This document shows positions 1 to 64,000 of a stretch of DNA of 64,000 bases, piece by piece (within the stretch, counting starts at the first letter, position 1; the number at the start of each line of letters is the position of its first letter). The notes under the pieces are model-generated. The model was not told the DNA's origin. It worked only from the letters and a program-made list of their open reading frames with translations, and did not search any database. A program made the position numbers and the translations under genes. Source of the stretch: Candidatus Omnitrophota bacterium. GTDB taxonomy: Bacteria > Omnitrophota > Gorgyraeia > Zapsychrales > Fredricksoniimonadaceae. The stretch is taken from the NCBI GenBank assembly GCA_903836515.1, contig CAILQW010000005.1, forward strand, positions 3,280 through 67,279. Direction: 5' to 3'.

Positions 1-2
1 TT

Positions 3-803
3 GTGGATAACGGCCTTTTGCGCAAGAACGAGGTGGCTTCGGTCCAAAAGACGTTTAAAGGGTATTACAAGATCAATCTTACGGTGGTGGATGCCCAGAA
101 ACGGTTCCTGGATGAGCTTAAGGGCATATCCGATCCCGAGGAGAAACGCAAGATCATTGGCCGCGTGTTTGTGGAAGTTTTCCAGGAAGCCGCCAAGAAA
201 ATGAAGGGGGTCGAATTCCTCGGCCAGGGCACGCTTTATCCGGACGTGATCGAATCCGTGTCACCGACCGGAGGCCCGTCTGCTGTTATTAAAAGTCATC
301 ATAATGTGGGAGGCCTTCCCAAGAGCCTTCAGCTGAAGCTCCTTGAACCTTTCCGCGACCTTTTCAAGGATGAGGTCCGTGTCATCGGCAAACACCTGGG
401 CGTTCCGGATTCCATCCTCAAGCGTCAGCCTTTTCCGGGCCCGGGCCTGGCGATCCGTATCCTCGGCGATGTGACCGAGGAACGCCTGAGCATCCTGCGC
501 GAGGCCGACGAGCGTGTGCTTGAAGAAATGAAGCGCGCCGGTCTTTATAACGAGGTGTGGCAGTCTTTTGCCGTGCTCCTGCCGGTCAAGACCGTGGGGG
601 TCATGGGGGACCAGCGTACCTATGAAAACGTCATTGCGTTACGATGCGTCAATAGTGTTGATGGTATGACGGCAGACTGGGTCCACCTGCCCTATGAGCT
701 CATGGGCAAGATTTCCAGCCGCATCATCAATGAAGTGCGCGGCGTTAACCGTGTGGTTTACGATATCAGTTCCAAGCCCCCGGCGACCATTGAATGGGAA
801 TGA
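3..803 (+). CDS. guaA: GMP synthase (glutamine-hydrolysing), C-terminal part; 5' end lies upstream of the window
   Basis: ORF is open at the window start. The translation carries the GMP synthase C-terminal dimerisation domain and ends in the family-typical ...PATIEWE. Confidence 0.85.
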
Positions 804-810
804 CCTCCTC

Positions 811-845
811 AACCCCGGAGGTTGCTTCAATCAACCTCCGGGGTT
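811..845. terminator. Perfect 14-bp inverted repeat (aaccccggaggttg / caacctccggggtt) with a 7-nt loop between guaA stop and dnaE start
   Basis: Read directly: 811-824 is the exact reverse complement of 832-845. No downstream T-tract, so Rho-independent termination is uncertain; it may be an attenuator or RNA-stability hairpin. Confidence 0.35.
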
Positions 846-859
846 GATGCGGTATTGTC

Positions 860-3800
860 ATGACCACACCGTTCGTCCATCTCCACGTCCATACCCAATA
901 CAGCCTTCTTGACGGTGCTTGCCGGCTGAAGGATCTTGTCCAGAAAGCCAAGGCCTTTGGCATGTCGGCGGTGGCCATGACCGACCATGGCAACATGTTC
1001 GGCGCGCTTGAATTCTACGAGGAAGCCAAAAATGCTGGCCTCAAGCCTATCATTGGTTGCGAAGTGTATGTCGCCCCGGGTTCCAGGCTTGAACGTGCGG
1101 GAGACCAGCGCAGTACGTCGCATCTGGTGCTTCTGGCCAAGGATATTGCAGGTTATTCCAATTTGATGAAGCTTGTTTCCACGGCTTATACTGACGGATT
1201 CTACTACAAGCCGCGCATTGATAAGGACCTTTTAGCCGCGCACGCGCAAGGATTGATCGGGCTTTCGGCCTGTTTGAAGGGCGAGGTCGCCTCAAGGCTG
1301 TGCGCCGGGCGTTACGATGAGGCGTGCCGTGCCGCGGACCAGTACCGGCAGATATTTGCTCCGGGTGATTTTTACCTGGAGGTCATGGAACACGGCCTGG
1401 CAGAGCAGCGATCTGTGAACGAAGGGTTGTTGAAGATGTCGCGCGAGATGTCTCTGCCGTTGGTGGCCACAAATGACGTTCATTACGTCGAATACGCGCA
1501 TTATGAAGCGCACGAGGCGCTTTTGTGCATCCAGACACAGACGGCCCTTTCGGATCCCAAGCGCATGCGCATGAATTCTGACCAGTTCTATTTCAAGAGC
1601 GGGGATGAGATGGCATCGCTGTTTGCGTGGGCGCCCGAAGCGTTAGCCAACACATCGGCGATCGCCGAAAAATGCAATGTCAAACTGGAGTTTGGCAAAT
1701 ACCATGTGCCAGATTATGCCTGTCCGGAGGGCGAGACCAAAGAAACCTACCTTCGCCGTCTTTGCCTCGATGGCGCTGTGGAGCGTTACGGCAATCCGGT
1801 GCCCGCGGCTGTCATCGAGAAACTTGACTTTGAACTCAAGGTCATTTCCGATCTGGGGTTTGTCGGGTATTTTCTGATCGTCTGGGATTTTGTGCATTAT
1901 GCCCAGAGCAGCGGTATTCCTGTCGGCCCTGGCCGCGGGTCAGCGGCTGGAAGTCTGGCCAGTTATCTTTTGGGCATCACGGACCTTGACCCTATCCGTT
2001 ACTGCCTCTTTTTCGAACGTTTCCTGAATCCCAGCCGTAAAAGCATGCCGGATATTGACATTGATTTCTGCTTCGAACGCCGGGGTGAAGTGGTGGATTA
2101 TGTGACACGTAAATACGGCCGCGCCAATGTCGCCCAGATCATCACCTTTGGCACCATGCAGGCCAAGGCCGTGGTGCGTGATGTGGGGCGTGCCCTTGGC
2201 TTGCCGTATGCTGATGTTGACCGCATTGCCAAGCTTATTCCCGACCGCGTGATGGATGAGAATGGCGAACCCATGCATGTGACCGTTGACCTGGCCATCG
2301 AGACGGAGCCCCAGCTGAAGGAAGTGATCGCTTCCGATGATTCCGCGCGTCGCCTGATGGAGATCGCGCGGGTCCTGGAGGGTTTAAGCCGCCACGCCTC
2401 GGTGCATGCCGCGGGGGTTGTTATTGCCGACAGGGCCCTGACGGATTATGTCCCTCTTTACAAGGTCGATGACCAGGTCACTACCGCGTATACCATGAAG
2501 GGTGTGGAGAAGATCGGCCTTCTGAAGATGGATTTTCTGGGCCTCAAGACCCTGACCCTCATCCAGGACGCCCAGCGCATCATTCGGGAAACCCGCGGAA
2601 TTGACCTGGACATGCGCAAAATTCCTCTCGACGACAAAAAAACTTACGATCTCCTGGGGCAGGGGGATAGTGCCGGCGTGTTTCAGGTGGAAAGCGACGG
2701 GATGCGCAACCTCCTCATCCGCAGCCAGCCCTCGGAGTTCGAGGACATCATCGCCTTGCTCGCCCTTTACCGTCCGGGTCCCCTGGGCAGCGGCATGGTG
2801 GATGATTTCATCAAGCGCAAGCGCGGGGAAGCGCCGGTCCAGTATCCTCATCCTAAGCTTGAGAAGGTCCTCAAGAACAGTTATGGTGTGGCCATTTATC
2901 AGGAACAGGTCATGCAGATGGCCTCCGAGCTGGCCGGATTTTCCATGGCGGACGCGGATAATTTACGTCGGGCCATGTCGAAGAAGAAGGCTTCCGAGAT
3001 GGCCAAGATGCGCGCGTTCTTCATTGACGGCTGTCTTAAGGTCAGCCAGATCCCGCCGGAGGAAGCGGATCGTCTGTTCGACCTTATCGACAAATTTGCC
3101 GGTTACGGGTTCAACCGTTCCCATTCCGCGGCGTATGCGGTGATCACCTACAGGACCGCGTTCCTCAAGGCGAATTACCCTGTCGAGTTCATGTGCGCGT
3201 TGTTGACCAACGAAAAAGAAAATCTGGACAAGATCGTGGGGTATGTCAAGGCGGCCGAGGCCATGAGCCTGAAGATTCTGCCGCCGGATGTGAACGAGAG
3301 CCGCGCGCTTTTTAGTGTGGTGGCCAAGGACAGCATCCGTTATGGTCTTCTGGGCATCAAGAACGTCGGTGCCGCGGCCATTGAAGCCATTGTGGCCGAA
3401 CGCCTCAGGGGCGGGGCATTCAAATCCGTTTTCGATTTCTGCCGGCGGGTCGAACTGCGTGCCTGCAACCGCAAGGTCATTGAATCACTCATCAAATGCG
3501 GCGCTTTTGACACCCTGGGGGCCAGGCGTTCGCAGATGATGGCTGTGCTCGACCAGGCTCTTAACGCCGGCACGAGCCGCCAGAAAGACGTTCAGTCCGG
3601 TCAGTTGTCGCTTTTTTCCATCGGCGCCACGTCCGGAGGCTTTACTGCCGAGCCGGACATTTTCCCGCAGATGAAGGAATGGCCCCAGCCCCAGGTGCTG
3701 GCGTTTGAAAAGGAACTCCTGGGGTATTACTTGAGCGGCCATCCCCTGGACCGTTATGTGGTAGAGATCCAGACGTTCACCAATGCCACATCGTCGAAAT

Positions 3801-4336
3801 TGAGCGGCTTGCCGGAGAATCAGTCGATAGCCATCATTGCCATGGTCGCCGCCGTGAGGCATACGGTGACCAAAAGCCGCGGCGAGCGCATGGCCATCCT
3901 GACGCTCGAAGACCTTGAAGGTACGGCTGAAGCGGTCGCGTTCCCGGAAGTCTTCAAGACGGTCAATACCCACATCAAGGAAAGCGCTGTCATCGTGGTT
4001 AAAGGGAAGATGGTGTCGCGCAAGGGCAAGGACGGCAAGCCCGGGGGTCCGCGCAATATCATCATTGATGAACTGCGCGACATCAACGAGATCTATCAGC
4101 TGGTCAAGCTGATCCGCATTGATACGACGGGTATCGGCCCGGACAAGCTGCCCCTGATCCGAAAGAAGCTGGAACGTTTCCCGGGCCACGTCCCGGTGCA
4201 TTTGCAGATCGATACGCGCAATCACAAGAGTGTGGAGATCAAAGTCGGGCGGGAACTCTATGTGACGCCGAGCGAAGTGCTTATGGACGAGATCAAGTCC
4301 GTCGTGGGTGAAAATGGCTTTCGCGTCGTGCTTTGA
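860..4336 (+). CDS. dnaE: DNA polymerase III alpha subunit
   Basis: 1158 aa. N-terminal PHP domain (HLHVHTQYSLLDGA...MTDHGNMFGA), polymerase core and OB-fold tail typical of DnaE. Confidence 0.95.
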   Translation: MTTPFVHLHVHTQYSLLDGACRLKDLVQKAKAFGMSAVAMTDHGNMFGALEFYEEAKNAGLKPIIGCEVYVAPGSRLERAGDQRSTSHLVLLAKDIAGYSNLMKLVSTAYTDGFYYKPRIDKDLLAAHAQGLIGLSACLKGEVASRLCAGRYDEACRAADQYRQIFAPGDFYLEVMEHGLAEQRSVNEGLLKMSREMSLPLVATNDVHYVEYAHYEAHEALLCIQTQTALSDPKRMRMNSDQFYFKSGDEMASLFAWAPEALANTSAIAEKCNVKLEFGKYHVPDYACPEGETKETYLRRLCLDGAVERYGNPVPAAVIEKLDFELKVISDLGFVGYFLIVWDFVHYAQSSGIPVGPGRGSAAGSLASYLLGITDLDPIRYCLFFERFLNPSRKSMPDIDIDFCFERRGEVVDYVTRKYGRANVAQIITFGTMQAKAVVRDVGRALGLPYADVDRIAKLIPDRVMDENGEPMHVTVDLAIETEPQLKEVIASDDSARRLMEIARVLEGLSRHASVHAAGVVIADRALTDYVPLYKVDDQVTTAYTMKGVEKIGLLKMDFLGLKTLTLIQDAQRIIRETRGIDLDMRKIPLDDKKTYDLLGQGDSAGVFQVESDGMRNLLIRSQPSEFEDIIALLALYRPGPLGSGMVDDFIKRKRGEAPVQYPHPKLEKVLKNSYGVAIYQEQVMQMASELAGFSMADADNLRRAMSKKKASEMAKMRAFFIDGCLKVSQIPPEEADRLFDLIDKFAGYGFNRSHSAAYAVITYRTAFLKANYPVEFMCALLTNEKENLDKIVGYVKAAEAMSLKILPPDVNESRALFSVVAKDSIRYGLLGIKNVGAAAIEAIVAERLRGGAFKSVFDFCRRVELRACNRKVIESLIKCGAFDTLGARRSQMMAVLDQALNAGTSRQKDVQSGQLSLFSIGATSGGFTAEPDIFPQMKEWPQPQVLAFEKELLGYYLSGHPLDRYVVEIQTFTNATSSKLSGLPENQSIAIIAMVAAVRHTVTKSRGERMAILTLEDLEGTAEAVAFPEVFKTVNTHIKESAVIVVKGKMVSRKGKDGKPGGPRNIIIDELRDINEIYQLVKLIRIDTTGIGPDKLPLIRKKLERFPGHVPVHLQIDTRNHKSVEIKVGRELYVTPSEVLMDEIKSVVGENGFRVVL

Positions 4337-4364
4337 GGGGGATGCGAGGGGCCCCATGCGGATG

Positions 4365-4393
4365 AAAACTATCCTTGACACCATAAATCCTTG
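4365..4393 (+). promoter_or_regulatory. Sigma70-like promoter: TTGACA, 17-nt spacer, TACGAT, upstream of the HU gene
   Basis: ttgaca (4365-4370), 17-nt spacer, tacgat (4388-4393), then an AGGAGG RBS at about 4415 and ATG at 4433. Confidence 0.4.
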
Positions 4394-4432
4394 TTGATAC
4401 GATAGTTACAAAATTTCAGGAGGCTTGCCAGT

Positions 4433-4705
4433 ATGACTAAAAAGGATATCGTTCTCAAGATCACCGACATGACCGGCATCAAACAGGTCGATGTCAAAAA
4501 GATCGTCCAGAAAACATTTGATGTGATCGTCGACAGCCTCAATCGCAACGAGAAGGTGGAGTTGCGCAATTTCGGCGTGTTCAAGATCAAGGAACGCAGG
4601 GCCCGTTTCGGGCGCAATCCGCGTACCGGTGACAGCGTGCCCGTGCCGCCCCGTCGAGTGGTCGTGTTCAAACCCGGTCTTGAGATGAAACAGAAGATCA
4701 AATAA
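4433..4705 (+). CDS. HU/IHF family nucleoid DNA-binding protein
   Basis: 90 aa with a beta-arm motif (RNFGVFKIKERRARFGRNPRTGDSVPVPPRRVVVFKPG) typical of the bacterial HU/IHF fold. Confidence 0.85.
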   Translation: MTKKDIVLKITDMTGIKQVDVKKIVQKTFDVIVDSLNRNEKVELRNFGVFKIKERRARFGRNPRTGDSVPVPPRRVVVFKPGLEMKQKIK

Positions 4706-4706
4706 C

Positions 4707-6005
4707 GTGAAAATATCATCTCCCCGCGGCACCAGCGATATCCTGCCTGACCAGATCGCCGCATGGCAAAGCCTTGAAACAACCGCCCGGACGCTTTTTC
4801 GGACCTATGGTTACAGCGAATTGCGGACACCTGTCTTTGAGGAGACCGGCTTGTTCAAGCGTTCGCTGGGCGAGACGACCGAGGTGGTTAACAAGCAGCT
4901 CCTGGAAGTCAAAAGCCAGCGGGCAGATGCGCAGGATGCGGGTTTTTGCCTGCGCCCTGAAGGCACGGCACCGGTGGTGCGTGCTTATAACCAGCACGGC
5001 TTGGGCCGTGAAGAATTTCTGTCCAAACTTTTTTACGTGGGACCCATGTTCCGCGGCGAACGTCCCCAGAAGGGGCGCTTGCGCCAGTTCCACCAGATCG
5101 GTGCGGAAGCCATTGGACGCGGGGCGGACCATCCGCTGTTGGACGCCGAGATCATGGCCCTGGCGGTCAATATCCTTAAATCGGCGGGTGTCAGCGATTT
5201 TAAGCTCAAGATCAACAGCCTGGGCAGTGCTGAGGACAAACAAAATTTTGCGCAATGGCTTCGGGATGAACTCAAGGACAAGATCGGTCATTTGAGCGAT
5301 ACCTGCAAGGACCAGTATGAACGCAACGTGTTCCGTCTCCTGGATTCCAAGGATGCGGCGTGCCGTGAGGTGATCAACGGACTGGATATCGGCACCCGGC
5401 ATTTGTCGGCCAGCGGTGCGGCCTATTTTCAACGCGTCCGTGAAGGGCTGGACCGGCTTGGTATCGCTTATGAAGTTTCTGCGCAACTCGTGCGCGGGCT
5501 GGATTATTATACGCATACGGTTTTTGAGATATCCTGTGCCGGGCTTGGTGCTCAGGACGCGCTGGGGGCCGGCGGCCGCTATAACGGGCTTATCGAACAG
5601 CTTGATGGCGGGGATCGCCGTTTTCCTCAAACCATCGGGGCGATCGGGTTCGCGTTGGGGATGGAGCGCATCTTGCTGGCGCTTGAAGCCCAGGGCAGGG
5701 CTGTCCAGACCAAACGTTCGCTGGATGTGTTCGTTGTGTGCGGCAAGGCAGTGTTGGAGCGGGAAACATTTGCGCTGGTGGACAGTTTTCGCCGTGAGGG
5801 CATTGCCGCAGATATGGATTTCGGTGGCGAGCGGCCCGTCAAGAAGCAGTTTGAACAGGCTGACAGGCTGGGTGCGCGTTTTACGGTGATTTTGGGTGAA
5901 GATGACGCAGGTGCGGCGAGCTTGAGCGTCAAGGATATGGCTACGGGAATCCAGCGTCCGTTATCGCCGGAAAATATGGCAGGACAAATCAAAAATATGT
6001 TGTGA
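4707..6005 (+). CDS. hisS: Histidine--tRNA ligase
   Basis: 432 aa, GTG start. Class II aaRS motifs and HisRS-like N-terminus (GTSDILPDQ...YGYSELRTPVFEET) with a C-terminal anticodon-binding domain. Confidence 0.9.
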   Translation: MKISSPRGTSDILPDQIAAWQSLETTARTLFRTYGYSELRTPVFEETGLFKRSLGETTEVVNKQLLEVKSQRADAQDAGFCLRPEGTAPVVRAYNQHGLGREEFLSKLFYVGPMFRGERPQKGRLRQFHQIGAEAIGRGADHPLLDAEIMALAVNILKSAGVSDFKLKINSLGSAEDKQNFAQWLRDELKDKIGHLSDTCKDQYERNVFRLLDSKDAACREVINGLDIGTRHLSASGAAYFQRVREGLDRLGIAYEVSAQLVRGLDYYTHTVFEISCAGLGAQDALGAGGRYNGLIEQLDGGDRRFPQTIGAIGFALGMERILLALEAQGRAVQTKRSLDVFVVCGKAVLERETFALVDSFRREGIAADMDFGGERPVKKQFEQADRLGARFTVILGEDDAGAASLSVKDMATGIQRPLSPENMAGQIKNML

Positions 6006-6051
6006 GGGACGCCCGGAGGGCAGTCCCTGCGGCTTACGAAAGGCAGTAACC

Positions 6052-7449
6052 ATGCTTCGGACTCATACTTGCGGAGAATTAAGGCCAACCCATAAAGACC
6101 AGGATGTGGTCCTGACCGGATGGGTTCATTGCCGCCGCGACCACGGTAAACTGATCTTCATCGATATCCGCGACCGCTACGGCATCACGCAGGTTGTGTT
6201 CGTTCCCTCGGTGGCCAAGGAGGCCCATCAGCATGCGCAAAAACTCGGGCCCGAGTTTGTGGTCCGCATCCGCGGTTCCGTGAGTGTCCGCCCGGACAAG
6301 AACGTCAATCCCGATATGCTCACCGGCGGGGTCGAACTCCTGGCCAAGGAACTGGAGATCTTGAACGAAAGCAAGGTGCCGGTGTTCGAGATCTCGGGGG
6401 ATGCCAATGTTACCGAAGAGATCCGCCTGACGTACCGTTACCTTGATATCCGGCGCGATAAAATGCGCGAGTCTTTGTTGATCCGCCACAAACTGGCCGC
6501 CACGGTCAGGGCGTTTTTAAACAGCGAGAATTTCATCGAGGTCGAAACCCCGATCCTCACCAAGTCCACGCCCGAAGGCGCACGTGACTTTTTGGTGCCT
6601 TCCCGGCTCAACTTCGGCCAGTTTTATGCCCTGCCCCAGTCACCCCAGCTTTTCAAACAGCTGCTCATGGTGTCGGGCATGGACCGTTATTATCAGATCG
6701 TCAAATGCTTCCGCGATGAAGACTTGCGCGCGGACCGGCAGCCGGAGTTCACCCAGATCGATATGGAGATGTCTTTCGTCGATGAAGAGGATGTGTTCAG
6801 TATCACCGAGCGCATGTTCCAGAAGGTCCTCAAGGAGGTCAAGGGCATCGATCTTCCCATCCCGTTCCCGCGCATGACCCATGCACAGGCGATGGCGCGT
6901 TACGGCTGTGACAAGCCCGATATCCGCAAGGACAAGACGGACAAAAACGAGTTCGCGTTCCTGTGGGTCGTCGATTTTCCGTTGTTCAAACGGAATACCG
7001 CCGAGAACCGCTGGGAGAGCGAGCATCATCCCTTCACCTCGGTGCATCCGGATGACGTAGCCCTTCTGGACGGTGAGGATCTGTCAAAGATCCGCTCACG
7101 TTCTTATGATCTGGTCTTGAACGGCAGCGAGATCGGCTCGGGGTCTGTCCGCATCCATCGCCGCGATATCCAGAAAAGGATTTTTGACATCATCGGCCTG
7201 GGCGAGGAGGAGATCGCGTCCCGGTTTGGTTTTCTGTTGCGCGCCTTCGAATACGGCGCGCCGCCCCATGCCGGTGTGGCGTACGGCCTTGACCGTCTGG
7301 TGGCGCTGCTGACAGGGCTTGATTCGATCCGCGATACCATCGCGTTCCCCAAAACCCAGCGCGGCTCATGTCCTCTGGCGGATGCGCCCTCAACGGTGGA
7401 TGCCGGCCAGCTGCAGGACCTGGGCCTTGTGGTATTGAAGAAGAAATGA
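6052..7449 (+). CDS. aspS: Aspartate--tRNA ligase, short archaeal/eukaryotic type (no GAD insertion)
   Basis: 465 aa. N-terminal OB anticodon-binding domain and class II motifs (FRDEDLRADRQPEFTQIDMEMSF; GSGSVRIHRRD). About 125 aa shorter than bacterial-type AspRS. Confidence 0.9.
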   Translation: MLRTHTCGELRPTHKDQDVVLTGWVHCRRDHGKLIFIDIRDRYGITQVVFVPSVAKEAHQHAQKLGPEFVVRIRGSVSVRPDKNVNPDMLTGGVELLAKELEILNESKVPVFEISGDANVTEEIRLTYRYLDIRRDKMRESLLIRHKLAATVRAFLNSENFIEVETPILTKSTPEGARDFLVPSRLNFGQFYALPQSPQLFKQLLMVSGMDRYYQIVKCFRDEDLRADRQPEFTQIDMEMSFVDEEDVFSITERMFQKVLKEVKGIDLPIPFPRMTHAQAMARYGCDKPDIRKDKTDKNEFAFLWVVDFPLFKRNTAENRWESEHHPFTSVHPDDVALLDGEDLSKIRSRSYDLVLNGSEIGSGSVRIHRRDIQKRIFDIIGLGEEEIASRFGFLLRAFEYGAPPHAGVAYGLDRLVALLTGLDSIRDTIAFPKTQRGSCPLADAPSTVDAGQLQDLGLVVLKKK

Positions 7450-7460
7450 AGGAGGCGTTT

Positions 7461-7976
7461 ATGGGCAGAAGGATATTGACAGGGGTTGCGGCGTGCCTGG
7501 CGGTTGTGGGCATGTCGGGTTGTTTCAGCCTTCGTTCTTACGTGATCAACAAAGAGCGTGTGGATCAGGATATCCCCGGTGAAACCGTCGCGGGAGCGCC
7601 TGTGAAGACGCGCAAGGTGTTTGTGGTCGAGGTTGTCGAGAAAGACAAGGCCGCTTCCGCCCCGTCGGTGTCAACCGTGACGCCGCCGCCTGCCCCCGCA
7701 CCGGAGACGGGGAGGGAAGAAAATTTCACCCCGCCGGTGGCCCCTGCGCCCCTTAATGAAGAGGTTTCTCACGCGGCCAGCCCGGCTTCCTCCTATGTGG
7801 TCGAGAAGGATGATACCTTGCAAAAGATCGCCAAGAAAATCTACGGTTCTTACGGTAAATGGACCCGCATCTACGATGCCAACCGTGCCGTCATCAAGGA
7901 CCCGAATTTTCTGAAACCGGGCGTCACCCTGATCATTCCGGCCGATACGTCTGTGCCTTCCAACGTTAATCCTTAA
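7461..7976 (+). CDS. Lipoprotein with C-terminal LysM peptidoglycan-binding domain
   Basis: AAGGAGG RBS precedes the ATG at 7461. Signal plus lipobox (LAVVGMSGC), a Pro/Ala-rich linker, and a LysM motif (YVVEKDDTLQKIAKKIYGSYGKWTRIYDANR...GVTLIIP). The longer ORF-track start at 7368 overlaps aspS. Confidence 0.7.
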   Translation: MGRRILTGVAACLAVVGMSGCFSLRSYVINKERVDQDIPGETVAGAPVKTRKVFVVEVVEKDKAASAPSVSTVTPPPAPAPETGREENFTPPVAPAPLNEEVSHAASPASSYVVEKDDTLQKIAKKIYGSYGKWTRIYDANRAVIKDPNFLKPGVTLIIPADTSVPSNVNP

Positions 7977-7991
7977 GGGGAATACAAGGCG

Positions 7992-8939
7992 ATGATCCTC
8001 AACCTCAAGTTTGACGATAACAGGGACATCCAGCTTCTTTTTGGCAAGTACGATGACAACCTGAAGACCATTGAGAAGGAATTCAGTGTCCGTATTTACC
8101 GTACGCAGGAGGGTTTGCGTGTGGACGGGGCTGACGAGAAGATCAACCAGGTCGGCGAACTGTTCAACTATTTACTGGGGATCGTCAAGAGCGGTCGCGC
8201 GGTCAAGAAACGCGATATCCAGTATGCCAACCGTGTCGCCCAGCAGGAGAACGAAGAGGGGCTCAAGCGCCTTTCCCGGGAAAAGATCGAACTCCCGGTC
8301 AAGGGCGGTCTTGTTACGCCCAAGACCAAGGGGCAGATCGAGTACGTCGAAGCCATCAAGAAATTTGACATTGTTTTTGGGATCGGCCCCGCGGGCACTG
8401 GAAAAACCTACCTGGCCATGGCCATGGCGGTCAATGCGTTGAAGAAAGGGCTGGTGCGCCGCATCATCCTGACACGTCCTGCTGTCGAGGCGGGTGAAAA
8501 CCTCGGCTTTCTTCCCGGCGAGCTCGAGCAGAAGGTCATGCCGTACCTGCGTCCGCTTTATGACGCGCTTTACGAAATGCTCGAGCCCGACAAGGTCGAA
8601 CAGTATTCCGAGCAGGGCATCATTGAGGTGGCGCCGCTGGCGTATATGCGCGGGCGCACGTTCAACGAGGCGTTTGTCATCCTCGACGAGGCGCAGAACT
8701 CGACACCCGAGCAGATGAAGATGTTCCTGACCCGCCTGGGGTTCGATTCCAAGACGATCATCACGGGTGATGTGACCCAGAGCGACCTTCCGGAAGGACA
8801 GCCTATCGGTCTCATTGAAGCGGAGAAGGTCCTGCGCGGGGTGGAGGAGATCAAGTTTGTGCACCTGACCGCCGAAGATACCGTCCGCCATGAGCTCGTG
8901 CAGAAGATCATCGAGGCGTATGATAGATACCATAAATAG
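7992..8939 (+). CDS. ybeZ: PhoH-like ATPase (YbeZ family)
   Basis: Walker A (GPAGTGKTY) and PhoH signature (ILTRPAVEAGENLGFLPG). Sits in the conserved position upstream of ybeY. Confidence 0.9.
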   Translation: MILNLKFDDNRDIQLLFGKYDDNLKTIEKEFSVRIYRTQEGLRVDGADEKINQVGELFNYLLGIVKSGRAVKKRDIQYANRVAQQENEEGLKRLSREKIELPVKGGLVTPKTKGQIEYVEAIKKFDIVFGIGPAGTGKTYLAMAMAVNALKKGLVRRIILTRPAVEAGENLGFLPGELEQKVMPYLRPLYDALYEMLEPDKVEQYSEQGIIEVAPLAYMRGRTFNEAFVILDEAQNSTPEQMKMFLTRLGFDSKTIITGDVTQSDLPEGQPIGLIEAEKVLRGVEEIKFVHLTAEDTVRHELVQKIIEAYDRYHK

Positions 8940-10326
8940 AAAAAAAGACAGCATTATCACGGCGGCATGGGTTTTCGTGGGCCTGTTTCTTTTCTGCCTG
9001 GCCTCGGGTTTTTCCCTGCTCATCCCGCTGTTGTTGGTGTTCTACGGATGCCATCTGGCGATGTTCCGCGGCGTGCAGGCGTCGCGTTTTTTGCATCTGG
9101 GTCTCTTGTTGACGATCCTGGTGGCCACCGGACACGCCATGACGGAGTATTCGCGTTTTTCACCGTATTATATTCCCGTGGCCGCGGTGTCCATGCTGAC
9201 CATGCTGTTGTTCAACGATTTTCAGCTTGCTTTTTCCATGTCGTTTATGTCTGCCGCTGTTTTAAGTCTTTCGCTGGGGTTTCCCCTCGATGATTGCCTG
9301 ATCATGTTCATGGGCGGGTTGACCGGCGCTTATCTTGTCCGGGATGCGCGCACCCGGGGGCGGGTGCTGGCTGCCGGGCTTGTGGTCGGGGTGGTGCAGG
9401 CGTTTGCGTTCTTGCTCGTGCATCCGTCTTTTTCCCGGGAAATCGTTTATCACGGGATGCGCCCGTTCTTGATCAGCGGCATCATGGCCTCGGCTGTCGT
9501 GCTGGCGACACTCAAGATATTCGAAAGCCTCTTCGGGGAACTGACGCATTTCAGCCTGCTTGAGCTTTCGGATTCACTCACCCAGCCCTTGCTCAAGCGT
9601 CTGGCCTTCGAGGCGCCCGGGACCTATCACCACAGCCTTGTTCTCAGCAACATCGCCGGGGCCGCGGCCGACGCCATCGATGCCAATGCCCTGCTGGTGC
9701 GGGTGGGCGCATACTATCACGACATCGGTAAACTGGTGAAGCCGGAATATTTCAACGAGAACCAGATGATGATCGACAACAAGCACGACACACTCGAACC
9801 CTCGATGAGCCGCCTGGTTATTCTTAACCATGTGAAGGAAGGCGTGGAGATCGCGCGCAAGCATAAGCTCAGCCCGCGGCTGGTCGATTTTATCCAGCAG
9901 CATCACGGCACGAGCCTCATCCATTATTTTTATCAGAAAGCCCTTGCCGCCGACGATACGGATTCGGTGCAGGAAGAAAATTACCGTTATGCCGGCCCGA
10001 AGCCCCAGACGAAGGAGGCCGCGATCATCATGCTGGCCGATTCGGTGGAAGGCGCCACACGCTCCCTGGATGAGCATACGCCCGCCAGGATCAGCGACCT
10101 TGTCCGCAAGGTCATCAACAATAAATTCATCGACGGGCAGCTCGACGCATGCAACCTGACCTTGCGCGAGATCGAGGCCATCTCCGGCGTTTTTGCCCGC
10201 GAGCTCTCCGCCATGTACCATGTGCGCGTAAAATATCCCCATGCCAAAAAGTCAAATGGACATCAGAGTAAGCCTTCTGCGGACCAGGATCCCTCTGTCG
10301 CCGACGAAGATCAGGCAGGCCGCTGA
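8920..10326 (+). CDS. 7TM receptor with intracellular HD/HDIG phosphohydrolase domain (7TMR-HD family)
   Basis: Multiple N-terminal TM helices and a C-terminal HD domain (HHSLVLSNIAG...YYHDIGK...HHGT). The exact start is uncertain; the ORF overlaps the ybeZ 3' end. Confidence 0.8.
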   Translation: MIDTINRKKDSIITAAWVFVGLFLFCLASGFSLLIPLLLVFYGCHLAMFRGVQASRFLHLGLLLTILVATGHAMTEYSRFSPYYIPVAAVSMLTMLLFNDFQLAFSMSFMSAAVLSLSLGFPLDDCLIMFMGGLTGAYLVRDARTRGRVLAAGLVVGVVQAFAFLLVHPSFSREIVYHGMRPFLISGIMASAVVLATLKIFESLFGELTHFSLLELSDSLTQPLLKRLAFEAPGTYHHSLVLSNIAGAAADAIDANALLVRVGAYYHDIGKLVKPEYFNENQMMIDNKHDTLEPSMSRLVILNHVKEGVEIARKHKLSPRLVDFIQQHHGTSLIHYFYQKALAADDTDSVQEENYRYAGPKPQTKEAAIIMLADSVEGATRSLDEHTPARISDLVRKVINNKFIDGQLDACNLTLREIEAISGVFARELSAMYHVRVKYPHAKKSNGHQSKPSADQDPSVADEDQAGR

Positions 10327-10678
10327 GGCATTCTTGGCCCACAGCGGTGTCGCAGCGGCGGAGCTTTCCATTGTCTTTGTTCCGGGCCGCGTTATCCGCA
10401 GGCTGAACAAGTCCAGCCTCGGGCATGATTATGTGACGGATGTCATCACTTTCGATTTAAGCGATGGATCGAACGCCGGGCATGTGGACGGCGAGATCTA
10501 TCTTTGCCCGGATGAGGCCCGGCGCAACGGGCGCGCGTACGGCGAACCTGTGGCGCGCGAGCTGTTGAGGTATGTGGCGCACGGGATACTCCATCTTTTG
10601 GGGCAGGATGACGCCACACCACGACAACGGGCATCCATGCAAGCCAGGGAAGATGCCTTGCTTGCCCTGATCGCGTAG
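10241..10678 (+). CDS. ybeY: rRNA maturation endoribonuclease YbeY
   Basis: 145 aa with the zinc-binding motif HGILHLLGQDD and a conserved ELSIVFV...DVITFD core. Overlaps the 3' end of the preceding gene in another frame. Confidence 0.85.
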   Translation: MPKSQMDIRVSLLRTRIPLSPTKIRQAAEAFLAHSGVAAAELSIVFVPGRVIRRLNKSSLGHDYVTDVITFDLSDGSNAGHVDGEIYLCPDEARRNGRAYGEPVARELLRYVAHGILHLLGQDDATPRQRASMQAREDALLALIA

Positions 10679-10693
10679 GAGCGCGGATATCCT

Positions 10694-11431
10694 GTGGCCA
10701 TTATTTCGACTGAAGCTGTTGTTTTAAGGACCGTGCCGCTGCGTGAGACCAGCATGATCGCGTTTTTGTTTACCCGTTCTCACGGCAAGGTGAACGGCGT
10801 CCTTAAAGGCATCCGCAAAGATCCCCGCAAGTTCCGCACCAGCCTCGACAAACTTTCCGTCAATGATATCGTCTTTTACCAGTACCGCAACAGCGACATC
10901 CATCTCGTCAGCCAGTGCGACATGAAGGAGCATTTCCCCGCCATACGCCTCGACATCAAGCGCATGACCGCCGGAGAGTATGCCTGCGAACTCCTTAACA
11001 AGATCATGCCAGTGGAGCAGAAGAACGCGGGGGTTTACACGCTGCTATTGGACTATTGCCGGGCACTCGGGGAGGCTCGCGATCCGGGGCGGCTGGTCCA
11101 CATGTTCCAGATCAAGCTTCTGGCGCTGTCGGGTTTCCGGCCGCACATCGACTCCTGTGTCCAGTGCGGCTGTGCTGTGAGCGGGAAAGTCAAGTTCAGC
11201 ACACGCCAGGGCGGCCTGGTGTGCCCGCGCTGTGAACGCAAAGAGATCGGCCTTGTGCCGGTATCCTCCGGGGCGCTGGCATCCCTGCTTTACGTGGAAA
11301 ACCATCCCTGGGACCAGTGCCTGAAATTGTCCCTGACCCCTTCTGTCAGGAAGGAACTCAAACATATATTGAACAATTTTTTGATTTATCATCTTGAAAA
11401 GAATATTAAATCAGCGAAGTATCTTGAATAA
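10694..11431 (+). CDS. recO: DNA repair protein RecO
   Basis: 245 aa, GTG start. N-terminal OB fold and C-terminal Cys4 zinc motif (CVQCGC...CPRC) typical of RecO. Confidence 0.85.
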   Translation: MAIISTEAVVLRTVPLRETSMIAFLFTRSHGKVNGVLKGIRKDPRKFRTSLDKLSVNDIVFYQYRNSDIHLVSQCDMKEHFPAIRLDIKRMTAGEYACELLNKIMPVEQKNAGVYTLLLDYCRALGEARDPGRLVHMFQIKLLALSGFRPHIDSCVQCGCAVSGKVKFSTRQGGLVCPRCERKEIGLVPVSSGALASLLYVENHPWDQCLKLSLTPSVRKELKHILNNFLIYHLEKNIKSAKYLE

Positions 11432-11567
11432 AAGGTATATGTTAGGGCATTTTTGGCGTTTCCGTCAGGAAACGTTTTCCCGATAAGCGCCCCCTTGGCC
11501 TCTTTTCACGCCCCCCGTCATTTATACTTCTCTCAACAGTCGGATATGTTGCTGTCAGGGAGGGGTT

Positions 11568-14276
11568 ATGAGGCATCTGCGCAAATTCATCATTGTGTTC
11601 GTTCTCGCGGCTTTTGCTGCGGCGTCGGTTACACCGCCGGCCCGTGCCCAGGGGATTGCTCTGCCCCCGGTGAATGAAGCGCTGGCCTTGACTCCGGCCT
11701 TTCAGCCCTGCCTGCTGCGCGGGCTGAAACTTGATGCCCGTTCGCCTTTCAATTTTGAATTCGTCCTGGATAGCGGCAATACGGCGCTGGAAGGGGATGC
11801 GTTCAAGGCCGAATCCGACATGCTCATCCGCTTTTTCCTCGCGGCGCTCACAACCCCTGAGAAAGATATCTGGGTCAACTTGTCGCCCTACGAGAACAAC
11901 CGTATCGTGGACGATGATTTCGGGCGCACCACCATGGGGCGCGAACTGTTGGCCCAGGATTATATCCTTAAACAGCTCACTGCATCCTTGATGCACCCCG
12001 ATACAGCGCTCGGTAAAAAATTCTGGGACAAGATCTATGATGAGGCCTGGAAAAAATACGGCACCACGGATGTCCCGATCGACACGTTCAACAAGGTCTG
12101 GATCATGCCCGCCAGCGCGGTGGTGCATGAAGGCAAAGACACCGGCGCGGAGCGGGGTGCCCGGAACCTGAGCGCTTTTATCGATGAGGCGCATTTGAAG
12201 GTGATGCTGGAAACGGATTATATGGCCGCGGAGAAAGCGGTTGTGCTGCAGGACCAGGCACCGGCGGCTGACAAGGACACGCGGGAAATATCCCAGAAAA
12301 TCGTCCGCGACATCATCTTGCCCGCACTGGAAAAAGAAGTGAACGAGGGGAAGAATTTTGCGCGCTTGCGCCAGGTGTATTATGCGCTCCTGTTGGCCGT
12401 CTGGCTCAAGAAAAAACTGAAGACCGCCGCGGTCAAGGCCGGGGAAGTGAAGAAGAAAGACAATATCCTGTCCTTGATCTTTGTGGATCATAAAAAGACA
12501 GGCGGCATCGAAACCGCTGATCCCCGCGCCGAGATCAACGGGGTGTACGCCCTGTATGTTCAGGCGTTCAAGGAAGGGGTTTACAATCTCATCAAGGAAG
12601 ATTACGACAAGAACTCCGGTGAGCTCATCCCGCGCAAGTATTTCTCGGGGGGTTTTGCCGCAGATGGGGCCGAGGCCGTGATCGATGCGGCAGTCAAAAA
12701 GGGAGAAAGGATGGCTCCTTTGTTTGAGTCCAACGGGGGGCTCCACAACCTTGCCGTGTTGTTACAACCTGCGGCAAAACGACTTCAACGTCAGAAGGAT
12801 GTTTTTAGGCGGACCGTCACTGGGATCATGATCGTCCTGGGGCCTATGACCAGTATTTCCCAGGCATTCGGCACGATCGCCGCCACACCGGATAATTTAT
12901 ATTTGCGTCAGCAGAGCCGTACGGTTGTTGAGAATATTTCTGATTGGCAGATTAGAATTCCTCCCGGGTTGACCCAGGAAGATGAAACAACGGGCATGAC
13001 ACGGCAGTCACGGCATGAACAGGACCGGCAGATCGTGGATACGGCGTTAACCCAGGTGCTGTCCCGTGTGAATGCCATTTATGCGGACAAAGGCTGGAAA
13101 TTGTTCACGGAAGATGGCGTCATGAAGAAGATGCGACTTTCCAGAGAACAGCTGACCCAGGCCTTGCGTAACGGTTATGACAAGACAACGCACCTTAAGA
13201 AAATCATGTCATATGATACTTTTGTTAATACTTTCTTCGCCATCGTTTGGAAAGAATCGACATTTGAAGCTAATAAGTACAAGCATCGTTCAACGGCTAC
13301 AGGGTTAGTGGGGGTTATGGCGAAGTTATCAAACGGTGGCAACATGAAGAACCCGCTGGAAAATATCGCCAGGGCGTTTGAATTGTGGGATGAGCAAGCC
13401 GGAGATTTGGATCAATATAACAAGAAGTACGGGAGTTCAAAGGCTGCGGCCCTGGCGAGGATGTTGTGCGGGGAGCTGAATGAACGCGATCATCGCAACA
13501 GGCTGCACAGGTTGTCTGTTGGCCCTGAAATGGCGAAGTACTTTCTCAATGAAGATGGCGCATTGAATGATCAAGCCAGGCATATTATTTACTTGATTGA
13601 ACATTATGCGGGGTTGAAAAGCCTGACGGCCATCATGGCGACATTGAAGAATGTATATGATATCGATCAAAAGGGCAAGGTTGTGTCAACGGCGAAACCA
13701 TCGGGATATGTTGTCTTGATCCTTAATACTGCCGGTGTCAAGGGGGATGGATCGCGGTTTATTGTGCTTCACAGCCTGGACAAAGAAAATGCATCGGCGT
13801 ATTTATTGGCGAAAAATACAGCGGCGCCTCAGATTAATTCATCTTCAACAGAGCCGCAGAGACTGCCATCTTTTGATGCAGACAAGGGCTCAATTTTTCA
13901 GTATTTATTAACAGCATGGTCCAGGATTTATTCTTCCTCCGAAAGACAGAAGGATCAGCCATGGCGATGGGCCATGGATCCGCGGCAGCCTAAAAGCCCC
14001 AATATGGCTGATCGGCTCGATCCGCTTGGCCCGTTTCTGGCAGACAATGCGTCGATTTCAAACACTGGTGGTATTGACCTTAAGACCGGGGCCATGGACC
14101 TGTTGATGCGCGGCCAGGGGGGCGATATTGCCTTTGAACTGACCCCCGCCCAGATCGACATGCTCCGTCAGGGGGTCAGCGGCTTCGTGCCTGTCATCCT
14201 TGACGTCAAACCCATGGGAAGCCTGCCGCTGTTTATGGGGATGGAGAGCGGGAATAGCGGCGCAGCCGCCGCATGA
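11568..14276 (+). CDS. Secreted hypothetical protein (902 aa), no domain recognised
   Basis: Clear signal peptide (MRHLRKFIIVFVLAAFAAASVTPPARAQG) and a long uninterrupted ORF. The minus-strand ORF 11442-12746 is treated as its antisense shadow. Confidence 0.6.
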   Translation: MRHLRKFIIVFVLAAFAAASVTPPARAQGIALPPVNEALALTPAFQPCLLRGLKLDARSPFNFEFVLDSGNTALEGDAFKAESDMLIRFFLAALTTPEKDIWVNLSPYENNRIVDDDFGRTTMGRELLAQDYILKQLTASLMHPDTALGKKFWDKIYDEAWKKYGTTDVPIDTFNKVWIMPASAVVHEGKDTGAERGARNLSAFIDEAHLKVMLETDYMAAEKAVVLQDQAPAADKDTREISQKIVRDIILPALEKEVNEGKNFARLRQVYYALLLAVWLKKKLKTAAVKAGEVKKKDNILSLIFVDHKKTGGIETADPRAEINGVYALYVQAFKEGVYNLIKEDYDKNSGELIPRKYFSGGFAADGAEAVIDAAVKKGERMAPLFESNGGLHNLAVLLQPAAKRLQRQKDVFRRTVTGIMIVLGPMTSISQAFGTIAATPDNLYLRQQSRTVVENISDWQIRIPPGLTQEDETTGMTRQSRHEQDRQIVDTALTQVLSRVNAIYADKGWKLFTEDGVMKKMRLSREQLTQALRNGYDKTTHLKKIMSYDTFVNTFFAIVWKESTFEANKYKHRSTATGLVGVMAKLSNGGNMKNPLENIARAFELWDEQAGDLDQYNKKYGSSKAAALARMLCGELNERDHRNRLHRLSVGPEMAKYFLNEDGALNDQARHIIYLIEHYAGLKSLTAIMATLKNVYDIDQKGKVVSTAKPSGYVVLILNTAGVKGDGSRFIVLHSLDKENASAYLLAKNTAAPQINSSSTEPQRLPSFDADKGSIFQYLLTAWSRIYSSSERQKDQPWRWAMDPRQPKSPNMADRLDPLGPFLADNASISNTGGIDLKTGAMDLLMRGQGGDIAFELTPAQIDMLRQGVSGFVPVILDVKPMGSLPLFMGMESGNSGAAAA

Positions 14277-16433
14277 TCATTGCGCCTGTCGCAAAATATC
14301 CTTGGCCAGCGCCGGGCCGATGCCTTTGAGCTTGCCGATCTTGTCTTCGGATGAACCCTTCAGGTCCGCTACGCGCTGGTAGCCGTGGTCAAAGAGGATG
14401 CGGGCGCGGATGCGGCCGATGCCCTTGAGCCCGGCCAGTTCGAGCAGTTCTTCCTTGATCCCGTAACGCACACGGTTCTTCAAGCCTTCCAGGAAATGGG
14501 ATAATTTGTTGAACTGGTAGACTTCAGCGATAGATTGCGCGGCGTAGACGAGCCACTGCGCAGATTCCGTATGGCGGAAAATGTCGCCGGGCCCGATGTC
14601 GAAGCGTTCGCACACATCCTCTTCCTTTTCCTCATCCATCCAGCGCAGGAGCATCCAGACAGTCTTCAGCACGCCCAGCGAGGTGTAGTAGTCCTGCAGG
14701 GACTGGATGTCCTCGCGGGTCAGGGCCAATTCATCGGCCACCTTGTTGCCAAAGTCTTCCAGATCTTCCAGGCCCTTTTTACCCACCGACAGCCGTTCGC
14801 TGTCAGGGCAGGAGCAGACCAGATGGAGGATGCCGATCGACGAAAAGTTCGTTCCTGCGGCGATGCGGGCCAGGCCCTTTTTAAGGACCAGGCCGGAGAC
14901 AGGGTCGATGTAAAGGCGGCTGACCCTGGCACCAAAAGGTGTGGGGAAGAAGCGGAACCCGCTTTTGTCGATGAATTTCTCGCGGTGAAGAAAATCGAAG
15001 ATGTTGCCCACGAGTTCGATCAGGTTGGCGCTTTTGTGCTGGTGGGCCAGGAAGGTGTGCTCCAGGAATTCGAACATCCCGTTGACATCGTGCACATACC
15101 CGCCCGCCACTGACGCCAGGACATGACGTCTGAGCTGGGCTTCATCGGAAAGTTTCGAGATCACCGGTTCGGGCGGAGCCAGGATAAAGCGTTCAAAGAG
15201 GGCGTCCTGTTCCGCCAGGGACCGCGCGATCAACACCGCTTCGCCATATTCATCGTATTGCGGACGGCCCGCACGGCCCGCGCACTGCTTGTATTCGGAG
15301 GCGGGGATAAAGACCGAACCGGCTCCCGAGGCGTAGCGCTTGGTGTCGCGGATGATGGCCCGGCGCGCAGGAAGGTTGACGCCGGCAGCCAGTGTCGGTG
15401 TGCAGCAGATCACCTTGATGATATTCTTTTTAAAATTTTCTTCAATGGCTTCACGCTGATCCGGCTTGAGGCCCGCGTGGTGAAAGGCCACACCGTGCAG
15501 TACGACTTCAGCCAGTTTTTTGCAGACCTTGGTCGCATCAGTTCCTGAACCTGCATCCGCGGCGATCTTTTTCAGATGGCCGCATTCATCGGGGGAGAGC
15601 AGGGGGTCTACCCACCGGCAGAGCTCGCGGGCCACAGCCTGGGTCGAGCGCCGGGAATTGACAAAGACCAGGGCCTGCCCTTTGCCGCGCAGGGTGTCCA
15701 TCACGAGTTGCTGGACCTCGTCGGGTGCGTCTTCGGTGATGACGCGGACATGGCCATTCTCGTAGGTGAGGCGGTTGTTGTAATAGACGCCTTCGTTGAG
15801 CGGGATCGGCCGCCAGCTGCTGACTACCGCTTTGGCGTCCAGCCAGTCGGCCATTTCCTTGGAATTGGCCACGGTGGCCGAAAGGGCCAGCACTTGCATC
15901 CCGGGATTCATGAGGCGGATACGGGTGATGAGGATCTCCAGGGTTGGGCCTCGGCTGACGTCGTTGATGACATGGATTTCATCAAAGACGGTGACCGCCA
16001 GGCCGTTGACCAGCCACGGAGCCCGCGCGCGCAGGAGAGAGTCCACTTTCTCGGCGGTCGCGATCACGATCTGGTAATCCTTCAGGTAGGCCGAAGGGGA
16101 GTCCAGGTCGCCGATGGCGATGCCGACCTTGATCCCCAGCGGTTCATATTTTTTCTTGAAGTCGCGGTATTTTTCACTGGCCAGGGCCTTGAGGGGGGCG
16201 ATGTAGAGGCAGCGACCGCCTTTTTCAAAGACAGCCTTCAGCATGGCCAGTTCCGCGATCAGGGTCTTGCCTGAAGCGGTCGGAACCGCAAGAACGACAT
16301 TGGCGCCCTCCAGCACGCCGGCATGGATGGCGTCGGCCTGGGGCGGATGGAGCATGGTGATGCCGCCGGCAAGAAGTGCGCTGCGATAGGCCGGGGGGAA
16401 ATTGTGCCGTGTCAGAAGTTCATCAAAACGCAT
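14277..16433 (-). CDS. Hel308/Ski2-like superfamily 2 DNA helicase
   Basis: 718 aa. Motif I (AVPTASGKT), motif II (DEIH), a winged-helix/ratchet region and a C-terminal helix-hairpin-helix ([17 protein letters not shown]...[12 protein letters not shown]). This architecture matches archaeal Hel308/Hjm. Confidence 0.85.
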
Positions 16434-16559
16434 AAGTGGTCATCATTCTAGTCCGGGGTTCCCGGGGCGTCAATTATTATCCGGCATTTAGGGCGTTGAC
16501 AAACCGTGAATTCTGGCGAAAATGAGTGCTGGCGATCAAGCCACCAACACGGAGGTATT

Positions 16560-16955
16560 ATGCAGCTGCCTTTAGAATTGATCATGAAGAACGTTGAACA
16601 TAAAGAAGAGATCGAAGCGGTCGTCCAGGAGAAGCTGGGGAAGCTGGAGCATTCCTGCGATCATATCATCAGCTGCCGCGTTTTTATCGAGCAGAATCCG
16701 ACGCACCAGCATGCCCGGCACACGTATCATGTGCGCATCGATGTGCGCATGCCGCCGCACCACGAGATCGTGGTCAAGCGCGATTCGGGCCGCAATGTCC
16801 ACGACAATCTTCCTGCGGTGGTGCGCGACGCCTTTTTGGCTGTCAGGCGCCAGGTCGAGGTGATCGTCGACCGTCAGAAAAAGAAGGTCAAGTCCCATAC
16901 GCTCGCGCACATGATCCCTGCACGCCTGCGCAAGGCGCTCAGGATGGAAGAATAG
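16560..16955 (+). CDS. hpf: Ribosome hibernation promoting factor / RaiA family
   Basis: GGAGG RBS then ATG at 16560. The short protein matches the HPF/YfiA pattern (N-terminal MQLPLELIMKNVEH, charged C-terminal tail). Confidence 0.8.
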   Translation: MQLPLELIMKNVEHKEEIEAVVQEKLGKLEHSCDHIISCRVFIEQNPTHQHARHTYHVRIDVRMPPHHEIVVKRDSGRNVHDNLPAVVRDAFLAVRRQVEVIVDRQKKKVKSHTLAHMIPARLRKALRMEE

Positions 16956-16999
16956 GGCTGTGACTGTCAGGGGCGGGCCTGGTTCCGCCCCTGCATGTT

Positions 17000-17707
17000 A
17001 TGAACCTGATCCTTCTTTTTCCTTCTGATTTTGTTCCCGGGACAACCAGGGCTGTTCTCTCCGGACGGCGGCACACGCATGTGCGCGCGATCCATCGTGC
17101 GTCGGCGGGGGATGTTCTTGTGGTGGGCTGTGCCGACGGGCGTACCGGGGAGGGCCGGATCTTCAGCCTGACAGACCGGGAGCTTGTGATCGATGTGGCC
17201 CTGGCCGCGGAGCCGCCGTCCAAGATCCCTGTGGTATTGGCTGTGGCGCTTATGCGCCCGCCCGTTTTCCGGCGGGTCCTGCAAACAGCCGCGGCCATGG
17301 GGGTGAGCGCGATCCATGTGTTTAATTCCTGCCGTGTCGAGAAAAGTTTCTGGCAAAGCACGGCCCTCGACGAGGCTGACATCCGGGATCAGCTGATCCT
17401 CGGTCTGGAGCAGGCGCGCGACACGCTGATCCCTGCGGTGACGTTTCACAAGCGTTTCAGGCCCTTTGCGCAGGATGTCCTGCCCGGTCTTCTTAACGGC
17501 CGCTGCGGGATTGTGGCCGACCCTTCCGGGGGGCTCCTGGGGCTGCCGGCGCCAGGGCCTAAGGTCCTTTTGATCGGGCCCGAGGGCGGATTTATTCCCG
17601 ATGAACTTGATGCCTTTCGCCTGGCCGGGTGTTCGGTGGCCGGGCTGGGCCCCCGTATCCTTCGTGTCGAAACTGCTGTGGCTGCGTTCCTTTCCCGTCT
17701 TCTTTGA
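17000..17707 (+). CDS. rsmE: 16S rRNA (uracil1498-N3)-methyltransferase RsmE
   Basis: 235 aa. N-terminal PUA-like domain and C-terminal SPOUT knot motif (LLIGPEGGFIPDEL...GPRILRVETA). Confidence 0.85.
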   Translation: MNLILLFPSDFVPGTTRAVLSGRRHTHVRAIHRASAGDVLVVGCADGRTGEGRIFSLTDRELVIDVALAAEPPSKIPVVLAVALMRPPVFRRVLQTAAAMGVSAIHVFNSCRVEKSFWQSTALDEADIRDQLILGLEQARDTLIPAVTFHKRFRPFAQDVLPGLLNGRCGIVADPSGGLLGLPAPGPKVLLIGPEGGFIPDELDAFRLAGCSVAGLGPRILRVETAVAAFLSRLL

Positions 17708-17859
17708 TTCATGTTGAAAGAAATGGACAAGTTTAGCGCATCCAATTTTTCGCCTGCCTTATCGCGGCACCCTTCCGGCTTCTCTCGAGGCTTGCGAGCC
17801 CCTCGTTCCAGGCGGAAAGGCACCCGGCGCTTGGCGCGGCGAAAACATAGGGCGCTAAA

Positions 17860-17963
17860 CATGAACAAAAAAATCAAGAATTCAATTTAAGGATAATTTC
17901 TATTTGTTAATATGAAATTGGTAAAATTATTCCTAAATCGTTTAATATGAGTATTAATACTAA
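17860..17963 (+). promoter_or_regulatory. AT-rich island (over 75% AT) immediately upstream of the giant gene; likely promoter/UP region
   Basis: About 100 nt of A/T-rich sequence (aatttaaggataatttctatttgttaatatgaaattggtaaaattattcc...) in an otherwise roughly 60% GC context. No -35/-10 pair could be picked confidently. Confidence 0.3.
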
Positions 17964-20900
17964 ATGCCAACGGGTAAGGCTTTGCTGAAAGTCTTCACGC
18001 GCATCCGGACCTCCTTCCTTGCCTTGGGGGTCGTGGTGCTGGCATGTGTTTATGCCTGGGCTTCCGGAATCTCCATCCCTGATAATTCCCGGCTGAATGT
18101 CAATTCTGGCGAACTCCATCTCGAGCTTGCCCTGCCCGGTCATGTTACCAATAGCGGCGTGATCAAAACAACGACGGGGAAGGTGCGCCTCAACGGCGAT
18201 TGGAATACGTTGGGCACAGGTTATTATGATGCTGGCACAGGGACGGTGGTGTTTTTGGCGTCGGGCGGGTTAGAGACCATTACGCCCGGTAGTAATGTCA
18301 GCGATGCTTTCTATAACCTCACGCATGCCGGAGCTGCCACACTCAAGGTCGTGACGAATGCCCTGAATATCCGTGGCGGATTTACCAATCAGGCTGGTAT
18401 CTTTGATGCCAATGGCCTGACCATGAATGTGGGCGGCGACTGGGCCAACACCTCGGCAGCGGCCCCGTCTTTTATCCCCAACGGTAATATCGTCCATTTG
18501 AACGGTGCCGACCAGCAGATCCTCGGGCAAACGACTTTCTACGAAATTGACAAGCAGATCTACGCGGGGCCGTCGGTGCAACTGACCCTGCCTTCGGGTC
18601 TGGCCCAGACCATTACGCATAAGCTGACCCTGCGCGGGAGCAGTGATGTCCTGTTGGCCTTGCGCAAGGGCGCGGGAACCGATGCGGCTCAGCTTAAACT
18701 TTTATCCGGAGGGCTGCAGGATATCGCGCGTGTGGATGTGCAGGACAATGACGCCTCGGGAGGGCTTACCCTGGTGGCGCGTTCATCACCGGATCATGCC
18801 GCGCCGGCCTATAAGACCACCAACTGGGCGTTCGGGAGCGTCACGGTCAAGTGGGACGGGTCGGATGATACCCGCTGGGACAATCCGTATAACTGGAACC
18901 TGGGGATCGTGCCTGAATCCGGGGACACGGCGATTATTCGTTCCGTGGATGAGGATAACGCCAATGCGCCCATCCCGCATCAGCCTGTCCTGGCGCATGA
19001 TGTGACCGTCGGTGTGCTGCAGATCAGAAACGGGGCCGGCGTTGATCTTGCCCAGCATAATATGACGGTGCAGGGCGCGCTCACCAACGCGGGCACCATC
19101 ACGCTCGCCGGGAATGAAACCGTCACCGCGGCGTCCCTGGCGGATACGGGCACATTCCGGTATGTGGGGATGACCAACGGGACGCTCAACGCGGTGATCA
19201 GCGGCAACTTCATCATTGGCGGCACGGCTTTGTCCACGTATCATGCCCTTGTGGTGGAGGAACAAAATGTGTCCTCCCAGCGGGACACCTTTACCATTGC
19301 TTCAGATTTGAGCGTTACGACGGATGCGGTCTTTACGGCCGGGGCTGTTGCTGTCGCGTCGGGGAAGAAGCTATCGGTGGGCGGGGGCATGACAGTCAAC
19401 GGGGCCACGTTTGACGCCAGCATGGCCAGCGTGGACACCTTTGGATTTGTGCTTTCAGGCGGATCGTTTTCTGCTCCGGGAGCTGCCGGCATTTTCACGG
19501 TGTCCGGTGATTTCACCCACAGCGCAGGGACATTCACGCCCAATGACGGTACGCTGACCCTTGACGGGACCAGCACGGTTGCGCCATCGATCCAGACGCT
19601 TAAAGGCAGTACAGGGTTCTACAGCCTTGTCAAAACGATCCCTTCCGGTGCCACACAACCCCATACCCTCACGTTCTGGTCAGGGGATATTTTCATGGTG
19701 TCGCGCCAGCTGACCATGACCGGGCTGGACGGTTCGCACCGGTTGAACATCGACGCATCAACATCTGGATCAGCGGCCAGCCTCAGGCTTTTGACCGGCG
19801 GCGGGCAGAATATTCAGAATGTTGCTGTCCGTGACAATAATGCCCTTAGCGGGCTCTTGCTGGTCGCGCGCGGGGATTCGCAGGACATCAGCAACAATAC
19901 CCACTGGGCCTTTGGGGCGGCGACCTTGAGGTGGGTTGGATCCGTATCGGATGCATGGGCAGATCCGTTTAACTGGGATCTGGGCATGGTGCCTATCCCT
20001 AACGATACCGTTGTGATCCGTGCCGAGGACGAGGATAATGGCAATGCGCCCCTTCTGCATCAGCCGCTTTTGTCCGCGGATGTTGCCGTGGGGAGCATGA
20101 ATATCCGTGATGCGGCCGCCTCCGTGACATTGAACGGGCACGGCCTGCAGGTGAAAAACACGGCCGTACCGCCGGGGGTCTTCCAGAATAATGGTACGGT
20201 TTACTTAAACGGCACCGAGACCCTGGATCTGGCGGCGTTTGATACCGATTCAGGGACGTTTGCCTACAGGGGCGACGGTGCCGGCGGCGGGCCGTTCAAT
20301 ATTTCAGGTAATGGCCGGCCTGCCGCGTTCTTCAATCTTGTGATCCAGCCGCCGCCGGCAGGAGCGGCCTCCACATTTGCCGCTAACAACGACCTGACGG
20401 TCAATGGCGCCCTTACGGTCAGCGGGGCAGCCCTGAATGCCGCAGGCAGTTCTGTGGCCGTGGTCGGCAGTTTCACCGAAACCGGCGGCACATTCACAGC
20501 CCCGGGCAGTGCGAAGAGTTTCACCATTGCCGGTGATTTTGTTCATAGTGCCGGAGTATTTAACGCCAATGGCGGTACGGTCACATTGAACGGGACTTCT
20601 TCCACCGCGGCCAGCAGTCAGTTGCTGGGGGGTAATACCACATTTTATAATCTTCTTAAAACCGTTCCGGCGGGAGCCGTTCAGGTTCACCGGCTCACCT
20701 TTGACCATGCCGCCACCGCTACAGTCGCCCATACCTTGACCTTGCGCGGGATTACGGGGAACGCCCTGCAAATCCGTTCGGACAGCGTCGATCCTGCTCC
20801 TGCGGTCCGTTCAGCCCAGCTATTGCTTCAGACGGGCGGCACGCAGAACATCGGTTTTGTGGATGTCCAGGATTCGGATGCCTCGGGCGGAGTGACCCTG

Positions 20901-23900
20901 CTTGCGCGGGATTCTGACGATCATTCCAATCCTTCCTACAACACGACCAACTGGATCTTTGGTATCCCGACGGTAACATGGACCGGGGTTGTGTCCACCG
21001 ACTGGGCTGATCCGTTGAACTGGGATCTTGGCCTTGTTCCCTCCTCAGGGGATGATGCGCTCATACGCGCGGCGGCGAACCAGCCGCACCTGACGGCTGC
21101 CTCCGGAGCGGTGTCCCTGCGTAATCTTTCCCTCGAAGGAGGGACCAGCCTTGCGCTTGACGGCTATGGCCTGGCCATTACCGCCGTGTTGTCCAACAGC
21201 GGAAGTATTGTTTTGCGCGGCAGTGAACCTGTGGCGATCCATACACCGGATACGGATTCGGGCACGTTTGTGTATACCGGGGCTGATGCCGGGGCCCCGA
21301 TCATCCTGCCGGCGTTCGATCCCGCGCATGCCGCATTGATTTATTTTAACCTTGTGATCGCGGCTACCGGCGCTGTGGATACTTTTCGTCCGGCCACAGA
21401 CCTGGTCATCCATGGCGGTCTGACGGTCAATGGCGGGGTGCTTGATGCTGCGGGCATATCCATGACGCTGGCGGGGAACCTTGCCCTCAATGGCGGGACC
21501 CTGTCCGCGCCGGGGAGCGGGAAGACGTTCACGGTGGGAGGGGACTGGGCCAGGACGCTTGGCGTCTTTACGCCTGATGGCGGCCGGGTGACCCTGAGTG
21601 GCCCGGCAACGGCCACAATGAGCGGGGATACCGGATTTTATGACCTCGCCACATCTGTCCCGGTGGAAGGCAAGACCATTCATTTTACGGCCGGGTCGGA
21701 TCAGACCGTGGCCCATACCCTTGATCTGAACGGGAATGCCGCGGCCAAGCTGGTCCTGCGTTCCAGCGCTGATGGCACGCCCTGGACGCTGACGTTGCCG
21801 TCGGGGTACCAGGTCGTACGTAATGTTGACGTGCGCGATGCCGTGGCCGTGGTCGCGGGCGTGCGGCCGTATGTGCTGGCCCTGGACTCCATTGACCAGC
21901 AAAACAGCGGTGTTTCGACGAACAAGGGCTGGCTTTTCGCCCAGCTTCTCATCATCGCCCCCGCAGAGGGGCGTACTGTTGACCCGGATCCGACAGTGAT
22001 CGGGCGTTCGGTGCCTTCCGAAGCGGTGAGCATCATGGACAAGGACGGCGTGGTGGTGGCCACGGCCAGGGCCGATGTGAACGGCAATTTCCGGGTCGTG
22101 GTGGGGCATGATGACGCTGCCCTGGGCACGGTGATACGGACATCCCTGGCAACAGGGGCCAATGAGATCATGCCGAGTTTTGACGGCCATAACGGGACAT
22201 CGGCGCATGTCACGGTTACCGCCGCAACCACACCTGTCGAGGTGCCGGTCATCGTTGGGCCTGTCGACGGGACGCTGTTGATCGAGGCGACGCCGACGAT
22301 CACAGGGCAGGGCAAACCCGGGCAAACGGTTGTTGTTGTGGCTTCCGACCTGAGGGGGCAGCTCTTGCTGACCCTTCCGCCCGAGGCTTACGCGGGCCAG
22401 GGCACGGTGGGCGCCGACGGGTTGTATGCGGTGACCCTGACGCGGCCGCTGGTCAGCGGCGTCAATTATGTTTCTGTCGTGGTGGATGGGGTGTCGAGCC
22501 GTGTCCTGTCGTATGTCATCCGCGATCTCCAGGGCGTTGTCTTTGATGCCACCAACAACCACCTGATCAAGAATGCCAGTGTCAGCCTCATCAAGCCGGA
22601 CGGCACCCTGGCCAGGCCGGGGACAGACCTCGATGCCGCGGATGTGAATCCTTTTGTGACCGGGGCTGACGGCATTTATTATTTTGTCAAAGCTTCGGGC
22701 ATCTTTACCTTCAAGGTCGATGCCGCCGGCTATGATTATCCCAGCCAGACCCCCGATGACCAGATGCCTGCGGGCCGTTTTGTGGTGAAGGGATCGCGCG
22801 GGGAGGAAGTATCCACCGTCGGGCTTATCATGCACATTGATCAGCCTCTGGATGCCAATCCCCATATTTTCAAGGTGGAGAAAAAGGCCAACAAGGCCCA
22901 GGCGAAGATCGGTGAGGTGGTCACCTATACCGTGACCATAGAAAATCTCCTGACGACCCCGGTGGCCGCCTCTGCCAATCTCGTCGACAAGATACCGCCA
23001 GGGTTCAAGTTCATGCCGGGCCGGGCCCAGCTGGATGGTTTGCCGGTGCCTGATCCCGCCGGGATGCGTCCCCTGATCCTTGCTGTCGGGGATTTTGCCG
23101 CCGGGCAGAAGAAGGCGGCGCGGTATCAACTGGTCATCGGCGCGGGTGTGGCGCCGGGCAATTATGACAACGTCGCGTATATGGCGTATACCAACGGCCG
23201 TGTTGTCTCCAATCGGGCCAGCGCATCGGTCCAGCTCGTGCTTGATCCTCTTTTCGATGCGGGGACGGTGTTCGGCAAGGTGTTCTATGACTGGAACGAG
23301 AACGGCAAACAGGACGCGCCGGATTATGTCGCCGAGGATCGCGAGGAGGTTGTCGAGTCTCCCGTGCCCAACGTGCGGCTTGTCATGGAAGACGGCACGG
23401 TGGTGACCGCGGACAAGAACGGGCAGTTCAGTATTCCCGCGCTTTTGCCCGGCCGTCACCTTGTCAGGCTCGATGAACGTTCCCTGCCGCCAGGGGCCTA
23501 CCTGACCACGGATAAAGTTCAGGTCGTGGATGTCACCGCGGGGAGTATTGTCAAGGTGAACTTCGGTGTCAATACCGGCAACAGCGCGCCTCTGGGTAAG
23601 GATGACACGTTTTTCCAGAACGACCTCGTGGTGGAACAGAATGCCGCCGCCAACACGCCGCGCCTGAATGTCAGGACGTTCAATGAAAACATCCTTCTGC
23701 ATAATGACACGGTTATCGAGCAGGTCGAATTCAGGATGTTTACAAATTACGCAGCGTTTTTGATCTCATGGGAGCTGGAAGTGCGCGACCGTGACACGCA
23801 TAAGGTTGTCCGTTCTTTTACCGGGACGCGGCAGAATATTTATGATCCTGTTTATTGGGACGGCCGCGACAAGGCGGAGAAATATATCCGCCAGGACCGT

Positions 23901-26900
23901 CATTACACTTATGTTTTCCGGGTGCGCGATGCCGGAGGAAAATGGGATGAAACTGCCGAGAAAGACCTTGCGCTCAACGTCTTGACCGATGCGGAAATGT
24001 CCCTGCGCGAACATCCCCTGCAGGGGGAGGTGCCGCAGGCCGTTACCCGTGCGGACCAGTATCGCGTGTTCTTGCAGGCGCTGGCGGGAGAAAATAACCT
24101 CAAAACACATAATATCTGGGTCAAGGGAGAAACGGTGGTGTTGAAGCCGGTGCATGCTGGTATCCGTCAGGTCAGGGTGCTTAAAGGCGGCGAACTTTTC
24201 ACCGAGGTCCCGGTGCTCGAATACCAGGGGGTGACCGCCCGCCAGCTTCTCGCTTCATCGGCGGGGGAGCAGGCGCTCCCCATGGAGATCATCCTTCCCG
24301 ACGGAGATTATGAACTCGATGTGATGACGGCTGCGGCGCAAGGGCCTGCACTGCCCGCCGGGGCGAATGTGGCGGCGTTGGCATCATCTTCTGCCGAGGC
24401 CGGGGCCGCGGCGGCATCGCGCTACAAGAAACCGCTGAAGGTCGGCGAAGATTACATGATGTTTGTGGCCATGGGGGACGGCAAGGCAGGGTATAACACC
24501 AATCGCGGCAACATTGAGCCGGTGCAGGGCAACGAGGCGTACAAGCCCGGTTTTTACAAGGAAGGCAAGCTGGCCTATTATCTCAAGGGCAAGGTCCAGG
24601 GGAAGTATGTTGTCACCTCAAGCTTTGATACCCAGCGCCTGGGCAAGCAGGCCCTGCGTACCTTCCGCGATGAGGATTATTATCCGGTTTACGGCGATGC
24701 CTCTACCGTCAATTATGACGCCACTGATACGCAAGGCCCGTTGTATCTGGCCGTCGATTGGGATAAGTCCCAGGCCATCTGGGGCAATTATGCCGTCGCT
24801 TTCAACGATAATGAATTCGCGAATTACACCCGTTCGCTCTACGGCGGGAAACTGGATTACAAGACGGTGGCCACGACAGATTACGGAGAGCCCAAGACCA
24901 ATATTGTGGTGTTCCATGCCGAAGTCCGCGAGCGCAGCGCTCATAATGAATTCCTGGCCACAGGTGGGTCCCTTTATTATCTTAAGTCCCAGGATGTGGT
25001 GAAGGGCACGGACAAAGTCAGGGTTGAGGTGCGTGATGCGGTCACAGGCCTGGTGAAATCCACGGTCGAGATGAAGAGCGGCGTGGATTACGAGATGGAC
25101 AATGCCAACGGACGCATGTTGTTCTGGCGGCCGGTGTCCATGTCCGTTGCGGGCACGGGCTTGATCAGTAACGGCCTGTTGAACGGGGACCCTGTTTATG
25201 TTGTGGCGGACTATGAGTATTTTACCAACGATACCATTGCCAACGCCACCAACGGCACCCGGGTGGCCCAGGCCCTAGGCAAGGATGTTGTCGTCGGGGG
25301 GACGTATGTGTCCGAGGCGCAGGCTGACCGCAATTATGAACTTAAAGGGACCGATGTGACCATGCACATGGGTAAGGATGCGACGGTCAAGGGCGAGTAT
25401 GCACAGAGCTTGTCGGCGGCTGGCGGGAACTACATTTCCTCCGATGGCGGTATCACTTTCAGCGAACTGTCCGTGGCGGACAATACGCAGGGGCAGGCTT
25501 ACGGGATCAGCCAGGATGCCCGGTTGTTCGATCGTGTCGGTCTCAAGAGTTACTACAAGTGGATCGGCGACGGCTTCTCGACGTCGGGGACAACGTCCCA
25601 GCAGGGTAAGGAAATGAAGGGCATGGCCATGACCTTTGACCTGACGCCGGTGACCCGTTTGACCGCCAGCCGCGATATCCAGCGGTTGATCACCCGCGGC
25701 AATCTTCAGACGGCCATGCAGGTCGGTGCCCAGGAAACAACCACCTCCATGGTGCAGATCGTGCAGGATGCCCGGCGCTTGAGGCTGAGTGCGGCCTTCC
25801 AGAGCACGCAGGTCAAGGCCAAGGATGATACCTATCAGTCGGGATCCAACCAGGAGGCCAACACCCTGGCGGTCAAGGCGGATTACGTGCTGAATGAAAA
25901 GACGGACCTGACCTTGAGCCATCAGGCGGATGTGGCCGGAGGTTCCAAGCAGACAACGACCGCCGGTGTGACACGCCGGTTATCCGACAGGCTGAGCGGG
26001 AGCCTGGAAGGGTCGGTGGGGACGGAGGGCCTGGCCACGAAAGCGGGCCTGAGCGCCAATGTAACGCCAAAACTCGCGCTCACCTCCGATTACACGGTCA
26101 CCAAAGTTCGCAATGGGGGCATTCAGCATACCGCCGCGCTCGGCGGGAAGGGGCAGATCAATGACAAGACATCGCTCCAGGCCACGGCAAGCGTGACGCA
26201 ATCGGCGGCTGGTGCCCAGGAGAATACCGTTGCCCTGGGCGGGACGACCAAGATGAGTACAGATACGGATGTCAAGATGGGCGTGGAATCGACCCAGTCG
26301 TCGGATGCCGCCAAATCCCGTCAGGCGCTGGCCCTGGAAGGCGCGCGCCAGGGCGCCGACGGGCATGCTACGACCGGCGGGGTGAAGATCCAGGATTCCC
26401 TGACCAGCGGCAAGCAGACGGTGATTAGCGCGGGTGAGGCGGGACAGATGACACCTGATTCCCGTATCGCGGCGGAACGTTCCTTTGCCTTTGGCACGAA
26501 CAGCCAGGAACAGGACAACACGTACAAGATCACGCGCACGCAGGACGGCCGGAACGTCGAGACATCCTATGCCCGCCGGCAGACGGCGGGTACGGCCGGC
26601 GTTTCCGATTCCAATATTTTCGGGCTTAGCGGGGATGTCAATGACCGGGTCGCGGTGCAGGCCAGCCTTGAAAAAGGCAAGGCGATGGATGTGGACGGGT
26701 CGATTTATGACCGTGTGGCCCTTTCCGGCGGGTTGGGTTATGTGGCCAAGGATCCGTCGACCGGCGAGGTTTCTTTCCAGAGCTCGACCAAGGGCGAAGT
26801 GCGTGTTGATACCGGGTCGACCGACCGGCAGCAGTATGTGCTCTATCAGTCCGCGGAAGGGAAACCCAACGACCAGAGCACGGTGCGTGTCAAGGTCTCG

Positions 26901-27839
26901 TATTCCACGACCCATAATTCAAACACCGGTAAAGCCGAGGCCGGTTACAAGGAAATCATGCTGGGCGGGGCTTACCGGCCGGTGGCCATGGACCGCCTGA
27001 ATGCGTTCGGGGAGTACACGTACAAGGAAAACCAGGGGCCTGCGGGCCAGACTACGGCCACCGATGTCACGGCTTCGAAAATGCATGTGGTGACGGCCGG
27101 TGCGGCCTATGAACTCAATGCCAGGTGGGATCTTGTCGAAAAACTCGCCATGCGGATCATGGAAGAGAAAGTCACCGGATTCGAGTTCACCAAGACGCAT
27201 ACCTGGCTCATGGTTCATCGCGTCAATTACGCGATAAACCAGGATTGGAAGATCGGGGCTGAATACAGGATGCTGACGGTCCAGGAAGCCAAGGACAAAA
27301 AGAGCGGCGTGCTTCTGGAGGCTGTGCACCATGTCAATGACAACGTGGAACTTGGGATCGGGTACAATTTCACTAATTTTGTCGATGACCTGACAAATCT
27401 CGGCTATACGGCCCAGGGGCCGTTCATGCGTATGACCGGGAAATTGTATGATCAGACGCCGCAGGAACGGGCCAGGGCCAAGGCCCGATGGCTTGACCGC
27501 CGTGTTGAACTTTATGCTGCAAGGATGGTCAAGAGGGAATTTGAACGTAAAGACAGTCAGATTGTGGCCGAACTCAACGAACGCTACAAGAGGGCCCGGA
27601 TAGCGGCAGAACTTGGTAAATATGATGAAGCGCAGCATATTTATAAGAACATTATCCAGGTGACCCGGATGATGTATGAAGAGGCGGCCCAGTTCGTCCG
27701 TCATCATATCGACTTTGAAGAACGGGTCTACAATGCCTTCCAGCGCGCGGAAGAGTACTATCATAAAGGGGAGTTATGGCAGGCCCGCAAATTGTGGGAA
27801 AAAATTGTGGAAGAAGCGTCAAAGGCTGTGCTAGAATAA
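17964..27839 (+). CDS. Giant surface/outer-membrane protein (3291 aa): PATR-like repeat passenger region, DUF11-like domain, Ser/Thr/Gly-rich beta-rich C-terminal region
   Basis: N-terminal signal/anchor (FLALGVVVLACVYAWASG) and 9.9 kb of uninterrupted ORF. About 3.5 tandem 350-aa repeats carry PATR-like GTxTLxGTS motifs. A DUF11-like stretch (KIGEVVTYTVTIENL...AVGDFAAGQ) and a long T/S/G/Q-rich region suggest a beta-barrel or fibre. Confidence 0.85.
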   Translation: MPTGKALLKVFTRIRTSFLALGVVVLACVYAWASGISIPDNSRLNVNSGELHLELALPGHVTNSGVIKTTTGKVRLNGDWNTLGTGYYDAGTGTVVFLASGGLETITPGSNVSDAFYNLTHAGAATLKVVTNALNIRGGFTNQAGIFDANGLTMNVGGDWANTSAAAPSFIPNGNIVHLNGADQQILGQTTFYEIDKQIYAGPSVQLTLPSGLAQTITHKLTLRGSSDVLLALRKGAGTDAAQLKLLSGGLQDIARVDVQDNDASGGLTLVARSSPDHAAPAYKTTNWAFGSVTVKWDGSDDTRWDNPYNWNLGIVPESGDTAIIRSVDEDNANAPIPHQPVLAHDVTVGVLQIRNGAGVDLAQHNMTVQGALTNAGTITLAGNETVTAASLADTGTFRYVGMTNGTLNAVISGNFIIGGTALSTYHALVVEEQNVSSQRDTFTIASDLSVTTDAVFTAGAVAVASGKKLSVGGGMTVNGATFDASMASVDTFGFVLSGGSFSAPGAAGIFTVSGDFTHSAGTFTPNDGTLTLDGTSTVAPSIQTLKGSTGFYSLVKTIPSGATQPHTLTFWSGDIFMVSRQLTMTGLDGSHRLNIDASTSGSAASLRLLTGGGQNIQNVAVRDNNALSGLLLVARGDSQDISNNTHWAFGAATLRWVGSVSDAWADPFNWDLGMVPIPNDTVVIRAEDEDNGNAPLLHQPLLSADVAVGSMNIRDAAASVTLNGHGLQVKNTAVPPGVFQNNGTVYLNGTETLDLAAFDTDSGTFAYRGDGAGGGPFNISGNGRPAAFFNLVIQPPPAGAASTFAANNDLTVNGALTVSGAALNAAGSSVAVVGSFTETGGTFTAPGSAKSFTIAGDFVHSAGVFNANGGTVTLNGTSSTAASSQLLGGNTTFYNLLKTVPAGAVQVHRLTFDHAATATVAHTLTLRGITGNALQIRSDSVDPAPAVRSAQLLLQTGGTQNIGFVDVQDSDASGGVTLLARDSDDHSNPSYNTTNWIFGIPTVTWTGVVSTDWADPLNWDLGLVPSSGDDALIRAAANQPHLTAASGAVSLRNLSLEGGTSLALDGYGLAITAVLSNSGSIVLRGSEPVAIHTPDTDSGTFVYTGADAGAPIILPAFDPAHAALIYFNLVIAATGAVDTFRPATDLVIHGGLTVNGGVLDAAGISMTLAGNLALNGGTLSAPGSGKTFTVGGDWARTLGVFTPDGGRVTLSGPATATMSGDTGFYDLATSVPVEGKTIHFTAGSDQTVAHTLDLNGNAAAKLVLRSSADGTPWTLTLPSGYQVVRNVDVRDAVAVVAGVRPYVLALDSIDQQNSGVSTNKGWLFAQLLIIAPAEGRTVDPDPTVIGRSVPSEAVSIMDKDGVVVATARADVNGNFRVVVGHDDAALGTVIRTSLATGANEIMPSFDGHNGTSAHVTVTAATTPVEVPVIVGPVDGTLLIEATPTITGQGKPGQTVVVVASDLRGQLLLTLPPEAYAGQGTVGADGLYAVTLTRPLVSGVNYVSVVVDGVSSRVLSYVIRDLQGVVFDATNNHLIKNASVSLIKPDGTLARPGTDLDAADVNPFVTGADGIYYFVKASGIFTFKVDAAGYDYPSQTPDDQMPAGRFVVKGSRGEEVSTVGLIMHIDQPLDANPHIFKVEKKANKAQAKIGEVVTYTVTIENLLTTPVAASANLVDKIPPGFKFMPGRAQLDGLPVPDPAGMRPLILAVGDFAAGQKKAARYQLVIGAGVAPGNYDNVAYMAYTNGRVVSNRASASVQLVLDPLFDAGTVFGKVFYDWNENGKQDAPDYVAEDREEVVESPVPNVRLVMEDGTVVTADKNGQFSIPALLPGRHLVRLDERSLPPGAYLTTDKVQVVDVTAGSIVKVNFGVNTGNSAPLGKDDTFFQNDLVVEQNAAANTPRLNVRTFNENILLHNDTVIEQVEFRMFTNYAAFLISWELEVRDRDTHKVVRSFTGTRQNIYDPVYWDGRDKAEKYIRQDRHYTYVFRVRDAGGKWDETAEKDLALNVLTDAEMSLREHPLQGEVPQAVTRADQYRVFLQALAGENNLKTHNIWVKGETVVLKPVHAGIRQVRVLKGGELFTEVPVLEYQGVTARQLLASSAGEQALPMEIILPDGDYELDVMTAAAQGPALPAGANVAALASSSAEAGAAAASRYKKPLKVGEDYMMFVAMGDGKAGYNTNRGNIEPVQGNEAYKPGFYKEGKLAYYLKGKVQGKYVVTSSFDTQRLGKQALRTFRDEDYYPVYGDASTVNYDATDTQGPLYLAVDWDKSQAIWGNYAVAFNDNEFANYTRSLYGGKLDYKTVATTDYGEPKTNIVVFHAEVRERSAHNEFLATGGSLYYLKSQDVVKGTDKVRVEVRDAVTGLVKSTVEMKSGVDYEMDNANGRMLFWRPVSMSVAGTGLISNGLLNGDPVYVVADYEYFTNDTIANATNGTRVAQALGKDVVVGGTYVSEAQADRNYELKGTDVTMHMGKDATVKGEYAQSLSAAGGNYISSDGGITFSELSVADNTQGQAYGISQDARLFDRVGLKSYYKWIGDGFSTSGTTSQQGKEMKGMAMTFDLTPVTRLTASRDIQRLITRGNLQTAMQVGAQETTTSMVQIVQDARRLRLSAAFQSTQVKAKDDTYQSGSNQEANTLAVKADYVLNEKTDLTLSHQADVAGGSKQTTTAGVTRRLSDRLSGSLEGSVGTEGLATKAGLSANVTPKLALTSDYTVTKVRNGGIQHTAALGGKGQINDKTSLQATASVTQSAAGAQENTVALGGTTKMSTDTDVKMGVESTQSSDAAKSRQALALEGARQGADGHATTGGVKIQDSLTSGKQTVISAGEAGQMTPDSRIAAERSFAFGTNSQEQDNTYKITRTQDGRNVETSYARRQTAGTAGVSDSNIFGLSGDVNDRVAVQASLEKGKAMDVDGSIYDRVALSGGLGYVAKDPSTGEVSFQSSTKGEVRVDTGSTDRQQYVLYQSAEGKPNDQSTVRVKVSYSTTHNSNTGKAEAGYKEIMLGGAYRPVAMDRLNAFGEYTYKENQGPAGQTTATDVTASKMHVVTAGAAYELNARWDLVEKLAMRIMEEKVTGFEFTKTHTWLMVHRVNYAINQDWKIGAEYRMLTVQEAKDKKSGVLLEAVHHVNDNVELGIGYNFTNFVDDLTNLGYTAQGPFMRMTGKLYDQTPQERARAKARWLDRRVELYAARMVKREFERKDSQIVAELNERYKRARIAAELGKYDEAQHIYKNIIQVTRMMYEEAAQFVRHHIDFEERVYNAFQRAEEYYHKGELWQARKLWEKIVEEASKAVLE
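18190..21900 (+). repeat. About 3.5 tandem divergent repeats (period about 1.05-1.08 kb) inside the giant gene
   Basis: Recurring blocks: LxLRG...AQLxLLxGGxQxIxxVDVQDxDASGGLTLVAR...TNWAFGxxTVxWxGxxxxxWxDPxNWxLGxVPxxxDTxxIR at nt 18620-19040, 19710-20130, 20730-21150, with a partial copy at about 21715-21890. FTAPGxxKxFTVxGDFxHSAGxFxxNGGTxTLxGTS recurs at about 19470, 20490 and 21500. Confidence 0.6.
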
Positions 27840-27912
27840 CCGCGCTTAATTTGATAATAGCACTGTTCCCAATGATTTCCGTTCCTTCTTCGTCGGGAGA
27901 ACAAGAGATTTC

Positions 27913-30900
27913 ATGAAAAGATACCATCAGGTATTTCCTGCCGCTTTTGTCCTGGTCTTTCTGGGGTGTGCGCAAGCCTGCGCCCAGGGTGCCGGGGACG
28001 CGCCGCCATCCGTATTTAAAGAGGACAAGGGCCCTGCCGATTATGTCTATGACCTCAAGCTTCTCATCAAGAAATCCAAAGATAATATCAGGGTTGTGAA
28101 CGAAAAGATCAAGGAACAGGCCGTCATCAAGCGCAACCAGCAGCGCGAAGACAAGGCCCGGGAATATTATCAGCAAGCCATGAAACTCCAGGAAGAAGGG
28201 CGCCTGGAAGAAGCCCGCCAGTTGTTTGACAAGGCCATCCGGATCACCGAACATCCCGAAATGAAATATTATATAAAGGAAAGCGCGCGCCGTTCCAAGC
28301 TTCAGGCCACCGCGCTGGAACGTGAACAGGAAGACCTTCAGCGGGAGCAGACCGGGGAACAGAAGGCCCTGTTGGAGCGTGCGGCCGGCAGTTATGATAC
28401 GGCGGTGACCCTTTACAAACAACAGAAGTTCCGTGAAGCCCGGGACGAGTTCCAGTCCGTTGAGGAAATGTACCCCGATTACAAGGCGGTTCGCAGCTAT
28501 CTCCAGGTCGTTGAACAGGATATCATCCAGTCTGAACATCTGCAGGCGAAAGAACAAAAGAAAGAGATCGAACGCCAGCAGAAAGAGATGGAGATTTCCC
28601 GCCTGCGCGAAAAGGAGTTGTGGCGCAAGGAGATTGAAAAGAAGGAGGAGGGCCGTCAGGAGGAGCTGCGCAAGCAGGCGCAGGGCATTTACGATGAGGC
28701 TCTCCGGTTGTACGGCGATCATAAATATACCGAGGCCCGCGACAAATTCCAGGAACTGGAATGGGTTGTGCCGGATTTCAAGGCCACGCGGGCGTATCTG
28801 GGCCGTGTCGAGGCCGATATCCATAATGAGAAGAAAAAGATATCGCATCAGCGCCAGGAAGAAGTCGAAAAACAACACTGGCAGGATGTTCTGGGTGAAA
28901 AGAAGACGGCCGACGACCGCCGCAAGGCCATGGAAGCCCGTGAACAGGAAAAACTTGCTGCGGTCAAGGACCAGGCCGAGTTTGTCTATCTTGCGGCCGT
29001 AGCTCTCTTTGAAAAACAGCTTTTGGCCCAGTCAAAGGAAAAATTTGACGAGGTGGAGGGCATTTATCCCAATTACAAAGTCACGCGCGATTATCTTAAG
29101 CGCATTGCGGATTTCTTTCATATCCAGGAAGAGCGCGAGACGCTCAAGCAAAAAGCGGCGGATGAACGCCATATCTGGGAGCAGGAGCTGGAGCGCCGCA
29201 AGGCGGAAAAAGAGAAATTCAAGCAGTTATCCATGGAAGCTGATGCCGCCTACAATGAAGCGGTGCGGCTTTACAAGACCGGACGGTTGATCGAAGCCAA
29301 GGAAAAATTCATCGAAGTCGATCAGCGTGTGCCAGATTACAAGTCTACGCGTGTTTACCTGAAACGGGTGGATGAGGATATTGAACTGATGGTCAAGACC
29401 CAGCGCCATCAGGAGGTTCTGGATGCCGAGCGCGAAGAAGTGGAGAAGATGCGCGCCACACGCGACAAGGCCGAGGCCGTATACAACGAAGGCATCGCGG
29501 CTTACGATGCCAAGGATTTTGTCACAGCCAGGGCCAAGTTCGAGGCCTGTGAGGACATTTTCCCGGATTTCAAGAAGACAAAATATTTCCTGGCCCGTAT
29601 CAGTGAAGATGCCCGGGCAGCGGAAGAAACCAGAACACATCAGGCTATGGAGCGTGAAGCTTCCGGGTTTTATGCCCAGGCGCTCACTTTTTATCAGGCC
29701 GGGCAGTTTGAAGAGGCCAAAAAGAAGTTCATGGCTGTTGAGGCCGTGGTTACGGATTTCAAGCAGACCAGCACGTACCTCGATCGTATCGACGATGATA
29801 TCCTGCGCAAGAAAGAGGCGGACCTGGCGCGGATGAAAGAGCAGCGCGCGCAGGGGGTCTATGACCAGGCCATGGCCCTTTATCGGGGCGGCGAACTTGC
29901 CGAGGCCAAGGAGAAATTCCTTGAGGTGGAAGTTGTTTATCCTGGCTACAAGGAAACAACGCATATCCTCGAGACAGTTGATGCCGATATCGAAAAACAG
30001 AAAAAAGAAGCCGCCCTGCGTCAGCAGACGGATGCCGCCGAGAAATTATACGTCCAGGCTGTTGAGTTGTACCGCACCGGCGATTATGCGGCGGCCAAAG
30101 AGCTTTTTATCAAGACCGAGGTCGTATTTCCCGAGTACAAGGACTGCCTGAAATATTTATCGCGCATCGATGCGGACATCGCGCGCCGCAGGAAAGAAGA
30201 GTTTGTGCGTTCTCAGGCGGCGCAGGCCGATCCGCTCTATGCCCAGGCACTTGCCTTATACAAGGAATCTGATTTCATTGAAGCCAGGAACAAGTTCATG
30301 GAACTTCAGGGGGTTATCCCCGGGTACAAGGAAACCGAGTTATATTTAAAACGCATCGAGAAGGATATCCGGGACCAGCAGGAGCGGGCGGTCGCCGCGG
30401 AAAAGGCGCGCAAGGCGGATGGGCTTTACGCGGATGCGGTAAAACTCTACACGTCCCGTCAGTTTGAACAGGCCAAAGCCAGGTTCATAGAGCTGACCAC
30501 CGTCGATCCTTCTTACCGCAATGTCCGCACGTATCTCTCCCGCATTGACAGTGATATCCGTGATGAGGCGGTGCGTCAGGCCCGCGAACATGTTGAAGAA
30601 CAGGCCGCGGCGCCTTATGCGCAGGCCGTCACGCTCTACCATGAGTCTAAGTTTGAAGAGGCCAAAATCAAATTCAGGGAAGTTTTCCTGATCGCTTCGG
30701 ATTACAAGAAGACCAAGGCGTATCTGGCCCGCCTTGACGGGGATATCCAGGCCGCCCGGCAAGCCCGTGACAAAGAGCGTTTGTCCAGGGCAGAAGCGCT
30801 TTATAAGGATGGCGCAGTTCTGATGGATGGCGGGCGCCTGATTGAAGCGTTCATGAAATTCAGCGATCTGGAACAGGTCTATCCGGATTACAAGGCAGTA

Positions 30901-33273
30901 CGTTCCAATCTTGTGAAATTGCGCCGGCTGGCTGTGGAAAAGGACATCGAACTCCCGGATGCGCCGCCTTCGGCTGCCCTTGAGGCGGAGGATTCGGCCG
31001 AGCATGCCATGGCAGACCTTTATCAGGAAGGCCTGCAGTATTATAAAGACAAGAAATACGATGAAGCCCAGGCCAAGTTTGAGGCGGTGGGGGCATCGAA
31101 GTCCGATTATCGTTCGACCAGGATTTACCTTGACCGTATCAAGGCGTTGAAGGCGGCGGTGCCGGGGGCGCCTGCTGTTGCGGCGGCGCCAGCCGCTGTT
31201 GTTCCGGCGGTAGTTTCCCATGAGCTTCCGCAGGAAAATGATAAAGCCCTGGCGGTCCTTGCCACCCGTTCCGGCAAGCTTTACCGGCAGATCAAATCCC
31301 TGTCGGAAGACAAGGAATTGTCGTCCACGGCCAGGACGTTCGCGAAAGTGGACCGGCTGATCGAAGACCTCCAGACAGAGCGCCGTCGTATCGCGGAAGA
31401 TGCTTTTCATCAAAAGAAGGCCGAAGAACAGGCGTCTGTGCGCAAGCAACGCAGGGATGAGGAGGCTTCACGGCGTGAGGCACAGAAGAAGGCCAGGATC
31501 GCGTCGGTACAAGCCGCCGCTTCAAAAATCCGCAGCACTGGGCGTAAAGCCAGCCCCGCGATCGATCTGCACGAGGAGGAACAGCGTCAGATCCGTATCA
31601 AGGCTGAAGAGATCTATCAGCAAGGCGTGAGGCTCTGGCGTGAGAAGAATTACGAGGCTTCCCGTGAGCGCTTTGAGGCACTGACAAAACTTTTACCGGA
31701 TTATAAGGATACAGGGCTGTACGTGGCCCGGATCGAACGTCTTAAGGACGATGAAGCGCTCCGTCGTGAAGAATCCGTGGACCGCGATGCCATTCAGGCG
31801 CTGGCGGCTAAAGCTACTGCCGTGAATGTGGAGGTGCTTGAGCTGTCACGCAAAAAGCAGTATGCCGCCGTTGAGACGCGTTTCAATGACCTGGAGGCGA
31901 TTTTAAAAGAGATCCAGGCGGTCAAGACGCGCATCGAGACCCGCCGGCAGCGCTATGAATCGCCATGGGACAAGAAGCCCGCCGCGCATCAGGCCGGACC
32001 TGCCGGGGCTGTTTTCAATGAGGCCGAGCAGGCTTACGCGGTCCAGGATTATGCGCATGCGCGTGAAAAATTTGTTGAGGCCGTTCAGATCGATCCTTCC
32101 TGCAAGAAGGCCGCCGCGGCCTACATTGCCAGGATTGACCGTATTCTTGCCCGGCGCGATTTCGAGTCGCGCGAGGCCCAGAAGAAGATCGAGGACAGGG
32201 TGGTGGCACTGCAGGGTGGGGCCCAGACCAAAAATGAGATTGTCATCAAGCGTGCCGTCAAGGTATCCAACGAAGGCAAGAGCCTTTACAGGATCGGGCG
32301 TTACCGGGAGGCCCGTATCAAGTTTGAGGAATTGGCCGATATCGGATCTCCTGCCGAAAAACGTACGGCCCAGCGGTATCTGGAACTTATCATGGCCGCT
32401 CTTGACAAAGAAAAACACATGAGTGAGGCACAGCGCCGTAGCGCGCAGGAGCGTTCTTTCGAGCAACAACACCTGAAGGCTCAGGCCGGGCTGGAACAGG
32501 ACAAGCGCAGCCAGGCGCGTGAGCTGGACAAGACCAAGGCGATTACGGCCGACCAGCGGCTGCTGGATATCCGCCGTGAACAGGGCTTAAAGGCGATCGA
32601 GGACCAGAACGCGCTGCAGCGCGGCAGTGCGGGCAGACGCTCTATAGCAGATGAAAAGAAAAAGATCGCGCTGGAGAAGGCTGTCGCCCAGAAAAAGGCG
32701 CGGGATGAATCCAGTGCGTTGACCCGCAAGCTGGAGGAGGCGCGCGCGAGGGACCGCAAAGATCGCGAAGAGCAGGATATGCTCAGGCGCAACAGGGCCG
32801 CGGTGCAGTCGATCCTCAAGGGATCGGAATTGGCGGATGCGCGTGGTGTTGTCATGACCCCGGCGCCTGCCGCGGTGGAGTTGCCGTCGGCCGGGATCCC
32901 GCCTGAAGATCCTTCGACGCTCCTGCTCAAGCAGACAGCGGCCCGGGAAAAGCGCCGCCTGGAAGAACAGCGTACCGCTATCCGGAAGGAATTTGAAGAA
33001 GGGGTCGAGCGTTTTTATAATGAGGCGGTTGATCTTTATAAGAAGAAAAATTATGAAGAAGCGCTGGAGGGGTTCGCGCAGGTCGACGGGCTGATCAAGG
33101 GCTATAAAAAGACGGACCAGTATCTGGAAGACTCCAGGCGCGCCTTGGGCCGGGGAAGGCCCGTGCAAGTGCCGCAACGACCCCTACTGCCTGCCGGCCA
33201 GGACCGGATGCGGTCTGTTACGTCTACGCTGGACGCGTTCGATCAGCGCACATCCCCGATCGCGGTGCACTGA
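27913..33273 (+). CDS. Large repetitive lipoprotein (1786 aa) of about 16-20 charged helical repeats
   Basis: Signal plus lipobox (VLVFLGCAQA). Repeat unit YxxAxxLYxxxxFxEAxxKFxEVExxxPDYKxTxxYLxRIxxDI recurs with 190-300-nt spacing, separated by E/K/R/Q-rich spacers. Long antisense ORFs here are shadows. Confidence 0.8.
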   Translation: MKRYHQVFPAAFVLVFLGCAQACAQGAGDAPPSVFKEDKGPADYVYDLKLLIKKSKDNIRVVNEKIKEQAVIKRNQQREDKAREYYQQAMKLQEEGRLEEARQLFDKAIRITEHPEMKYYIKESARRSKLQATALEREQEDLQREQTGEQKALLERAAGSYDTAVTLYKQQKFREARDEFQSVEEMYPDYKAVRSYLQVVEQDIIQSEHLQAKEQKKEIERQQKEMEISRLREKELWRKEIEKKEEGRQEELRKQAQGIYDEALRLYGDHKYTEARDKFQELEWVVPDFKATRAYLGRVEADIHNEKKKISHQRQEEVEKQHWQDVLGEKKTADDRRKAMEAREQEKLAAVKDQAEFVYLAAVALFEKQLLAQSKEKFDEVEGIYPNYKVTRDYLKRIADFFHIQEERETLKQKAADERHIWEQELERRKAEKEKFKQLSMEADAAYNEAVRLYKTGRLIEAKEKFIEVDQRVPDYKSTRVYLKRVDEDIELMVKTQRHQEVLDAEREEVEKMRATRDKAEAVYNEGIAAYDAKDFVTARAKFEACEDIFPDFKKTKYFLARISEDARAAEETRTHQAMEREASGFYAQALTFYQAGQFEEAKKKFMAVEAVVTDFKQTSTYLDRIDDDILRKKEADLARMKEQRAQGVYDQAMALYRGGELAEAKEKFLEVEVVYPGYKETTHILETVDADIEKQKKEAALRQQTDAAEKLYVQAVELYRTGDYAAAKELFIKTEVVFPEYKDCLKYLSRIDADIARRRKEEFVRSQAAQADPLYAQALALYKESDFIEARNKFMELQGVIPGYKETELYLKRIEKDIRDQQERAVAAEKARKADGLYADAVKLYTSRQFEQAKARFIELTTVDPSYRNVRTYLSRIDSDIRDEAVRQAREHVEEQAAAPYAQAVTLYHESKFEEAKIKFREVFLIASDYKKTKAYLARLDGDIQAARQARDKERLSRAEALYKDGAVLMDGGRLIEAFMKFSDLEQVYPDYKAVRSNLVKLRRLAVEKDIELPDAPPSAALEAEDSAEHAMADLYQEGLQYYKDKKYDEAQAKFEAVGASKSDYRSTRIYLDRIKALKAAVPGAPAVAAAPAAVVPAVVSHELPQENDKALAVLATRSGKLYRQIKSLSEDKELSSTARTFAKVDRLIEDLQTERRRIAEDAFHQKKAEEQASVRKQRRDEEASRREAQKKARIASVQAAASKIRSTGRKASPAIDLHEEEQRQIRIKAEEIYQQGVRLWREKNYEASRERFEALTKLLPDYKDTGLYVARIERLKDDEALRREESVDRDAIQALAAKATAVNVEVLELSRKKQYAAVETRFNDLEAILKEIQAVKTRIETRRQRYESPWDKKPAAHQAGPAGAVFNEAEQAYAVQDYAHAREKFVEAVQIDPSCKKAAAAYIARIDRILARRDFESREAQKKIEDRVVALQGGAQTKNEIVIKRAVKVSNEGKSLYRIGRYREARIKFEELADIGSPAEKRTAQRYLELIMAALDKEKHMSEAQRRSAQERSFEQQHLKAQAGLEQDKRSQARELDKTKAITADQRLLDIRREQGLKAIEDQNALQRGSAGRRSIADEKKKIALEKAVAQKKARDESSALTRKLEEARARDRKDREEQDMLRRNRAAVQSILKGSELADARGVVMTPAPAAVELPSAGIPPEDPSTLLLKQTAAREKRRLEEQRTAIRKEFEEGVERFYNEAVDLYKKKNYEEALEGFAQVDGLIKGYKKTDQYLEDSRRALGRGRPVQVPQRPLLPAGQDRMRSVTSTLDAFDQRTSPIAVH
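28370..33150 (+). repeat. Tandem degenerate repeats (period about 190-300 nt) encoding the PDYK-x-T-x-x-YL-x-RI module
   Basis: PDYK/PDFK/PNYK/PGYK...YL..RI(D/E)xDI hits at about 28480, 28775, 29075, 29335, 29570, 29760, 29945, 30135, 30320, 30510, 30700, 30890, 31100, 31700, 32100 and 33110. Confidence 0.6.
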
Positions 33274-33351
33274 AGGATATATTGAATTGTTGTCTTGAAG
33301 TCGATGGCGGCAAGATTTAACCCGCATTTTTCAATAGAAAGAGGCTGGAAG

Positions 33352-35112
33352 ATGAAGTTTTTTAAAATAGTGTTCTTTGGTGTTGTGGCCCTGGTGGTTC
33401 TTTTGATCGCCGGTCTTTATATTTTCTTTAAGACCTTTGATCTTAACCAGCATGTGCCCCAGATCACCCGCCAGATTTCCCTGACCCTTGGCCGTGATTT
33501 CAAGGTCGGGGGCGCGCAGATGGGTTTTTCTTTCGTGCATGGTATCGGGCTTCAGATCAGGGGTATTACGCTGGCCGATGACACCAGGTTCTCGGACAAG
33601 CCTTTTTTGACACTTGACCATATTGAGGTCGGGTTGAATGTCAACGCTTTCCTGTTCGAGCGCAGGATCCAGGTGACCGATGTGGTTATGGTTGCGCCCA
33701 GGATTGTGATCATCCGTTCAAGCAGCGGGACGATCAATGCCGCAGGGATCGGGGCTCAACCGTCGCCTGCCGCGACAGTACAGGCTTCTTCATCCGCCGG
33801 AGAGAAGGCGCTTCCCGCCGCCCTGCTTTCCCTTTTGGTCAAGGATGTGAAGATCACGGATGCGGATATTACTTACATTGACAGGATGATGTCTCCGGAG
33901 CTGGTGTTGTGGGTGAGTCATATCGATGCCCAGCTCAAGGATCTTTCTTTCGTGCGGCCTTTTCATGTGACGCTCAAGGCCGCCGTTTTCGCTGTTGAAC
34001 AAAATATGACGGTTGATGCGGACCTGGCGTTGGACATGGCCCAGCAAGCCGTACGGCTGACGGGGCTGAAGGTGGCGGCAGACCTGGCAAAGATCGATCT
34101 CGCGCTCCTTAAACAGGATGTGCCCATGATCGGCCCTGCGGGGTTGAAAAAACTTGATGGGACCGTTACTTTTTCCGTGGCCGATGCGCTGGCCGGGGCC
34201 GCGGGGCTTACGGCCCTTAAAGCCCGGATTCTTCTTGAGAAAGGGGAGGTCCTTACCACCCTTCTGGGAGTGCCCGCAGGGAATATCATGCTCAAGGCGG
34301 ATATGGATGAAAAGAAGATCGATGTTGGGAGTCTTGAATGTACTATCGCGGGCGGCACGCTGAAGGGGACAGCTTCGATCGCAGGTTATCTGACCGAGCC
34401 CTCGATCTCAACGGTTTTCAAGCTCGACACGGTGGATGTGAAGAAGCTCCTGGGGGGCTACAAGCTGCCTGTGAAAATAAGCGGGAATCTTTCGGCGTCC
34501 GGGAGCGCAACGTTTCAGGGCAAAACGCCGGAAAGTATCCTGGCTTCCCTGAAGGGGGATGCCCAGGGAGAACTCAAGAACGGCCAGCTTGACAATGTGA
34601 ATCTTTTGGCCCTGGGGCTGGAAAAAATCCCCATGCTTCCCGGTCTTCTGGATAGTATCCTGCCGGGGCTTTCCGCAGACACCCAGCAGGATGTGCGCCA
34701 GGGGATAACGCGTTTTGATACCTGTCGTGCGCAGGCAACAATGGCCGCCGGGGTGATCCAGGTTGCCGCCGCCGATATTGCGACCCGGGATCTGACCGTT
34801 CACGGGCAGGGCACAGTCAACATGTCCGGGCCCCTGGATTTCAAGGGGGAGATTCGTATGGCGAAGGCGGTGTCGGATGTGTTGGTGGCCAAGGCAGGGG
34901 ATCTGTCTGCCTTGCGGGATGAGCAGTCCCGGATCTATATGCCCCTGAGCATAAGCGGAACTTTGCTGAAGCCGCGGTTTATCCCGGATGTGGACTATTT
35001 GACAAGGAAGATAATCGCAAGCCAGGGGAGTGAACAGCTTAAGCAGGTCCTGGGGACTCCGGAAGCTTCACAGGCCGTTAACGCTGTCCTGGATCTTTTC
35101 AAGAAGAAGTAA
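33352..35112 (+). CDS. AsmA-family outer-membrane assembly protein
   Basis: Start at MKFFKIVFFGVVALVVLLIAGLYIFF (N-terminal TM anchor), followed by long beta-rich sequence with AsmA/DUF748-like features (GxxTxxG repeats, C-terminal GGTLKG...). Confidence 0.7.
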   Translation: MKFFKIVFFGVVALVVLLIAGLYIFFKTFDLNQHVPQITRQISLTLGRDFKVGGAQMGFSFVHGIGLQIRGITLADDTRFSDKPFLTLDHIEVGLNVNAFLFERRIQVTDVVMVAPRIVIIRSSSGTINAAGIGAQPSPAATVQASSSAGEKALPAALLSLLVKDVKITDADITYIDRMMSPELVLWVSHIDAQLKDLSFVRPFHVTLKAAVFAVEQNMTVDADLALDMAQQAVRLTGLKVAADLAKIDLALLKQDVPMIGPAGLKKLDGTVTFSVADALAGAAGLTALKARILLEKGEVLTTLLGVPAGNIMLKADMDEKKIDVGSLECTIAGGTLKGTASIAGYLTEPSISTVFKLDTVDVKKLLGGYKLPVKISGNLSASGSATFQGKTPESILASLKGDAQGELKNGQLDNVNLLALGLEKIPMLPGLLDSILPGLSADTQQDVRQGITRFDTCRAQATMAAGVIQVAAADIATRDLTVHGQGTVNMSGPLDFKGEIRMAKAVSDVLVAKAGDLSALRDEQSRIYMPLSISGTLLKPRFIPDVDYLTRKIIASQGSEQLKQVLGTPEASQAVNAVLDLFKKK

Positions 35113-35200
35113 TCTTTTTGCCCGCCGGAGAGGGCGCAGATTTTTCGGGAATAGGGCATCGGCCGCATTCTGGATGAATTTCGCTTGTGTTTGCCCGACG

Positions 35201-35228
35201 GCAAAGGTATACTATAAAAAATTTAGAA
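35201..35228 (+). promoter_or_regulatory. Candidate sigma70-like promoter: TTGCCC, 16-nt spacer, TATAAA
   Basis: ttgccc (35201-35206), 16-nt spacer, tataaa (35223-35228), about 45 nt upstream of the ATG at 35271. Confidence 0.3.
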
Positions 35229-35270
35229 ATCGTGGCAGGGTATCTGAATCAGGAAGGGACAGGCGGGGTT

Positions 35271-35984
35271 ATGGCAGATTCCAAAAAGAACAACAAAATC
35301 CGAATCATACTTTTGATCCTCATGGGGGGGTTGACGCTCTATACCCTTGTGATCTGGTTTTTCAATTATCGTACGCTGCAGCAGACCGTGACCACCATCG
35401 AGACGACGGCACAGGAACAGTCCGTTAATTTCCGTTATTATGTTCAGGAATACCGTTCCGCCAAGACAGCGCTGGATACGGCCAACCAGAAGGTCGCGGA
35501 ATTGACGGCGGAACTGGCAGCGGCCAATGCGGAATTGGCGTCCACACGGACTGAATTGTCTTCGCTCCAGGGGATGAATGATGATCTTAAGGGGACGATC
35601 CTGTCTCTGGAACATTACAAGGTGAAGGCGCATGCCAAGGGCGAGGCGCTGGAGTCGATGATCAATGCCTTCAGGAAGAAGAACAAACAGCTCGACGCAG
35701 ATCTCCAGGTTGTCCGCAGGGAGCTGGCCGTATTCCAGCCGGATATCTCGGATGTTACCGAAGGCAAATCCAAGATCCTTCTTTTCAGGAATCACATTAG
35801 GCTTGTGAAAAAGAACATGCATGTTCTCAAGGAGCAGGCATTATCCATGAAGATCGCGGCACAGCAACAGCATGACCGGCTTGAAATGCTTTACGGCAAC
35901 AATGGATATATGGTCAAGGATGGCCAGGATCAATCCATCAAACGCCAGGGGGCGAAGGTGGATATCAAAGTCGAATTCAAATGA
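35271..35984 (+). CDS. Membrane-anchored coiled-coil hypothetical protein
   Basis: MADSKKNNK followed by a TM helix (IRIILLILMGGLTLYTLVIWFF), then heptad-like coiled-coil sequence (AELTAELAAANAELASTRTELSSLQ). No homology recognised. Confidence 0.55.
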   Translation: MADSKKNNKIRIILLILMGGLTLYTLVIWFFNYRTLQQTVTTIETTAQEQSVNFRYYVQEYRSAKTALDTANQKVAELTAELAAANAELASTRTELSSLQGMNDDLKGTILSLEHYKVKAHAKGEALESMINAFRKKNKQLDADLQVVRRELAVFQPDISDVTEGKSKILLFRNHIRLVKKNMHVLKEQALSMKIAAQQQHDRLEMLYGNNGYMVKDGQDQSIKRQGAKVDIKVEFK

Positions 35985-36045
35985 TACGTGCCGCATGGCG
36001 CGGAAAAACCGAAGCCGGCGAAAGCCTGCTTCGGTTTTAGTCTTT

Positions 36046-36711
36046 ATGGATTTTCAGGTAACCCGCTCCTTTCGGCGTAAAACACTCCAGGTCCGTGTGG
36101 GGGTCCGGGGTGTGGACGTCAGCGCCCCTGTATGGGTATCGGATAGCGAGATCGGGGAATTCCTTCTTAAGCAGAAAGAGTGGATTGACCGTGCGCTCCA
36201 AGAGGCCGGGCTGCGTCAGAGCCGGGACGGTGTTTTTGTATCGGGCGGGACGTTGTACGTGATGGGCGAGGCGTATCAGCTTGAGTGTCTTGCTGCGGAC
36301 ACGGGCCTGCCGTGCCTGGAGGAGTTTGCCGGAGGCTGGAGGGTCAAGGCGGATACGGCACTCCGGCGGCGTTTGATCGTGAAGTGGTACCATCTAAAGG
36401 CATCCAGGATGTTCCCGCAGATCGTGGATGACTGGGCGGCGCGGATGGGCCTCGTGTGCCCCCGGGTTATTGTCAAGGATCAGCAAAGGCTTTGGGGGAG
36501 CTACAGCGCGCGGACCCAAAGTGTTCAGCTGAACTGGCGGCTCTTGGCGTTTCCTCCTGTGATCATGGATTATATTGTGGTGCATGAATTGTCCCATGCC
36601 CGGCACCTTAATCATTCCCGGGCGTTTTGGGCCGAGGTGTCCCGGTTCTGCCCCGAATGGCATGCGCGCCGGCGCTGGTTGAGGACTGACGCGCCAAGAT
36701 ATTTATTTTGA
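36046..36711 (+). CDS. DUF45/YgjP-family metal-dependent hydrolase (WLM-like zinc peptidase fold)
   Basis: Conserved N-terminal VTRSFRRKTLQVRV...SDSEIGEFLLKQKEWI and the zinc motif VVHELSHARHLNHSRAFWAEV. The start is uncertain: ATG at 35995 or 36046. The ORF-track start at 35872 overlaps the previous gene. Confidence 0.7.
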   Translation: MDFQVTRSFRRKTLQVRVGVRGVDVSAPVWVSDSEIGEFLLKQKEWIDRALQEAGLRQSRDGVFVSGGTLYVMGEAYQLECLAADTGLPCLEEFAGGWRVKADTALRRRLIVKWYHLKASRMFPQIVDDWAARMGLVCPRVIVKDQQRLWGSYSARTQSVQLNWRLLAFPPVIMDYIVVHELSHARHLNHSRAFWAEVSRFCPEWHARRRWLRTDAPRYLF

Positions 36712-36736
36712 TATCCATGGGAAGAAGCTGGTTGCC

Positions 36737-36961
36737 ATGATCCTCAAGGTTAAGGTTATTCCAGGTGCCCGCAAGAACGTTTTTCATGAGGAGCCGCAAG
36801 GGGTCAAAGTGCATCTGACCGCACCTCCTGTCGATGGTAAAGCCAATGAGGCGCTGGTCGCTTTTTTAGCAGAACATTACAGCGTGCGTCCTTCCCGTAT
36901 AGAGATAATAAAGGGATTGAAATCACGCCATAAAGTCATTAATATAAAAGACTCAATTTGA
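36737..36961 (+). CDS. DUF167 (YggU) family protein
   Basis: 74 aa. ILKVKVIPGARKNVF...VKVHLTAPPVDGKANEALVAFLAEHYSV...IEIIKGLKSRHKVINI matches the YggU fold family. Confidence 0.75.
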   Translation: MILKVKVIPGARKNVFHEEPQGVKVHLTAPPVDGKANEALVAFLAEHYSVRPSRIEIIKGLKSRHKVINIKDSI

Positions 36962-36978
36962 CACAGAGGGAGAATTGT

Positions 36979-37431
36979 ATGCCGCTCGAAGAACGCATCA
37001 ACAAGGAATATATCCAGGCCATGAAGGACAAGGCGGCCGATAGGTCGGCCGCCATCAATTACCTGCGGGCTATGATCAAGCAGGTCAAGGTGGACAAGCG
37101 CCTGGAAACGGTCAGTGACGACGATGTAATCGCAGTCATCAAGAAACAGATCAAACAGCGCCAGGATTCCATCGAGCAGTTTGAAAAAGGCGGCCGTCCT
37201 GAACTTGCGGCCAAGGAAAAGGCCGAGATGGATATCATGAGGGCCTATCTGCCCGAGGAAATGCCGGCGGAAGCGATCAGGGCTGTTGTTGATGCGGTGG
37301 TCCGTGAGACCGGCGCCTCATCCATGAAAGACATGGGCGGGGTCATGAAGGCGGTGCGTGAAAAAGTCGGTGGATCGGCGGACGGCAGGCTTGTCAGTGA
37401 ACTGGTCAAGGAAAAACTGGCATCCCTGTAG
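36979..37431 (+). CDS. GatB/YqeY domain protein
   Basis: GAGGGA RBS then ATG at 36979. MPLEERINKEYIQAMKDKAADRSAAINYLRAMIKQVKVDKR...EKAEMDIMRAYLP is typical of the YqeY family. Confidence 0.8.
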   Translation: MPLEERINKEYIQAMKDKAADRSAAINYLRAMIKQVKVDKRLETVSDDDVIAVIKKQIKQRQDSIEQFEKGGRPELAAKEKAEMDIMRAYLPEEMPAEAIRAVVDAVVRETGASSMKDMGGVMKAVREKVGGSADGRLVSELVKEKLASL

Positions 37432-37440
37432 GGCGTCGTT

Positions 37441-38220
37441 ATGAAGAGAAAATTTCTTTTTCTTTCGGTGGCATGTTCGGTCCTGGCTGCCCTGCTGGTG
37501 CTGGCCACCGCCTGGCTTGTCCCGCGTTATCAGGTGCCGATCCTGATGTACCACGCCATCACGCCGTCATGGCATGAGCCGCTCAACAATGTGATGCCTG
37601 CCAATTTTGCCCGGCAGATGAATTATATCAGTTCGCATGGCTACCGCGTCATGACGCTCGATGAGCTGGTTGAGGGGATCCGGACAGGGCGCAGGGTGTT
37701 CCAAAGGAGCGTGGTGATCACCTTTGATGACGGCTATGAGAATAATTATACCCGGGCTTATCCTTATTTAAAGCAGCACGATTTTCCGGCGGCGATCTTC
37801 CTGGAGGTGGCCAATGTGGACCATCCCGGATACCTGACGTGGGCGCAGGCCGTTGACATGGCCGCTCACGGGGTAACTTTTGGGAGCCACATGATGACCG
37901 GTGCTTACATCCCCGGATTGCCGCGCGAAGAAGCTGTATCGCAGATCAGGGAGAGCAAGCGCCTGATCGAGGCCAGGCTGGGCCGGCCGGCCTTGTTTTT
38001 TGCCTATCCCATCGGCGGATTTGATGAGACCGTCAAGCAGGCCCTTCGGGACGCCGGTTATGCCGCAGCCTTTGCGACCAACCGCGGGAATGACCACAAG
38101 GGGATGGATTTGTACGAATTGAAGCGTATCCGGGTCAAGGACGGGGATAGCGCCCTGGTGCTTTGGTTCAAGCTTTCGGGTTATTATAATTTTTTCAGGC
38201 CGGTCAAGAGTTCAAACTGA
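37441..38220 (+). CDS. Polysaccharide deacetylase (NodB homology domain), exported
   Basis: N-terminal TM/signal. NodB motifs VITFDDGYENNY and HPGYLTWAQ, with a conserved His. Confidence 0.8.
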   Translation: MKRKFLFLSVACSVLAALLVLATAWLVPRYQVPILMYHAITPSWHEPLNNVMPANFARQMNYISSHGYRVMTLDELVEGIRTGRRVFQRSVVITFDDGYENNYTRAYPYLKQHDFPAAIFLEVANVDHPGYLTWAQAVDMAAHGVTFGSHMMTGAYIPGLPREEAVSQIRESKRLIEARLGRPALFFAYPIGGFDETVKQALRDAGYAAAFATNRGNDHKGMDLYELKRIRVKDGDSALVLWFKLSGYYNFFRPVKSSN

Positions 38221-38265
38221 GCGCGGTCATGCCGCGGGTGTTGACATGAGGGGAAAAGGAGTGTC

Positions 38266-41200
38266 ATGAAAGAGACAGCACAATCATATTTGCGCCAGGA
38301 CGGGACATTTGTTATCGAGGATTTTAACCGCAGGGCGCCTTTCGCGAATTTTTTTCCGGGAATCGCCGGTGCCTGGGGTATTCCGATGTGGGTGTTCACC
38401 ACCAACCGCGGCCAGGGTATTGCCTCTTTCGGGATTGAGTCGAAGGACAAGGCGATCATGGAGTTCCAGCCTGCCAACAAGGCCTACCGGTTGACGGGGA
38501 CGCATGGATTTCGCACCTTCCTCAAGGTCAAGCGGGGCACAGCCGTCAAATTTTACGAGCCCTTCCGCGCCGATGCGGGCACGCCTTTTAAAATCCGCCA
38601 GTCGATGATGATCACCTCCCACGACCTGACGATCGAGGAAGTCAACCAGACGCTGGGGGTGGCGGTCACGGTCAATTATTTCACCATGCCCGAAGAGCCT
38701 TTTGCCGCCCTTGTCCGCATGGTGACGGTCAGGAATCTCTCCAAAGCGGCGATGTCCCTTGAGATGATCGACGGCCTGCCGGTCATTATCCCTTTCGGGC
38801 AGAACGACTGGGTCATGAAGCACATGTGCCGCACCATTGAGGCCTGGTACAAGGTGCGCAACCTTCACAAGCGCGCGCCCTATTTTCAGCTCGACGTCGA
38901 GGCCGCCGACGTGCCGCAGGTCAACCATATCAAGGAAGGCAATTTCTATTTTGCGTTTGATCCCAAGGCCAAGCCGGGGGTCCTGCTGACGCCTTGTGTC
39001 GAGGCTGCTGCGGTGTTCGGACAGGCGACCGACTTCACTGTGCCGGAATGCTTCATAGCGGCGAAGAATTACAAGGTCCCCGTGCTTCAGCAGACAGATA
39101 ACCGCACCCCGTGTGCCATGGCGCACACGACCTTCCCGCTGCGGGCCGGTGCGTCGAAAGATGTGATCAGCCTCACCGGTTTTGCGCGCAGTGTCGATGA
39201 GCTCAATGCGAATGTCAAAAAGGCCACGGCGTCAGGTTTCGTGGAGCGCAAGCGCGCGGGCAACCGGGCCCTGGTGGAGGGGGTCAAGTCCCTGGCATTC
39301 ACGCACAGCGCGCACAACGCGTTTAATGCGTACGCCGGACAGACCTTTCTGGACAATGTGATGCGCGGCGGGCTTCCGGTAAGCCTCAAGACGAGTGCGG
39401 GTCCGGCGGTGTTCAACGTTTACAGCCGTAAACACGGCGACATGGAGCGCGACTATAATTTCTTCAAACTGTCCCCAACCTTCCTTTCCCAGGGGAACGG
39501 CAATTACCGCGATGTGAACCAGAACCGCCGCAACGACGTGTGGTTTAATCCGGACCTGAAGGACAGCGCTGTGGTCAATTTCTTTTCGCTCACACGGGCG
39601 GACGGGTACAACCCTCTGATCGTCTGCGGCATGGCCTTCACGCCTGAAGATGACGGCAGGATCAATGACCTTCTGGGGGCGTGTGTCAAATCCGGGGACG
39701 TGACCGCCCTGGCGACATTCCTGAAGAAGGGGTTTATGCCCGGGGACCTGTTCAATTTTATGGCGGATCATGATATCCGCCTGAAGGTGACGCCCCGTGC
39801 TTTCCTGGCGCGTGTGTTAAGCGAATGCCGCAAGTCGGAAACAGCCCAGCACGGGGAGGGTTTCTGGACGGATCACTGGACGTACAACCTCGACCTGCTG
39901 GAAAGTTATTTGTCGCTTTATCCGGAAAATCTCAACGCGATCTTTCTGGGCAACAAAAATTTCGGTTTTTATCATAACGGCGTTTACGTTCAGCCGCGCG
40001 ATAAGCGTTATGTGCTGACAGCCCGCGGTGTGCGCCAGTATCACTCCTTGCATGAGGCTCACGAGGATAAAAATAACACCCTGCGTGTTTCTCACGGGGC
40101 GGGCGAGGTGTACCGCACCAGCCTTCTGGTGAAGATGCTTTGCCTTGTCGCCAACAAGGCCGCCACCCTCGATCCCAGCGGGATCGGGATTGAGATGGAA
40201 GCTAACAAACCCAACTGGTACGATTCGTTAAACGGGCTGCCAGGCCTGCTGGGGTCGTCCATTTCCGAAACATTCGAACTGAAACGTGCCGCCGCGTTTG
40301 TTCTGGCGGCCTTCGACCGGCTTGCCCTTGACGGCGACGCCTCGGTCCTGGTATTTGAAGAGCTTGCGGATTTTTGCGAGGGGCTGGGAGGCCTGTTGGC
40401 GCAGGAACACAGCGATCTTCACTATTGGGACAAATCCAACACCCTGAAGGAAGCTTACCGGGTCAGGATACGCCAGGGCATTTCCGGGGGGGAAAAAGAA
40501 GTTTCTTTTGCCTTCCTGCGCCGGCTCCTGGAAGCGGTGGTCGTGAAGGCGGACAGGGCGGTGGCCAAGGCCGCGCGTCCCGACGGCCTTTTTGCCACCT
40601 ATTATGTCCATGAGGTGGTCCGCCATGAAATGATCGATGGGGTATCGCCCGCCAAAGAAGGCCCGCATGTCAGGCCGCTTGCCTTTAAACGTCATGACCT
40701 GCCGCTTTTTCTGGAAGGGTTCGTGCACGCCCTGCGCAGTGAGCCGGATGCGGCCCGCGCGCGGGAGCTTTACCGTCAGGTGCGCAAGAGCCCCCTGTTC
40801 GATCGTGCCCTGGGCATGTATAAATTGAACACCAATATTACGGCGGAGAGCGAGGAGATCGGGCGCACACGGGTTTTCCCGCGCGGCTGGCTTGAGAACG
40901 AATCTATCTGGCTGCACATGGAATACAAGTACCTGCTGGAGCTGCTGCGCCGGGGGCTGTTTGAAGAGTTTTACCAGGATCTCGCGACCTGTTGTGTGCC
41001 CTTCATGGATCCCTCGCGGTATGGCCGCAGTATCCTCGAGAATTCTTCATTCATTGTGTCCAGCGCGCATACGGACCCTAACCTGCACGGCCAGGGATGT
41101 GTGGCCCGCCTTTCGGGCAGTACCGCTGAATTCACGCATATGTGGATGCTGATGAGCGCGGGTCTTTCGCCTTTTACCGTCAGCCAGGGCGGCGCGCTTG

Positions 41201-41535
41201 AACTCGCTTTTCGTCCGGCGCTCAAGGGGGCGTGGTTCACGCAGGCGGGTTCATCGGCCGAGATGTTCACCCTTGACGGCGAACGCCGGATGCTCGACCT
41301 GCCGGCGGATACCTATGCGTTCAATTTCATGGGACGGACACTGGTTGTATACCACAACAGCCGGCATGCCGACACGTTTGGCGCCCGTGCGGTCCTGCCG
41401 GTGCGCGTGACCCTGCGCTATGCCGCTGCCCACGGCGGGAAAAAACACGAGATCACCGGCGGCGTTATCCGGTCGCCCTACGCGGGCGATGTTCGTGAGG
41501 GCCGGGTGGAGCGCATCGACGTGGTGCTGGAGTAG
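38266..41535 (+). CDS. Large hypothetical protein (1089 aa), possibly a glycoside hydrolase/phosphorylase-like six-hairpin enzyme (tentative)
   Basis: Long uninterrupted ORF with no signal peptide. I recognise no domain confidently. A carbohydrate-active role is guessed only from adjacency to the deacetylase and a Trp/aromatic-rich composition. Confidence 0.55.
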   Translation: MKETAQSYLRQDGTFVIEDFNRRAPFANFFPGIAGAWGIPMWVFTTNRGQGIASFGIESKDKAIMEFQPANKAYRLTGTHGFRTFLKVKRGTAVKFYEPFRADAGTPFKIRQSMMITSHDLTIEEVNQTLGVAVTVNYFTMPEEPFAALVRMVTVRNLSKAAMSLEMIDGLPVIIPFGQNDWVMKHMCRTIEAWYKVRNLHKRAPYFQLDVEAADVPQVNHIKEGNFYFAFDPKAKPGVLLTPCVEAAAVFGQATDFTVPECFIAAKNYKVPVLQQTDNRTPCAMAHTTFPLRAGASKDVISLTGFARSVDELNANVKKATASGFVERKRAGNRALVEGVKSLAFTHSAHNAFNAYAGQTFLDNVMRGGLPVSLKTSAGPAVFNVYSRKHGDMERDYNFFKLSPTFLSQGNGNYRDVNQNRRNDVWFNPDLKDSAVVNFFSLTRADGYNPLIVCGMAFTPEDDGRINDLLGACVKSGDVTALATFLKKGFMPGDLFNFMADHDIRLKVTPRAFLARVLSECRKSETAQHGEGFWTDHWTYNLDLLESYLSLYPENLNAIFLGNKNFGFYHNGVYVQPRDKRYVLTARGVRQYHSLHEAHEDKNNTLRVSHGAGEVYRTSLLVKMLCLVANKAATLDPSGIGIEMEANKPNWYDSLNGLPGLLGSSISETFELKRAAAFVLAAFDRLALDGDASVLVFEELADFCEGLGGLLAQEHSDLHYWDKSNTLKEAYRVRIRQGISGGEKEVSFAFLRRLLEAVVVKADRAVAKAARPDGLFATYYVHEVVRHEMIDGVSPAKEGPHVRPLAFKRHDLPLFLEGFVHALRSEPDAARARELYRQVRKSPLFDRALGMYKLNTNITAESEEIGRTRVFPRGWLENESIWLHMEYKYLLELLRRGLFEEFYQDLATCCVPFMDPSRYGRSILENSSFIVSSAHTDPNLHGQGCVARLSGSTAEFTHMWMLMSAGLSPFTVSQGGALELAFRPALKGAWFTQAGSSAEMFTLDGERRMLDLPADTYAFNFMGRTLVVYHNSRHADTFGARAVLPVRVTLRYAAAHGGKKHEITGGVIRSPYAGDVREGRVERIDVVLE

Positions 41536-41539
41536 TCCT

Positions 41540-42637
41540 GTGATAATATCTGTTCCCCGACGCACGCCCCTTTTTAACACGCATATGGCGCTGGGTGCCA
41601 AAATGGTCCCTTTTGGCGGATGGGAAATGCCCCTGCAGTATCCCGACGGGATTCTCAAGGAGCATGAGGCCAACCGCAAGGGCTGTTCTGTTTTTGACTG
41701 TTCGCATATGGGTGAGTTTCTCATTGAGGGTGATGCGGTGGCCTGTGGGCTTGAGCGTATCGTCACCCAGCCCTTGGCGGACCAGCCTGTGGGCACATGC
41801 CGTTATGGGATGGCGCTCAATGCCTCCGGTGGAACGATCGATGACCTGATCGTCTACCGCCTGGCACCGGAAAAATGGATGGTCGTAGTCAATGCCGCCA
41901 ATATCGCCAAGGATGCGGCTCATTTTCGCGCGCATCTGGCATCCGGGACACGGTTTGAGGATGTGTCCGATGAGACGGCCAAGATCGATGTCCAGGGGCC
42001 CTTGTCGCGTGATGTGATGGCCGCGCTGGTGCCCGGGGTCAGGGATCTGGCGTATTACACCTTTGGTATTTTTCGTGTCCTGGGAGAGGATGTCATTGTC
42101 AGCCGGACAGGGTACACCGGTGAGCTCGGCTACGAGATCTATTACCCGTGGGGCCGTACGGGAAAGCTGTGGGACGCCCTGTGTGCGGACAGGCGTGTCC
42201 ATCCGACGGGGCTTGGCGTTCGCGATGTGCTGCGCATCGAAGTGTGTTATCCGCTCTACGGGCATGAGCTCTCCGAAGAGATCTCGCCGTTGGAAGCCGG
42301 CCTGGGCCGTTTTGTCGATACGGGCAAGGATTTCATGGGCCGGGCAGAGCTTTTGCGCCGGGATCGGGAGGGCGGGCGCCGGATCATCCATTTTGTGTCC
42401 GCGAGCCGCCGCGCCCCGCGCCAGGGGCATGCTATTTTTTCGGCGGAGGGCGTTGTTGCCGGCGATGTCGTCAGCGGGACATTTTCACCGGCGCTGGGGG
42501 CGGGTGTCGGCATCGGATTTATAAAAAAAGAGTTTACGGGTGCGTATAAAAATATTATATTTGGGGATGAAAAAATGAGGGTGGACGCGCAGGCGGCCTC
42601 CAGGCCCTTTTATAAAACGGGCTCACTCAGGGCCTAG
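41540..42637 (+). CDS. gcvT: Glycine cleavage system T protein (aminomethyltransferase)
   Basis: GTG start at 41540. N-terminus RRTPLFNTHMALGAKMVPFGGWEMPLQY and the downstream folate-binding domain match GcvT. The ORF-track start at 41420 overlaps the previous gene. Confidence 0.9.
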   Translation: MIISVPRRTPLFNTHMALGAKMVPFGGWEMPLQYPDGILKEHEANRKGCSVFDCSHMGEFLIEGDAVACGLERIVTQPLADQPVGTCRYGMALNASGGTIDDLIVYRLAPEKWMVVVNAANIAKDAAHFRAHLASGTRFEDVSDETAKIDVQGPLSRDVMAALVPGVRDLAYYTFGIFRVLGEDVIVSRTGYTGELGYEIYYPWGRTGKLWDALCADRRVHPTGLGVRDVLRIEVCYPLYGHELSEEISPLEAGLGRFVDTGKDFMGRAELLRRDREGGRRIIHFVSASRRAPRQGHAIFSAEGVVAGDVVSGTFSPALGAGVGIGFIKKEFTGAYKNIIFGDEKMRVDAQAASRPFYKTGSLRA

Positions 42638-42658
42638 AGTTAAAGGACGGAGAGATTT

Positions 42659-43072
42659 ATGGATATCGTCGAGCATTATCTGTACACCAAAGAACACGAG
42701 TGGATCAATATCGAGGACGGTGTCGGCACGGTGGGCATCACCGAATACGCCCAGAGCGCCCTTGGCGATATCACCTTCGTCGATCTGCCCCACGCGGAGG
42801 CCGAAGTGGAGCAGTTCGAGCAGTTGACGTCGGTCGAGTCGGTCAAGTCTGCCAGCGATATCTTTTCGCCCATGTCCGGACGCATCATCGATGTCAATGA
42901 CAAGCTTTCCGACGATCCCGGGCTGATCAACCGGTCCTGCTGCGACAAGGGCTGGATCGCCAGGATCGAGATCTCGGATATGGATGAATCTTCCAATCTC
43001 CTGACCGCGGCGGAATATGGGAGCTATCTCGAAAGCCTCGACCGTAACGGGGACGCTGACAGCGACGAGTAA
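42659..43072 (+). CDS. gcvH: Glycine cleavage system H protein
   Basis: 137 aa with the lipoyl-lysine motif (VESVKSASDIFSPMSG) and a good RBS (GGACGGAGAG). Confidence 0.9.
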   Translation: MDIVEHYLYTKEHEWINIEDGVGTVGITEYAQSALGDITFVDLPHAEAEVEQFEQLTSVESVKSASDIFSPMSGRIIDVNDKLSDDPGLINRSCCDKGWIARIEISDMDESSNLLTAAEYGSYLESLDRNGDADSDE

Positions 43073-43102
43073 ACCGCCCGGACCGTAATACAGGATCTTC
43101 CC

Positions 43103-44440
43103 TTGAATCCCTATATCGCCAATACACCAGAAGATGTCCGGGCCATGCTGGACGTCATCGGCGTCGATTCTATCGATGCCCTCTTCGCCGACATCAAGCC
43201 GGAGCATGCCCCTCTTTCCTTTGACCTTCCCGCAGGCCTTTCGGAGTTCGAGGTCATGGAGCGTCTGCGGCGGCTTGCGGCCAGGAACACCGGGGCCCTG
43301 GTTCCCTTCATCGGCGGCGGTTATTATGACCACTATGTGCCGGCCGCCTGCGGCGCCATTATGTCGCGCGGCGAGTTTTATACGGCCTACACACCCTATC
43401 AGCCCGAATGCTCCCAGGGGACGCTCCAGGCCCTGTTTGAATACCAGAGCGGTATTTGCACCCTGACGGGCATGGATGCGGCCAACGCCTCTCTTTACGA
43501 CGGGGGAACGGCTCTTTATGAGGCCATGATGATGGCCCTGCGCATCACGCGCCGCCAGAAGATCATCATGGATGGGGGCGTCAGTCCCATTTACCGCAAG
43601 CTTATCCGGTCCTACACCCATAACCTTCATATCGATCTTGTTGAAACGCCCGTGGTTCACGGGCAGACCGACCGGGCGGCGGTGGCCGGACTGCTGGACA
43701 AGGACACGGCAGCGGTCATTGTTCAGAACCCTAACTTTTTTGGCGCTATCGACGATCATGCGGATATAGCGCAGCAAGCGCATGCTGCCGGCGCGCTTTT
43801 GGTGGCAAGTGTTTATCCTGTATCCTTGGGCTTGTTAAAAACTCCGGCGGAGATGGGGGTCGATATTGCCACGGGCGAAGGACAGTCGCTGGGATTGCCG
43901 CTTAATTTCGGCGGCCCCTACCTTGGTTTCATGGCGGTGCGCAAGGCGCTGATCCGTCAGATGCCGGGCCGTATTGTCGGCGAGACTGTTGATGCGCAGG
44001 GCCGCAGATGCTTTGTCAACACCCTTCAGGCACGTGAACAGCATATTCGTCGGGAAAAAGCCACCTCCAACATTTGCACGAATGCGGCGCTGTGTGCGAT
44101 CCAGGCGGCTGTCTTTATGTCGCTGTTGGGGCGGGAGGGGTTTCGACGGCTGGCCCAGCTCAATCTCGACAAAGCGGAATTTGCCCGTCAGACGCTCGAG
44201 GCGATCCCGGGCGTCAGCGTGAAACGCTCCTCGCCGACCTTTAATGAGTTCGCGGTCCATTTGCCCAGGGATGCGGCGGACGTCGTGGAAGCGATGATCC
44301 CGCGCGGGTTCGCGGCAGGTTTTCCCCTGGGCCGTTATTACGCGGGCATGGATCATTATTTGCTGGTCGCGGTCACGGAAAAGCGTACCCAGGACGAGAT
44401 CCGGGCCTACGCCGCGGCGCTCGCGGAGGTGCTCGCATGA
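43103..44440 (+). CDS. gcvPA: Glycine dehydrogenase (decarboxylating) subunit 1
   Basis: 445 aa, apparent TTG start. N-terminus MNPYIANTPEDVRAMLDVIGVDSIDALF is typical of the P-protein alpha subunit. Confidence 0.9.
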   Translation: MNPYIANTPEDVRAMLDVIGVDSIDALFADIKPEHAPLSFDLPAGLSEFEVMERLRRLAARNTGALVPFIGGGYYDHYVPAACGAIMSRGEFYTAYTPYQPECSQGTLQALFEYQSGICTLTGMDAANASLYDGGTALYEAMMMALRITRRQKIIMDGGVSPIYRKLIRSYTHNLHIDLVETPVVHGQTDRAAVAGLLDKDTAAVIVQNPNFFGAIDDHADIAQQAHAAGALLVASVYPVSLGLLKTPAEMGVDIATGEGQSLGLPLNFGGPYLGFMAVRKALIRQMPGRIVGETVDAQGRRCFVNTLQAREQHIRREKATSNICTNAALCAIQAAVFMSLLGREGFRRLAQLNLDKAEFARQTLEAIPGVSVKRSSPTFNEFAVHLPRDAADVVEAMIPRGFAAGFPLGRYYAGMDHYLLVAVTEKRTQDEIRAYAAALAEVLA

Positions 44441-45894
44441 AACTTATTTTTGAACAGAGCGTCCCCGGACGCCAGGGGTTCAGGTTTCCCGATTCTGATG
44501 TCGGTGTGAAAGCCGCCGTGGCCCCAAAATACCTGCGGCAGGCCGCACTGGCATGGCCGGAAGTTTCGGAACTGGATGTGGTCCGCCATTTCACGCGGCT
44601 TTCCCAGCTCAATTTTTCCGTCGATGCCAATATTTATCCGCTGGGTTCATGCACCATGAAGTACAACCCGAAGTTCACTGAAAAAGCGGCGGCCATGCCC
44701 GGGTTCGCGGACCTGCATCCTTTGCTGCCGCAGCTTAAGGGCGGCGAGCGTTATGTGCAGGGGGCGCTGGAGGTGCTTTACGATACCCAGCGCTGGCTTG
44801 GCGAGATCACGGGCATGAAGGCGTTCACACTCCAGCCTCTGGCCGGCGCGCATGGGGAACTCACCGGGATCATGCTCATGGCTGCTTACCACAAGGCTCA
44901 GGGGAACAGGAAGAAATATATCATTGTCCCGGATTCAGCGCACGGCACCAACCCCGCCAGCGCGGCGGTCGCCGGCTATCAGATCATCTCTGTCCCCTCC
45001 GACAGGAAGGGCGGGATGGATATCGACAAGCTCAGGGCCGTTCTGACCGATGAAGTCGCCGGGCTCATGATGACATGCCCGGATACGCATGGTGTTTTCA
45101 ACTCCAGGATCGCGGAGATCGCGCAGCTTGTGCATTCTGTCGACGGGCTCATGTATTATGACGGCGCCAACCTTAACGCGACTCTCGGACGGTGCCGTCC
45201 CGGCGATGTGGGCTTCGATGTGGTCCATCTTAATCTCCACAAAACTTTCGGCACCCCGCATGGCGGCGGCGGCCCGGGGTCCGGGCCTGTGGGCGTCACC
45301 GGGAAGCTTGCAAAGTTCCTGCCGGTTTCGCGTGTCGTGAAACGTCCCGACGGCGTTTACGCCCTGGATTATGACCAGCCCGATTCCATCGGGTATATCG
45401 CGTCGTTTTACGGGAATTTCGGCATTATCCTGCGCGCCTATGCTTATATGCTCATGCTGGGCGGGGACGGGCTCAAGGCCACCAGTGATCACGCGGTGCT
45501 TAATGCCAACTACCTGATGCATCGCCTGAAAAAGCATTATCAGATCGCCTTTGACCGCATCTGCATGCATGAGTGCCTTTTCTCGGCGGCGAAGCAGGCC
45601 GAGGCAGGGGTGCATGCCATTGATATTGCCAAATTTCTCATTGACCAGGGCATTCATCCGCCGACCGTTTATTTTCCGCTGACGGTCAAGGAAGCGGTCA
45701 TGATCGAGCCGACGGAAACCGAGAGCCGTCAGACGCTTGATCTTTTTGCCGAGGCTATGATCCGGGCCGATGCACTGGCCAAGGCCGATCCGGACGCATT
45801 CCATGCTTTCCCGCGCACCATGCCGATTTCCCGTCCGGATGAGACAAAAGCCGCGCGAGACATGAACGTTAATTTTTTTGCGTCCAGGGCATGA
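44437..45894 (+). CDS. gcvPB: Glycine dehydrogenase (decarboxylating) subunit 2
   Basis: 485 aa, PLP-dependent fold. ATGA start/stop overlap with gcvPA. Confidence 0.9.
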   Translation: MKLIFEQSVPGRQGFRFPDSDVGVKAAVAPKYLRQAALAWPEVSELDVVRHFTRLSQLNFSVDANIYPLGSCTMKYNPKFTEKAAAMPGFADLHPLLPQLKGGERYVQGALEVLYDTQRWLGEITGMKAFTLQPLAGAHGELTGIMLMAAYHKAQGNRKKYIIVPDSAHGTNPASAAVAGYQIISVPSDRKGGMDIDKLRAVLTDEVAGLMMTCPDTHGVFNSRIAEIAQLVHSVDGLMYYDGANLNATLGRCRPGDVGFDVVHLNLHKTFGTPHGGGGPGSGPVGVTGKLAKFLPVSRVVKRPDGVYALDYDQPDSIGYIASFYGNFGIILRAYAYMLMLGGDGLKATSDHAVLNANYLMHRLKKHYQIAFDRICMHECLFSAAKQAEAGVHAIDIAKFLIDQGIHPPTVYFPLTVKEAVMIEPTETESRQTLDLFAEAMIRADALAKADPDAFHAFPRTMPISRPDETKAARDMNVNFFASRA

Positions 45895-46532
45895 GGATCG
45901 AGGATCTTTCGTTTCAGGATCCGCAGGAAAATCTCGCTTATGATGACAGCCTGTTGGCAAGGGCCGATACAGGCACCGGTGGAGAAGTCCTCCGTTTCTG
46001 GGAGTCTGCAGCCTTCTTTGCGGTGCTGGGGCGGACTTGCGCCGCCGGGCAGGAGGTGGATGCCGCGGCGTGCACGCGCGCGGGGGTGAGCATCCTGCGC
46101 CGTTCCTCGGGCGGCGGCACGGTGTTGCAGGGCCCGGGCTGTCTTAATTTTTCCCTGGTTTTGGCCAAAACGCGCCATCCTGCGCTGGCGTCTATTTCCC
46201 AATCCTATGGTTTCATCCTTGACAAGGTTATCGCGGCGCTTGCCTCCTGCGGCGTGGAGGCATTTTTTCGTCCGGTCTGCGACCTTGTCCTGGGCCCGGG
46301 CGAGATGAAATTCTCCGGCAATGCCCAGCGGCGCGGGCGGGGGCATATCCTGCATCACGGGACCATCCTTTATGCCTTTGACCTCCCGCTCATCGGCGCA
46401 TGCCTTCACATGCCGCCGCGGATGCCTGAGTACCGACGCGGACGCCGCCATGAGGATTTTGTGGCCAATATTCACCTGGATGTCGGGCGTTTCAAACGTG
46501 CCCTGGGCCAGGCCTGGGGTGTTCTTGGATAA
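45891..46532 (+). CDS. Lipoate-protein ligase A family catalytic-domain protein (single BPL/LPL domain)
   Basis: 213 aa with the LplA-type motif RRSSGGGTVLQGPGCLNFSLVL. ATGA overlap with gcvPB. No C-terminal LplA accessory domain. Confidence 0.75.
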   Translation: MRIEDLSFQDPQENLAYDDSLLARADTGTGGEVLRFWESAAFFAVLGRTCAAGQEVDAAACTRAGVSILRRSSGGGTVLQGPGCLNFSLVLAKTRHPALASISQSYGFILDKVIAALASCGVEAFFRPVCDLVLGPGEMKFSGNAQRRGRGHILHHGTILYAFDLPLIGACLHMPPRMPEYRRGRRHEDFVANIHLDVGRFKRALGQAWGVLG

Positions 46533-46555
46533 GATTTTTTAAAGTTTTTTGAACC

Positions 46556-47842
46556 GTGGATGGTAAAATAATTTTTCAGGGAGGCTGCGTGCATTCATTG
46601 CGTCCAGGAAAGTTGTGGGTGAGTTGTGTGATGGCGGCCGCAGTGTTGCTGGGTCCTGTGCGCTTGCTGCCGGATGCGTCTGCCGCGTCTGCCGCACATG
46701 AAGCGTATCTGCCTTTTTTTGAAGAGGTTTACACCCTGATGCAGGAACATTACTTCTTTGAAGTTCAGCGTTCCGATTTTGACCGGTTCCTCGAACTTTT
46801 TGATGCGAAGATTTATCCCGATATCCTTCGCCAGCACAAGAGCGCGGATTTCATCCGCTGGCGTACAGCCGCCTACCTGGTCGACACGCTCAAACAGCCC
46901 GATGATCTTTTTTCGCGTTTTTTGCCGCCCAAACCGGCCGTACAGTTTGCGAAGGAAGTTTACGGAAAAAAGATCGACCTGGGCATCGAGGGCCATACGA
47001 TTACCGGGGGAATGGTGGTGGATTTCGTGGAGCCCCGATCGGATGCCTACGCCAAAGGGCTGCGGGAGAACGACCTTGTGGTACGTCTTGATCAGGAGGA
47101 TGTCCTGATCCTGGGCGATAAACGGATGAGGGACCGGCTCAATCCTCTGGAGGGCGGGCGGGTCCTGATCGATTATTTTTCCGGGCAGACGCGCGCGCCT
47201 CATGCCATCGAGGTGGTCAGCCGCGAATACTTCAAGCAGACCGTTTTTCTTGTGCCGACGGGTGTGCCGGGTATCTATTGTTTGCAGATCCGTAAATTCA
47301 ATCAGGGTACCCCGGAAGATTTCAGCCGGCTCCTGGACCAGATCAGGCTCAGGAACCCCAGGGGGCTTGTGCTTGACCTGCGGGATAATCCAGGCGGGCC
47401 GCCTTTGGCCGCACGGGCCATTGCCGCATTTTTTCTTCCCAATGGAAAAGGTCTCGTCTATTTCGAAGGCCGCCGCCGGCCCCGTGCCGATCTCGATATT
47501 CCGGTGATTCCTGGCATGCTTCAGGTAGATTGGCCCGTGGCCATCCTGGTCAACAAGGGGACGGGGAGTGCCGCCGAACTTTTCACCGGGGTCCTCCAGG
47601 ACAAGAAACGTGCGGTGGTCCTGGGCGAGCAGACGGCCGGGCAGGTGTTGTTAAAAAGCTTGTTTGATCTTTCCGACGGTTCGACGCTGGCCCTGGTTAA
47701 TGCCCGGGGGCATTTTCCGGATGGAAGGCCTTTTCCTTTTGATGGCGTTCGTCCCGACGAGAAGCTTTCCGGTGTCACGCAGGAGGCGGCGGTGGGCCTG
47801 GCGGCGAAGTATCTTTATCTGTCCAGGGGGGGCGTGAAATGA
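46556..47842 (+). CDS. S41 family C-terminal processing peptidase
   Basis: Motifs LVLDLRDNPGGP and VAILVNKGTGSAAELFTGVLQD (catalytic Ser region) with a PDZ-like middle region. An N-terminal hydrophobic signal is likely; the start is uncertain. Confidence 0.75.
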   Translation: MDGKIIFQGGCVHSLRPGKLWVSCVMAAAVLLGPVRLLPDASAASAAHEAYLPFFEEVYTLMQEHYFFEVQRSDFDRFLELFDAKIYPDILRQHKSADFIRWRTAAYLVDTLKQPDDLFSRFLPPKPAVQFAKEVYGKKIDLGIEGHTITGGMVVDFVEPRSDAYAKGLRENDLVVRLDQEDVLILGDKRMRDRLNPLEGGRVLIDYFSGQTRAPHAIEVVSREYFKQTVFLVPTGVPGIYCLQIRKFNQGTPEDFSRLLDQIRLRNPRGLVLDLRDNPGGPPLAARAIAAFFLPNGKGLVYFEGRRRPRADLDIPVIPGMLQVDWPVAILVNKGTGSAAELFTGVLQDKKRAVVLGEQTAGQVLLKSLFDLSDGSTLALVNARGHFPDGRPFPFDGVRPDEKLSGVTQEAAVGLAAKYLYLSRGGVK

Positions 47843-48555
47843 CGCTGCGGATCCTGGTGATCATTCCTGCGTTCAATGAAGCCGGCGCGATCGAAGGGAC
47901 GGTGCGCGAAGTGCTCGCCCAGAAGGTGCCGGTCACCGCCCTGGTGGTCGATGACGGGTCTTCCGACGCAACATCTGCGCGGGCTGCGGCAGCAGGGGCG
48001 CTTGTCGTCCGCCTGCCGTTTAATCTGGGGATCGGCGGGGCGGTGCAAACCGGTTATCGTTATGCCGCGGCGCACGGGTACGACATCGCCGTCCAGGTTG
48101 ACGGCGACGGGCAGCACGACCCTTCTTATCTGGGGGCGGTCATGGCGCCTGTGGCCGATGGGCGTGTCGACATGGCTGTGGGCAGCCGTTTTATCGATGG
48201 ACACGCGGGGTTCCGTTCGTCTGCCTCCCGGCGGATCGGCATCCGGTTTTTGGGCATCCTTATCCGTCTTCTGACGGGACGGCCCGTCACGGATCCGACA
48301 TCGGGATTTCGTGCCTGCGGCAGGAAGTTCATCGGCGTTTTCGCCGCGTATTACCCGACAGATTATCCTGAACCCGAAGCCATGGTCGTGGTGCACCGCC
48401 TGGGCGGGCGCTTTACGGAAGTGCCGGTCGTCATGCGTCCGCGGCGCAGCGGGGTCAGTTCCATTGCCCTGCTCAAGCCGCTGTATTATATGATCAAGGT
48501 CTCGGGGGCCATCCTGTTGCATACGTTAAAGAACAGAAAGGTGTATGAACCATGA
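47839..48555 (+). CDS. GT2 glycosyltransferase, polyprenyl-phosphate sugar synthase-like (DPM1/GtrB-like)
   Basis: N-terminus VIIPAFNEAGAIEGTV...VVDDGSSDAT...FNLGIGGAVQTGYRYA...VQVDGDGQHDP; 238 aa, the size of DPM1-like enzymes. Confidence 0.85.
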   Translation: MTLRILVIIPAFNEAGAIEGTVREVLAQKVPVTALVVDDGSSDATSARAAAAGALVVRLPFNLGIGGAVQTGYRYAAAHGYDIAVQVDGDGQHDPSYLGAVMAPVADGRVDMAVGSRFIDGHAGFRSSASRRIGIRFLGILIRLLTGRPVTDPTSGFRACGRKFIGVFAAYYPTDYPEPEAMVVVHRLGGRFTEVPVVMRPRRSGVSSIALLKPLYYMIKVSGAILLHTLKNRKVYEP

Positions 48556-48908
48556 CCATCCAATGGCTTGCGATCATCCTGGCATCCACGGTGTTTATGC
48601 TCGTGATCGAGCTTGTCCGCCGTGAAAAACTGACTTTCAAGTACGCTTTTGCCTGGCTTTTTCTGGCGGCCCTGGGGGTTGTTTGTTCCGTTTTCCGGGG
48701 GCTTCTTTTTTTTCTTTCCGATCTTTGCGGGTTTGCGCTGGCCAGTAATTTTATTTTCTTTGCCATTCTGTGCGGGTTTGTTTTCCTGAGTCTTCTGATG
48801 ACCGTTTTCCTTTGCCAGCAGAACAGGCGCAATGACCGCATGGTGCAGGCCCTCGGGCTGCTTGAGCTTGAGGTCAGGGGGTTGAAGGAGCGTGTCGATG
48901 GCCGATGA
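48552..48908 (+). CDS. DUF2304-like small membrane protein
   Basis: 118 aa with 3-4 TM helices. Translationally coupled between two GT2 genes, a frequent context for DUF2304. Confidence 0.6.
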   Translation: MTIQWLAIILASTVFMLVIELVRREKLTFKYAFAWLFLAALGVVCSVFRGLLFFLSDLCGFALASNFIFFAILCGFVFLSLLMTVFLCQQNRRNDRMVQALGLLELEVRGLKERVDGR

Positions 48909-49887
48909 CCCGCTGGTGAGCGTGATCATCCCCGCGTACAATGCGCAGGCAACCGTGGCGGCTGCCATCGAGGCCGTTACGGCCCAGCGGTGTACCGGCG
49001 GCGTGGAGCTGGTTGTGGTGGATGATGGGTCCACCGACGCAACCGGAGATATTGTCCGGCGTTATCCCGGCGTTCGCTATATTCGCCAGGATAATGCCGG
49101 TCCGGCGAGTGCGCGTAACCGCGGGGCCGGGGAGGCGCGCGGGGCATTTCTTTTTTTTACGGATGCCGATTGTCGTCCCCAGCCTGGATGGGTGGCGCGG
49201 ATGATGCAAGGGTTTGGCTGTGATGATGTTGCCGCCGTATCGGGAAGCTACGGCATCGTTAACCCCGGTTCCTGGCTGGCACGGATCATCCATGCGGAAA
49301 TCCGTTACCGCCATACCAGGCTCATGCCCCGCCATCCGTTTTTTTTCGGCAGTTACAATGTGGCTGTCAGGCACGATGTCTTTAGGCGCGCAGGCGGATT
49401 TAATGCCGTCTATCGCCGGGCGAGCGGGGAAGATAATGATCTCAGCTACAGGATCGTAGCGGCAGGCGGGCGGATTCTTTTTATGGCCGACGCTTGCGTG
49501 GATCATTATCATCAGGAATCTTTGGGGCGTTATCTTCGGGAGCAGTTCCGCCACGGGTTCTGGCGTGTGAAAATGTACCTGGACCATCCGCAGATGATGG
49601 CGGGGGATGGGTATACCTTCTGGAAAGATATTGTGGAAGTTCCCTGCGTCCTGGGGCACGGGCTGTTGTGGTGGGGCTGGCCCTGGCCCTGGCCCTGGCC
49701 GTTACCGGCGGCGGGATTGTTCTTTCTGTTTGAAGTATTCTTCGGTTCGATGCTGATGCGGTCTTTCGGGCCGGGGGCGGCGGCCGGGGGCGTGATGTGG
49801 CTGCGGGCCTTTGCGCGCACCGCGGGGTTTATTGCCGGCGGGGTTTTCTTTCTTAAAAAGATATTTTTAATGCCCAAGAAAATTTAA
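48892..49887 (+). CDS. GT2 glycosyltransferase with C-terminal membrane segment
   Basis: VSVIIPAYNAQATV...VVDDGSTDAT...FTDADC, with a C-terminal hydrophobic region. Contains a (TGGCCC)n microsatellite encoding WPWPWPWP. Confidence 0.8.
   Translation: MSMADDPLVSVIIPAYNAQATVAAAIEAVTAQRCTGGVELVVVDDGSTDATGDIVRRYPGVRYIRQDNAGPASARNRGAGEARGAFLFFTDADCRPQPGWVARMMQGFGCDDVAAVSGSYGIVNPGSWLARIIHAEIRYRHTRLMPRHPFFFGSYNVAVRHDVFRRAGGFNAVYRRASGEDNDLSYRIVAAGGRILFMADACVDHYHQESLGRYLREQFRHGFWRVKMYLDHPQMMAGDGYTFWKDIVEVPCVLGHGLLWWGWPWPWPWPLPAAGLFFLFEVFFGSMLMRSFGPGAAAGGVMWLRAFARTAGFIAGGVFFLKKIFLMPKKI
49688..49711 (+). repeat. Hexanucleotide microsatellite (TGGCCC) x3 plus TGGCCG inside the GT2 gene
   Basis: Read directly: tggccctggccctggccctggccg encodes W-P-W-P-W-P-W-P. 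Confidence 0.6.
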
Positions 49888-49985
49888 AAAAAACTTGCGG
49901 GGCATTGGCGCTATGTTAATATGAAACTGTTTCAGGATCAACAGGCAACGATTTCAAAAACAGGGAAAATTTTCTAATACCGACG

Positions 49986-50609
49986 ATGGCTAAGAAAGAA
50001 ACTGCAGAAGAAAAGCTGCTGAAAATCATCGAGGCCACCCAAAAGGCCAAAGAGGCCCCTGCATCGGCGACAGCCGCGGCCCCGGCTTCGGTCCCGGTTA
50101 AAAGAGCAGCCTCCCCTAAAATCATCATTTCATTCCGCCAGGTCAACACGGTTCTTGCCGTTGCCGCCCTGGCGGCGTTTATTTTTCTCGTGCATGAGGT
50201 CCAGCTCGGGCTGTCCCGTCTCAACGAAGATGTGAGCCTTTCCGTCGATCTTCCTGCGGTGAAAGACGCGGGAGGCCCTGCGGTGCCCCAGCTGAAAACG
50301 GCCGGCTGGTATCTCGACAAGGTCGCGGCACGCAATATTTTTCAACCTTACGAAAAAAGTTCTGCCGGCGGGCAGGGTGTCCCTTCGGATCGCGCCGCCC
50401 TGCAGACCAAGATAGGCAAGTATAAATTCGTCGGCGTGGCCTGGCTTGACGTCCCGGAATCGGCGACGGTGATGCTGGAGAATATTGCCACGAAAGAAAC
50501 CCGTTTCCTGAAAGAGGGCGACAAGATCGAGGATGTAACGGTCAAGACCATTTACACAGACAGGGCGGTCTTCAGTTACGCAAACGAGGAGATAACGATC
50601 AAGTTATGA
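49986..50609 (+). CDS. PilP/GspC-like secretin-associated inner-membrane protein (tentative)
   Basis: N-terminal charged region, one TM (VLAVAALAAFIFLV) and a C-terminal beta-sandwich-like segment (KYKFVGVAWLD...VMLENIATKETRFLKEGDKIEDVTVKTI...AVF) resembling PilP. Its ATGA stop/start overlaps the secretin gene. Confidence 0.5.
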   Translation: MAKKETAEEKLLKIIEATQKAKEAPASATAAAPASVPVKRAASPKIIISFRQVNTVLAVAALAAFIFLVHEVQLGLSRLNEDVSLSVDLPAVKDAGGPAVPQLKTAGWYLDKVAARNIFQPYEKSSAGGQGVPSDRAALQTKIGKYKFVGVAWLDVPESATVMLENIATKETRFLKEGDKIEDVTVKTIYTDRAVFSYANEEITIKL

Positions 50610-52204
50610 CAAACCACACACTTTCCCCCCGGAAGATCGTCCTGACACTGTTCGCGGGTATGGCGGCGGTGCTCGCCATCGCGGGATTTCGTCCCGCGGC
50701 CGCCGAAGAAGCGCAGACGCCCAGGCCGCTGATCATTTCCCAGCCGAAAGAATCTATCGACGAGCGCATGGCCCGCAAGATCGCCCTGGATGTCCGCGAC
50801 ATGAACATTGTGGATGTCCTCAAGTTTCTCGCCACGAAAGGCGAATTTAACGTGGTCATCAGCCCGTCGGTCGACGGACGCACGACAGTCCTCCTGGACA
50901 ATGTGGCCATCAAGGATGCCCTTGACATTGTGGTGATTTCCAGCCGCCTGGCGTACAGCATCCAGAACAATATTGTGCAGGTCATGACCGCCGCGGAGTA
51001 CGAGGGCATGTTCGGCAAGCAGTTCAGCGACAAGACCGTTGTGGCCACGTTCCGCCTGCAGTACGCCAAGCCGAGCTATGTCCTGGCGGCGCTCGACAAT
51101 ATGAAAAGCAATGTCGGGAAGATCATTATAGATGAAGATACCGGCGCGGTGGTCTTGATCGACACGCCTGATTCCATCGCCAAGATGAAAAAAGTGCTGG
51201 CCGACATTGAACAGCCGCTGGAAACGATCGTGTACAACCTGCAGTACGCCAAGGCGGATGTGGTCGCCGACAAGCTGCGCGCCAGGATCGACGCCAAGTC
51301 CGTGGGGTCGATCACGGCGGACGAGCGGTCGAACCAGCTGGTTGTCCGTGTGTTCCCCGGCCGCAAGGACGAGGTGGAGAAGATCGTCCGGCACCTGGAT
51401 GAGCCGACAAAAGAAGTGTTGATCGAGGCGCGGATCCTTCAGGTTATCTTCAAGCCCAGCTATGACGCAGGCATCGACTGGAATATCGCCTCCAGCGACA
51501 AGGCCAACCCCAACCTGCAGTTCAAGAATATTTACATGAATTCAAGCGGCATGAGCGCGACAGACAATCTTTCCACTACGTTCGGCCAGATTGCGGTGGG
51601 CAATATTAACGCGGACCGTTTCGCTCTTAATATCCGCGCGATGAAGCAGGTCAGCGATACCAAGCTTCTTTCGAATCCCAAGATCATGGCGGTTAACAAC
51701 GAGGAGTCCCGTATCCATATCGGCGATACGGTGCCCTATATCATTTCGACCGTGTCCGGCACCGGGGATAATGCTATCACCAGTGAAGATGTCCGTTTCA
51801 TCGATGTCGGCCTCAAGCTGAATGTGACCCCCACCATCAACGATGACGGGATGATCACCCTGAAACTCCGCCCCGAGATATCTTCTGTTGTTGGCAAACT
51901 TCAGTCGAAAAACAGCGGCGGTATCCCGCAAGTCAACAAGACAGAGGTGGAGACAACCCTTGTTGTCGAGGATGGCACGACCATCATCATGGCCGGCTTG
52001 CGTAAAGACGACAAGATCCACACCAAGACAGGTTTGCCCGTTCTCATGGACCTTCCTTACGTGAGCAAATTATTCAGCCGCGATTCCGACAGCATATCTT
52101 CGTCGGAGATCGTCATCTTCATTACACCGCATATTTTGACCGGCAAGGAAAATTACAAGGCGCCCGACGGGACCATCAAGCCGTCGAAGGCCTATAACAA
52201 GTGA
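50606..52204 (+). CDS. Secretin (GspD/PilQ family outer-membrane channel)
   Basis: Signal peptide, N-domains, and a C-terminal secretin domain (LLSNPKIMAVNNEESRIHIGDTVPY...FIDVGLKLNVTPTINDDGMITLKLRPEISSV...VLMDLPYVSKLFSRDSDSISSSEIVIFITPHIL). Confidence 0.85.
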   Translation: MTNHTLSPRKIVLTLFAGMAAVLAIAGFRPAAAEEAQTPRPLIISQPKESIDERMARKIALDVRDMNIVDVLKFLATKGEFNVVISPSVDGRTTVLLDNVAIKDALDIVVISSRLAYSIQNNIVQVMTAAEYEGMFGKQFSDKTVVATFRLQYAKPSYVLAALDNMKSNVGKIIIDEDTGAVVLIDTPDSIAKMKKVLADIEQPLETIVYNLQYAKADVVADKLRARIDAKSVGSITADERSNQLVVRVFPGRKDEVEKIVRHLDEPTKEVLIEARILQVIFKPSYDAGIDWNIASSDKANPNLQFKNIYMNSSGMSATDNLSTTFGQIAVGNINADRFALNIRAMKQVSDTKLLSNPKIMAVNNEESRIHIGDTVPYIISTVSGTGDNAITSEDVRFIDVGLKLNVTPTINDDGMITLKLRPEISSVVGKLQSKNSGGIPQVNKTEVETTLVVEDGTTIIMAGLRKDDKIHTKTGLPVLMDLPYVSKLFSRDSDSISSSEIVIFITPHILTGKENYKAPDGTIKPSKAYNK

Positions 52205-52232
52205 CCGTTAAATTCTTCGGGAGAGGTTCTCT

Positions 52233-53069
52233 ATGAGGCCAGCAAATTCTTGGAAGTTACCGACCATCTTCGCCGCGGCCGCGGGAGTGTTTTTGTTCTC
52301 GGCCCCTCTTGCTGTTGTTGCCGCTGGAGCCGAGGCCGGGGTCCAGAACGCCCAGGTGGATCCTGAATCCCTGAAGAAGGAGATCGAGCGCCTGAAGAAT
52401 GAAAAAGATTACGAGTCCAAACGGGTCGAGGAAATGCGCAGCGAGCGTGAAGAATTTGTCAAGGAGATCCGCCGTGCCGAGAGCCAGAATACCAAACAGA
52501 CCAAGGAGATCGATGGTCTGAAAACCGCCCTTTCCCAGCAGCAGGAATCGTTTGAGGCCCGGATGAAGAAATTCGAGACCGACCTTAAGGATTCCCAGGA
52601 TCTCGGGCAGAGGAAGGCTTCAGTGCAGCCGGCGCCCGGCAGTCGGCCGCCCAGTGCATCTTTTGCCGTTGAAAAGGCAGCCGGAGAGGTCCTGCAGAAG
52701 GGCGGCGACCTTGATCCCGAGGATGAAAAGTTCAAGGAAGAACTGGCCCGTGCCCATTACAACATGGGTAATGTCTATTACGAAAGAGGCGAGTATCAGC
52801 GTGCTGCTGTCGAATACTACCAGGCCGTGGACCTCATGCCGTATGATGCCGATGCGCATTACAACCTGGCGTATGTCAGCGGGGAATTCATCGGCGACCA
52901 GGATGCGGCGCTGAAGCATTATCAGTGGTACCTTTATTTGAAACCCCTGGCCGAAGACCGTAAACTTGTGGAGGAAAAGATCGTCAGCGCGAAACTGACT
53001 GTCCGAAGCCGTGTTGATTCCAGCCTGGACAAGCCTGAGCTTTCCGGCCATCAAAACGTGGCCAGATAA
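52233..53069 (+). CDS. Secreted coiled-coil plus TPR repeat protein (possible pilotin/secretin accessory)
   Basis: Signal peptide, an E/K-rich coiled coil, then TPR-like helices (ARAHYNMGNVYYERGEYQRAAVEYYQAVDLMPYDADAHYNLAYVS). Confidence 0.65.
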   Translation: MRPANSWKLPTIFAAAAGVFLFSAPLAVVAAGAEAGVQNAQVDPESLKKEIERLKNEKDYESKRVEEMRSEREEFVKEIRRAESQNTKQTKEIDGLKTALSQQQESFEARMKKFETDLKDSQDLGQRKASVQPAPGSRPPSASFAVEKAAGEVLQKGGDLDPEDEKFKEELARAHYNMGNVYYERGEYQRAAVEYYQAVDLMPYDADAHYNLAYVSGEFIGDQDAALKHYQWYLYLKPLAEDRKLVEEKIVSAKLTVRSRVDSSLDKPELSGHQNVAR

Positions 53070-53137
53070 AAGATCCTGATCTTTGTCGGAGCAAGCCTTT
53101 CCTTCTTGAGGAAAGGCGGGTGCACTAAAGGAGTGGT

Positions 53138-54718
53138 ATGAATATCAGAACGTCGGCGATCTTCGGGCTTGCGATTATTGTTGGTATTTTTTCACTTCCC
53201 GCCATTTCCCAGGCTAACGATCTTAAAGTATCCAATGTTCGCCTCGGTCCGCGTGATGCGAACGCAAAAACACTCGCGGTATTTTTCGATCTTTCCTGGC
53301 AGAATTCCTGGCGTAACAAGATCAATCATGATGCTGTCTGGGTGACGGTCCGCCTGCAGGATGCCCAGGCAGGTTCTTCCGAAAAGAAGCTGTGCCGCCT
53401 GTCGGTGAGCGGTCTTAACCCGTCCGGCACTTCTGCCGGTTCCAACAGTGACCTGGCCATCCAGGTACCCGCGGACAAAGCCGGGGCTTTTATCCGCCGT
53501 GTGGCCAATCATGCCACAGCTCCGGTCACAACAACCAGTGCCATGGTAACGGTTAATTACGACGCCTGTGGCCTGAGCGCGGCCAGCGAAGTGTCGGCCA
53601 CGCTGGTTGCCCTTGAAATGGTTTATGTTCCGCGCGGCGCATTTTATGCCGGCGATTATGCGGCGTCTCCCGCCGCGTTTCAGCGGGGCGGGGCGGACAA
53701 TAATCCCTGGCCCATCGCCAGCGAGTCCGCCATCAATGTCAGCGCGGCCTCGGCCAACGGATACTACTATGTTTCTGCCGGGAATGCCGGGGAGATGCCT
53801 TCGGCTGCCGCCTTTACGATCCCTGCCGCCTTCCCCAAGGGGTTTGATGCTTTTTATATGATGAAGTACGAGATCACGGAGGGCCAGTGGGTCGAGTTTG
53901 TCAACTCCCTGTCCTTTCCCGCACGTTCCCGGCGGGATGTGACCAATGCTTCCCACAAGAATTCCGATACGGTCATAGCGCGCGATGCCGTGGCATGCGC
54001 GGGATCGCCGCTTGTGTGCACCACCGACAGGCCTTACCGCGCCATGACCTTCCTGTCATGGCCGGACGTGTGTGCGTTCCTTGACTGGGCCGGGTTGCGC
54101 CCGATGACCGAGCTCGAGTTTGAAAAAGCGGCCCGCGGGCCCTTTCTTCCTGTCAACGGCGAATATGCCTGGGGGACGGCGGATATTCAGCCCGTGTCGG
54201 CTTTGTCCAGCGGGGCTGAAGAAGGCGGCGAACTGTCGGCAACGCCGGGCGCCAACGCGCGTTTCGACGGGATACTGCTTTCCGGGGGAGATGCTGCCGG
54301 CGGTTCTTCCTGTCAGGGCGGGCCGCTGAGAGTCGGTATTTTTGCCACGGATGCCTCGAACCGCATATCTTCCGGTGCCGGTAATTACGGGGCCATGGAA
54401 CTTTCTGGAAATGTCAAGGAGTGGACCGTATCCGTGGGCCATTCTGCCGCGCTGGCCTATACCGGGGTTAATGGTGATGGTGCTTTGACCACAACCACGG
54501 GTTTTGAAGGCAATGCGGATACGGCGTTGTGGCCCGGGATGGATGTGGATGCCAGCCATGGCGTGATACATGCCGCCGGAGCCGGGTTTCGCGGCGGCTC
54601 ATGGGCCGATCCGTCCGCCCGTTTGGCGATTTCGGATCGTACGGAAGCGGCGTCCTCCGCTACTGATGCCGCGGCGACCTATGGCGGTCGCGGTGTCCGT
54701 TCGGCGGAAGGCCAGTAA
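53138..54718 (+). CDS. Secreted FGE-sulfatase (SUMF1/formylglycine-generating enzyme) domain protein, paralog 1
   Basis: Signal peptide, a unique N-terminal domain of about 180 aa, then FGE-domain motifs (LEMVYVPRGAFYAGD; YMMKYEITEGQWVEFV; TFLSWPDVCAFLDWAGLRPMTELEFEKAARG; FRGGSWAD). Confidence 0.8.
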   Translation: MNIRTSAIFGLAIIVGIFSLPAISQANDLKVSNVRLGPRDANAKTLAVFFDLSWQNSWRNKINHDAVWVTVRLQDAQAGSSEKKLCRLSVSGLNPSGTSAGSNSDLAIQVPADKAGAFIRRVANHATAPVTTTSAMVTVNYDACGLSAASEVSATLVALEMVYVPRGAFYAGDYAASPAAFQRGGADNNPWPIASESAINVSAASANGYYYVSAGNAGEMPSAAAFTIPAAFPKGFDAFYMMKYEITEGQWVEFVNSLSFPARSRRDVTNASHKNSDTVIARDAVACAGSPLVCTTDRPYRAMTFLSWPDVCAFLDWAGLRPMTELEFEKAARGPFLPVNGEYAWGTADIQPVSALSSGAEEGGELSATPGANARFDGILLSGGDAAGGSSCQGGPLRVGIFATDASNRISSGAGNYGAMELSGNVKEWTVSVGHSAALAYTGVNGDGALTTTTGFEGNADTALWPGMDVDASHGVIHAAGAGFRGGSWADPSARLAISDRTEAASSATDAAATYGGRGVRSAEGQ

Positions 54719-54750
54719 CACTTTTTCAACCTTTAACCCCGAACAGACCT

Positions 54751-56379
54751 ATGCTAAAAAAAATCATTTTTTCGACCGTTGCCTGCGCATTGATTTCTTT
54801 TCCCGCTTTCGCCAACAACCTCCAGCTCAATCATTTTGATCTCTACGCTTCGGAGGCCTCCGCGCACCGGATGACCTTTACGCTGGATATCCGTCAGGAC
54901 AACAGCTGGCGCAGCGCGGCGTCCCATGATGCGGTGTGGATTTTTATGAAGTACTCCACGGATGCGGGACAGACATGGCATCACGCCAGCATGGGTGGCA
55001 TCGGCCTTAACCCGTCGGGGTTTGCAAGCCCCCAGGGATTCGAGATCCTTGTTCCCGCCGACATGAAAGGGTTCTTTTTTCGCCGGGCCGATATTCTGAC
55101 GGGGGCCCTGGATGCCAAGGCGGTTCATTTTGTGTGGAACTACGCGCAGGACGGTATTTCCGACGATACAGCCAATGCGGCCAATACCCTGACAAAGGTT
55201 TTTGGGCTCGAGATGGTTTATATCCCTGAAGGGGCTTTCTTTGCCGGTGACGGGGCGAGCGCGTCCCCCTTCCGTTTCAAGCAGGGGAGTGCGGATGACA
55301 GCCCGTGGTATATTTCCAGCGAGAATGCGATCACGACGACCAATACCGCTTCGGCTGGATTTTATTATCAGTCGACCGGGGCGTCCGGCGAGAATCTGTC
55401 GGGGGACGTGTTTTTGGTGCCCAACTCTTTTCCCAAGGGATATAAGGCTTTTTACCTGATGAAGTATGAGCTGACCGAGGGGGAGTGGACTGAATTTTTC
55501 AATGCCCTTTCTGCGGCAGCCAAAGCGACCCGCGATATCACAGCCTCCCTCAATGGCGGCAAGAATTCAACCGGTGTGGTTGACCGCAATACGGTGGCCT
55601 GGGATCCCGTTTATCCGTCACGCCCTGCGGTCACGATGCGTCCTTCCCGCGCGATGAGCTATATTTCCTGGCCTGATGCGGCGGCGTATGCGGATTGGGC
55701 CGGCCTGCGCCCCATGACGGAACTTGAGTTTGAAAAGGCGGCGCGGGGGGTGGATGTCAATTCCGTTACAGACGAATTTGCTTGGGGGAGTGCCAGTTAC
55801 AGCGCTGCCACCGCTGACCAGATATTTCCCGCCAATCAGGATGAGAATGGCACCGAAGCGGTTTTGAATGGAGCGGCCAATCTTAACCGGAATGCCCTGG
55901 GATGGACTTCCGGTGACGGGCGTCCCGGCGGGGCGGCGGAAGGTCAGAAGGGTCCTTTGCGTGCCGGAATTTTTGCGGAAAATTCGACAGCCCGCGTGAC
56001 CAGCGGCGGCGGATATTACGGCGCCATGGAACTTTCGGGAAATCTCGCCGAGCCGGCCGTCACGGTGGGCCGCGCGGAAGGCCGCCAGTTTTTAGGCTCC
56101 CACGGGGATGGCGAACTTTCAACGATATCAGGACATGAGGGGAATGCTACCAATGTGGATTGGCCCGGCATTGACGTTTCCGATGCGCGGCGCGGGGTGG
56201 ACAGGACGCTGGGGATCGGGTATCGCGGCGGCGATTTCCAGTCTGCCAGCATCCGCGATTTTCAGGTATCCGCGCGCAGTTTTGCCGCGAAAGATCCTGA
56301 CAGCGCGGGGTTTAAACAGCGCCACGATGCATCTTCCGGCATTTATTATGGCGCGCGCCTGGCCCGCACGGCCCCGTGA
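54751..56379 (+). CDS. Secreted FGE-sulfatase domain protein, paralog 2 (tandem duplicate)
   Basis: Same architecture as paralog 1 and about 45-50% identical by eye (LEMVYIPEGAFFAGD; YLMKYELTEGEWTEFF; SYISWPDAAAYADWAGLRPMTELEFEKAARG; YRGGDF). Confidence 0.8.
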   Translation: MLKKIIFSTVACALISFPAFANNLQLNHFDLYASEASAHRMTFTLDIRQDNSWRSAASHDAVWIFMKYSTDAGQTWHHASMGGIGLNPSGFASPQGFEILVPADMKGFFFRRADILTGALDAKAVHFVWNYAQDGISDDTANAANTLTKVFGLEMVYIPEGAFFAGDGASASPFRFKQGSADDSPWYISSENAITTTNTASAGFYYQSTGASGENLSGDVFLVPNSFPKGYKAFYLMKYELTEGEWTEFFNALSAAAKATRDITASLNGGKNSTGVVDRNTVAWDPVYPSRPAVTMRPSRAMSYISWPDAAAYADWAGLRPMTELEFEKAARGVDVNSVTDEFAWGSASYSAATADQIFPANQDENGTEAVLNGAANLNRNALGWTSGDGRPGGAAEGQKGPLRAGIFAENSTARVTSGGGYYGAMELSGNLAEPAVTVGRAEGRQFLGSHGDGELSTISGHEGNATNVDWPGIDVSDARRGVDRTLGIGYRGGDFQSASIRDFQVSARSFAAKDPDSAGFKQRHDASSGIYYGARLARTAP

Positions 56380-56529
56380 CTATTTTTATCCGACGGAGAT
56401 CTGCTTTTTCCGGTCGTTTTTCTTCAGCCTGGAATCATGGGAAAAAATTCTTAGAATTTCATTGAAGTCCAGTGCGATAATTCAGATAATGTACTCATCG
56501 ATGCCACCGTTTCATAACGATTCCTGGTA

Positions 56530-59500
56530 ATGAGAATAAATAAAAGACTGAAATTTATTCAACAGACATGGTTGCGTTGTGCCGTTACACTTATTATTAA
56601 TATCTTAATAAGTGGGCTGGCGGCAACGTATGCGCATGCCCAGTTTTCCGGCGGCGCGGAGAACGGCAATGCCACAGCCACCATTGGCAGCGATATTTTT
56701 ACAGGCGGCGCCCAGAACGGCACCACCAGCGCCACCTCCGGCAGCAACGGATCCCTTTCCTACGGGGATGCCACCCACATCGCCTTTTTGGTAACCCCTT
56801 CCAGCATCAAGCATGGCAATACCTTCGAACGTCAGCCGGTTGTGGCGGTGTTGGATGCCAGCGGCAATGTTGTGGCGGGCGATAATTCCACCCGCATTTC
56901 TCTCGCCATTCAGAACAATCCCGGTGCCGGAACATTAAACGGCACAACCTCTGTCACGGTTGTCCATGGTCTGGCGGCATTCACAGATCTTGGCATCACG
57001 CGTGCCGGCAATCTTTACACGATCATCGCGCGGGCCGACGGGCTGGGCAGCGCGGTTTCGGATGCCTTTGATGTTTTTGCGGGAACCGGCGCGAAGTTTG
57101 CGGCCATATGGGATGCGTCCCAGACGGCTTATTACATTTACAGCTGGATCGAGACGGACGGCCAGCGGCAGCCCATTACAACATCCAATGCCTATTGCAT
57201 GCCGCATCAAATCTGGAGATCTTCTTCAGGCACCCTTGTTTCCGAGAAAGCGGCCTGGACGCCGACAGTTGATGATGACAAAAACTGGTGTTTCAGCTCC
57301 GGCAGCAAATGGACGCCCAGCAACAGGGACGATTCTTATTTTATTTCTTTCGGGATCAACTGGGATGGCGGTCCTTTCGATGCCTACTCCTCCCTTGAGA
57401 TCACGGCCATGAATATTGCCGGCGTCAACTGGGATGACATTGCCGCGATGAAAGGCAAGATCGATGCGGTCAACTGGCAAAATATCGATGACATGGCCAA
57501 GTCGGATATCAACTGGGATGACGTGGCCCACATGGCTGCTGCGGCCGTGAACTGGGAATACCTGGGCGTCCTGCGTTCCGACATTGTGGACATCAAGAAT
57601 GTCACCGACCAGATGAGCGGGATCAACTGGACCAGTGCCAGGGACATGACCAATGCCGGGATCCAGTGGGCGGATGTCAGCGCCATGACCGCGGCGGGCA
57701 TCAACTGGGATGACCTGTACGCCATGACGCGCCAGGGGGTGAACTGGCAGGATATCGGCATTTTGTCATCGATTGGCATCAACTGGGACGATATCGGTGT
57801 TTTCTCCCAGGCCGCTGTCAACTGGTATGACATTGCCCGGCTCGCCGGGGTGGGTATCAACTGGCAGGATATTTCGGAACTGGCCGGCGCAGGCATCAAC
57901 TGGTACGACCTTGATGCGTTGTCTGTCGCCGGGGTGAACTGGACGGATCTCGCCATCATGACCGGGGCCGGGGTTAACTGGCCCGATCGTGTCAATTGGG
58001 ACAATCTGGCGGAACTCACCACAGCGAATATCAACTGGGACGACCTGACCGTCATGTCCGAGCAGGGCCTGAACTGGTATGACCTTGATGTGCTTACCGA
58101 GGCCGGGATCAACTGGAATGATCTTAACGCGCTGACGGTGGCCGGTATCAATTGGTATGACATCGAAGCCATGAGCACGGGCGGGGTGAACTGGAGTGAT
58201 ATCCAGGTCTTGTCCGCGGCGGGCGTCAACTGGCAGGATGTGAATGTGTTGACCCTTATCGCGGTCAACTGGAGCGATATCCAGGCGATGTCAGCAGCCG
58301 GGGTGAACTGGAATGATGTGGGGGAACTTTCCGCAGCCGGGGTGAACTGGAATGATATGGAGGCTTTGTCGCTCGCCGGGCTCAACTGGTCTGATATGAG
58401 CGCCTTTTCCCAGGCGCAGATCAACTGGAATGACATCCAGGCGTTTACCTCCGCCGGGGTGAACTGGAATGATCTTGGCGCCATGGCGGCCGCGGGTGTT
58501 AACTGGGATGATGTCCAGGCCCTGACCCATGTGGGTGTGAATTGGCAGGATATTGAGGCCTTGGGCGGGGCGGGGATCAACTGGGCCGATATCGGGCTCT
58601 TGTCCGCGCAAGGGGTGAACTGGTCGGATGTGGGATCGTTGACCGCCGCAGGCATCAACTGGGATGATGTGCAGGCCATGACCCGGATCGGCATGAACTG
58701 GTCGGATATGTCCGCTTTGTCTGCCGCCGGTGTCAATTGGTCGGATCTTGCCGGACTTTCCACCCGTGCGGTAAATTGGACGGATATACAGGCGCTGACC
58801 GCAGCAGGCATGAATTGGGACGACCTCCAGGCATTTTCCGCCGCGGGGATCAACTGGCAGGACATTCAGGTCCTGACAACCACTGCGGTCAATTGGGATG
58901 ATATTCAGGTTTTGTCTGCCGCGGGTGTTAATTGGTCGGATATTCAGGCTTTCACTAATATAGGGGTCAATTGGAATGATATCAGCCGGATGGCTGCTGC
59001 CGGTGTGAATTGGGATGATGTTCAGAGTCTTTCTGTAACCGGCGTCAATTGGACGAATCTTGCGGTGATGGGTGCGGCCGGGATCAATTGGGAAGATGTC
59101 AATACCCTGACCACGCGCGGCATTAACTGGGATAATGTCGAGGTGTTTGCCGCCGCCGGGATCAACTGGTCGGATGTGCAGACACTGACAGTCGCCGGTG
59201 TGAACTGGGATGATATTCAGCGGATGAGTATCAGCACCGTCAATTGGGATGATATGGCCGTGTTGTCTTCCACGGGCATCAACTGGGATGATCTTGCCAC
59301 GCTGTCCGGCAAGGGCGTCAATTGGGATGATCTTCTCGCGTTGACGTCCAAGGGTATCAACTGGGATAATCTGGCGGTCATGGCCGCTGACGGGATCAAC
59401 TGGACCGATATCGGGCGCATGGCCGGCGAAGGTATTAATTGGAGTGATATCGCCGTTTTCACGGTGGCTGGTGTCAACTGGGAGGATGTCGCTGTCCTTT

Positions 59501-62500
59501 CGGCTACGGGTGTCAATTGGCATGATATCGGCGTGTTCACGGCCGAGGGGATTAACTGGGGCGATATCCAGGCGTTGGCCGCGGCCGGCGTGAACTGGAC
59601 TGACGTCGGGGCCATGACTGCTGCCGGCGTCAACTGGGACGATATCGTTACCATTTCCCGAAAGGCGGTCAACTGGGATGATGTGACAGCCCTGTCTTCT
59701 GCCGGGGTTAACTGGACGGATATCCAGGAGATGTCCCAGCGCGGCGTCAACTGGGATGATGTTGCTGTCCTGGCCCGCACGGGTGTGAATTGGGACGATA
59801 TCGCGGTGCTGGCGTCGCGCGGCGTGAATTGGGACGATGTTCAGCATTTGGCGGCGTCAAATGTGAATTGGGATGATATTGGCCGACTGACAGTTACAGG
59901 TGTGAACTGGGACGATCTCTACAGCCTGTCGGTCAAGGGGGTCAACTGGGATGATGTCCTTGTCCTGACCAACGCCGGCGTGAACTGGGCGGATATAGGT
60001 GATCTGTCGTCGCGTGGTGTTAATTGGTCCGATATTGCCCGCATGGCCGATGCCGGGATCAACTGGGATGATGCACAGGCCTTGACCGCGGTCGGGGTGA
60101 ATTGGCACGATGTGGCTGTGTTGACAACCGCCGGATTGAACTGGTCGGATGTGAATGCCATGGCCTCAGCGGGTGTTAACTGGGGGGATATCGCCCTCCT
60201 GAGCGCGACGGGGGTCAACTGGGACGATGTCCAGGCCATGGCCGCCAAAGGTGTCAACTGGGATGGGCTGGCAAGCCTCGCGGCCGCTGGGGTCAACTGG
60301 ACGGATATTTCTGTGTTAGCAGCAACCGGAGTGAACTGGTCTGATGTCAATGCCATGACTGTGGCCGGGGTCAATTGGGATAACCTGACATCCATGACCA
60401 CATCCGGGGTGAATTGGGCGGATCTGACAACGCTGACATGGGCGCAGGTCAATTGGGATGATGTGAGTGCGCTTTCCGCGAAAGGTGTCAACTGGACAGA
60501 TCTCGGGGCCATGAGTGCGGCGGGGATAAACTGGCTGGATATCAGCACGTTGGCGGTTGCAGGTGTTAACTGGGATGACCTTCATGTCCTTTCCCAGGGT
60601 GGCATCAACTGGTCTGATATCGAGGTGTGGTCCGCTGCTGGTGTGAACTGGGCTGACATCGGGGCTGTAAGCGTGGCGGGTGTTAACTGGATGGATATCC
60701 AGGTGTTGACCAGCGCAGGTGTCAATTGGAGCGACCTGGAACGATTGGGTGTTAGCGGTGTTAACTGGGATGATCTGGCTGTTCTGGCCGGGACAGGTGT
60801 CAACTGGCTCGATCTTCAGTCGTTCACCATCGCCGGGATCAATTGGAACGACCTCGCGGTCCTTACAGCCAATAATGTGAACTGGGATGATATTACACGT
60901 CTTTCTGCCGCGGGTGTGAACTGGGAAGATGTGGGTACCATGGCGGCCTCCGGTCTCAATTGGGAAGATATTCAGCAAATGACCGCCAAGGGGATTAATT
61001 GGACGGATATCGCCGCGTTCACATCTTCTTCTATTAATTGGGCTGATCTGCAGGTACTGGCGGGGACGGGTGTTAACTGGAATGATATCCAGGTCCTCTC
61101 GCTGCAGGGTGTGAACTGGGTGGACATCGGGGGGCTTGCCGCCGCAGGGATCAACTGGACAGATCTCCAGGCGCTCGCATCAACGGGAGTGAACTGGAGC
61201 GATATCAGCGTCATGTCCGTGCAGGGGGTCAATTGGGATGATATTAATACCCTTTCCACGCGCGGGGTGAACTGGGAGGATGTGGCTGTCCTCGCGGGTA
61301 AAGGTATTAATTGGAATGATATCCAGGCATTGTCGTTGAGCGGCCTTAACTGGTTTGATATGGAGGCCATGACAACAGCGGGCGTGAACTGGGATGATCT
61401 CCAGGCCATGGCCGGCAAAGGCGTGAACTGGGATGACATCCAGGTCCTGAGCGGACGCGGTATCAATTGGGTCGATGTTGATACGCTTTCCAAGGCGGGC
61501 GTTAACTGGTCTGATATCGTGGCGTTGAGCACAACGGGTGTGAATTGGAACGATCTTGAAGTTTTAGCGGCAGCGGGTGTGAACTGGGAGAACCTCCAGT
61601 CACTGGCCGGCACAGGGATTAACTGGGACGATATCCAGGTGCTCTCCGTCCGCGGGATCAACTGGGATGATATTGTGGCCATGTCGCAGGGGGGCGTGAA
61701 CTGGTCGGATATCGGCGCGCTTTCCTTGGCCGGGGTGAATTGGAATGATATGGGGCTGTTGGCGCAGGCCGGTGTGAACTGGGCTGATATTGATGCTATG
61801 ACGACCGTTGCCGTGAACTGGGATAACGTTCAGGCGATGTCCGTGGCAGGGATCAACTGGGCCGATGCCGGTGCCTTAACCACGGCCGGCGTCAACTGGA
61901 CCGACATGAATGTGCTGACCGCTGCGGGAGTTAACTGGGCCGATGTGGGCGCCCTCAGCGCGGCGGGAGTGAACTGGGGCGACATCAACACACTGACCGC
62001 GGCCGGGGTGAATTGGGCGGATGTCAGTGCCTTGGCGGGGGCCGGCATTAATTGGGCAGATGTAGGTTCCTTGAGTGCCGTCGGGGTGAACTGGTTTGAT
62101 GTGAGTGCCCTCACGGTGGCGGGCGTGAACTGGGATAATATTCAGCTGATGTCTGCGGCCGGTGTCAACTGGGATAATGTGACGGTGATGGGGACTTCCG
62201 GTGTGAACTGGGCGGATATTGCGGCCTTGAGTGCGGCAGAGGTCAACTGGTCGGATGTCAATGCGCTTACGGCGGCCGGGGTCAACTGGAGCGATATTGG
62301 CATATTAAGCGATGCCGCTGTGAATTGGGACAATGTGCAGGTGCTTTCCATCGCGGGTGTTAACTGGGACGACCTTAATGTGATATCCCGGACCGGTGTG
62401 AACTGGACGGATATCGGTGCCCTGAGCGAGGCGGGCGTGAACTGGGCCGATGTAAATGCCTTGACGGTGGCGGGCATGAACTGGGACAGCCTGCAGTCAC

Positions 62501-64000
62501 TTTTTAACGCCGGGGTGAATTGGACCGATCTTGATAGCTTAAGTGTTGCCGGCGTCAACTGGGATAACGTCCAGGCCTTGACGACGGCAGGTGTGAACTG
62601 GACGGATGTGAACGCGTTGACCAACACCGGGGTGAACTGGGATGACCTGGTCCAGATGAGCCGCACCGGAGTGAACTGGGAAGACTTGAATCACATGAGC
62701 ACCGTGGGGGTCAACTGGGAAGATTTGAATCTGATGAACAGCCTGGGGATCAACTGGACCGACATGCAGGTTCTGACGACCGCCGGCGTAAATTGGGACA
62801 ATGTGACATCCTTGAGTGTGTCGGGCGTGAACTGGACGGATGTGGAGGCCTTGAGCGCGTCAGGTGTGAATTGGGCCGATATTGGCGCGATGAGCCTGTC
62901 GGGCGTCAATTGGTCGGATATCGGCACGATGGCCGGTGCAGGGGTGAACTGGGCTGACATCGGCACCATGAGCGGCGTCGGTGTTAATTGGGAAGATGTC
63001 GGCGTTCTGGCGCGCACAGGGATCAACTGGACGGATGTGGGTGCCCTGACAGCCGCAGGTGTGAACTGGCTGGATGTCAATGCCCTGACCATGGCCGGCG
63101 TCAACTGGGATAATGTGAATACATTGACAACCGCCGGCGTCAATTGGGCGGATGTCACCTCTTTTTCGGCGGCTGGAATTAACTGGGATGACCTTACCAC
63201 GCTGACGCTTCACGGAGTTAATTGGCAGGATATCGCCGTGATGACCGCCGCCGGCGTGAACTGGGCGGATGTTAACACGTTGACGGGCGCAGGTGTGAAT
63301 TGGGATAACCTTCAGGCGCTGTCAACTGCAGCGGTGAACTGGTCGGATGTGACCCTGCTCACCACAGCGGGCGTGAACTGGTCGGATATGAATGCCCTGA
63401 CCATCAGCGGCGTTAACTGGGATAATCTGCAGGCGATGGCTGCTGCGGGTGTGAACTGGACAGATATGGCCACCTTGACAGTGGCTGGCGTGAACTGGGC
63501 CGATGTGAATGCGTTGACGGCCGCGGGCGTGAACTGGTTGGATATGACCATACTCACGACAACCGCGGTAAACTGGTCTGAGCTGGAAAACCTCACGGTC
63601 GCGGGGGTGAACTGGTCCGATCTTGCTGTTATGGCACAGGCTGGCGTGAACTGGGCGGACGTGAACGCGTTGACCAATGCCGGCGTGAATTGGGATGGCA
63701 TTAATACCTTAAGTCTGGCGGGCGTTAACTGGGATAATATCCAGACCATGTCCGTAGCGGGCGTTAACTGGGATGACCTTAATAGTTTGACCACGACCGG
63801 TGTGAATTGGACGGACATGGCTGTGATGGGGGCCATGGGCGTTAACTGGGCGGATATCAATGTTCTTTCGATGTCAGGGGTTAATTGGAGTGATGTCCAG
63901 ACGCTGACATCCGCCGGGGTCAATTGGGACAACATGCAGGCATTGACCGCGGCCGGGGTGAACTGGTCCGATGTGAATGCGCTTAGCGCCGCGGGCATTA
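56530..64000 (+). CDS. Mega repeat protein, 5' portion (at least 2490 aa in window; continues past the end): signal peptide, Ig-like (Big) domain, then about 170 tandem 13-aa GVNWxDIxALSAA units
   Basis: ATG at 56530 gives MRINKRLKFIQQTWLRCAVTLIINILISGLAATYAHAQ (signal), a G/S/T/N-rich linker, a Big-like beta domain (ATHIAFLVTPSSIKHGNTFERQPVVAVLDASGNVVAGDNSTRISLAI...), then the repeat array. The frame was checked at 57355, 59593 and 63961. The ORF track misses it because no stop lies in the window; minus-strand ORFs 57384-63998 are its antisense shadows. Confidence 0.8.
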   Translation, partial: MRINKRLKFIQQTWLRCAVTLIINILISGLAATYAHAQFSGGAENGNATATIGSDIFTGGAQNGTTSATSGSNGSLSYGDATHIAFLVTPSSIKHGNTFERQPVVAVLDASGNVVAGDNSTRISLAIQNNPGAGTLNGTTSVTVVHGLAAFTDLGITRAGNLYTIIARADGLGSAVSDAFDVFAGTGAKFAAIWDASQTAYYIYSWIETDGQRQPITTSNAYCMPHQIWRSSSGTLVSEKAAWTPTVDDDKNWCFSSGSKWTPSNRDDSYFISFGINWDGGPFDAYSSLEITAMNIAGVNWDDIAAMKGKIDAVNWQNIDDMAKSDINWDDVAHMAAAAVNWEYLGVLRSDIVDIKNVTDQMSGINWTSARDMTNAGIQWADVSAMTAAGINWDDLYAMTRQGVNWQDIGILSSIGINWDDIGVFSQAAVNWYDIARLAGVGINWQDISELAGAGINWYDLDALSVAGVNWTDLAIMTGAGVNWPDRVNWDNLAELTTANINWDDLTVMSEQGLNWYDLDVLTEAGINWNDLNALTVAGINWYDIEAMSTGGVNWSDIQVLSAAGVNWQDVNVLTLIAVNWSDIQAMSAAGVNWNDVGELSAAGVNWNDMEALSLAGLNWSDMSAFSQAQINWNDIQAFTSAGVNWNDLGAMAAAGVNWDDVQALTHVGVNWQDIEALGGAGINWADIGLLSAQGVNWSDVGSLTAAGINWDDVQAMTRIGMNWSDMSALSAAGVNWSDLAGLSTRAVNWTDIQALTAAGMNWDDLQAFSAAGINWQDIQVLTTTAVNWDDIQVLSAAGVNWSDIQAFTNIGVNWNDISRMAAAGVNWDDVQSLSVTGVNWTNLAVMGAAGINWEDVNTLTTRGINWDNVEVFAAAGINWSDVQTLTVAGVNWDDIQRMSISTVNWDDMAVLSSTGINWDDLATLSGKGVNWDDLLALTSKGINWDNLAVMAADGINWTDIGRMAGEGINWSDIAVFTVAGVNWEDVAVLSATGVNWHDIGVFTAEGINWGDIQALAAAGVNWTDVGAMTAAGVNWDDIVTISRKAVNWDDVTALSSAGVNWTDIQEMSQRGVNWDDVAVLARTGVNWDDIAVLASRGVNWDDVQHLAASNVNWDDIGRLTVTGVNWDDLYSLSVKGVNWDDVLVLTNAGVNWADIGDLSSRGVNWSDIARMADAGINWDDAQALTAVGVNWHDVAVLTTAGLNWSDVNAMASAGVNWGDIALLSATGVNWDDVQAMAAKGVNWDGLASLAAAGVNWTDISVLAATGVNWSDVNAMTVAGVNWDNLTSMTTSGVNWADLTTLTWAQVNWDDVSALSAKGVNWTDLGAMSAAGINWLDISTLAVAGVNWDDLHVLSQGGINWSDIEVWSAAGVNWADIGAVSVAGVNWMDIQVLTSAGVNWSDLERLGVSGVNWDDLAVLAGTGVNWLDLQSFTIAGINWNDLAVLTANNVNWDDITRLSAAGVNWEDVGTMAASGLNWEDIQQMTAKGINWTDIAAFTSSSINWADLQVLAGTGVNWNDIQVLSLQGVNWVDIGGLAAAGINWTDLQALASTGVNWSDISVMSVQGVNWDDINTLSTRGVNWEDVAVLAGKGINWNDIQALSLSGLNWFDMEAMTTAGVNWDDLQAMAGKGVNWDDIQVLSGRGINWVDVDTLSKAGVNWSDIVALSTTGVNWNDLEVLAAAGVNWENLQSLAGTGINWDDIQVLSVRGINWDDIVAMSQGGVNWSDIGALSLAGVNWNDMGLLAQAGVNWADIDAMTTVAVNWDNVQAMSVAGINWADAGALTTAGVNWTDMNVLTAAGVNWADVGALSAAGVNWGDINTLTAAGVNWADVSALAGAGINWADVGSLSAVGVNWFDVSALTVAGVNWDNIQLMSAAGVNWDNVTVMGTSGVNWADIAALSAAEVNWSDVNALTAAGVNWSDIGILSDAAVNWDNVQVLSIAGVNWDDLNVISRTGVNWTDIGALSEAGVNWADVNALTVAGMNWDSLQSLFNAGVNWTDLDSLSVAGVNWDNVQALTTAGVNWTDVNALTNTGVNWDDLVQMSRTGVNWEDLNHMSTVGVNWEDLNLMNSLGINWTDMQVLTTAGVNWDNVTSLSVSGVNWTDVEALSASGVNWADIGAMSLSGVNWSDIGTMAGAGVNWADIGTMSGVGVNWEDVGVLARTGINWTDVGALTAAGVNWLDVNALTMAGVNWDNVNTLTTAGVNWADVTSFSAAGINWDDLTTLTLHGVNWQDIAVMTAAGVNWADVNTLTGAGVNWDNLQALSTAAVNWSDVTLLTTAGVNWSDMNALTISGVNWDNLQAMAAAGVNWTDMATLTVAGVNWADVNALTAAGVNWLDMTILTTTAVNWSELENLTVAGVNWSDLAVMAQAGVNWADVNALTNAGVNWDGINTLSLAGVNWDNIQTMSVAGVNWDDLNSLTTTGVNWTDMAVMGAMGVNWADINVLSMSGVNWSDVQTLTSAGVNWDNMQALTAAGVNWSDVNALSAAGI
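57355..64000 (+). repeat. 39-nt tandem repeat array (about 170 copies, very homogeneous), coding
   Basis: Period of 39 nt between successive aactgg cores (for example aactggtatgacattgcccggctcgccggggtgggtatc|aactgg), with rare truncated units such as the 18-nt aactggcccgatcgtgtc. Example run: GINWDDVQAMTRI | GMNWSDMSALSAA | GVNWSDLAGLSTR | AVNWTDIQALTAA. Confidence 0.9.

Follow-up and report, generated by a model that had tools for sequence, protein, structure and literature searches.

A long protein of spaced TPR hairpins encoded beside a giant outer-membrane beta-barrel protein in Omnitrophota, a possible structural part of the cell envelope

Genes and features at the locus

The 64-kb window (the whole stretch of contig CAILQW010000005.1 from Candidatus Omnitrophota that was analysed) contains an Open Reading Frame (ORF) for a 1786-aa protein built of periodic helical modules, called the repeat protein below, with a 3291-aa ORF upstream and an AsmA-family ORF (PF05170) downstream (Table 1). 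In these respects the first-pass annotation was right about both the repeat-containing ORF and its neighbours. The same sequence is found in the database as protein P0001, and a 100% identical copy occurs on 9 metagenome contigs. Charged residues (D/E/K/R) make up 37.6% of its composition. The mechanical ORF of the AsmA-family gene starts at a TTG (33295), upstream of the ATG used in the database gene call. Its product is assigned to the family by PF05170 (82.8 bits vs 29.8) and PF13116 (70.1 bits vs 46), and its N-terminus (MKFFKIVFFGVVALVVLLIAGLYIF) forms a transmembrane helix.

Table 1. Features of the repeat-protein locus, in coordinates of the window
Feature	Position	Strand	Evidence
Upstream partner gene (giant), 3291 aa	17964..27839	+	ORF list, profile searches, AlphaFold2
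Beta-barrel region of the giant, ~aa 2427-3161 (predicted)	25242..27446	+	AlphaFold2
Helical tail of the giant, aa 3162-3291 (predicted)	27447..27836	+	AlphaFold2, comparison of relatives
Repeat protein ORF, 1786 aa	27913..33273	+	ATG to stop, ORF list
Signal peptide, aa 1-25, MKRYHQVFPAAFVLVFLGC AQACA/QG (slash, cleavage site)	27913..27987	+	Read from sequence
Most conserved part, N-terminal amphipathic helix into helix A of module 1	28033..28203	+	Alignment
Conserved core, modules 1-4	28156..29130	+	Unit-HMM spacing table, alignment
Family signature ITEHPEM, in place of the PDYK loop in module 1	28243..28263	+	Orthologue alignment
Central array, eight modules, aa 520-1011, strict 62-63-aa period	29470..30945	+	Regular expression, unit HMM
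Pro/Ala-rich hinge, AAVPGAPAVAAAPAAVVPAVVSHE (probably non-helical)	31153..31224	+	Composition profile
Modules 15-17, aa 1231-1282, 1364-1415, 1445-1496	31603..32400	+	Unit HMM
Last module, aa 1698-1749	33004..33159	+	Unit HMM, homologue comparison
C-terminal peptide motif SVTSTLDAFD	33214..33243	+	C-termini of 85 homologues
AsmA-family gene, 586 aa from ATG	33352..35112	+	PF05170, PF13116; database gene call
AsmA C-terminal motif AVNAVLDLFKKK	35074..35109	+	Conserved in AsmA orthologues of the lineage

A gene cluster conserved in Omnitrophota

The repeat-protein family is found essentially only in Omnitrophota, in metagenome-assembled genomes (about 196 clusters at E<=1e-30), and its members have 980-2300 aa and 6-22 modules. 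In public databases they are named "hypothetical", "TPR repeat protein" or "TolA-binding protein", the last of which is wrong. We summarized 42 related loci, 7 reached via homologous proteins and 35 taken from species-representative genomes. The C-terminal region of the giant is encoded directly upstream of the repeat gene in 40 of them, while the remaining 2 have little or no upstream sequence. This supports the earlier suggestion of a partnership with the giant, which is conserved across the loci. The two genes are separated by short intergenic gaps with no terminator-like site between them, and they are probably co-transcribed. An AsmA gene follows the repeat gene wherever loci extend far enough downstream; in some lineages a DsbH-like thioredoxin gene or small ORFs intervene, and the adjacency of the repeat gene to the giant is the tighter one. 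In three relatives of the giant barrel from other lineages, neither a repeat gene nor an AsmA gene adjoins, and the helical tail of the giant is absent. The partnership between the repeat protein and the giant is therefore well supported. The cluster is surrounded by housekeeping genes (DnaE, HisS, AspS, RecO, GcvT/P), indicating that it is part of the core chromosome rather than of an accessory island. The total length of the repeat protein varies more than two-fold between lineages, whereas the giant stays at about 3000-3400 aa, which argues against a strict ruler.

Eighteen modules, each with a single TPR motif

With a regular expression for the module, 17 copies are recognised in the repeat protein; a hidden Markov model (HMM) of the units raises the number to 18, with E values from 6e-14 to 2e-23 for the individual copies. 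The HMM modules start at aa 86, 161, 260, 359, 447, 524, 587, 650, 713, 776, 839, 902, 964, 1037, 1235, 1368, ~1449 and 1702, so that the spacings are in order 75, 99, 99, 88 and 77 aa, six times 63 aa, once 62 aa and irregular from there on. The consensus computed from the units, Ae..Y.qAv.LY..g.yeEAreKF.Eve.v..PDYK..Tr.YL.RId.DI, agrees with the motif given for the module in the first-pass annotation.

The only Pfam domain in the repeat protein is TPR_2 (PF07719), which matches at 94.6 bits (cutoff 27; E 8.4e-28) with 6 separately significant stretches, and the same domain is found in the precomputed annotation of nearly all homologues. Since TPR_2 matches and the module spacing recurs in dozens of orthologues, the repeat is not a product of chance. 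The units share a mean pairwise identity of only 31% and no DNA-level tandem repeats were found in the gene, indicating that the repeats are old and have not undergone recent expansion. When all six-frame ORFs of the window were searched with the unit HMM, it matched the repeat protein ORF only.

The TPR_2-type motif occupies the first 34 aa of each module and keeps the A8, L11/Y12, A20, F24, V27, P33 pattern of PF07719. The conserved module positions are those of TPR core packing (A8, L11/Y12, A20, F24 and V27) plus the PDYK loop, a distribution that suggests a function in structure and not in binding a ligand. No two of the motifs adjoin: a charged helix of 29-65 aa lies between them, and they are spaced by 62-99 aa or more, never by 34. 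The Sel1 repeat (PF08238) gave no match at E<=1 in the Pfam scan of the repeat protein. The module had been described as resembling neither classical TPR arrays nor Sel1 repeats; Sel1 is indeed excluded and the array has no 34-aa period, but the module does belong to a known repeat class, as both the TPR_2 match and the local fold matches to TPR proteins (see below) demonstrate. What is unusual is the arrangement, in which single TPR hairpins are spaced by charged helix and do not form a contiguous array. The description as an unusual periodic array of helical modules can be kept in this sense, with 18 modules of single TPR hairpins on long helices.

Predicted structure of the repeat protein

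The AlphaFold2 model covers aa 28-720 with a mean pLDDT of 82 (88-96 in the 63-aa array) and contains helices only; accordingly, the protein is almost entirely alpha-helical as modelled. A long helix (38-76 aa) is followed by a 3-residue turn, a 14-aa helix, a 6-residue PDYK loop and the next long helix, and in the 63-aa array the long helix has 40 aa. In the model, with pLDDT up to 96, each helix-turn-helix pair is antiparallel and is capped by the helix that follows, as in a TPR. The pTM is only 0.30 and the pLDDT of the linkers in the 99-aa units is 47-68, so the model does not establish how the modules are oriented to each other, nor therefore the rod shape.

In a Foldseek search against PDB, the model gave local TPR matches only (E 5e-5 to 1e-3, probability 1.0), the best of which are SPY, OGT, P58IPK and designed CTPR. 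There was no global match to a solved structure in this search (TM-score 0.07-0.11, rmsd 31-77 A), indicating that the model stretches out much further than any TPR superhelix does. A PDB sequence search with the whole repeat protein found no match, while the unit profile retrieved only designed PPR/TPR proteins and, weakly, the YbgF structure 2xev (E 0.002).

The spacers between the motifs had been called coiled coils, a description that the linker sequences do not support. They are 47-60% charged and 7-24% hydrophobic, and those of the core array (15 aa) are 7-20% hydrophobic, lack a clear 3-4 hydrophobic spacing and are modelled by AlphaFold2 as parts of single continuous helices. By eye, this spacing is clear in the N-terminal helix only (aa 44-73). 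ER/K single alpha-helix spacers are rich in E/K/R, enriched in i/i+4 opposite-charge pairs and free of a hydrophobic seam; in the linkers, counts of such pairs were not clearly above those of shuffled sequences.

From the helix lengths we estimate that the N-terminal 693 aa would measure about 58 nm if fully extended. The periplasm is usually 20-30 nm wide, and a simple spacer perpendicular to the membranes does not fit. We infer a rod-like extension and a structural role for the protein.

Export and conserved regions

Signal peptides are present in the homologues with complete N-termini. In the repeat protein, an A-x-A site for signal peptidase I lies after Ala24 (A-C-A/Q), 5 residues past Cys19, and aligns with the A-x-A sites of homologues. 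Most members have A-x-A-type cleavage sites, and the homologues show sites of AQAYA/Q, VSA/D and AFS/Q types. Cys19 stands in an F-L-G-C context that fits a loose lipobox pattern only. The protein had been annotated as a lipoprotein, for which we looked for a strict lipobox, [LVI][ASTVI][GAS]C at the signal peptide end, that is conserved among orthologues. Of the 53 family members with complete N-termini, 2 have a strict lipobox and 6 further ones a loose one, and we rejected lipidation as a family property. The repeat protein is probably exported by Sec and cleaved by signal peptidase I, and as part of the structural reading given below, which we hold at even odds, the family would generally be without lipidation.

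Most of the invariant or near-invariant columns of the family are within the N-terminal ~110 aa. This region includes the sequence YVYDLKxLIxKSKxNIKxVNEKIKEQAV with heptad-like spacing, which is predicted by AlphaFold2 as one 47-residue helix (aa 48-94, pLDDT 78-91). In the signature ITEHPEM, 6 of 7 residues are invariant across 7 diverse orthologues and Pro is replaced by Leu in one; the peptide is specific enough to retrieve the family in a search of 185,579 species genomes. Modules 1-4 keep a fixed spacing (75-78 / 89-99 / 98-103 aa) in most of 85 homologues and carry the conserved linker motifs ARLREKELWRKE and LEKQxW, with long helices of 47, 55, 76 and 76 residues in the AlphaFold2 model. 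The central array with the 62-63-aa period exists only in the clade of the protein from the window (P0001-P0022). Judging from its composition, the Pro/Ala-rich stretch probably divides an N-terminal rod from the C-terminal half. Conserved but degenerate segments that lack PDYK, LYRQIKSLSEDKELS... and NVEVLELSRKKQY..., lie between and around modules 15-17, and they are also found in homologues.

At the C-terminal end, most full-length homologues keep the last module, and most full-length members also have the C-terminal motif, with the family consensus R.dAVSkALDlFDpnak. Five close homologues (P0002, P0003, P0005, P0006 and P0016) end right after the last module without it, indicating that some members can do without the motif. 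Its sequence is similar to the amphipathic motif at the C-terminus of AsmA: a regular expression, composed after both families had been seen, matches only these two families among the 427 ORFs of 47 loci. AsmA relatives from elsewhere have a comparable amphipathic end (L.KGLFG+), and the C-terminus of E. coli AsmA is without the LD.F motif and ends in VKKLLEKM, which is loosely similar and amphipathic.

This resemblance, together with the conservation of AsmA downstream in the lineage, would fit an accessory scaffold of an AsmA-like lipid-transfer bridge, which would hold AsmA in position or stabilise it at an outer-membrane receptor, with the giant barrel as that receptor and as a docking platform only. 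TamB, which works with TamA, provides an analogy for an AsmA protein positioned at an outer-membrane receptor, and the amphipathic helix that ends AsmA relatives elsewhere also speaks for such a bridge. However, we know of no such partner of AsmA-family proteins in other bacteria, and the ORFs that intervene before AsmA in some lineages, the tighter adjacency to the giant and the members without the common motif all count against this reading, which we consider quite unlikely.

The giant barrel protein

From its N-terminus on, the giant consists of a signal peptide, a passenger that contains ~300-aa repeats and Ig-like/DUF11 domains, a huge beta-barrel and a helical tail. The term "giant surface protein" used in the first-pass annotation is thus less apt than a description as a giant beta-barrel protein of the outer membrane whose N-terminal part is a passenger. 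About 45 consecutive beta-strands are predicted by AlphaFold2 in the barrel region (pLDDT 67), and its best Foldseek matches in PDB are LptD and Deinococcus SlpA (E ~7e-8), with a TM-score of only 0.14-0.19. It has 825 sequence relatives, including proteins annotated as "outer membrane beta-barrel protein" or with PF13505. The predicted strands, the similarity to solved barrels and the relatives that stop at ...GKLY, as at an aromatic terminal beta-signal, point to an outer-membrane beta-barrel.

In barrel relatives that carry other labels or other sets of domains, the sequence stops at the position of aa ~3160 of the giant (...GKLY). We had considered that the tail replaces an OmpA domain of barrel relatives from other phyla, but this was rejected because these relatives end at the barrel and OmpA is not C-terminal in them. 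The tail of ~125 aa is kept in all 41 loci examined and exists only in the Omnitrophota-type copies of the giant. AlphaFold2 predicts four helices in it (3166-3194, 3199-3216, 3220-3267 and 3271-3288; pLDDT ~80-88), which would form two TPR-like hairpins, the final one without a capping helix. TPR_2 matches the tail at E 0.82 only and the unit HMM did not detect it at E<1, so we do not claim homology between tail and module, only a similar helical grammar. The tail is expected to face the periplasm, and this together with the signal peptides of the homologues makes a periplasmic location of the repeat protein plausible. Of the earlier suggestion of a periplasmic scaffold or spacer, the periplasm can thus be retained, but not the simple perpendicular spacer.

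A different location was considered, in which the repeat protein crosses the outer membrane, possibly via the giant barrel, and forms an extracellular surface coat on these ultra-small and possibly host-attached cells, either as a charged fibrous layer or as adhesive fibrils. The very large barrel and the highly charged and, as modelled, elongated repeat protein would suit this, and Omnitrophota have been discussed as attaching to other cells and having surface coats, for different and much larger proteins (PMC10066038). However, the cluster contains no secretion-system genes or known secretion signals, the tail of the giant and the AsmA neighbour indicate a periplasmic setting, and the C-terminal motif is like that of AsmA, a periplasmic bridge protein. 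Moreover, published work on giant proteins in Omnitrophota deals with ORFs of more than 20 kb and is silent on both this cluster and TPR/AsmA partners. A surface coat therefore seems decidedly improbable to us.

The occurrence of a TPR protein together with an outer-membrane barrel also calls to mind synthase-dependent exopolysaccharide export, in which the repeat protein would be a TPR scaffold that guides the polymer to the barrel, as a periplasmic TPR protein is associated with an outer-membrane barrel in BcsC, PgaA, PelB and AlgK-AlgE. In several orthologous loci, the gene after AsmA encodes a PilZ domain, and ~4 kb downstream there is a gene for a polysaccharide deacetylase similar to PgaB. 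However, there is no PilZ gene in the window and no glycosyltransferase or synthase in the cluster, the deacetylase lies beyond the housekeeping genes YgjP and YqeY, and the conserved 1089-aa downstream neighbour is GH149-like and apparently cytoplasmic. In the known systems the TPRs form a contiguous superhelix that in many cases is fused to the barrel, and the genes stand in a synthase operon; neither feature was found here, and this explanation is highly improbable.

A possible structural role in the envelope

We propose, with about an even chance of being right, that the repeat protein is a structural part of the Omnitrophota envelope, a periplasmic strut, tether or scaffold that partners the giant barrel. 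Each module would be one TPR hairpin, consisting of helix A, a 3-residue turn and the 14-residue helix B. Past the PDYK loop, the chain would enter another long helix, whose first turns would cap the hairpin and which would run on through the charged linker and serve as helix A of the following module. In this way the TPR motifs may act as joints ("knuckles") that stiffen and orient a chain of long helices, and not as a peptide-binding groove. Docking sites might be the most conserved ends, which are the N-terminal heptad-like helix with the ITEHPEM module and the C-terminal AVSkALDlFD peptide. The most likely partner would be the upstream giant, whose putative periplasmic C-terminal tail has the same helical grammar and occurs only where the repeat protein exists, and AsmA is a candidate second partner that may use a common receptor through the similar C-terminal motif. 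The repeat protein presumably contacts both physically, and it may connect or organise the giant barrel beneath the outer membrane.

Omnitrophota are widespread, ultra-small and uncultured, with cells only ~200-300 nm across, and to our knowledge their cell envelope is essentially unstudied. In a bolder form of the proposal, to which we give a small chance, the repeat protein, the giant and AsmA would make up a previously unknown envelope skeleton of Omnitrophota, with a spectrin-like strut of TPR knuckles plugged into the outer membrane at defined points. At the end of the tail of the giant, the uncapped hairpin would be completed by the N-terminal helix of the repeat protein, or would coil with it, and the AsmA-like C-terminal peptide would take the receptor of AsmA. 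Struts with an extended length of tens of nm to >100 nm, running along the underside of the outer membrane, could then form a sub-membrane lattice or tether. If true, such a skeleton would add to or replace the Lpp/Pal/OmpA/OmpM-type tethers of other two-membrane bacteria.

The analysis defines a gene trio conserved across the lineage, namely a tailed giant barrel, a helical rod protein of 980-2300 aa and AsmA. A structural strut or tether would be a new way to hold and organise the outer membrane. It would also be a natural case of TPR hairpins that act as rigid joints instead of forming a groove for binding, a point of interest to the design of repeat proteins. The C-terminal motif in common with AsmA is a testable handle on the docking of AsmA-type bridges in Omnitrophota.

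Comparison with known systems

Classical TPR proteins have 3-16 adjacent 34-aa motifs that form a superhelix with a ligand groove, whereas all motifs of the repeat protein are isolated and the capping helix continues as helix A of the next unit. No run of 3 or more adjacent motifs and no superhelix was found in it.

This difference bears on whether the repeat protein could be a dedicated periplasmic chaperone or assembly factor, whose TPR units hold the unfolded 3291-aa giant on its way from the Sec translocon to the outer membrane. BamD, LcrH/SycD and pilotin-type TPR proteins act on clients as chaperones or assembly factors, and a holdase of great length might be required for a client of this size, encoded here by an adjoining and probably co-transcribed gene. 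The best NCBIfam matches of the repeat protein, all below threshold, are LcrH/SycD class II (TIGR02552; 55.9 bits vs 104.8, with no single stretch significant) and BamD/YfiO (TIGR03302; 40 bits vs 81.4), and Pfam YfiO is weak as well (PF13525; 18 bits vs 25). However, these matches are far below the cutoffs and each covers about one TPR hairpin. The concave peptide-binding groove needs contiguous arrays of 3 or more TPRs, which isolated hairpins cannot form; in addition, the conserved module positions are those of core packing, and the number of modules ranges from 6 to 22 while the client size is nearly constant. We judge a chaperone role to be unlikely. Family membership was rejected for both: they are compact domains of 3-5 TPRs and 150-250 aa, and BamD is a true lipoprotein of ~240 aa with 5 TPRs, while the repeat protein has 1786 aa and belongs to a family that mostly lacks a lipobox. 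No type III secretion genes were found in the window.

By analogy, the repeat protein may be compared with spectrin rods and the "helical string" Ebh of Staphylococcus, in which bundles are joined by a shared continuous helix and the length scales with the number of repeats, so that small helical bundles would likewise be chained into a single-chain rod. However, its local fold is TPR-like, with no sequence or fold relationship to these proteins detected and no Pfam matches to Spectrin, FIVAR or GA domains. Furthermore, helix B is short (14 aa), unsupported charged helix lies between the bundles, and the proposed setting is the periplasm of a two-membrane bacterium.

Outer-membrane tethers with a helical stalk, such as Deinococcus SlpA, OmpM-type proteins and Braun's lipoprotein, may offer another analogy. 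SlpA, one of the top two fold matches of the giant barrel, is itself a large barrel from which a long helical part extends beneath the outer membrane. In SlpA, this stalk is an N-terminal trimeric coiled coil of the same chain and ends in a peptidoglycan-binding SLH domain, whereas in the Omnitrophota locus barrel and helices belong to different chains, and the helical chain of 1786 aa has no recognisable peptidoglycan-binding domain.

Several homologues carry the name CpoB/YbgF, "TolA-binding protein", given by JGI. CpoB/YbgF is also periplasmic and combines helical or coiled-coil segments with TPR motifs, but the repeat protein is 4-9 times longer and lies outside the tol-pal operon. The match to TIGR02795 is 13.4 bits vs 90.1 and the neighbours are the giant and AsmA, not tolQRAB-pal, so the name is an over-annotation. 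Should the repeat protein be only a generic TPR protein, the value of the analysis would be confined to the correction of its annotation.

Periodic module of the repeat protein

The periodic module described in the first-pass annotation for a 1786-aa ORF is real. The ORF itself was confirmed, as were its two neighbours, a 3291-aa ORF (the giant) upstream and an AsmA-family ORF downstream (see table). A pattern search finds 17 module copies in this repeat protein, and an HMM made from the units finds 18 (each with E between 6e-14 and 2e-23), with a consensus (Ae..Y.qAv.LY..g.yeEAreKF.Eve.v..PDYK..Tr.YL.RId.DI) that is essentially the motif first noticed. The distances between units are 75, 99, 99, 88 and 77 aa, then 63 aa six times and 62 aa once, and irregular after that. 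The protein is rich in D/E/K/R (37.6%) and Ala (13.5%). Mean identity among the units is only 31%, and a search of the gene for DNA-level tandem repeats found none, which indicates that the array is old.

The Pfam model TPR_2 scores 94.6 bits on the protein (cutoff 27), with six stretches significant separately. Because this score is independent and the spacings recur in orthologues, the periodicity is no artefact of the unit HMM. Residues 1–34 of each unit form a TPR motif, in which the small and large positions A8, L11/Y12, A20, F24, V27 and P33 fit. Beyond TPR_2, no Pfam or NCBIfam model scores above its cutoff, and membership tests placed the protein in none of Sel1, CpoB/YbgF, BamD and LcrH. 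Matches to LcrH/SycD, BamD, YbgF and Mul1B in these databases were far under the thresholds and covered about one hairpin each. The view that the module resembles neither classical TPR arrays nor Sel1 repeats thus holds for Sel1 and for the array, but not for the first 34 residues of the unit, which are TPR_2 above cutoff: the module belongs to the TPR class at the motif level, and is not a classical TPR array at the architecture level.

Predicted structure

An AlphaFold2 model of residues 28–720, built on an alignment of 38 family members, has a mean pLDDT of 82 (88–96 in the 63-aa units, 47–68 where the 99-aa units have their long linkers) and consists of helices only, in a strictly repeated grammar: a helix of 38–76 residues, a 3-residue turn, a 14-residue helix, a 6-residue loop (PDYK) and the next long helix. 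In the model, TPR helix A is the C-terminal end of the long helix, and this same helix starts as ‘T..YL.RI..DI’, where it caps the previous hairpin, and then passes through the charged linker. The linkers of the core array (15 aa) are 47–60% charged and 7–20% hydrophobic and contain no Pro or Gly, and their i/i+4 opposite-charge pairs are not clearly enriched against shuffled sequences. From this composition and the charge pairs, the proposed coiled-coil spacers are not demonstrated, and the linkers are modelled instead as the charged continuation of a single helix.

Since the pTM is low (0.30), the model does not establish the angles between modules. From helix lengths alone, with long helices assumed roughly collinear and an overlap of about 13 residues per joint, the extended length is estimated at about 58 nm for residues 28–720, about 32 nm for the conserved four-module core and about 4 nm per 63-aa unit. 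Foldseek against PDB matched TPR proteins (SPY, OGT, P58IPK and designed CTPRs) only locally (E 5e-5 to 1e-3, TM 0.07–0.11, rmsd 31–77 Å), and the overall architecture has no counterpart among the solved structures searched. The protein falls within TPR-based helical repeat proteins, with its TPR hairpins used in an unusual way. It would work most like spectrin-type and Ebh-type rods, whose bundles are joined by a final helix that runs on into the following bundle; this is an analogy, with no detectable homology.

Family, distribution and export

A word-indexed search returned 85 relatives of 980–2300 aa, whose informative source names are all Candidatus Omnitrophota or Omnitrophica and which carry functional names such as ‘hypothetical’, ‘tetratricopeptide repeat protein’ and ‘TolA-binding protein’. 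A profile of the N-terminal core, searched exhaustively against 1.84 billion representatives, gave 196 clusters at E<=1e-30 and 448 at E<=1e-10. When one genome per GTDB species was scanned, 35 loci with the gene were found at 38–76% identity to the query, and the gene order is common to all with enough sequence; we treat them as one lineage. By label, 20 of the 35 are Omnitrophota or Omnitrophica (including Ca. Zapsychrus), 12 are ‘uncultured Planctomycetales’, and Elusimicrobia, Lysobacterales and Ca. Elulimicrobium occur once each. The labels of the 12 and of three further loci (L013, L016, L039) conflict with their Omnitrophota-type synteny and 39–76% identity. The Planctomycetales label is taken to be a placeholder, and the odd labels probably go back to placeholder naming or to errors in binning.

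Family members contain 6–22 modules. The spacing of modules 1–4 is nearly constant in most of them (75–78, 89–99 and 98–103 aa), and the strict 63-aa array is limited to the clade of the window. The best-conserved sequence is the N-terminus, with a helix (YVYDLKxLIxKSKxNIKxVNEKIKEQ) whose hydrophobic residues have heptad-like 3–4 spacing, followed by a signature ITEHPEM. Most full-length members also end in a conserved peptide, R.dAVSkALDlFDpnak. Five close homologues (P0002, P0003, P0005, P0006 and P0016) stop a few residues past the last module, without linker or C-terminal peptide.

The repeat protein was first taken for a lipoprotein, which does not hold for the family. Its N-terminus (MKRYHQVFPAAFVLVFLGCAQACA/QG, the slash marking cleavage) has a Cys in F-L-G-C, a context that matches a lipobox only when this is loosely defined, and a signal-peptidase-I site, A-C-A/Q, follows this Cys. 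Homologues have sites of the AQAYA/Q, VSA/D and AFS/Q type, often without any Cys, and among 53 complete N-termini a strict lipobox occurs in 2 and a loose one in 6. From these counts, the family is Sec-exported but generally not lipidated. The role of a secreted surface coat is improbable in our estimate, and we prefer a periplasmic location.

Conserved gene neighbourhood

Coordinates of the features in the window and at related loci (L-handles)
Feature	Sequence	Position	Strand	Remark
902-aa ORF	window	11568-14276		between recO and Hel308-type helicase; no Pfam/NCBIfam match
Giant gene	window	17964..27839	+	3291 aa
Giant, beta-barrel region	window	25242-27446		
Giant, helical tail	window	27447-27836		
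Repeat-protein ORF	window	27913..33273	+	ATG-to-stop, 1786 aa
Repeat-protein C-terminal peptide	window	33214-33243		SVTSTLDAFD
Extra stretch of mechanical AsmA ORF	window	33295-33351		begins at TTG 33295
AsmA-family gene	window	33352..35112	+	586 aa from the favoured ATG 33352
AsmA C-terminal end	window	35074-35109		AVNAVLDLFKKK
Gene after AsmA	window	35187-35984		coiled-coil protein
Conserved 1089-aa gene	window	38266-41535		syntenic across lineage; no Pfam match
DsbH-like thioredoxin gene (PF03190), 683-745 aa	L004	14102-16339		between repeat-protein gene and AsmA
DsbH-like thioredoxin gene	L005	12939-14990		same position
DsbH-like thioredoxin gene	L006	14017-16224		same position
PilZ (c-di-GMP-binding) domain	L003	18160-18564		precedes or is fused to coiled-coil gene
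PilZ (c-di-GMP-binding) domain	L007	18569-19795		precedes or is fused to coiled-coil gene
P0002, 2205-aa orthologue	L001	10001-16618		internal duplication
Passenger-like and barrel genes	L044	1534-11663		separate adjacent genes

In six orthologous contigs reached through homologous proteins, a gene of 2973–3438 aa matching DUF11/CLIPPER, Big_6 and CarboxypepD_reg lies directly 5' of the repeat-protein gene, and an AsmA/DUF748 gene lies 3' of it. Past AsmA follow a PilZ or coiled-coil gene, YgjP, YqeY, a polysaccharide deacetylase and a protein of about 1088 aa. A DsbH-like thioredoxin or a small ORF stands before AsmA in some lineages; the window is without the thioredoxin. By tblastn, the C-terminal region of the giant is immediately upstream in 40 of 42 related loci, the other two having little or no upstream sequence, and AsmA is downstream wherever enough DNA is present. 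The intergenic gaps are short; in the window, no terminator-like hairpin was found in the two gaps of the trio, and one stands just past AsmA. The flanking genes are housekeeping ones (DnaE, HisS, AspS, PhoH, RecO, a Hel308-type helicase, RsmE and glycine-cleavage genes), so the trio is part of the core chromosome. The suggested partnership of repeat-protein and giant genes is strongly supported. A dedicated chaperone for the giant would be another kind of partner, and an unlikely one; we prefer a structural partner.

For the AsmA start, the ATG is favoured over the upstream TTG, both by the gene call in the database and by where the transmembrane helix lies. The PilZ neighbour or fusion seen elsewhere hints at regulation of the function of the cluster. 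The 1089-aa protein reaches 110.8 bits against the NCBIfam model of GH149 beta-1,3-glucan phosphorylase, far under its cutoff of 1150, and has no evident signal peptide; it is GH149-like and apparently cytoplasmic. Together with the lack of a synthase, this weakens the reading of the repeat protein as a polysaccharide-export scaffold, which we regard as very improbable beside that of a strut.

The giant and its helical tail

For the C-terminal 1091 aa of the giant, 825 relatives were found; some are proteins of about 1200 aa with Deltaproteobacteria or Gammaproteobacteria labels that contain PF13505 (OMP_b-brl) or bear the name ‘outer membrane beta-barrel protein’. AlphaFold2 predicts about 45 consecutive beta-strands and then four helices (pLDDT 67 overall, 70–88 over most of the sheet and tail), and the best PDB matches are the LptD and Deinococcus SlpA barrels (E about 7e-8, low TM). 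The barrel belongs to a widespread, apparently uncharacterised family of very large outer-membrane barrels. In L044, a metagenome contig from another lineage, a passenger-like part (2126 aa; SdrD_B/CshA/OmpA) and a barrel (1220 aa) are encoded separately.

Relatives with non-Omnitrophota labels or domain sets stop at giant residue ~3160 (...GPFMRMTGKLY), and the giant runs about 130 aa further as the helical tail. Its predicted helices (3166–3194, 3199–3216, 3220–3267 and 3271–3288) form two TPR-like hairpins, and the last one has no capping helix because only about 3 residues of the protein follow its helix B. The tail is kept in all 41 loci examined (best-conserved stretch IYKDII.AGQMMFEEA..YIR), and neither the repeat-protein gene nor AsmA was found next to three barrel relatives from other lineages; tail, repeat protein and AsmA linkage thus seem to go together in a single lineage. 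The last strand of an outer-membrane barrel ends on the periplasmic side, where the tail should therefore lie. In the repeat protein, the mature N-terminus (PADYVYDLKLLIKKSKDNI) bears a loose resemblance to the PDYK loop and capping helix of the module, which hints that the two proteins may together complete a split module.

C-terminal motif shared with AsmA

The C-terminal ends of AsmA and the repeat protein in the window are similar and amphipathic, and AsmA orthologues of the lineage end in AVsAIFDLFKKK, vLiENVLDaIFK and the like. A joint regular expression of both motifs, applied to the last 22 residues of 427 ORFs (>=150 aa) from the window and the loci, matched 35, all of them (35 of 35) repeat-protein or AsmA orthologues. 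As the pattern was composed with both families in view, this specificity is no more than suggestive. More distant AsmA relatives have an amphipathic C-terminal L.KGLFG+, and E. coli AsmA ends in VKKLLEKM; AsmA proteins in general may thus have an amphipathic end, and the repeat protein may imitate the version of this lineage. The similarity could also be read as that of an accessory scaffold for AsmA, which is rather unlikely; under the strut reading, AsmA would possibly share a receptor with the repeat protein.

Proposed role

We propose, at an even level of confidence, that the repeat protein is a Sec-exported periplasmic structural protein, a TPR-jointed strut with docking ends. The chained long helices would form an elongated strut, stiffened by the TPR hairpins as its joints, and the conserved N- and C-terminal ends would be docking sites, with the periplasmic tail of the giant as the most likely partner. 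Docking through the C-terminal motif calls for caution, the motif being absent from some members. The estimated rod length is well beyond the usual width of the periplasm, and lineages vary more than two-fold in total length whereas the giant is constant in size. Both points argue against a simple perpendicular spacer; the protein may instead be a scaffold that runs laterally, or the gap may be spanned by the constant ~32-nm core alone. At the system level, the nearest analogy is with SlpA and the like, outer-membrane barrels that have a helical stalk. No description of this cluster was found in two papers on giant proteins of Omnitrophota. The protein is an envelope component that is conserved but uncharacterised, in a phylum about which little is known, and its proposed function makes testable predictions.

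In P0002, a stretch of about 290 aa has recently been duplicated within the protein. The duplicated piece consists of a mid-protein segment ‘...AIAKLSERSSAIYQQIRSLSEEKELSD...’, one module and a ‘NVEILQLSQNKDY’ segment, indicating that length change by segmental duplication is ongoing.

Follow-up and report, generated by a model that had tools for sequence, protein, structure and literature searches.

A putative type II secretion-like gene cluster of Omnitrophota with an embedded FGE-fold pair and a giant NW-repeat gene

Canonical type II secretion operons have the gene order gspC-D-E-F-G-...-M, and in Klebsiella pul the cargo gene pulA adjoins the operon. In the MSHA MshK-L-M-N and ExeAB/GspAB modules, a secretin is accompanied by a small bitopic partner, an ExeA-like AAA_22 ATPase and a TPR protein. 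An FGE fold without FGE chemistry is found in PorK/GldK of the type IX secretion system, a structural part of that outer-membrane machine. In every class of the Omnitrophota, loci for type IVa pili (T4aP) occur together with non-respiratory F-type ATPase loci; in 57 of 66 contigs, 'symbiotic' F-type ATPase/type IVa pilus loci are no more than 10 kb apart, and an analogy with Mycoplasma mobile gliding has been suggested for them (Seymour 2023, PMC10066038). In the same phylum, a T2SS/T4SS-like locus was described upstream of giant genes of more than 30,000 aa (West-Roberts et al. 2023 preprint, 10.1101/2023.11.21.568195).

Here we analysed a window (the whole stretch of DNA studied) of 64,000 nt from a Candidatus Omnitrophota genome, the end of which falls within a giant gene. 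The locus resembles those of Seymour et al. in its phylum and in the atypical F-type ATPase set beside PilB/PilC/pilin-type genes, but here the pseudopilin is of the GspG class and the alpha and beta subunits reach the canonical atpA/atpD thresholds; the secretin, the FGE-domain pair and the NW-repeat giant are mentioned neither in the main text nor in 11 supplements of that paper (PMC10066038). With the locus of West-Roberts et al. it shares a conserved secretion-system locus by the gene of a giant surface protein, here a putative one, read by those authors as serving prey/host adhesion. However, their locus has over 10 subunits, rcpC and a rotamase among them, and precedes multi-TM 'Archaeovorin' or dockerin-type giants, whereas the present giant is a Sec-signal, single-architecture NW-repeat protein embedded in the putative machine; neither FGE nor sulfatase is mentioned in their preprint (10.1101/2023.11.21.568195). 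A preliminary description of the window had called the arrangement undescribed as a unit. This stands for the embedded FGE pair and NW-repeat giant, of which we found no mention in the literature searched, but not for the type IVa pilus genes lying together with F-type ATPase genes, which is already known (PMC10066038).

Gene content and conservation of the locus

Six genes on the + strand follow each other with a 4-nt ATGA overlap and then gaps of 28, 68, 32 and 150 nt. ORF coordinates and Pfam matches confirmed strand, gaps and domains as preliminarily described. The features, in window positions, are:

46556..49887, + strand: conserved upstream neighbours by synteny, namely S41 C-terminal processing peptidase, GT2 (PpgS-like), DUF2304 and GT2
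49895..49922, + strand: promoter-like element, TTGCGG, 16 nt, TGtTAATAT (extended -10), from an 8-species alignment
49986..50609, + strand: ORF for a GspC/PilP-like bitopic inner-membrane protein, 207 aa, with orthologs matching Pfam T2SSC
50606..52204, + strand: ORF for a secretin, 532 aa (Pfam Secretin 3e-46, Secretin_N 1.8e-21)
52233..53069, + strand: ORF for a secreted coiled-coil and TPR protein, 278 aa (TPR_11 2.4e-10)
53138..54718, + strand: ORF for FGE-fold paralog 1, 526 aa, FGE-sulfatase domain
54751..56379, + strand: ORF for FGE-fold paralog 2 (FGE2), 542 aa, same domain and architecture
56394..56412, + strand: weak terminator-like hairpin after FGE2, CCGxCGG core partly conserved
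56462..56490, + strand: promoter-like element before the giant gene, TTGAAG, 17 nt, GATAAT, from an alignment of close relatives
56530..64000, + strand: giant repeat gene, frame open from its ATG to the window end
56530..57399, + strand: N-terminus of the giant protein, signal peptide (about aa 1-37) and two Ig-like beta-sandwich domains, from a structure model and Ig/FN3 matches
57400..64000, + strand: giant repeat region, at least 169 units of 13 aa, cut by the window end

The GspC-like protein has a conserved cytoplasmic N-terminus, MAKKETAEQKLLKIIE, followed by a single TM helix and, in the periplasm, an HR-type domain. The window's protein itself gave only weak matches (T2SSB 0.006, GspC_delta 5e-4); 15 of 25 orthologs match Pfam T2SSC (GspC HR domain, best 5.9e-8), and the earlier label "PilP/GspC-like" is therefore a fair name. 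In the element upstream of its gene, ATGTTAATAT was invariant in the 8-species alignment of otherwise diverged intergenic DNA, and we infer that this element probably acts as a promoter. The secretin is composed of a signal peptide, a weak N0/STN domain, two Secretin_N domains and, at the C-terminus, the secretin domain, while domain and sequence analysis revealed no AMIN domain, S domain or lipobox. It scored under the curated cut-offs for PilQ (247.8 versus 284), GspD (222.9 versus 351) and MshL (173.7 versus 250), and its orthologs across Omnitrophota are 54-91% identical. The TPR protein, whose matches to PilW, Tgl and PrsT were weak and all sub-threshold, may assist in assembling the secretin or act as an accessory to it. 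In 27 of 73 species, a GspA/ExeA-like AAA_22 ATPase gene lies directly upstream of the GspC-like gene, the best curated match of its product being the PEP-CTERM-associated ATPase, under the cut-off (190 versus 324.5). The secretin with its bitopic partner, the TPR protein and, in those species, the ExeA-like ATPase recall the ExeAB/GspAB and MSHA modules; in contrast to these, the window's own locus has no AAA_22 ATPase gene, and no peptidoglycan-binding domain was noted.

The FGE paralogs, 42% identical to each other and both with signal-peptide-like N-termini, consist of a signal peptide, an N-terminal beta-sandwich and a degenerate FGE-sulfatase domain (scores 2.3e-14 and 2e-12; the structure model of this domain is of low confidence). 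Neither has the catalytic Cys pair and, with the active-site cysteines lost, both are predicted to be catalytically dead. PorK/GldK provides a precedent for a structural component with an FGE fold, and a present FGE protein matched GldK weakly. Membership of the PorK/GldK family was rejected, with a GldK score of 22 bits against a cut-off of 350; the present proteins differ from that family in having no lipoprotein cysteine, in their extra N-terminal beta-sandwich and in belonging to a different machine.

The giant protein, whose frame is cut by the window end, is at least 2718 aa long in the window's organism, and sizes among orthologs range from 0.9 to about 5 thousand aa. Before the repeats there are about 290 residues of non-repeat sequence, in which the Ig-like domains are modelled with a pLDDT of 70-89. 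The repeats had been noticed before with a unit of about 20 residues; their presence was confirmed, but the actual period is 13 aa (39 nt), with the unit G-[VI]-N-W-x-D-[ILV]-x-x-[LM]-[ST]-x-A (GVNWxDIxxLSxA). The repeat region is acidic, Cys and Pro are absent from it, and its structure model is of low confidence. Complete orthologs end, after the repeats, in a C-terminal coiled coil of ~180 aa. No autotransporter, TPS, RTX or sorting-signal domain was found in the giant protein. Many other huge proteins also contain its Ig-like domain.

At least 80 species-level genomes share the order GspC-like, secretin, TPR, FGE, FGE and giant NW-repeat gene. This order was found in 6 contigs located via the secretin and, by a genome scan, in 79 of 80 species-representative loci, the sole exception (L052) being an orphan paralog. 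Given this recurrence across contigs and species loci, the arrangement is not due to chance. Per-gene counts, restricted to loci with enough sequence, were 78/79 for the GspC-like protein, 68/69 for TPR, 54/62 for FGE and 44/45 for the giant gene. The FGE gene is missing in the Aceula-type clade, and in loci without the pair the secretin, TPR and giant genes are still adjacent; at L062, three other small secreted paralogs occupy the FGE slot. A check of gene order in relatives had been proposed in the preliminary description, and its outcome was strongly positive, with secretin, TPR, FGE pair and giant adjacent and co-oriented. The upstream neighbours are conserved across species as well (second GT2 gene, GT2b, 69/70 loci; S41, 62/64 loci), and these S41, GT2, DUF2304 and GT2 genes may be part of the same envelope programme as the cluster.

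The downstream half in relatives

All 20 public contigs of the window's organism likewise break in the giant gene, and no overlapping contig extending its locus past the repeats was found, every assembly breaking there; the E/F/G half is known from relatives. In one of these (L087), with a short giant protein of 868 aa, a single contig joins both halves, all genes co-oriented, in the order GspC-like, secretin, TPR, FGE, FGE, giant, p435, seven atp genes, T2SSE, T2SSF and pilin. The p435 gene, which starts there 3 nt after the giant gene, encodes a membrane-anchored protein of 435 aa that has a signal peptide, as do the giant, FGE and TPR proteins. The L062 contig links the secretin through to atpA. 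The downstream half is repeated in 32 metagenome contigs, with all genes on the + strand in 32/32 and a strict order of giant, p435, alpha, epsilon, c, c', b/delta, gamma, beta and GspE (giant upstream 25/27, alpha 26/26, beta 15/15, T2SSE 14/14, T2SSF 12/13).

Profile scores identified T2SSE (6e-128, plus MshEN), T2SSF (3e-56) and T2SSG (1.9e-32). The pilin exceeds the GspG equivalog cut-off (151.9 versus 88.85), and besides this pseudopilin another prepilin gene lies downstream in relatives. The F-type ATPase set is atypical in its gene order, with two c-like hairpins and no a-subunit gene. Alpha and beta score above the curated thresholds of ordinary AtpA and AtpD, the NCBIfam Mycoplasma gliding ATPase models score below cut-off (400 versus 600; 429 versus 850), and the best PDB matches are ordinary F1 alpha subunits. 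Judged by their AtpA and AtpD scores, the alpha and beta genes may simply encode the cell's ATP synthase.

The preliminary description had placed no partner genes within 15 kb on either side. Upstream this is right, since positions 1-50 kb of the window contain no T2SS/T4P ATPase, platform or pilin gene; downstream it was unsupported, as the window stops inside the giant gene and any E/F/G genes beyond this point would have gone unseen. As evidence against its own model it had named a complete T4P/T2SS operon next to the secretin, with no linkage to the FGE and repeat genes: a full machine is present in relatives, but these genes are embedded in it.

Competing readings of the cluster

The cluster shares with the canonical T2SS operon the order and orientation of C, D, E, F and G, an N-domain secretin with a GspC HR-type partner, a GspG-class pseudopilin over the curated cut-off and a gene for a Sec-dependent cargo, here a putative one, next to the machine. 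It differs by 10-25 kb of genes inserted between D and E (TPR, FGE-fold pair, giant, p435 and seven F-type ATPase genes), by a GspC-like protein without PDZ domain and by a secretin, GspE and GspF that score under their equivalog cut-offs; the flanks that could be reached showed no GspL, GspM, minor pseudopilins GspH-K or prepilin peptidase. The locus is best read as one half, the outer-membrane-proximal one, of a co-oriented supercluster that is phylum-wide in the Omnitrophota and would be T2SS-like and of the type IV filament class. To such a T2SS-like machine, with the embedded secreted proteins as cargo or surface fibre, we assign a probability of about 0.5. Sec would carry the giant and FGE-fold proteins over the inner membrane, and the pseudopilus machine would next push them through the secretin or mount them there, forming a surface fibre for adhesion, with lectin-like proteins as accessories, by which these nano-sized bacteria would attach to other cells.

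It is possible, although we consider it rather unlikely, that the GspC-like, secretin, TPR and downstream E/F/G genes are an ordinary type IVa pilus or T2SS, serving adhesion, twitching, DNA uptake or enzyme secretion, while the FGE pair, giant, p435 and ATP synthase genes are unrelated passengers held by the unusually rigid gene order of the phylum. The conserved syntenic block also includes, upstream, the unrelated housekeeping genes gcvT/H/P1/P2 and lipB, which cannot belong to a secretion system, and conserved adjacency alone is therefore no proof of shared function. The ordinary alpha and beta subunits and an FGE pair dispensable in one clade point the same way, as does the giant gene, which in the window's clade may be a separate transcription unit, with the weak hairpin before it and its own promoter-like element, whose ATTGAA and ATAAT do not vary among 8 close relatives. 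Terminator-like hairpin sites are not above chance in number in the region, and the element is missing from the many species in which just 9-40 nt separate FGE2 and the giant gene. Against passengers, however, the inserted genes lie within the C-D...E-F-G order and not beside it, gaps around the giant gene are just 3-40 nt in many species, and the inserted non-ATPase products are all secreted or membrane proteins with no other export route visible. Moreover, the lipB/S41 and DUF2304/GT2b junctions show insertions and rearrangements, whereas the stretch between the secretin and the giant gene shows none.

Less probable still is that the type IV filament machine, the a-less F-type ATPase, p435 and the giant fibre would form one surface apparatus for attachment or motility, by analogy with Mycoplasma mobile, where F1-like ATPases drive giant surface leg proteins. 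The likeness to the F1-like ATPase and Gli349/Gli521 of that organism lies in multi-thousand-residue proteins, here putatively at the surface, and a non-standard F-type ATPase set, and the published alpha-subunit phylogeny and co-location statistics (PMC10066038), the strict order from giant to GspE in the 32 contigs, the two c-like hairpins, the missing a subunit and the atypical gene order favour such an apparatus. However, the present alpha and beta match canonical AtpA and AtpD instead of the gliding models, the best PDB matches are ordinary F1 alpha subunits, and Omnitrophota are diderm and use a secretin. Finally, the model of the preliminary description, in which the GspC/PilP-like protein, secretin and TPR protein alone would export or anchor the giant fibre, agreed with the 50 kb upstream of the secretin but is very improbable, as GspE/PilB, GspF/PilC and GspG follow in every relative with long enough sequence.

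Layout and conservation of the secretin locus

The end of the window is occupied by six genes in the same orientation. They are listed below together with the putative transcription elements found around them.

Features of the secretin locus (window coordinates)
49895-49922: promoter-like element TTGCGG, 16 nt, TGtTAATAT, ahead of the GspC-like gene
49986-50609, + strand: GspC-like small protein, 207 aa (ORF call)
50606-52204, + strand: secretin, 532 aa (ORF call, Pfam, NCBIfam)
52233-53069, + strand: coiled-coil/TPR protein, 278 aa (ORF call, Pfam, NCBIfam)
53138-54718, + strand: FGE paralog 1, 526 aa (ORF call, Pfam, NCBIfam)
54751-56379, + strand: FGE paralog 2, 542 aa (ORF call, Pfam, NCBIfam)
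56394-56412: weak hairpin before the second promoter-like element
56462-56490: promoter-like element TTGAAG, 17 nt, GATAAT, ahead of the giant gene
ATG at 56530 to the window end, + strand: giant gene, open frame of 2490 codons without a stop

Pfam and NCBIfam agree with the preliminary description in recognizing a secretin, a TPR protein and two FGE-domain paralogs, and the intergenic distances reported there (a 4-nt overlap, then 28, 68, 32 and 150 nt) are exact. It had also been stated that no ATPase, platform protein or pilin lies within about 15 kb on either side of the locus. This is correct for the upstream side, where none of these T2SS/T4P components is encoded in the 50 kb of the window preceding the locus, but it does not extend to the downstream side, since the window ends inside the giant gene. 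The genes upstream, all on the + strand, are gcvT/H/P1/P2, lipB, an S41 C-terminal processing peptidase, a PpgS-like GT2, DUF2304 and a second GT2; farther upstream there are an AsmA-like gene, two more very large genes and housekeeping genes. The very large genes, also on the + strand, code for a 3291-aa protein with weak DUF11/Big_6 matches (17964-27839) and a 1786-aa protein with many TPR_2 repeats (27913-33273), the latter being followed by the AsmA/YhdP-like gene (33295-35112). A 1089-aa protein with no Pfam match (38266-41535) occupies the same place upstream of gcvT in relatives, and its counterpart has 1086-1087 aa in the related loci L001 and L002. Rfam searches detected no riboswitch or other known RNA in the whole window at gathering thresholds, nor any known RNA in the gap between FGE paralog 2 and the giant gene at E<=1.

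The 120 best database relatives of the secretin are 60-91% identical to it and, where named, come nearly all from Candidatus Omnitrophota MAGs, with a few under other bin labels; the same applies to FGE paralog 1. Five out of five secretin homologs (62-90% identity) share the order gcv, lipB, S41, GT2, DUF2304, GT2, small protein, secretin, TPR, FGE, FGE, very large gene, and in these five contexts the N-terminal domain and the 13-residue NW repeats of the very large gene recur as well. When GTDB species were scanned, each represented by one genome, 80 loci were obtained, in which genes were labelled from six-frame ORFs by phmmer and counted only where enough sequence was available. The breadth of this sample is stated as secretin identity (54-91%) and not as taxonomic rank, because Aceula, Zapsychrus and Omnitrophus have no class in the NCBI taxonomy.

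Presence of neighbouring genes in the species scan (phmmer)
Small protein: 78/79 loci
Second GT2: 69/70 loci
TPR: 68/69 loci
FGE: 54/62 loci
Giant gene: 44/45 loci

Gene-order conservation in relatives, which the preliminary description had named as a check, thus bears out the linkage of the giant gene to the secretin module and the FGE pair, and the cluster is among the most conserved multi-gene arrangements found around a secretin in the phylum. Of the loci counted, only L052 has no giant gene; its secretin is an orphan paralog in unrelated surroundings, and this copy (9896-11521) is located between a heptosyltransferase and a malic enzyme gene, with no GspC-like, TPR, FGE or giant neighbours. 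The same MAG also holds a canonical locus (L026), and the orphan may be a genuine paralog or stem from contamination of the bin. A clade including Candidatus Aceula is devoid of the FGE pair, with secretin, TPR and giant genes still adjacent, and in the related locus L062 the FGE slot contains three secreted paralogs of about 190 aa (13016-14839) that belong to no Pfam or NCBIfam family. Therefore, the accessory slot between the TPR and giant genes is variable. Of the 80 species contigs, 60 break off within 9.9 kb of the secretin on its downstream side. As NW repeats break assemblies, the genes downstream are hidden and the secretin looks orphaned in most MAGs; an apparently 'orphan' secretin can thus be an artefact of assemblies breaking in a repetitive gene.

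A generic promoter and terminator scan gave counts no higher than those of shuffled sequences, and the two promoter-like sites that were kept are also conserved between species. Both are invariant in an 8-species alignment in which the surrounding intergenic DNA has otherwise diverged. In many other species, the gap between FGE paralog 2 and the giant gene is 9-40 nt, and therefore there is no room for a promoter there. As judged from these sequence elements, the secretin module and the FGE pair probably form one transcription unit in the window's clade, with the giant gene starting another.

The secretion machinery and the downstream half in relatives

The secretin is a member of the superfamily PF00263, which is characterized by a C-terminal beta-barrel domain behind ring-forming N-domains (157.6 bits, cut-off 27.5; 3e-46), with two copies of Secretin_N (76.5 bits, cut-off 28.2), and its PDB sequence matches are GspD and PilQ, at 1e-33 to 1e-36. 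The N0/STN region, which in secretins docks GspC/PilP, shows a weak match to STN (20.4 bits, below the 28.4 cut-off), and the PilQ N0 fragment 4ar0 aligns to residues 56-129 (1.2e-7). The protein fails both the GspD equivalog TIGR02517 (222.9 bits versus a cut-off of 351.35) and the PilQ model TIGR02515 (247.8 versus 284.35). Pfam detects no AMIN domain in it, and glycosyltransferase genes are found upstream of the locus instead of the pilMNO genes of a type IVa pilus.

The GspC-like protein of the window has only weak matches of its own, and T2SSC (PF11356), the family of the GspC HR domain, is matched by 15 of 25 orthologs with a best E-value of 5.9e-8, the ortholog from L005 staying under the cut-off of 27 with 24.8 bits. 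The window protein is of the bitopic membrane type and lacks a PDZ domain, and its cytoplasmic N-terminus, MAKKETAEQKLLKIIE, is strikingly conserved. In 27 of 73 related species, an ExeA/GspA-like AAA_22 ATPase (5.7e-24; 190 bits on TIGR03015, cut-off 324.5) is encoded just upstream, for instance at 8488-9390 in L004 and at 8436-9350 in L005. This ATPase is absent from the window's clade, and at the window locus the GspC-like gene directly follows GT2b. Species bearing the AAA_22 gene also have a methyltransferase gene between DUF2304 and the second GT2 (L005 6680-7351), which the window does not have.

The related contig L087 has a giant protein of only 868 aa, with two Ig-like domains, about 38 repeats and a coiled-coil tail ending VVVKAWYESE, and so the genes downstream of the giant gene become visible. 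This single contig contains, co-oriented, the genes for the GspC-like protein, secretin, TPR, FGE, FGE, giant protein, p435 (a 435-aa membrane-anchored protein), seven F-type ATPase components, T2SSE/MshEN, T2SSF and a prepilin. Independently, L062 joins the secretin to the first ATPase gene. When p435 was used as a probe in a metagenome scan, 32 contigs were recovered, all with the same downstream half.

Downstream half in the metagenome scan
NW-repeat gene upstream: 25/27 contigs
F-type ATPase alpha: 26/26 contigs
F-type ATPase beta: 15/15 contigs
T2SSE: 14/14 contigs
T2SSF: 12/13 contigs
Labelled genes all on one strand: 32/32 contigs

Members of the p435 family (L087 12610-13917; L088-L117) have 430-460 aa, a cleavable signal peptide, the mature N-terminus DIYINVMAVNG and a C-terminal TM helix; no Pfam or NCBIfam family matches them, and their gene always lies directly between the giant gene and ATPase alpha. 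The ATPase genes (L087 13933-19336; L088-L117) code for alpha, epsilon, c, a 75-aa c-like hairpin with Glu, a b/delta fusion, gamma and beta, and are wedged between p435 and GspE/PilB. The products of the following genes match T2SSE (6e-128) and T2SSF (3e-56). The pilin passes the GspG equivalog (151.9, cut-off 88.85), and the flanks reach as far as a second N_methyl prepilin, with no PilT seen in them. Up to that point no GspL, GspM, minor pseudopilins H-K or prepilin peptidase were encountered either, and these, like any second secretin, would lie farther downstream. GspF is the best model for the platform protein (324 versus a cut-off of 424). The ATPase scores 558 on GspE (cut-off 630) and about the same on PilB TIGR02538, with 568 in the contig L109 (cut-off 675.65). 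In several of these loci, the gene for a Peptidase_MA_2 protein separates GspF from the GspG pseudopilin (L109 19697-20524).

The giant protein of the window organism has at least 2718 aa, all 20 public contigs stop inside its gene, and blastn of the 3' end of the window gene against the 32 downstream contigs revealed no overlap. GspE/F/G were found in the same cluster in relatives only, namely in L087 and 14 further contigs, the window ending in the giant gene. The preliminary description had taken the secretin, with no ATPase, platform protein or pseudopilin nearby, as a self-sufficient channel; this was an artefact of the window end, as E, F and G follow in relatives. We consider the secretin to be part of a complete E/F/G-containing cluster and not a stand-alone channel, with a probability of about 0.85. 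The canonical T2SS operon order is gspC-D-E-F-G, and the supercluster keeps it, with a 10-25 kb insertion between D and E.

The giant NW-repeat protein and the FGE paralogs

The giant protein repeats the unit G-[VI]-N-W-x-D-[ILV]-x-x-[LM]-[ST]-x-A, with N-W invariant in 169 units; the unit length of 13 residues (39 nt) corrects the one given in the preliminary description. The DNA sequences of the units are only 68-84% alike, and therefore the array is old and kept by protein-level selection. AlphaFold2 models of the first 521 mature residues contain confident Ig-like domains, for which Foldseek returned generic Ig/FN3 matches only, and the NW repeats were modelled as one short helix per 13 residues with a pLDDT of about 40. 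No Pfam or NCBIfam family matches the N- or C-terminus, and no autotransporter, two-partner, RTX or sorting-signal domain was found in the protein. A representative search with residues 1-700 recovered mostly unrelated proteins with many copies of Ig-like domains, and those NW-repeat proteins with names that were checked came from Omnitrophota in every case.

Several other assignments were discarded. Lysostaphin_N (PF25533) reaches 133 bits on the NW repeats (cut-off 60) and CW_7 56.8 bits with no single passing stretch; both were judged to be probable period-13 or compositional artefacts, their best stretches being at residues of about 700-1100 (window 57400-64000). The V-N-x-x-D-[IL]-x-x-L core could suggest a dockerin or EF-hand-like reading, which we do not claim because Pfam gives no dockerin match. 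A short 'complete' giant protein, P0243 or P0251, was not accepted either, as L126 looks repeat-collapsed and L127 codes for an unrelated Ig-domain protein. In L062, the giant protein (14864-18838) begins with a Laminin_G_3 domain.

Both FGE paralogs match the FGE-sulfatase fold PF03781 (54.1 and 47.8 bits, cut-off 23.3), with alignments covering the central 50-110 residues only and PDB matches to FGE at residues 292-347. Two cysteines that serve in catalysis and bind copper are the hallmark of FGE; they lie in its C-terminal motif RGGS-x-x-C-x-x-x-x-C. At this position the window proteins read RGGSWADPSARLAISDR and RGGDFQSASIRDFQVSAR; the RGGS motif is followed by WADPSARLAISDR in one of them and by a likewise cysteine-free stretch in its paralog, and an alignment of 27 sequences of the family has no conserved cysteine past position 294. 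Therefore, the two cysteines that define FGE are absent and, going by their sequences, the paralogs are not FGE-type enzymes and have lost FGE chemistry.

In its fold, FGE is C-type-lectin-like, and PorK/GldK provides a precedent for an FGE-fold protein that is used structurally in a secretion machine. By analogy, the paralogs may have a binding or scaffolding role. Sequence similarity does not place them with PorK/GldK themselves: the T9SS PorK/GldK model TIGR03525 gives 22 bits versus a cut-off of 350, over 21 residues, and they have no lipobox, their signal peptides ending SQA/ND and AFA/NN. In an AlphaFold2 model of FGE paralog 1 built from the 27-sequence alignment, the N-terminal beta-sandwich alone was confident (mean pLDDT of the model 52.7), and a Foldseek search of the PDB with this model returned no match below E=0.1; hence we make no structural statement on likeness to PorK/GldK.

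A proposed secretion system with embedded cargo and its alternatives

T2SS/type IV filament genes, a giant repeat protein embedded among them, accessory proteins of the dead-FGE kind and a set of F-type ATPase genes make up the cluster, which is real and strongly conserved. Omnitrophota, widespread bacteria of nano size that have not been cultured, presumably live attached to other cells or prey on them. The cluster names concrete candidates: the NW-repeat giant protein as surface fibre, a T2SS-like machine with embedded cargo for its export and the FGE-fold proteins as accessories. The co-location of type IVa pilus and F-type ATPase genes is already known: non-respiratory F-type ATPases were reported to adjoin type IVa pilus genes across all classes of Omnitrophota, with a proposed role in attachment to, or motility on, host cells (Seymour et al. 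2023, PMC10066038). A different, larger T2SS/Tad-like locus was reported upstream of giant genes coding for >30,000 aa (West-Roberts et al. 2023, 10.1101/2023.11.21.568195), and secretion or pilus genes have been described to flank giants (10.64898/2026.06.07.730766). In none of these three sources, including the supplements of the first, is a secretin mentioned alongside FGE-domain proteins or the 13-residue NW-repeat protein, which in a literature covered incompletely is absence of evidence only.

Taking the anatomy of the cluster, its conservation and the loss of FGE chemistry as the starting point, the simplest model, to which we give roughly even odds, would be a T2SS-like machine with the giant fibre as its cluster-encoded cargo. 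The giant protein, the FGE-fold proteins, the TPR protein and p435 would all enter the Sec pathway by their predicted signal peptides, and the secretin would be the only outer-membrane conduit encoded with the giant. This machine's dedicated cargo, specified by the same cluster, would be a long acidic fibre built of repeats and bearing N-terminal Ig-like domains. A cargo gene that accompanies its T2SS machine has a precedent in pulA, which adjoins the pul genes. The softer proposal of the preliminary description, that secretin module, FGE pair and giant gene form a conserved secretion/surface-fibre unit, is supported and even strengthened, these genes being inside the operon-like array of the machine and not beside it.

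The inserted genes could also be unrelated passengers, held in the block by the rigid gene order of the phylum, and the syntenic block does include glycine-cleavage and lipoylation genes. It seems improbable to us that everything forms one apparatus, in which the secretin/pseudopilus machine, the F-type ATPase, p435 and the giant fibre would make up a rotary-ATPase-assisted, secretin-mounted adhesive or motile fibre for ultra-small Omnitrophota to grip or move on host cells, with the dead FGE-fold proteins as lectin-like or ring-forming subunits: the atypical gene order of the ATPase set and the absence of an a-subunit gene from the cluster are in its favour, but L109 alpha and beta pass the ordinary models atpA (508.8, cut-off 484.45) and atpD (536.4, cut-off 462.85), fail those of the Mycoplasma-type (type 2/3) F1-like gliding ATPase (MMOB1660, 400.6 versus 600; MMOB1670, 428.6 versus 850), and the best PDB matches of alpha are ordinary F1 alpha subunits. 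If the embedded ATPase did belong to the machine, there would be no precedent for such a link between a rotary ATPase and a type IV filament system.

The GT2 and DUF2304 pair upstream of the locus (47839-48908) is reminiscent of PpgS/Rv3632, the polyprenyl-phosphate sugar synthase pair of mycobacteria, the GT2 matching NCBIfam PpgS at 1.5e-25, under the cut-off. From this likeness, a role of the pair in periplasmic glycosylation of the adjoining secreted proteins is conceivable.

Follow-up and report, generated by a model that had tools for sequence, protein, structure and literature searches.

A secretin module of the Omnitrophota: probable outer-membrane part of a type II secretion-like system encoded in two blocks

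Three adjacent genes on an Omnitrophota chromosome probably code for the outer-membrane part of a type II secretion-like machine whose genes form two blocks with a very long gene between them. They lie in the stretch of 64,000 nucleotides analysed here (the window) and specify a bitopic inner-membrane protein of 207 aa with a fold of the GspC/GspB/PilP class (the HR protein), a secretin and a TPR/coiled-coil protein. The assignment draws on direct observations: the identities and folds of the parts, a conserved gene order, and partner genes downstream in relatives. An earlier note on the same DNA had described an orphan secretin module lacking an ATPase, pilins and an inner-membrane platform. 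This description holds for the window and within ±10 kb in ~80 related species, but not for one relative, L087, where GspE/PilB, GspF/PilC and GspG-like genes come farther downstream. Judging by related genomes, the secretin is thus probably not orphaned.

Gene layout and encoded proteins

The three open reading frames (ORFs) are co-directional and lie exactly at positions 49986-53069 of the plus strand, with the HR protein at 49986..50609, the secretin (532 aa) at 50606..52204 and the TPR/coiled-coil protein (278 aa) at 52233..53069. The secretin ORF starts 4 bp inside the HR ORF, and an overlap of 4-20 bp between the two genes is seen across the window and its relatives; the 4-bp overlap suggests that their translation is coupled. 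A GT2-DUF2304-GT2 cassette forms the 5' flank of the module, and the 3' flank consists of two FGE-sulfatase-domain proteins followed by a repeat ORF, so that the position proposed earlier, between the GT2 cassette and the FGE/mega-repeat genes, is borne out by Pfam and by the ORF frame. Homologues of GspE/PilB, GspF/PilC or PilM/N/O were absent among the window ORFs of ≥200 aa; a short pilin gene, which would fall below that size, may still be present. Searching the window by tblastn with GspE, GspF and GspG of a relative gave no homologue, and no GspA-like ATPase is encoded anywhere in it. Counts from a promoter and terminator scan of positions 46000-57500 were not above those of shuffled sequence.

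The secretin C-domain is as unambiguous as first claimed (Pfam Secretin E=3e-46, Secretin_N E=1.8e-21). The secretin domain proper scored 157.6 bits against PF00263 (cut-off 27.5) and covered profile positions 1-168 of 169, which places the protein in the superfamily. A signal peptide is followed by an N0 domain (~58-128), two N1-type domains (145-201 and 206-264) and the secretin domain (270-511). Secretin_N matches two stretches of the protein, the STN/N0 match in Pfam is weak, and no AMIN domain was detected with Pfam. Only ~20 residues follow the secretin domain, and there is therefore no room for an S-domain. GspD secretins have four periplasmic domains (N0-N1-N2-N3) and, at the C-terminus, an S-domain that serves the pilotin, and PilQ, the secretin of type IVa pili (T4aP), has one or more N-terminal AMIN domains. 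With N0 and two N1-type domains, as judged from the secondary structure of the AlphaFold2 (AF2) model, and without an S-domain, the protein does not have the domain set of GspD. Scores against subfamily profiles all fell below their cut-offs: the protein reached 247.8 bits against PilQ (TIGR02515, subfamily cut-off 284.35), 222.9 bits against GspD (TIGR02517, equivalog cut-off 351.35) and 174 bits against MshL (cut-off 250). Sequence matches in the PDB were to GspD and PilQ, with a weak match to phage pIV (64 bits). A Foldseek search with the AF2 model ranked T2SS secretins (ExeD, GspD and PulD, E=2e-23) at the top, ahead of PilQ.

The PilP/GspC-like topology earlier ascribed to the 207-aa protein was confirmed by AF2 and Foldseek, with a transmembrane (TM) helix at ~50-80 and then a C-terminal HR-type beta domain at 146-206 (pLDDT >90). 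An N-terminal cytoplasmic helix is conserved among 50 aligned homologues (MAKKETAEEKLLKIIE). In structure comparisons the HR domain superimposed on that of GspC bound to GspD (3oss_C) with a TM score of 0.77 and an rmsd of 2.0 Å, on that of PulC (6hcg_e) with a TM score of 0.74 and on PilP (2y4y) with 0.66; LspC was also matched by the C-terminal domain (E=3.5e-3). Matches to Pfam and other profiles were weak (T2SSB E=0.006, GspC_delta E=5e-4), although a precomputed match to PF11356 (T2SSC) exists for some homologues. When the HR-protein profile was run against PDB sequences, chance matches alone came back, headed by Rpb4 (E=0.44). Kinship to GspC and PilP can be recognised from the fold only. 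The protein has the N-terminal TM segment and periplasmic HR domain that define the GspC fold, with putative N0 binding, and also the TM and HR architecture of GspB/OutB (PF16537, 16.6 bits, cut-off 28.4). It ends at the HR domain, without the PDZ or coiled-coil region of the GspC family (NF041515, 19.8 bits, cut-off 150), and contains no cysteines and hence no PilP-type lipobox.

The TPR/coiled-coil protein is a predicted periplasmic accessory with an N-terminal signal peptide or anchor, a coiled coil, approximately three TPRs behind it (Pfam TPR_11, E=2.4e-10) and a conserved C-terminal tail. It had been suggested to be a pilotin-like factor although lacking a lipobox cysteine. The latter part is correct, since the sequence has no cysteines at all and the protein is therefore no lipoprotein, but the pilotin assignment fared less well. 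PilF/PilW/Tgl pilotins are outer-membrane lipoproteins with about six TPRs, and the match to PilW was weak (E ~7e-6, 25.7 bits vs a cut-off of 154), as were those to Tgl (19.8-28.3 bits vs a cut-off of 225; E=1e-6 for the L003 orthologue). Among relatives the length of the protein ranges from 166 to 640 aa because its coiled coil varies. Its gene nevertheless comes next after that of the secretin in nearly all of the ~90 related loci with enough downstream sequence.

Two secreted paralogues with FGE-sulfatase domains follow on the plus strand: FGE-like 1 (526 aa, 53138..54718; Pfam E=2.3e-14) and FGE-like 2 (542 aa, 54751..56379; Pfam E=2e-12), which share ~43% identity and cross-match in tblastn. 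Formylglycine-generating enzymes carry a catalytic cysteine pair C-terminal to a GNVWEW motif. The pair is missing from both proteins: FGE-like 1, which matches FGEs in the PDB over the core motif only, has a GNVKEW motif at ~424-429 and no cysteine beyond residue 392, and the lone cysteine of FGE-like 2 sits in its signal peptide. By its sequence, FGE-like 1 is probably non-catalytic; it is an accessory of some clades only, missing from the loci that are most distant. The last frame on the same strand (56530..64000) encodes a secreted giant protein of >2490 aa and is still open at the window end. The features of this protein are a Sec signal peptide, an Ig-like region at the N-terminus and a 13-residue repeat, G[VI]NWxD, present in at least 169 copies. 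It is the most likely candidate for the cargo, or a surface-exposed partner, of the secretin.

Gene order in related genomes

More than 120 Omnitrophota orthologues of the secretin were found (60-91% identity), and in ~80 GTDB species of the phylum the genes run GT2-DUF2304-GT2-[AAA_22 ATPase]-HR-secretin-TPR-[FGE x2]-repeat protein. The invariant core consists of the HR, secretin and TPR genes together with the repeat protein, while the FGE genes and the ATPase are variable; every related locus has an orthologue of the repeat protein behind its TPR or FGE genes. The upstream order (gcv, lipB, S41 peptidase) is as well conserved as the downstream order, and collinearity alone is therefore no proof of functional linkage. 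Partnerless lone copies of the secretin also occur (L059, L086). In distant clades, where the secretin is ≤67% identical, a GspA/MshM-family ATPase lies directly 5' of the HR gene. This AAA_22 protein has neither a TM segment nor a peptidoglycan-binding domain, and its best match is the PEP-CTERM-associated ATPase TIGR03015 (181-196 bits, below the cut-off of 324.5).

What lies beyond the repeat gene is visible in relatives. The gene measures 2.6 to ~15 kb (868 to ~4,900 aa) among them, and in two (L087/L023 and L073) it is short, and behind it come a gene for a 435-aa protein and a set of F-type ATPase genes. Contig JACQCF010000020.1 (L087), with a secretin 70% identical to that of the window, encodes on one strand the HR protein, secretin, TPR protein, two FGE proteins, a repeat-protein orthologue of 868 aa and the 435-aa protein. 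The F-ATPase genes come next, in the order alpha/epsilon/c/delta/gamma/beta, and then, still on the same strand, GspE (559 bits, TIGR02533), GspF (318 bits, TIGR02120) and a GspG-type pseudopilin. It is the single case in which the secretin was found together with GspE, GspF and GspG on one contig. In L073, of the 59% clade, the repeat protein is followed by a homologue of the 435-aa protein and by F-ATPase alpha. A distant contig, L088, has a 435-aa-like protein, the F-ATPase and then GspE, GspF and GspG (155 bits, above the cut-off of 88.85), succeeded by two minor pseudopilins, a GspK-like protein, a PilM/PilN fusion, a GspM-like protein, a PPIase and MarR. Of the complete T2SS set, E, F and G are located past the module in L087, whereas L088 has E, F, G, two minor pseudopilins and K-, L- and M-like genes. 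The stretch of L088 that was read contains neither a secretin nor GspC, and a profile comparison gave no sign that its unassigned 227-aa protein is an HR protein. The cluster therefore lacks exactly what the HR-secretin-TPR module supplies, and such a secretin-less downstream cluster is known from L088 alone. A metagenome scan with the GspF of a relative found only four distant loci; L090 was set aside as an ordinary contiguous GspD-E-F-G cluster of another organism.

Partner genes just outside the region and in a different arrangement, which the earlier note had named as evidence against an orphan module, are therefore present in relatives. For the genome of the window the same downstream order can be no more than inferred, because every assembly of its lineage also stops within the giant repeat gene; on the longest contig the protein breaks off after 2718 aa. 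Most of the matches to a query with its N-terminal 700 aa were fragments, as the word index is overwhelmed by the repeats, and three of the matches were dropped as assembly fragments or unrelated loci.

These data suggest a model in which the secretin would form an outer-membrane channel and the HR protein, anchored in the inner membrane, would dock its HR domain on the N0 ring of the secretin in the manner of GspC, GspB and PilP, with its N-terminal helix exposed to a cytoplasmic partner. In the periplasm the TPR/coiled-coil protein may assist assembly of the secretin or act as its brace. A GspE/PilB ATPase, a platform of GspF and GspL-/GspM-like proteins, and pseudopilins would be encoded beyond the repeat protein, the 435-aa protein and the F-type ATPase set, and in this sequence the second block of T2SS-like genes would lie past the window end. 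The machine would belong to the type IV filament superfamily.

Comparison with known systems and alternative explanations

The likeness to the T2SS (GspD/GspC with GspA/GspB, as in ExeA/ExeB and OutB) comprises a secretin with N0 and N1-type domains, a bitopic inner-membrane neighbour with a periplasmic HR domain of the GspC/GspB fold, the AAA_22 ATPase directly upstream in relatives, as gspA stands beside gspB, and the GspE-, F-, G-, K- and M-like partners downstream in L087 and L088. The differences are also clear. GspD has four N-domains and an S-domain, whereas the secretin described here has three and none, and a score below the cut-off (223 vs 351 bits). Missing from the HR protein are the PDZ or coiled-coil region of GspC and the C-terminal peptidoglycan-binding extension of OutB. 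The ATPase of relatives differs by its lack of a TM segment and peptidoglycan-binding domain, and none is found beside the module of the window. Finally, the two halves are kept apart by a gene of 2.6 to ~15 kb and an F-type ATPase operon. OutB/GspB proteins, which combine TM and HR elements, bind the secretin N0 domain and pair with GspA ATPases (PMC9239104).

A further parallel is the MSHA pilus. The genes of this pilus include mshL for the secretin, mshM for an ExeA-like ATPase and mshN for a TPR protein. Shared features are the secretin, a small GspA/MshM-family P-loop ATPase and a TPR protein, as well as an MshE-type ATPase with a c-di-GMP-binding MshEN domain. However, the genes are ordered differently, nothing equivalent to MshI/J/K was seen, the major pilin resembles GspG and not MshA, and the MshL score of the secretin (174 bits) falls short of the cut-off of 250. 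Aeromonas SpsD/ApsE is a dedicated S-layer secretin encoded beside the surface-array protein gene. Likened by description only, it resembles the present case in pairing a secretin with a very abundant or large surface protein that it presumably exports, but the cargo here would be a repeat fibre.

Another reading, which we consider unlikely, is a true type IVa pilus for prey attachment or twitching, to which the module would contribute the PilQ-type secretin subcomplex; it would then be no channel for protein secretion, and the repeat protein a mere neighbour. The top NCBIfam score of the secretin is indeed to the PilQ subfamily (248 bits), but it has no AMIN match and in Foldseek T2SS secretins come ahead of PilQ. 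The HR fold matches PilP too, and the T4aP pairing of PilP-PilQ with PilF/PilW/Tgl is echoed in an HR-fold neighbour and a TPR accessory of the secretin and, downstream, in a PilM/PilN-like platform whose protein is a fusion of the two. Both PilP and the TPR pilotins, however, are lipoproteins, whereas the HR and TPR proteins found here are cysteine-free, and the PilW/Tgl scores of 20-28 bits compare with cut-offs of 154-225. The downstream ATPase can equally be read as PilB (551-557 bits, with an MshEN c-di-GMP-binding N-domain); the accompanying major pilin is above the GspG equivalog cut-off, GspF scores exceed PilC scores, GspK- and GspM-like genes are present, and a PilT retraction ATPase was not seen in the stretches read. 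Such clusters are classed as type-4a pili by Seymour et al. (2023, PMC10066038), who describe many Omnitrophota as carrying them beside non-respiratory type 2/3 F-type ATPases. Shared with our loci are the GspE, GspF and pilin genes next to the F-type ATPase and a PPIase (Rotamase_2) in last place, a juxtaposition that also speaks for the split-system reading. West-Roberts et al. (2023) describe a T2SS-like locus of >10 genes that unites gspD/E/F with rcpC and lies upstream of much larger genes. In the accessible text of the two papers the secretin-HR-TPR-FGE block and the NW-repeat protein of 3-5 thousand residues are not described as the upstream part of the cluster, and the literature searched on Omnitrophota secretins and pilQ held no paper on the HR-secretin-TPR module.

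An autonomous minimal device, in which the HR, secretin and TPR proteins, with or without the GspA-like ATPase, export or anchor the repeat protein with no pseudopilus machinery and the T2SS-like genes farther downstream serve something else, seems improbable. It would account for the invariance of the triad and the repeat protein in ~80 species where FGE genes and ATPase come and go, for the lone secretin copies, and for the F-ATPase gene set that intervenes between module and GspE. Yet the L087 genes are all co-directional, and a secretin and GspC are exactly what the downstream cluster is missing. To our knowledge, no secretin moves folded cargo without an inner-membrane motor, be it in the T2SS, T4P, T3SS or filamentous phage. 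An exopolysaccharide-export secretin or the remnant of a filamentous prophage is highly improbable, and both were rejected. The former is suggested by the GT2-DUF2304-GT2 genes immediately upstream and by the TIGR03015 match of the relatives' ATPase, but this match (181-196 bits) is under the cut-off of 324.5 bits and there was no sign of exosortase, Wza/Wzc or polymerase genes. Against the latter stand the weak pIV match (64 bits) and the stability of a chromosomal block that is free of phage genes in ~80 species.

The split type II secretion-like system thus remains the preferred explanation. A wider version, which we regard as unlikely, takes the whole co-directional block, from the GspA-like ATPase to the T2SS-like E-M genes and with an NW-repeat fibre of 3-5 thousand residues and an F1Fo-like ATPase among its parts, as one machine with the secretin as the port that deploys the giant fibre on the cell surface. 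There the fibre would serve in prey attachment or gliding and may also be moved, with power that would come from the filament ATPase and the non-respiratory F-type ATPase. A parallel would be Mycoplasma mobile, where an F1-like ATPase is coupled to giant surface proteins of the Gli type.

Implications for the Omnitrophota

The Omnitrophota are ultra-small, uncultured and probably predatory or parasitic bacteria, with giant proteins and pilus- or secretion-like systems suspected of a role in prey contact. Very long repeat genes break assemblies and analysis windows, and parts of one system may then seem orphaned, a lesson to bear in mind in genome scans. The secretin block appears to supply the outer-membrane half that is missing from the secretion-like cluster beside an unusual F-type ATPase, and a specific candidate cargo can be named in the repeat fibre of ~0.9 to 5 thousand residues. 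Reading the two blocks as one split system would give the phylum one locus map that can be tested.

A divergent secretin and its co-directional neighbours

The three genes described in the earlier note are present as it placed them, with the flanks it reported. Co-directional forward-strand ORFs encode a 207-aa protein, here called the HR protein (49986-50609), a 532-aa secretin (50606-52204), whose ORF overlaps the preceding one by 4 bp, and a 278-aa TPR protein (52233-53069), the latter two also recognized by Pfam. Glycine-cleavage genes, a lipoate-ligase-like gene, an S41 peptidase and a GT2-DUF2304-GT2 cassette lie 5' of this module, and two FGE-sulfatase-domain proteins followed by an open frame of more than 2490 codons, running past the window end, lie 3' of it. 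The TPR protein combines a hydrophobic N-terminus, a coiled coil and TPR motifs (Pfam TPR_11, E=2.4e-10). As no cysteine occurs in any of the three proteins, none of them can be a lipoprotein.

The secretin is clear, as previously claimed, with a Pfam Secretin match across the full profile (E=3e-46), two Secretin_N stretches and a weak STN/N0 match. Its NCBIfam scores were 248 bits for PilQ (cut-off 284), 223 for GspD (cut-off 351) and 174 for MshL (cut-off 250), and the best PDB sequence matches were XcpQ/GspD (127 bits) and PilQ (119 bits). The monomer model, of modest quality (pLDDT 65), assigns residues 58-128 to N0, 145-201 and 206-264 to two N1-type domains, and 270-511 to the barrel; the protein gave no sign of an AMIN domain, and the ~20 residues following the barrel leave no room for an S-domain. 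Foldseek ranked the T2SS secretins ExeD, GspD, PulD, EpsD and XcpQ above PilQ. The protein is a divergent secretin, between the GspD and PilQ families.

At the sequence level the HR protein gave only hints (T2SSB, E=0.006; GspC_delta, E=5e-4), and a few homologues carry a precomputed T2SSC match. An alignment of 50 homologues revealed a near-invariant N-terminal motif, MAKKETAEEKLLKIIE, a hydrophobic helix and strong conservation of the last 65 residues. The AlphaFold2 model comprises a helix (7-22), a transmembrane helix (50-80) and a six-stranded domain (146-206, pLDDT >90), which Foldseek matched to the GspC HR domain crystallized with GspD N0-N1 (3oss_C; TM 0.77, rmsd 2.0 Å), the PulC HR domain of the PulD complex (6hcg_e; TM 0.74), PilP (2y4y; TM 0.66) and LspC (E=3.5e-3), so that the earlier description "PilP/GspC-like" is right at fold level. 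GspC, PilP and GspB/OutB use this fold to bind N0 of the secretin (PMC9239104). Since the protein lacks both the PDZ domain of GspC and the lipobox of PilP, and falls under every family cut-off, it is a member of no single family.

Searching the larger ORFs in the 64-kb window revealed no homologues of GspE/PilB, GspF/PilC or PilM/N/O, and tblastn of the window with a relative's GspE, GspF and GspG gave no match. Further upstream, the forward strand encodes another group of very large envelope proteins (17964-35112). One, of 3291 aa, has hints of DUF11 and Big_6; another is a TPR protein of 1786 aa; the third, AsmA-like and 605 aa long, weakly resembles GspN (T2SSN, E=0.005; TIGR04411, E=0.002).

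Conserved and variable members of the locus

Nearly all named proteins among the secretin's best 120 homologues (60-91% identity) are from Omnitrophota. A scan of one genome per GTDB species gave 80 secretin loci at 54-91% identity, all of which appear to be Omnitrophota, some records being labelled "uncultured Planctomycetales". Using tblastn of the window proteins against these loci, together with gene calls in relatives, one collinear block was recovered: gcvT-gcvP1-gcvP2-lipB-S41-GT2-DUF2304-GT2-(AAA_22 ATPase)-HR protein-secretin-TPR-(FGE x2)-repeat protein, the bracketed members being variable. The HR protein, secretin, TPR protein and repeat protein form the invariant core, the TPR protein ranging from 166 to 640 aa across relatives through its variable coiled coil. 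Synteny is just as strong among the housekeeping genes upstream as among the genes downstream, and on its own it is therefore weak evidence of function. A 1089-aa protein (38266-41535, forward strand) is also conserved 5' of gcvT in relatives; Pfam gives no match for it, and it partly matches the GH149 beta-1,3-glucan phosphorylase model (111 bits versus a cut-off of 1150). Lone secretin copies (57-61% identical) with no partner genes occur at locus L059 (9896-11521), between a heptosyltransferase and malic enzyme in a genome that also holds the standard locus (L027), and at L086 (5537-7138), adjoining a two-component system.

The repeat protein (56530-64000, forward strand) has a Sec signal peptide, an Ig-like N-terminal region and a tandem array in which a 13-residue G[VI]NWxD[IL] repeat recurs at least 169 times, with an NW-to-NW spacing of exactly 13 in 162 of 168 cases; Pfam returned only spurious Lysostaphin_N and CW_7 repeat matches. 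Long minus-strand ORFs within the gene (57384-63998; e.g. 57384-58865 and 58291-59847) are most likely shadow ORFs of the repeats, not genes. Every assembly of the window's lineage stops inside this giant ORF, and in 50 of 62 related loci the gene runs beyond the examined sequence. It is complete, and short, in only two relatives (L087/L023 and L073); the short complete orthologues have a coiled coil followed by a conserved C-terminus, ...QDVVVK[AT][WY][YF]ES(G)E.

The AAA_22 ATPase (~300 aa) lies directly 5' of the HR gene (L001 8436-9350; L003 8488-9390; L085 8163-9098) and only in clades whose secretin is at most 67% identical to that of the window. The whole 64-kb window, including the gap 49887-49986, contains no homologue, and the cytoplasmic N-terminal motif of the HR protein is conserved despite this absence. 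In relatives, the best family match of the ATPase is TIGR03015 (181-196 bits, under cut-off), a model grouped with the GspA/ExeA/MshM ATPases, and the protein is devoid of a TM or peptidoglycan-binding domain. The arrangement is that of T2SS gspA-gspB, where the ATPase gene lies beside a gene for a TM+HR protein (PMC9239104). Both FGE-fold proteins (53138-54718 and 54751-56379, forward strand) have a signal peptide, and neither has the cysteine pair found in true formylglycine-generating enzymes. The pair is missing from the most distant loci, with three paralogous signal-peptide proteins of ~190 aa each in its place in L073 (13016-14839), and its members are clade-restricted accessories.

Partner genes downstream in relatives

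On contig JACQCF010000020.1 (GCA_016201795.1; L087/L023), where the secretin is 70% identical to that of the window and also has no adjacent ATPase, the repeat-protein orthologue is 868 aa. One strand carries, in order, HR, secretin, TPR, FGE, FGE, repeat protein, a 435-aa signal-peptide protein and F-type ATPase genes (alpha, epsilon, c, a 75-aa protein, delta, gamma, beta; 13933-19336), followed by a GspE/PilB ATPase bearing an MshEN domain, GspF/PilC and a pseudopilin whose N-terminus is of the classic GspG type. This is the one contig (n=1) that unites the module with GspE, GspF and GspG-type genes. In L073, of the 59% clade, the repeat protein is followed by a homologue of the 435-aa protein and F-ATPase alpha (20310-21503), after which the examined sequence ends.

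A more distant contig, L088, retrieved by a metagenome scan with a relative's GspF, has the same order as L087. The contig starts inside a long protein, similar in its final residues to the C-termini of the short repeat proteins, and continues with a 435-aa-like protein, the F-ATPase set (2100-8063), GspE, GspF, GspG (155 bits versus a cut-off of 88.85), two minor pseudopilins, a GspK-like protein, a PilM/PilN fusion (GspL-like), a GspM-like protein, a 227-aa protein, a Rotamase_2 PPIase and a MarR regulator. Profile comparison ruled out the 227-aa protein as HR-like. No secretin or GspC occurs in the L088 cluster, the only contig showing a secretin-less downstream cluster, and these are exactly the parts that the window's module provides. 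The F-ATPase alpha also matches the Mycoplasma MMOB1660 gliding-ATPase model (396 bits versus a cut-off of 600). The conserved signal-peptide protein (~300-435 aa, no family match) invariably follows the repeat protein and precedes the F-type ATPase genes (L087 12610-13917; L073 18877-20127; L088 1105-2031).

The earlier note identified the parts correctly, and no partner was found in the window, but its "orphan" label does not hold for L087, where GspE, GspF and GspG follow the module; the orphan status is probably an artefact of the window.

A probable split secretion machine and its alternatives

A split T2SS-like system is the probable reading, in view of the identified parts with their folds, the conservation of gene order and the partner genes that follow the module in relatives. 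A true type IVa pilus is unlikely; the highest NCBIfam score, to PilQ, and the HR fold shared with PilP speak for it, while structural ranking favours T2SS secretins. Seymour et al. (PMC10066038) report type-4a pilus clusters in nearly all Omnitrophota, in many of which the clusters adjoin a non-respiratory F-type ATPase akin to the type 2/3 enzymes of Mycoplasma. T2SS-like loci close to giant genes, with a Rotamase_2 PPIase among their members, are described by West-Roberts et al. (bioRxiv 10.1101/2023.11.21.568195). In the text consulted, neither paper places the HR-secretin-TPR-FGE block or the NW-repeat protein at the upstream end of such a cluster; the general picture is thus known and the present layout adds to it. 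An autonomous minimal device, which the partnerless lone secretins might suggest, is quite improbable given that the genes of L087 are all co-directional, and exopolysaccharide export or a phage origin, for all the neighbouring GT2 cassette, is hardly credible.

In the split T2SS-like system, by analogy with T2SS and T4P biology, the secretin multimer would form the outer-membrane pore, and the HR domain would dock on its N0 ring and so link the pore to the inner membrane. On the cytoplasmic side, the conserved helix of the HR protein may contact a partner, maybe the GspA-like ATPase in relatives and otherwise perhaps the platform, and the TPR/coiled-coil protein may help assembly or serve as a brace in the periplasm. 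Transport would be driven by the downstream-encoded GspE/F/L/M platform and GspG pseudopilus. The repeat protein, which has a Sec signal peptide and always lies between the two halves, stands out as the candidate cargo or surface partner of the secretin, a suggestion drawn from adjacency. The locus is probably a split and divergent form of a known machine type, and is of note mainly because it ties a secretin found across the phylum to a giant repeat fibre, to an F-type ATPase of unusual kind and to a T2SS-like cluster, as one unit open to testing.
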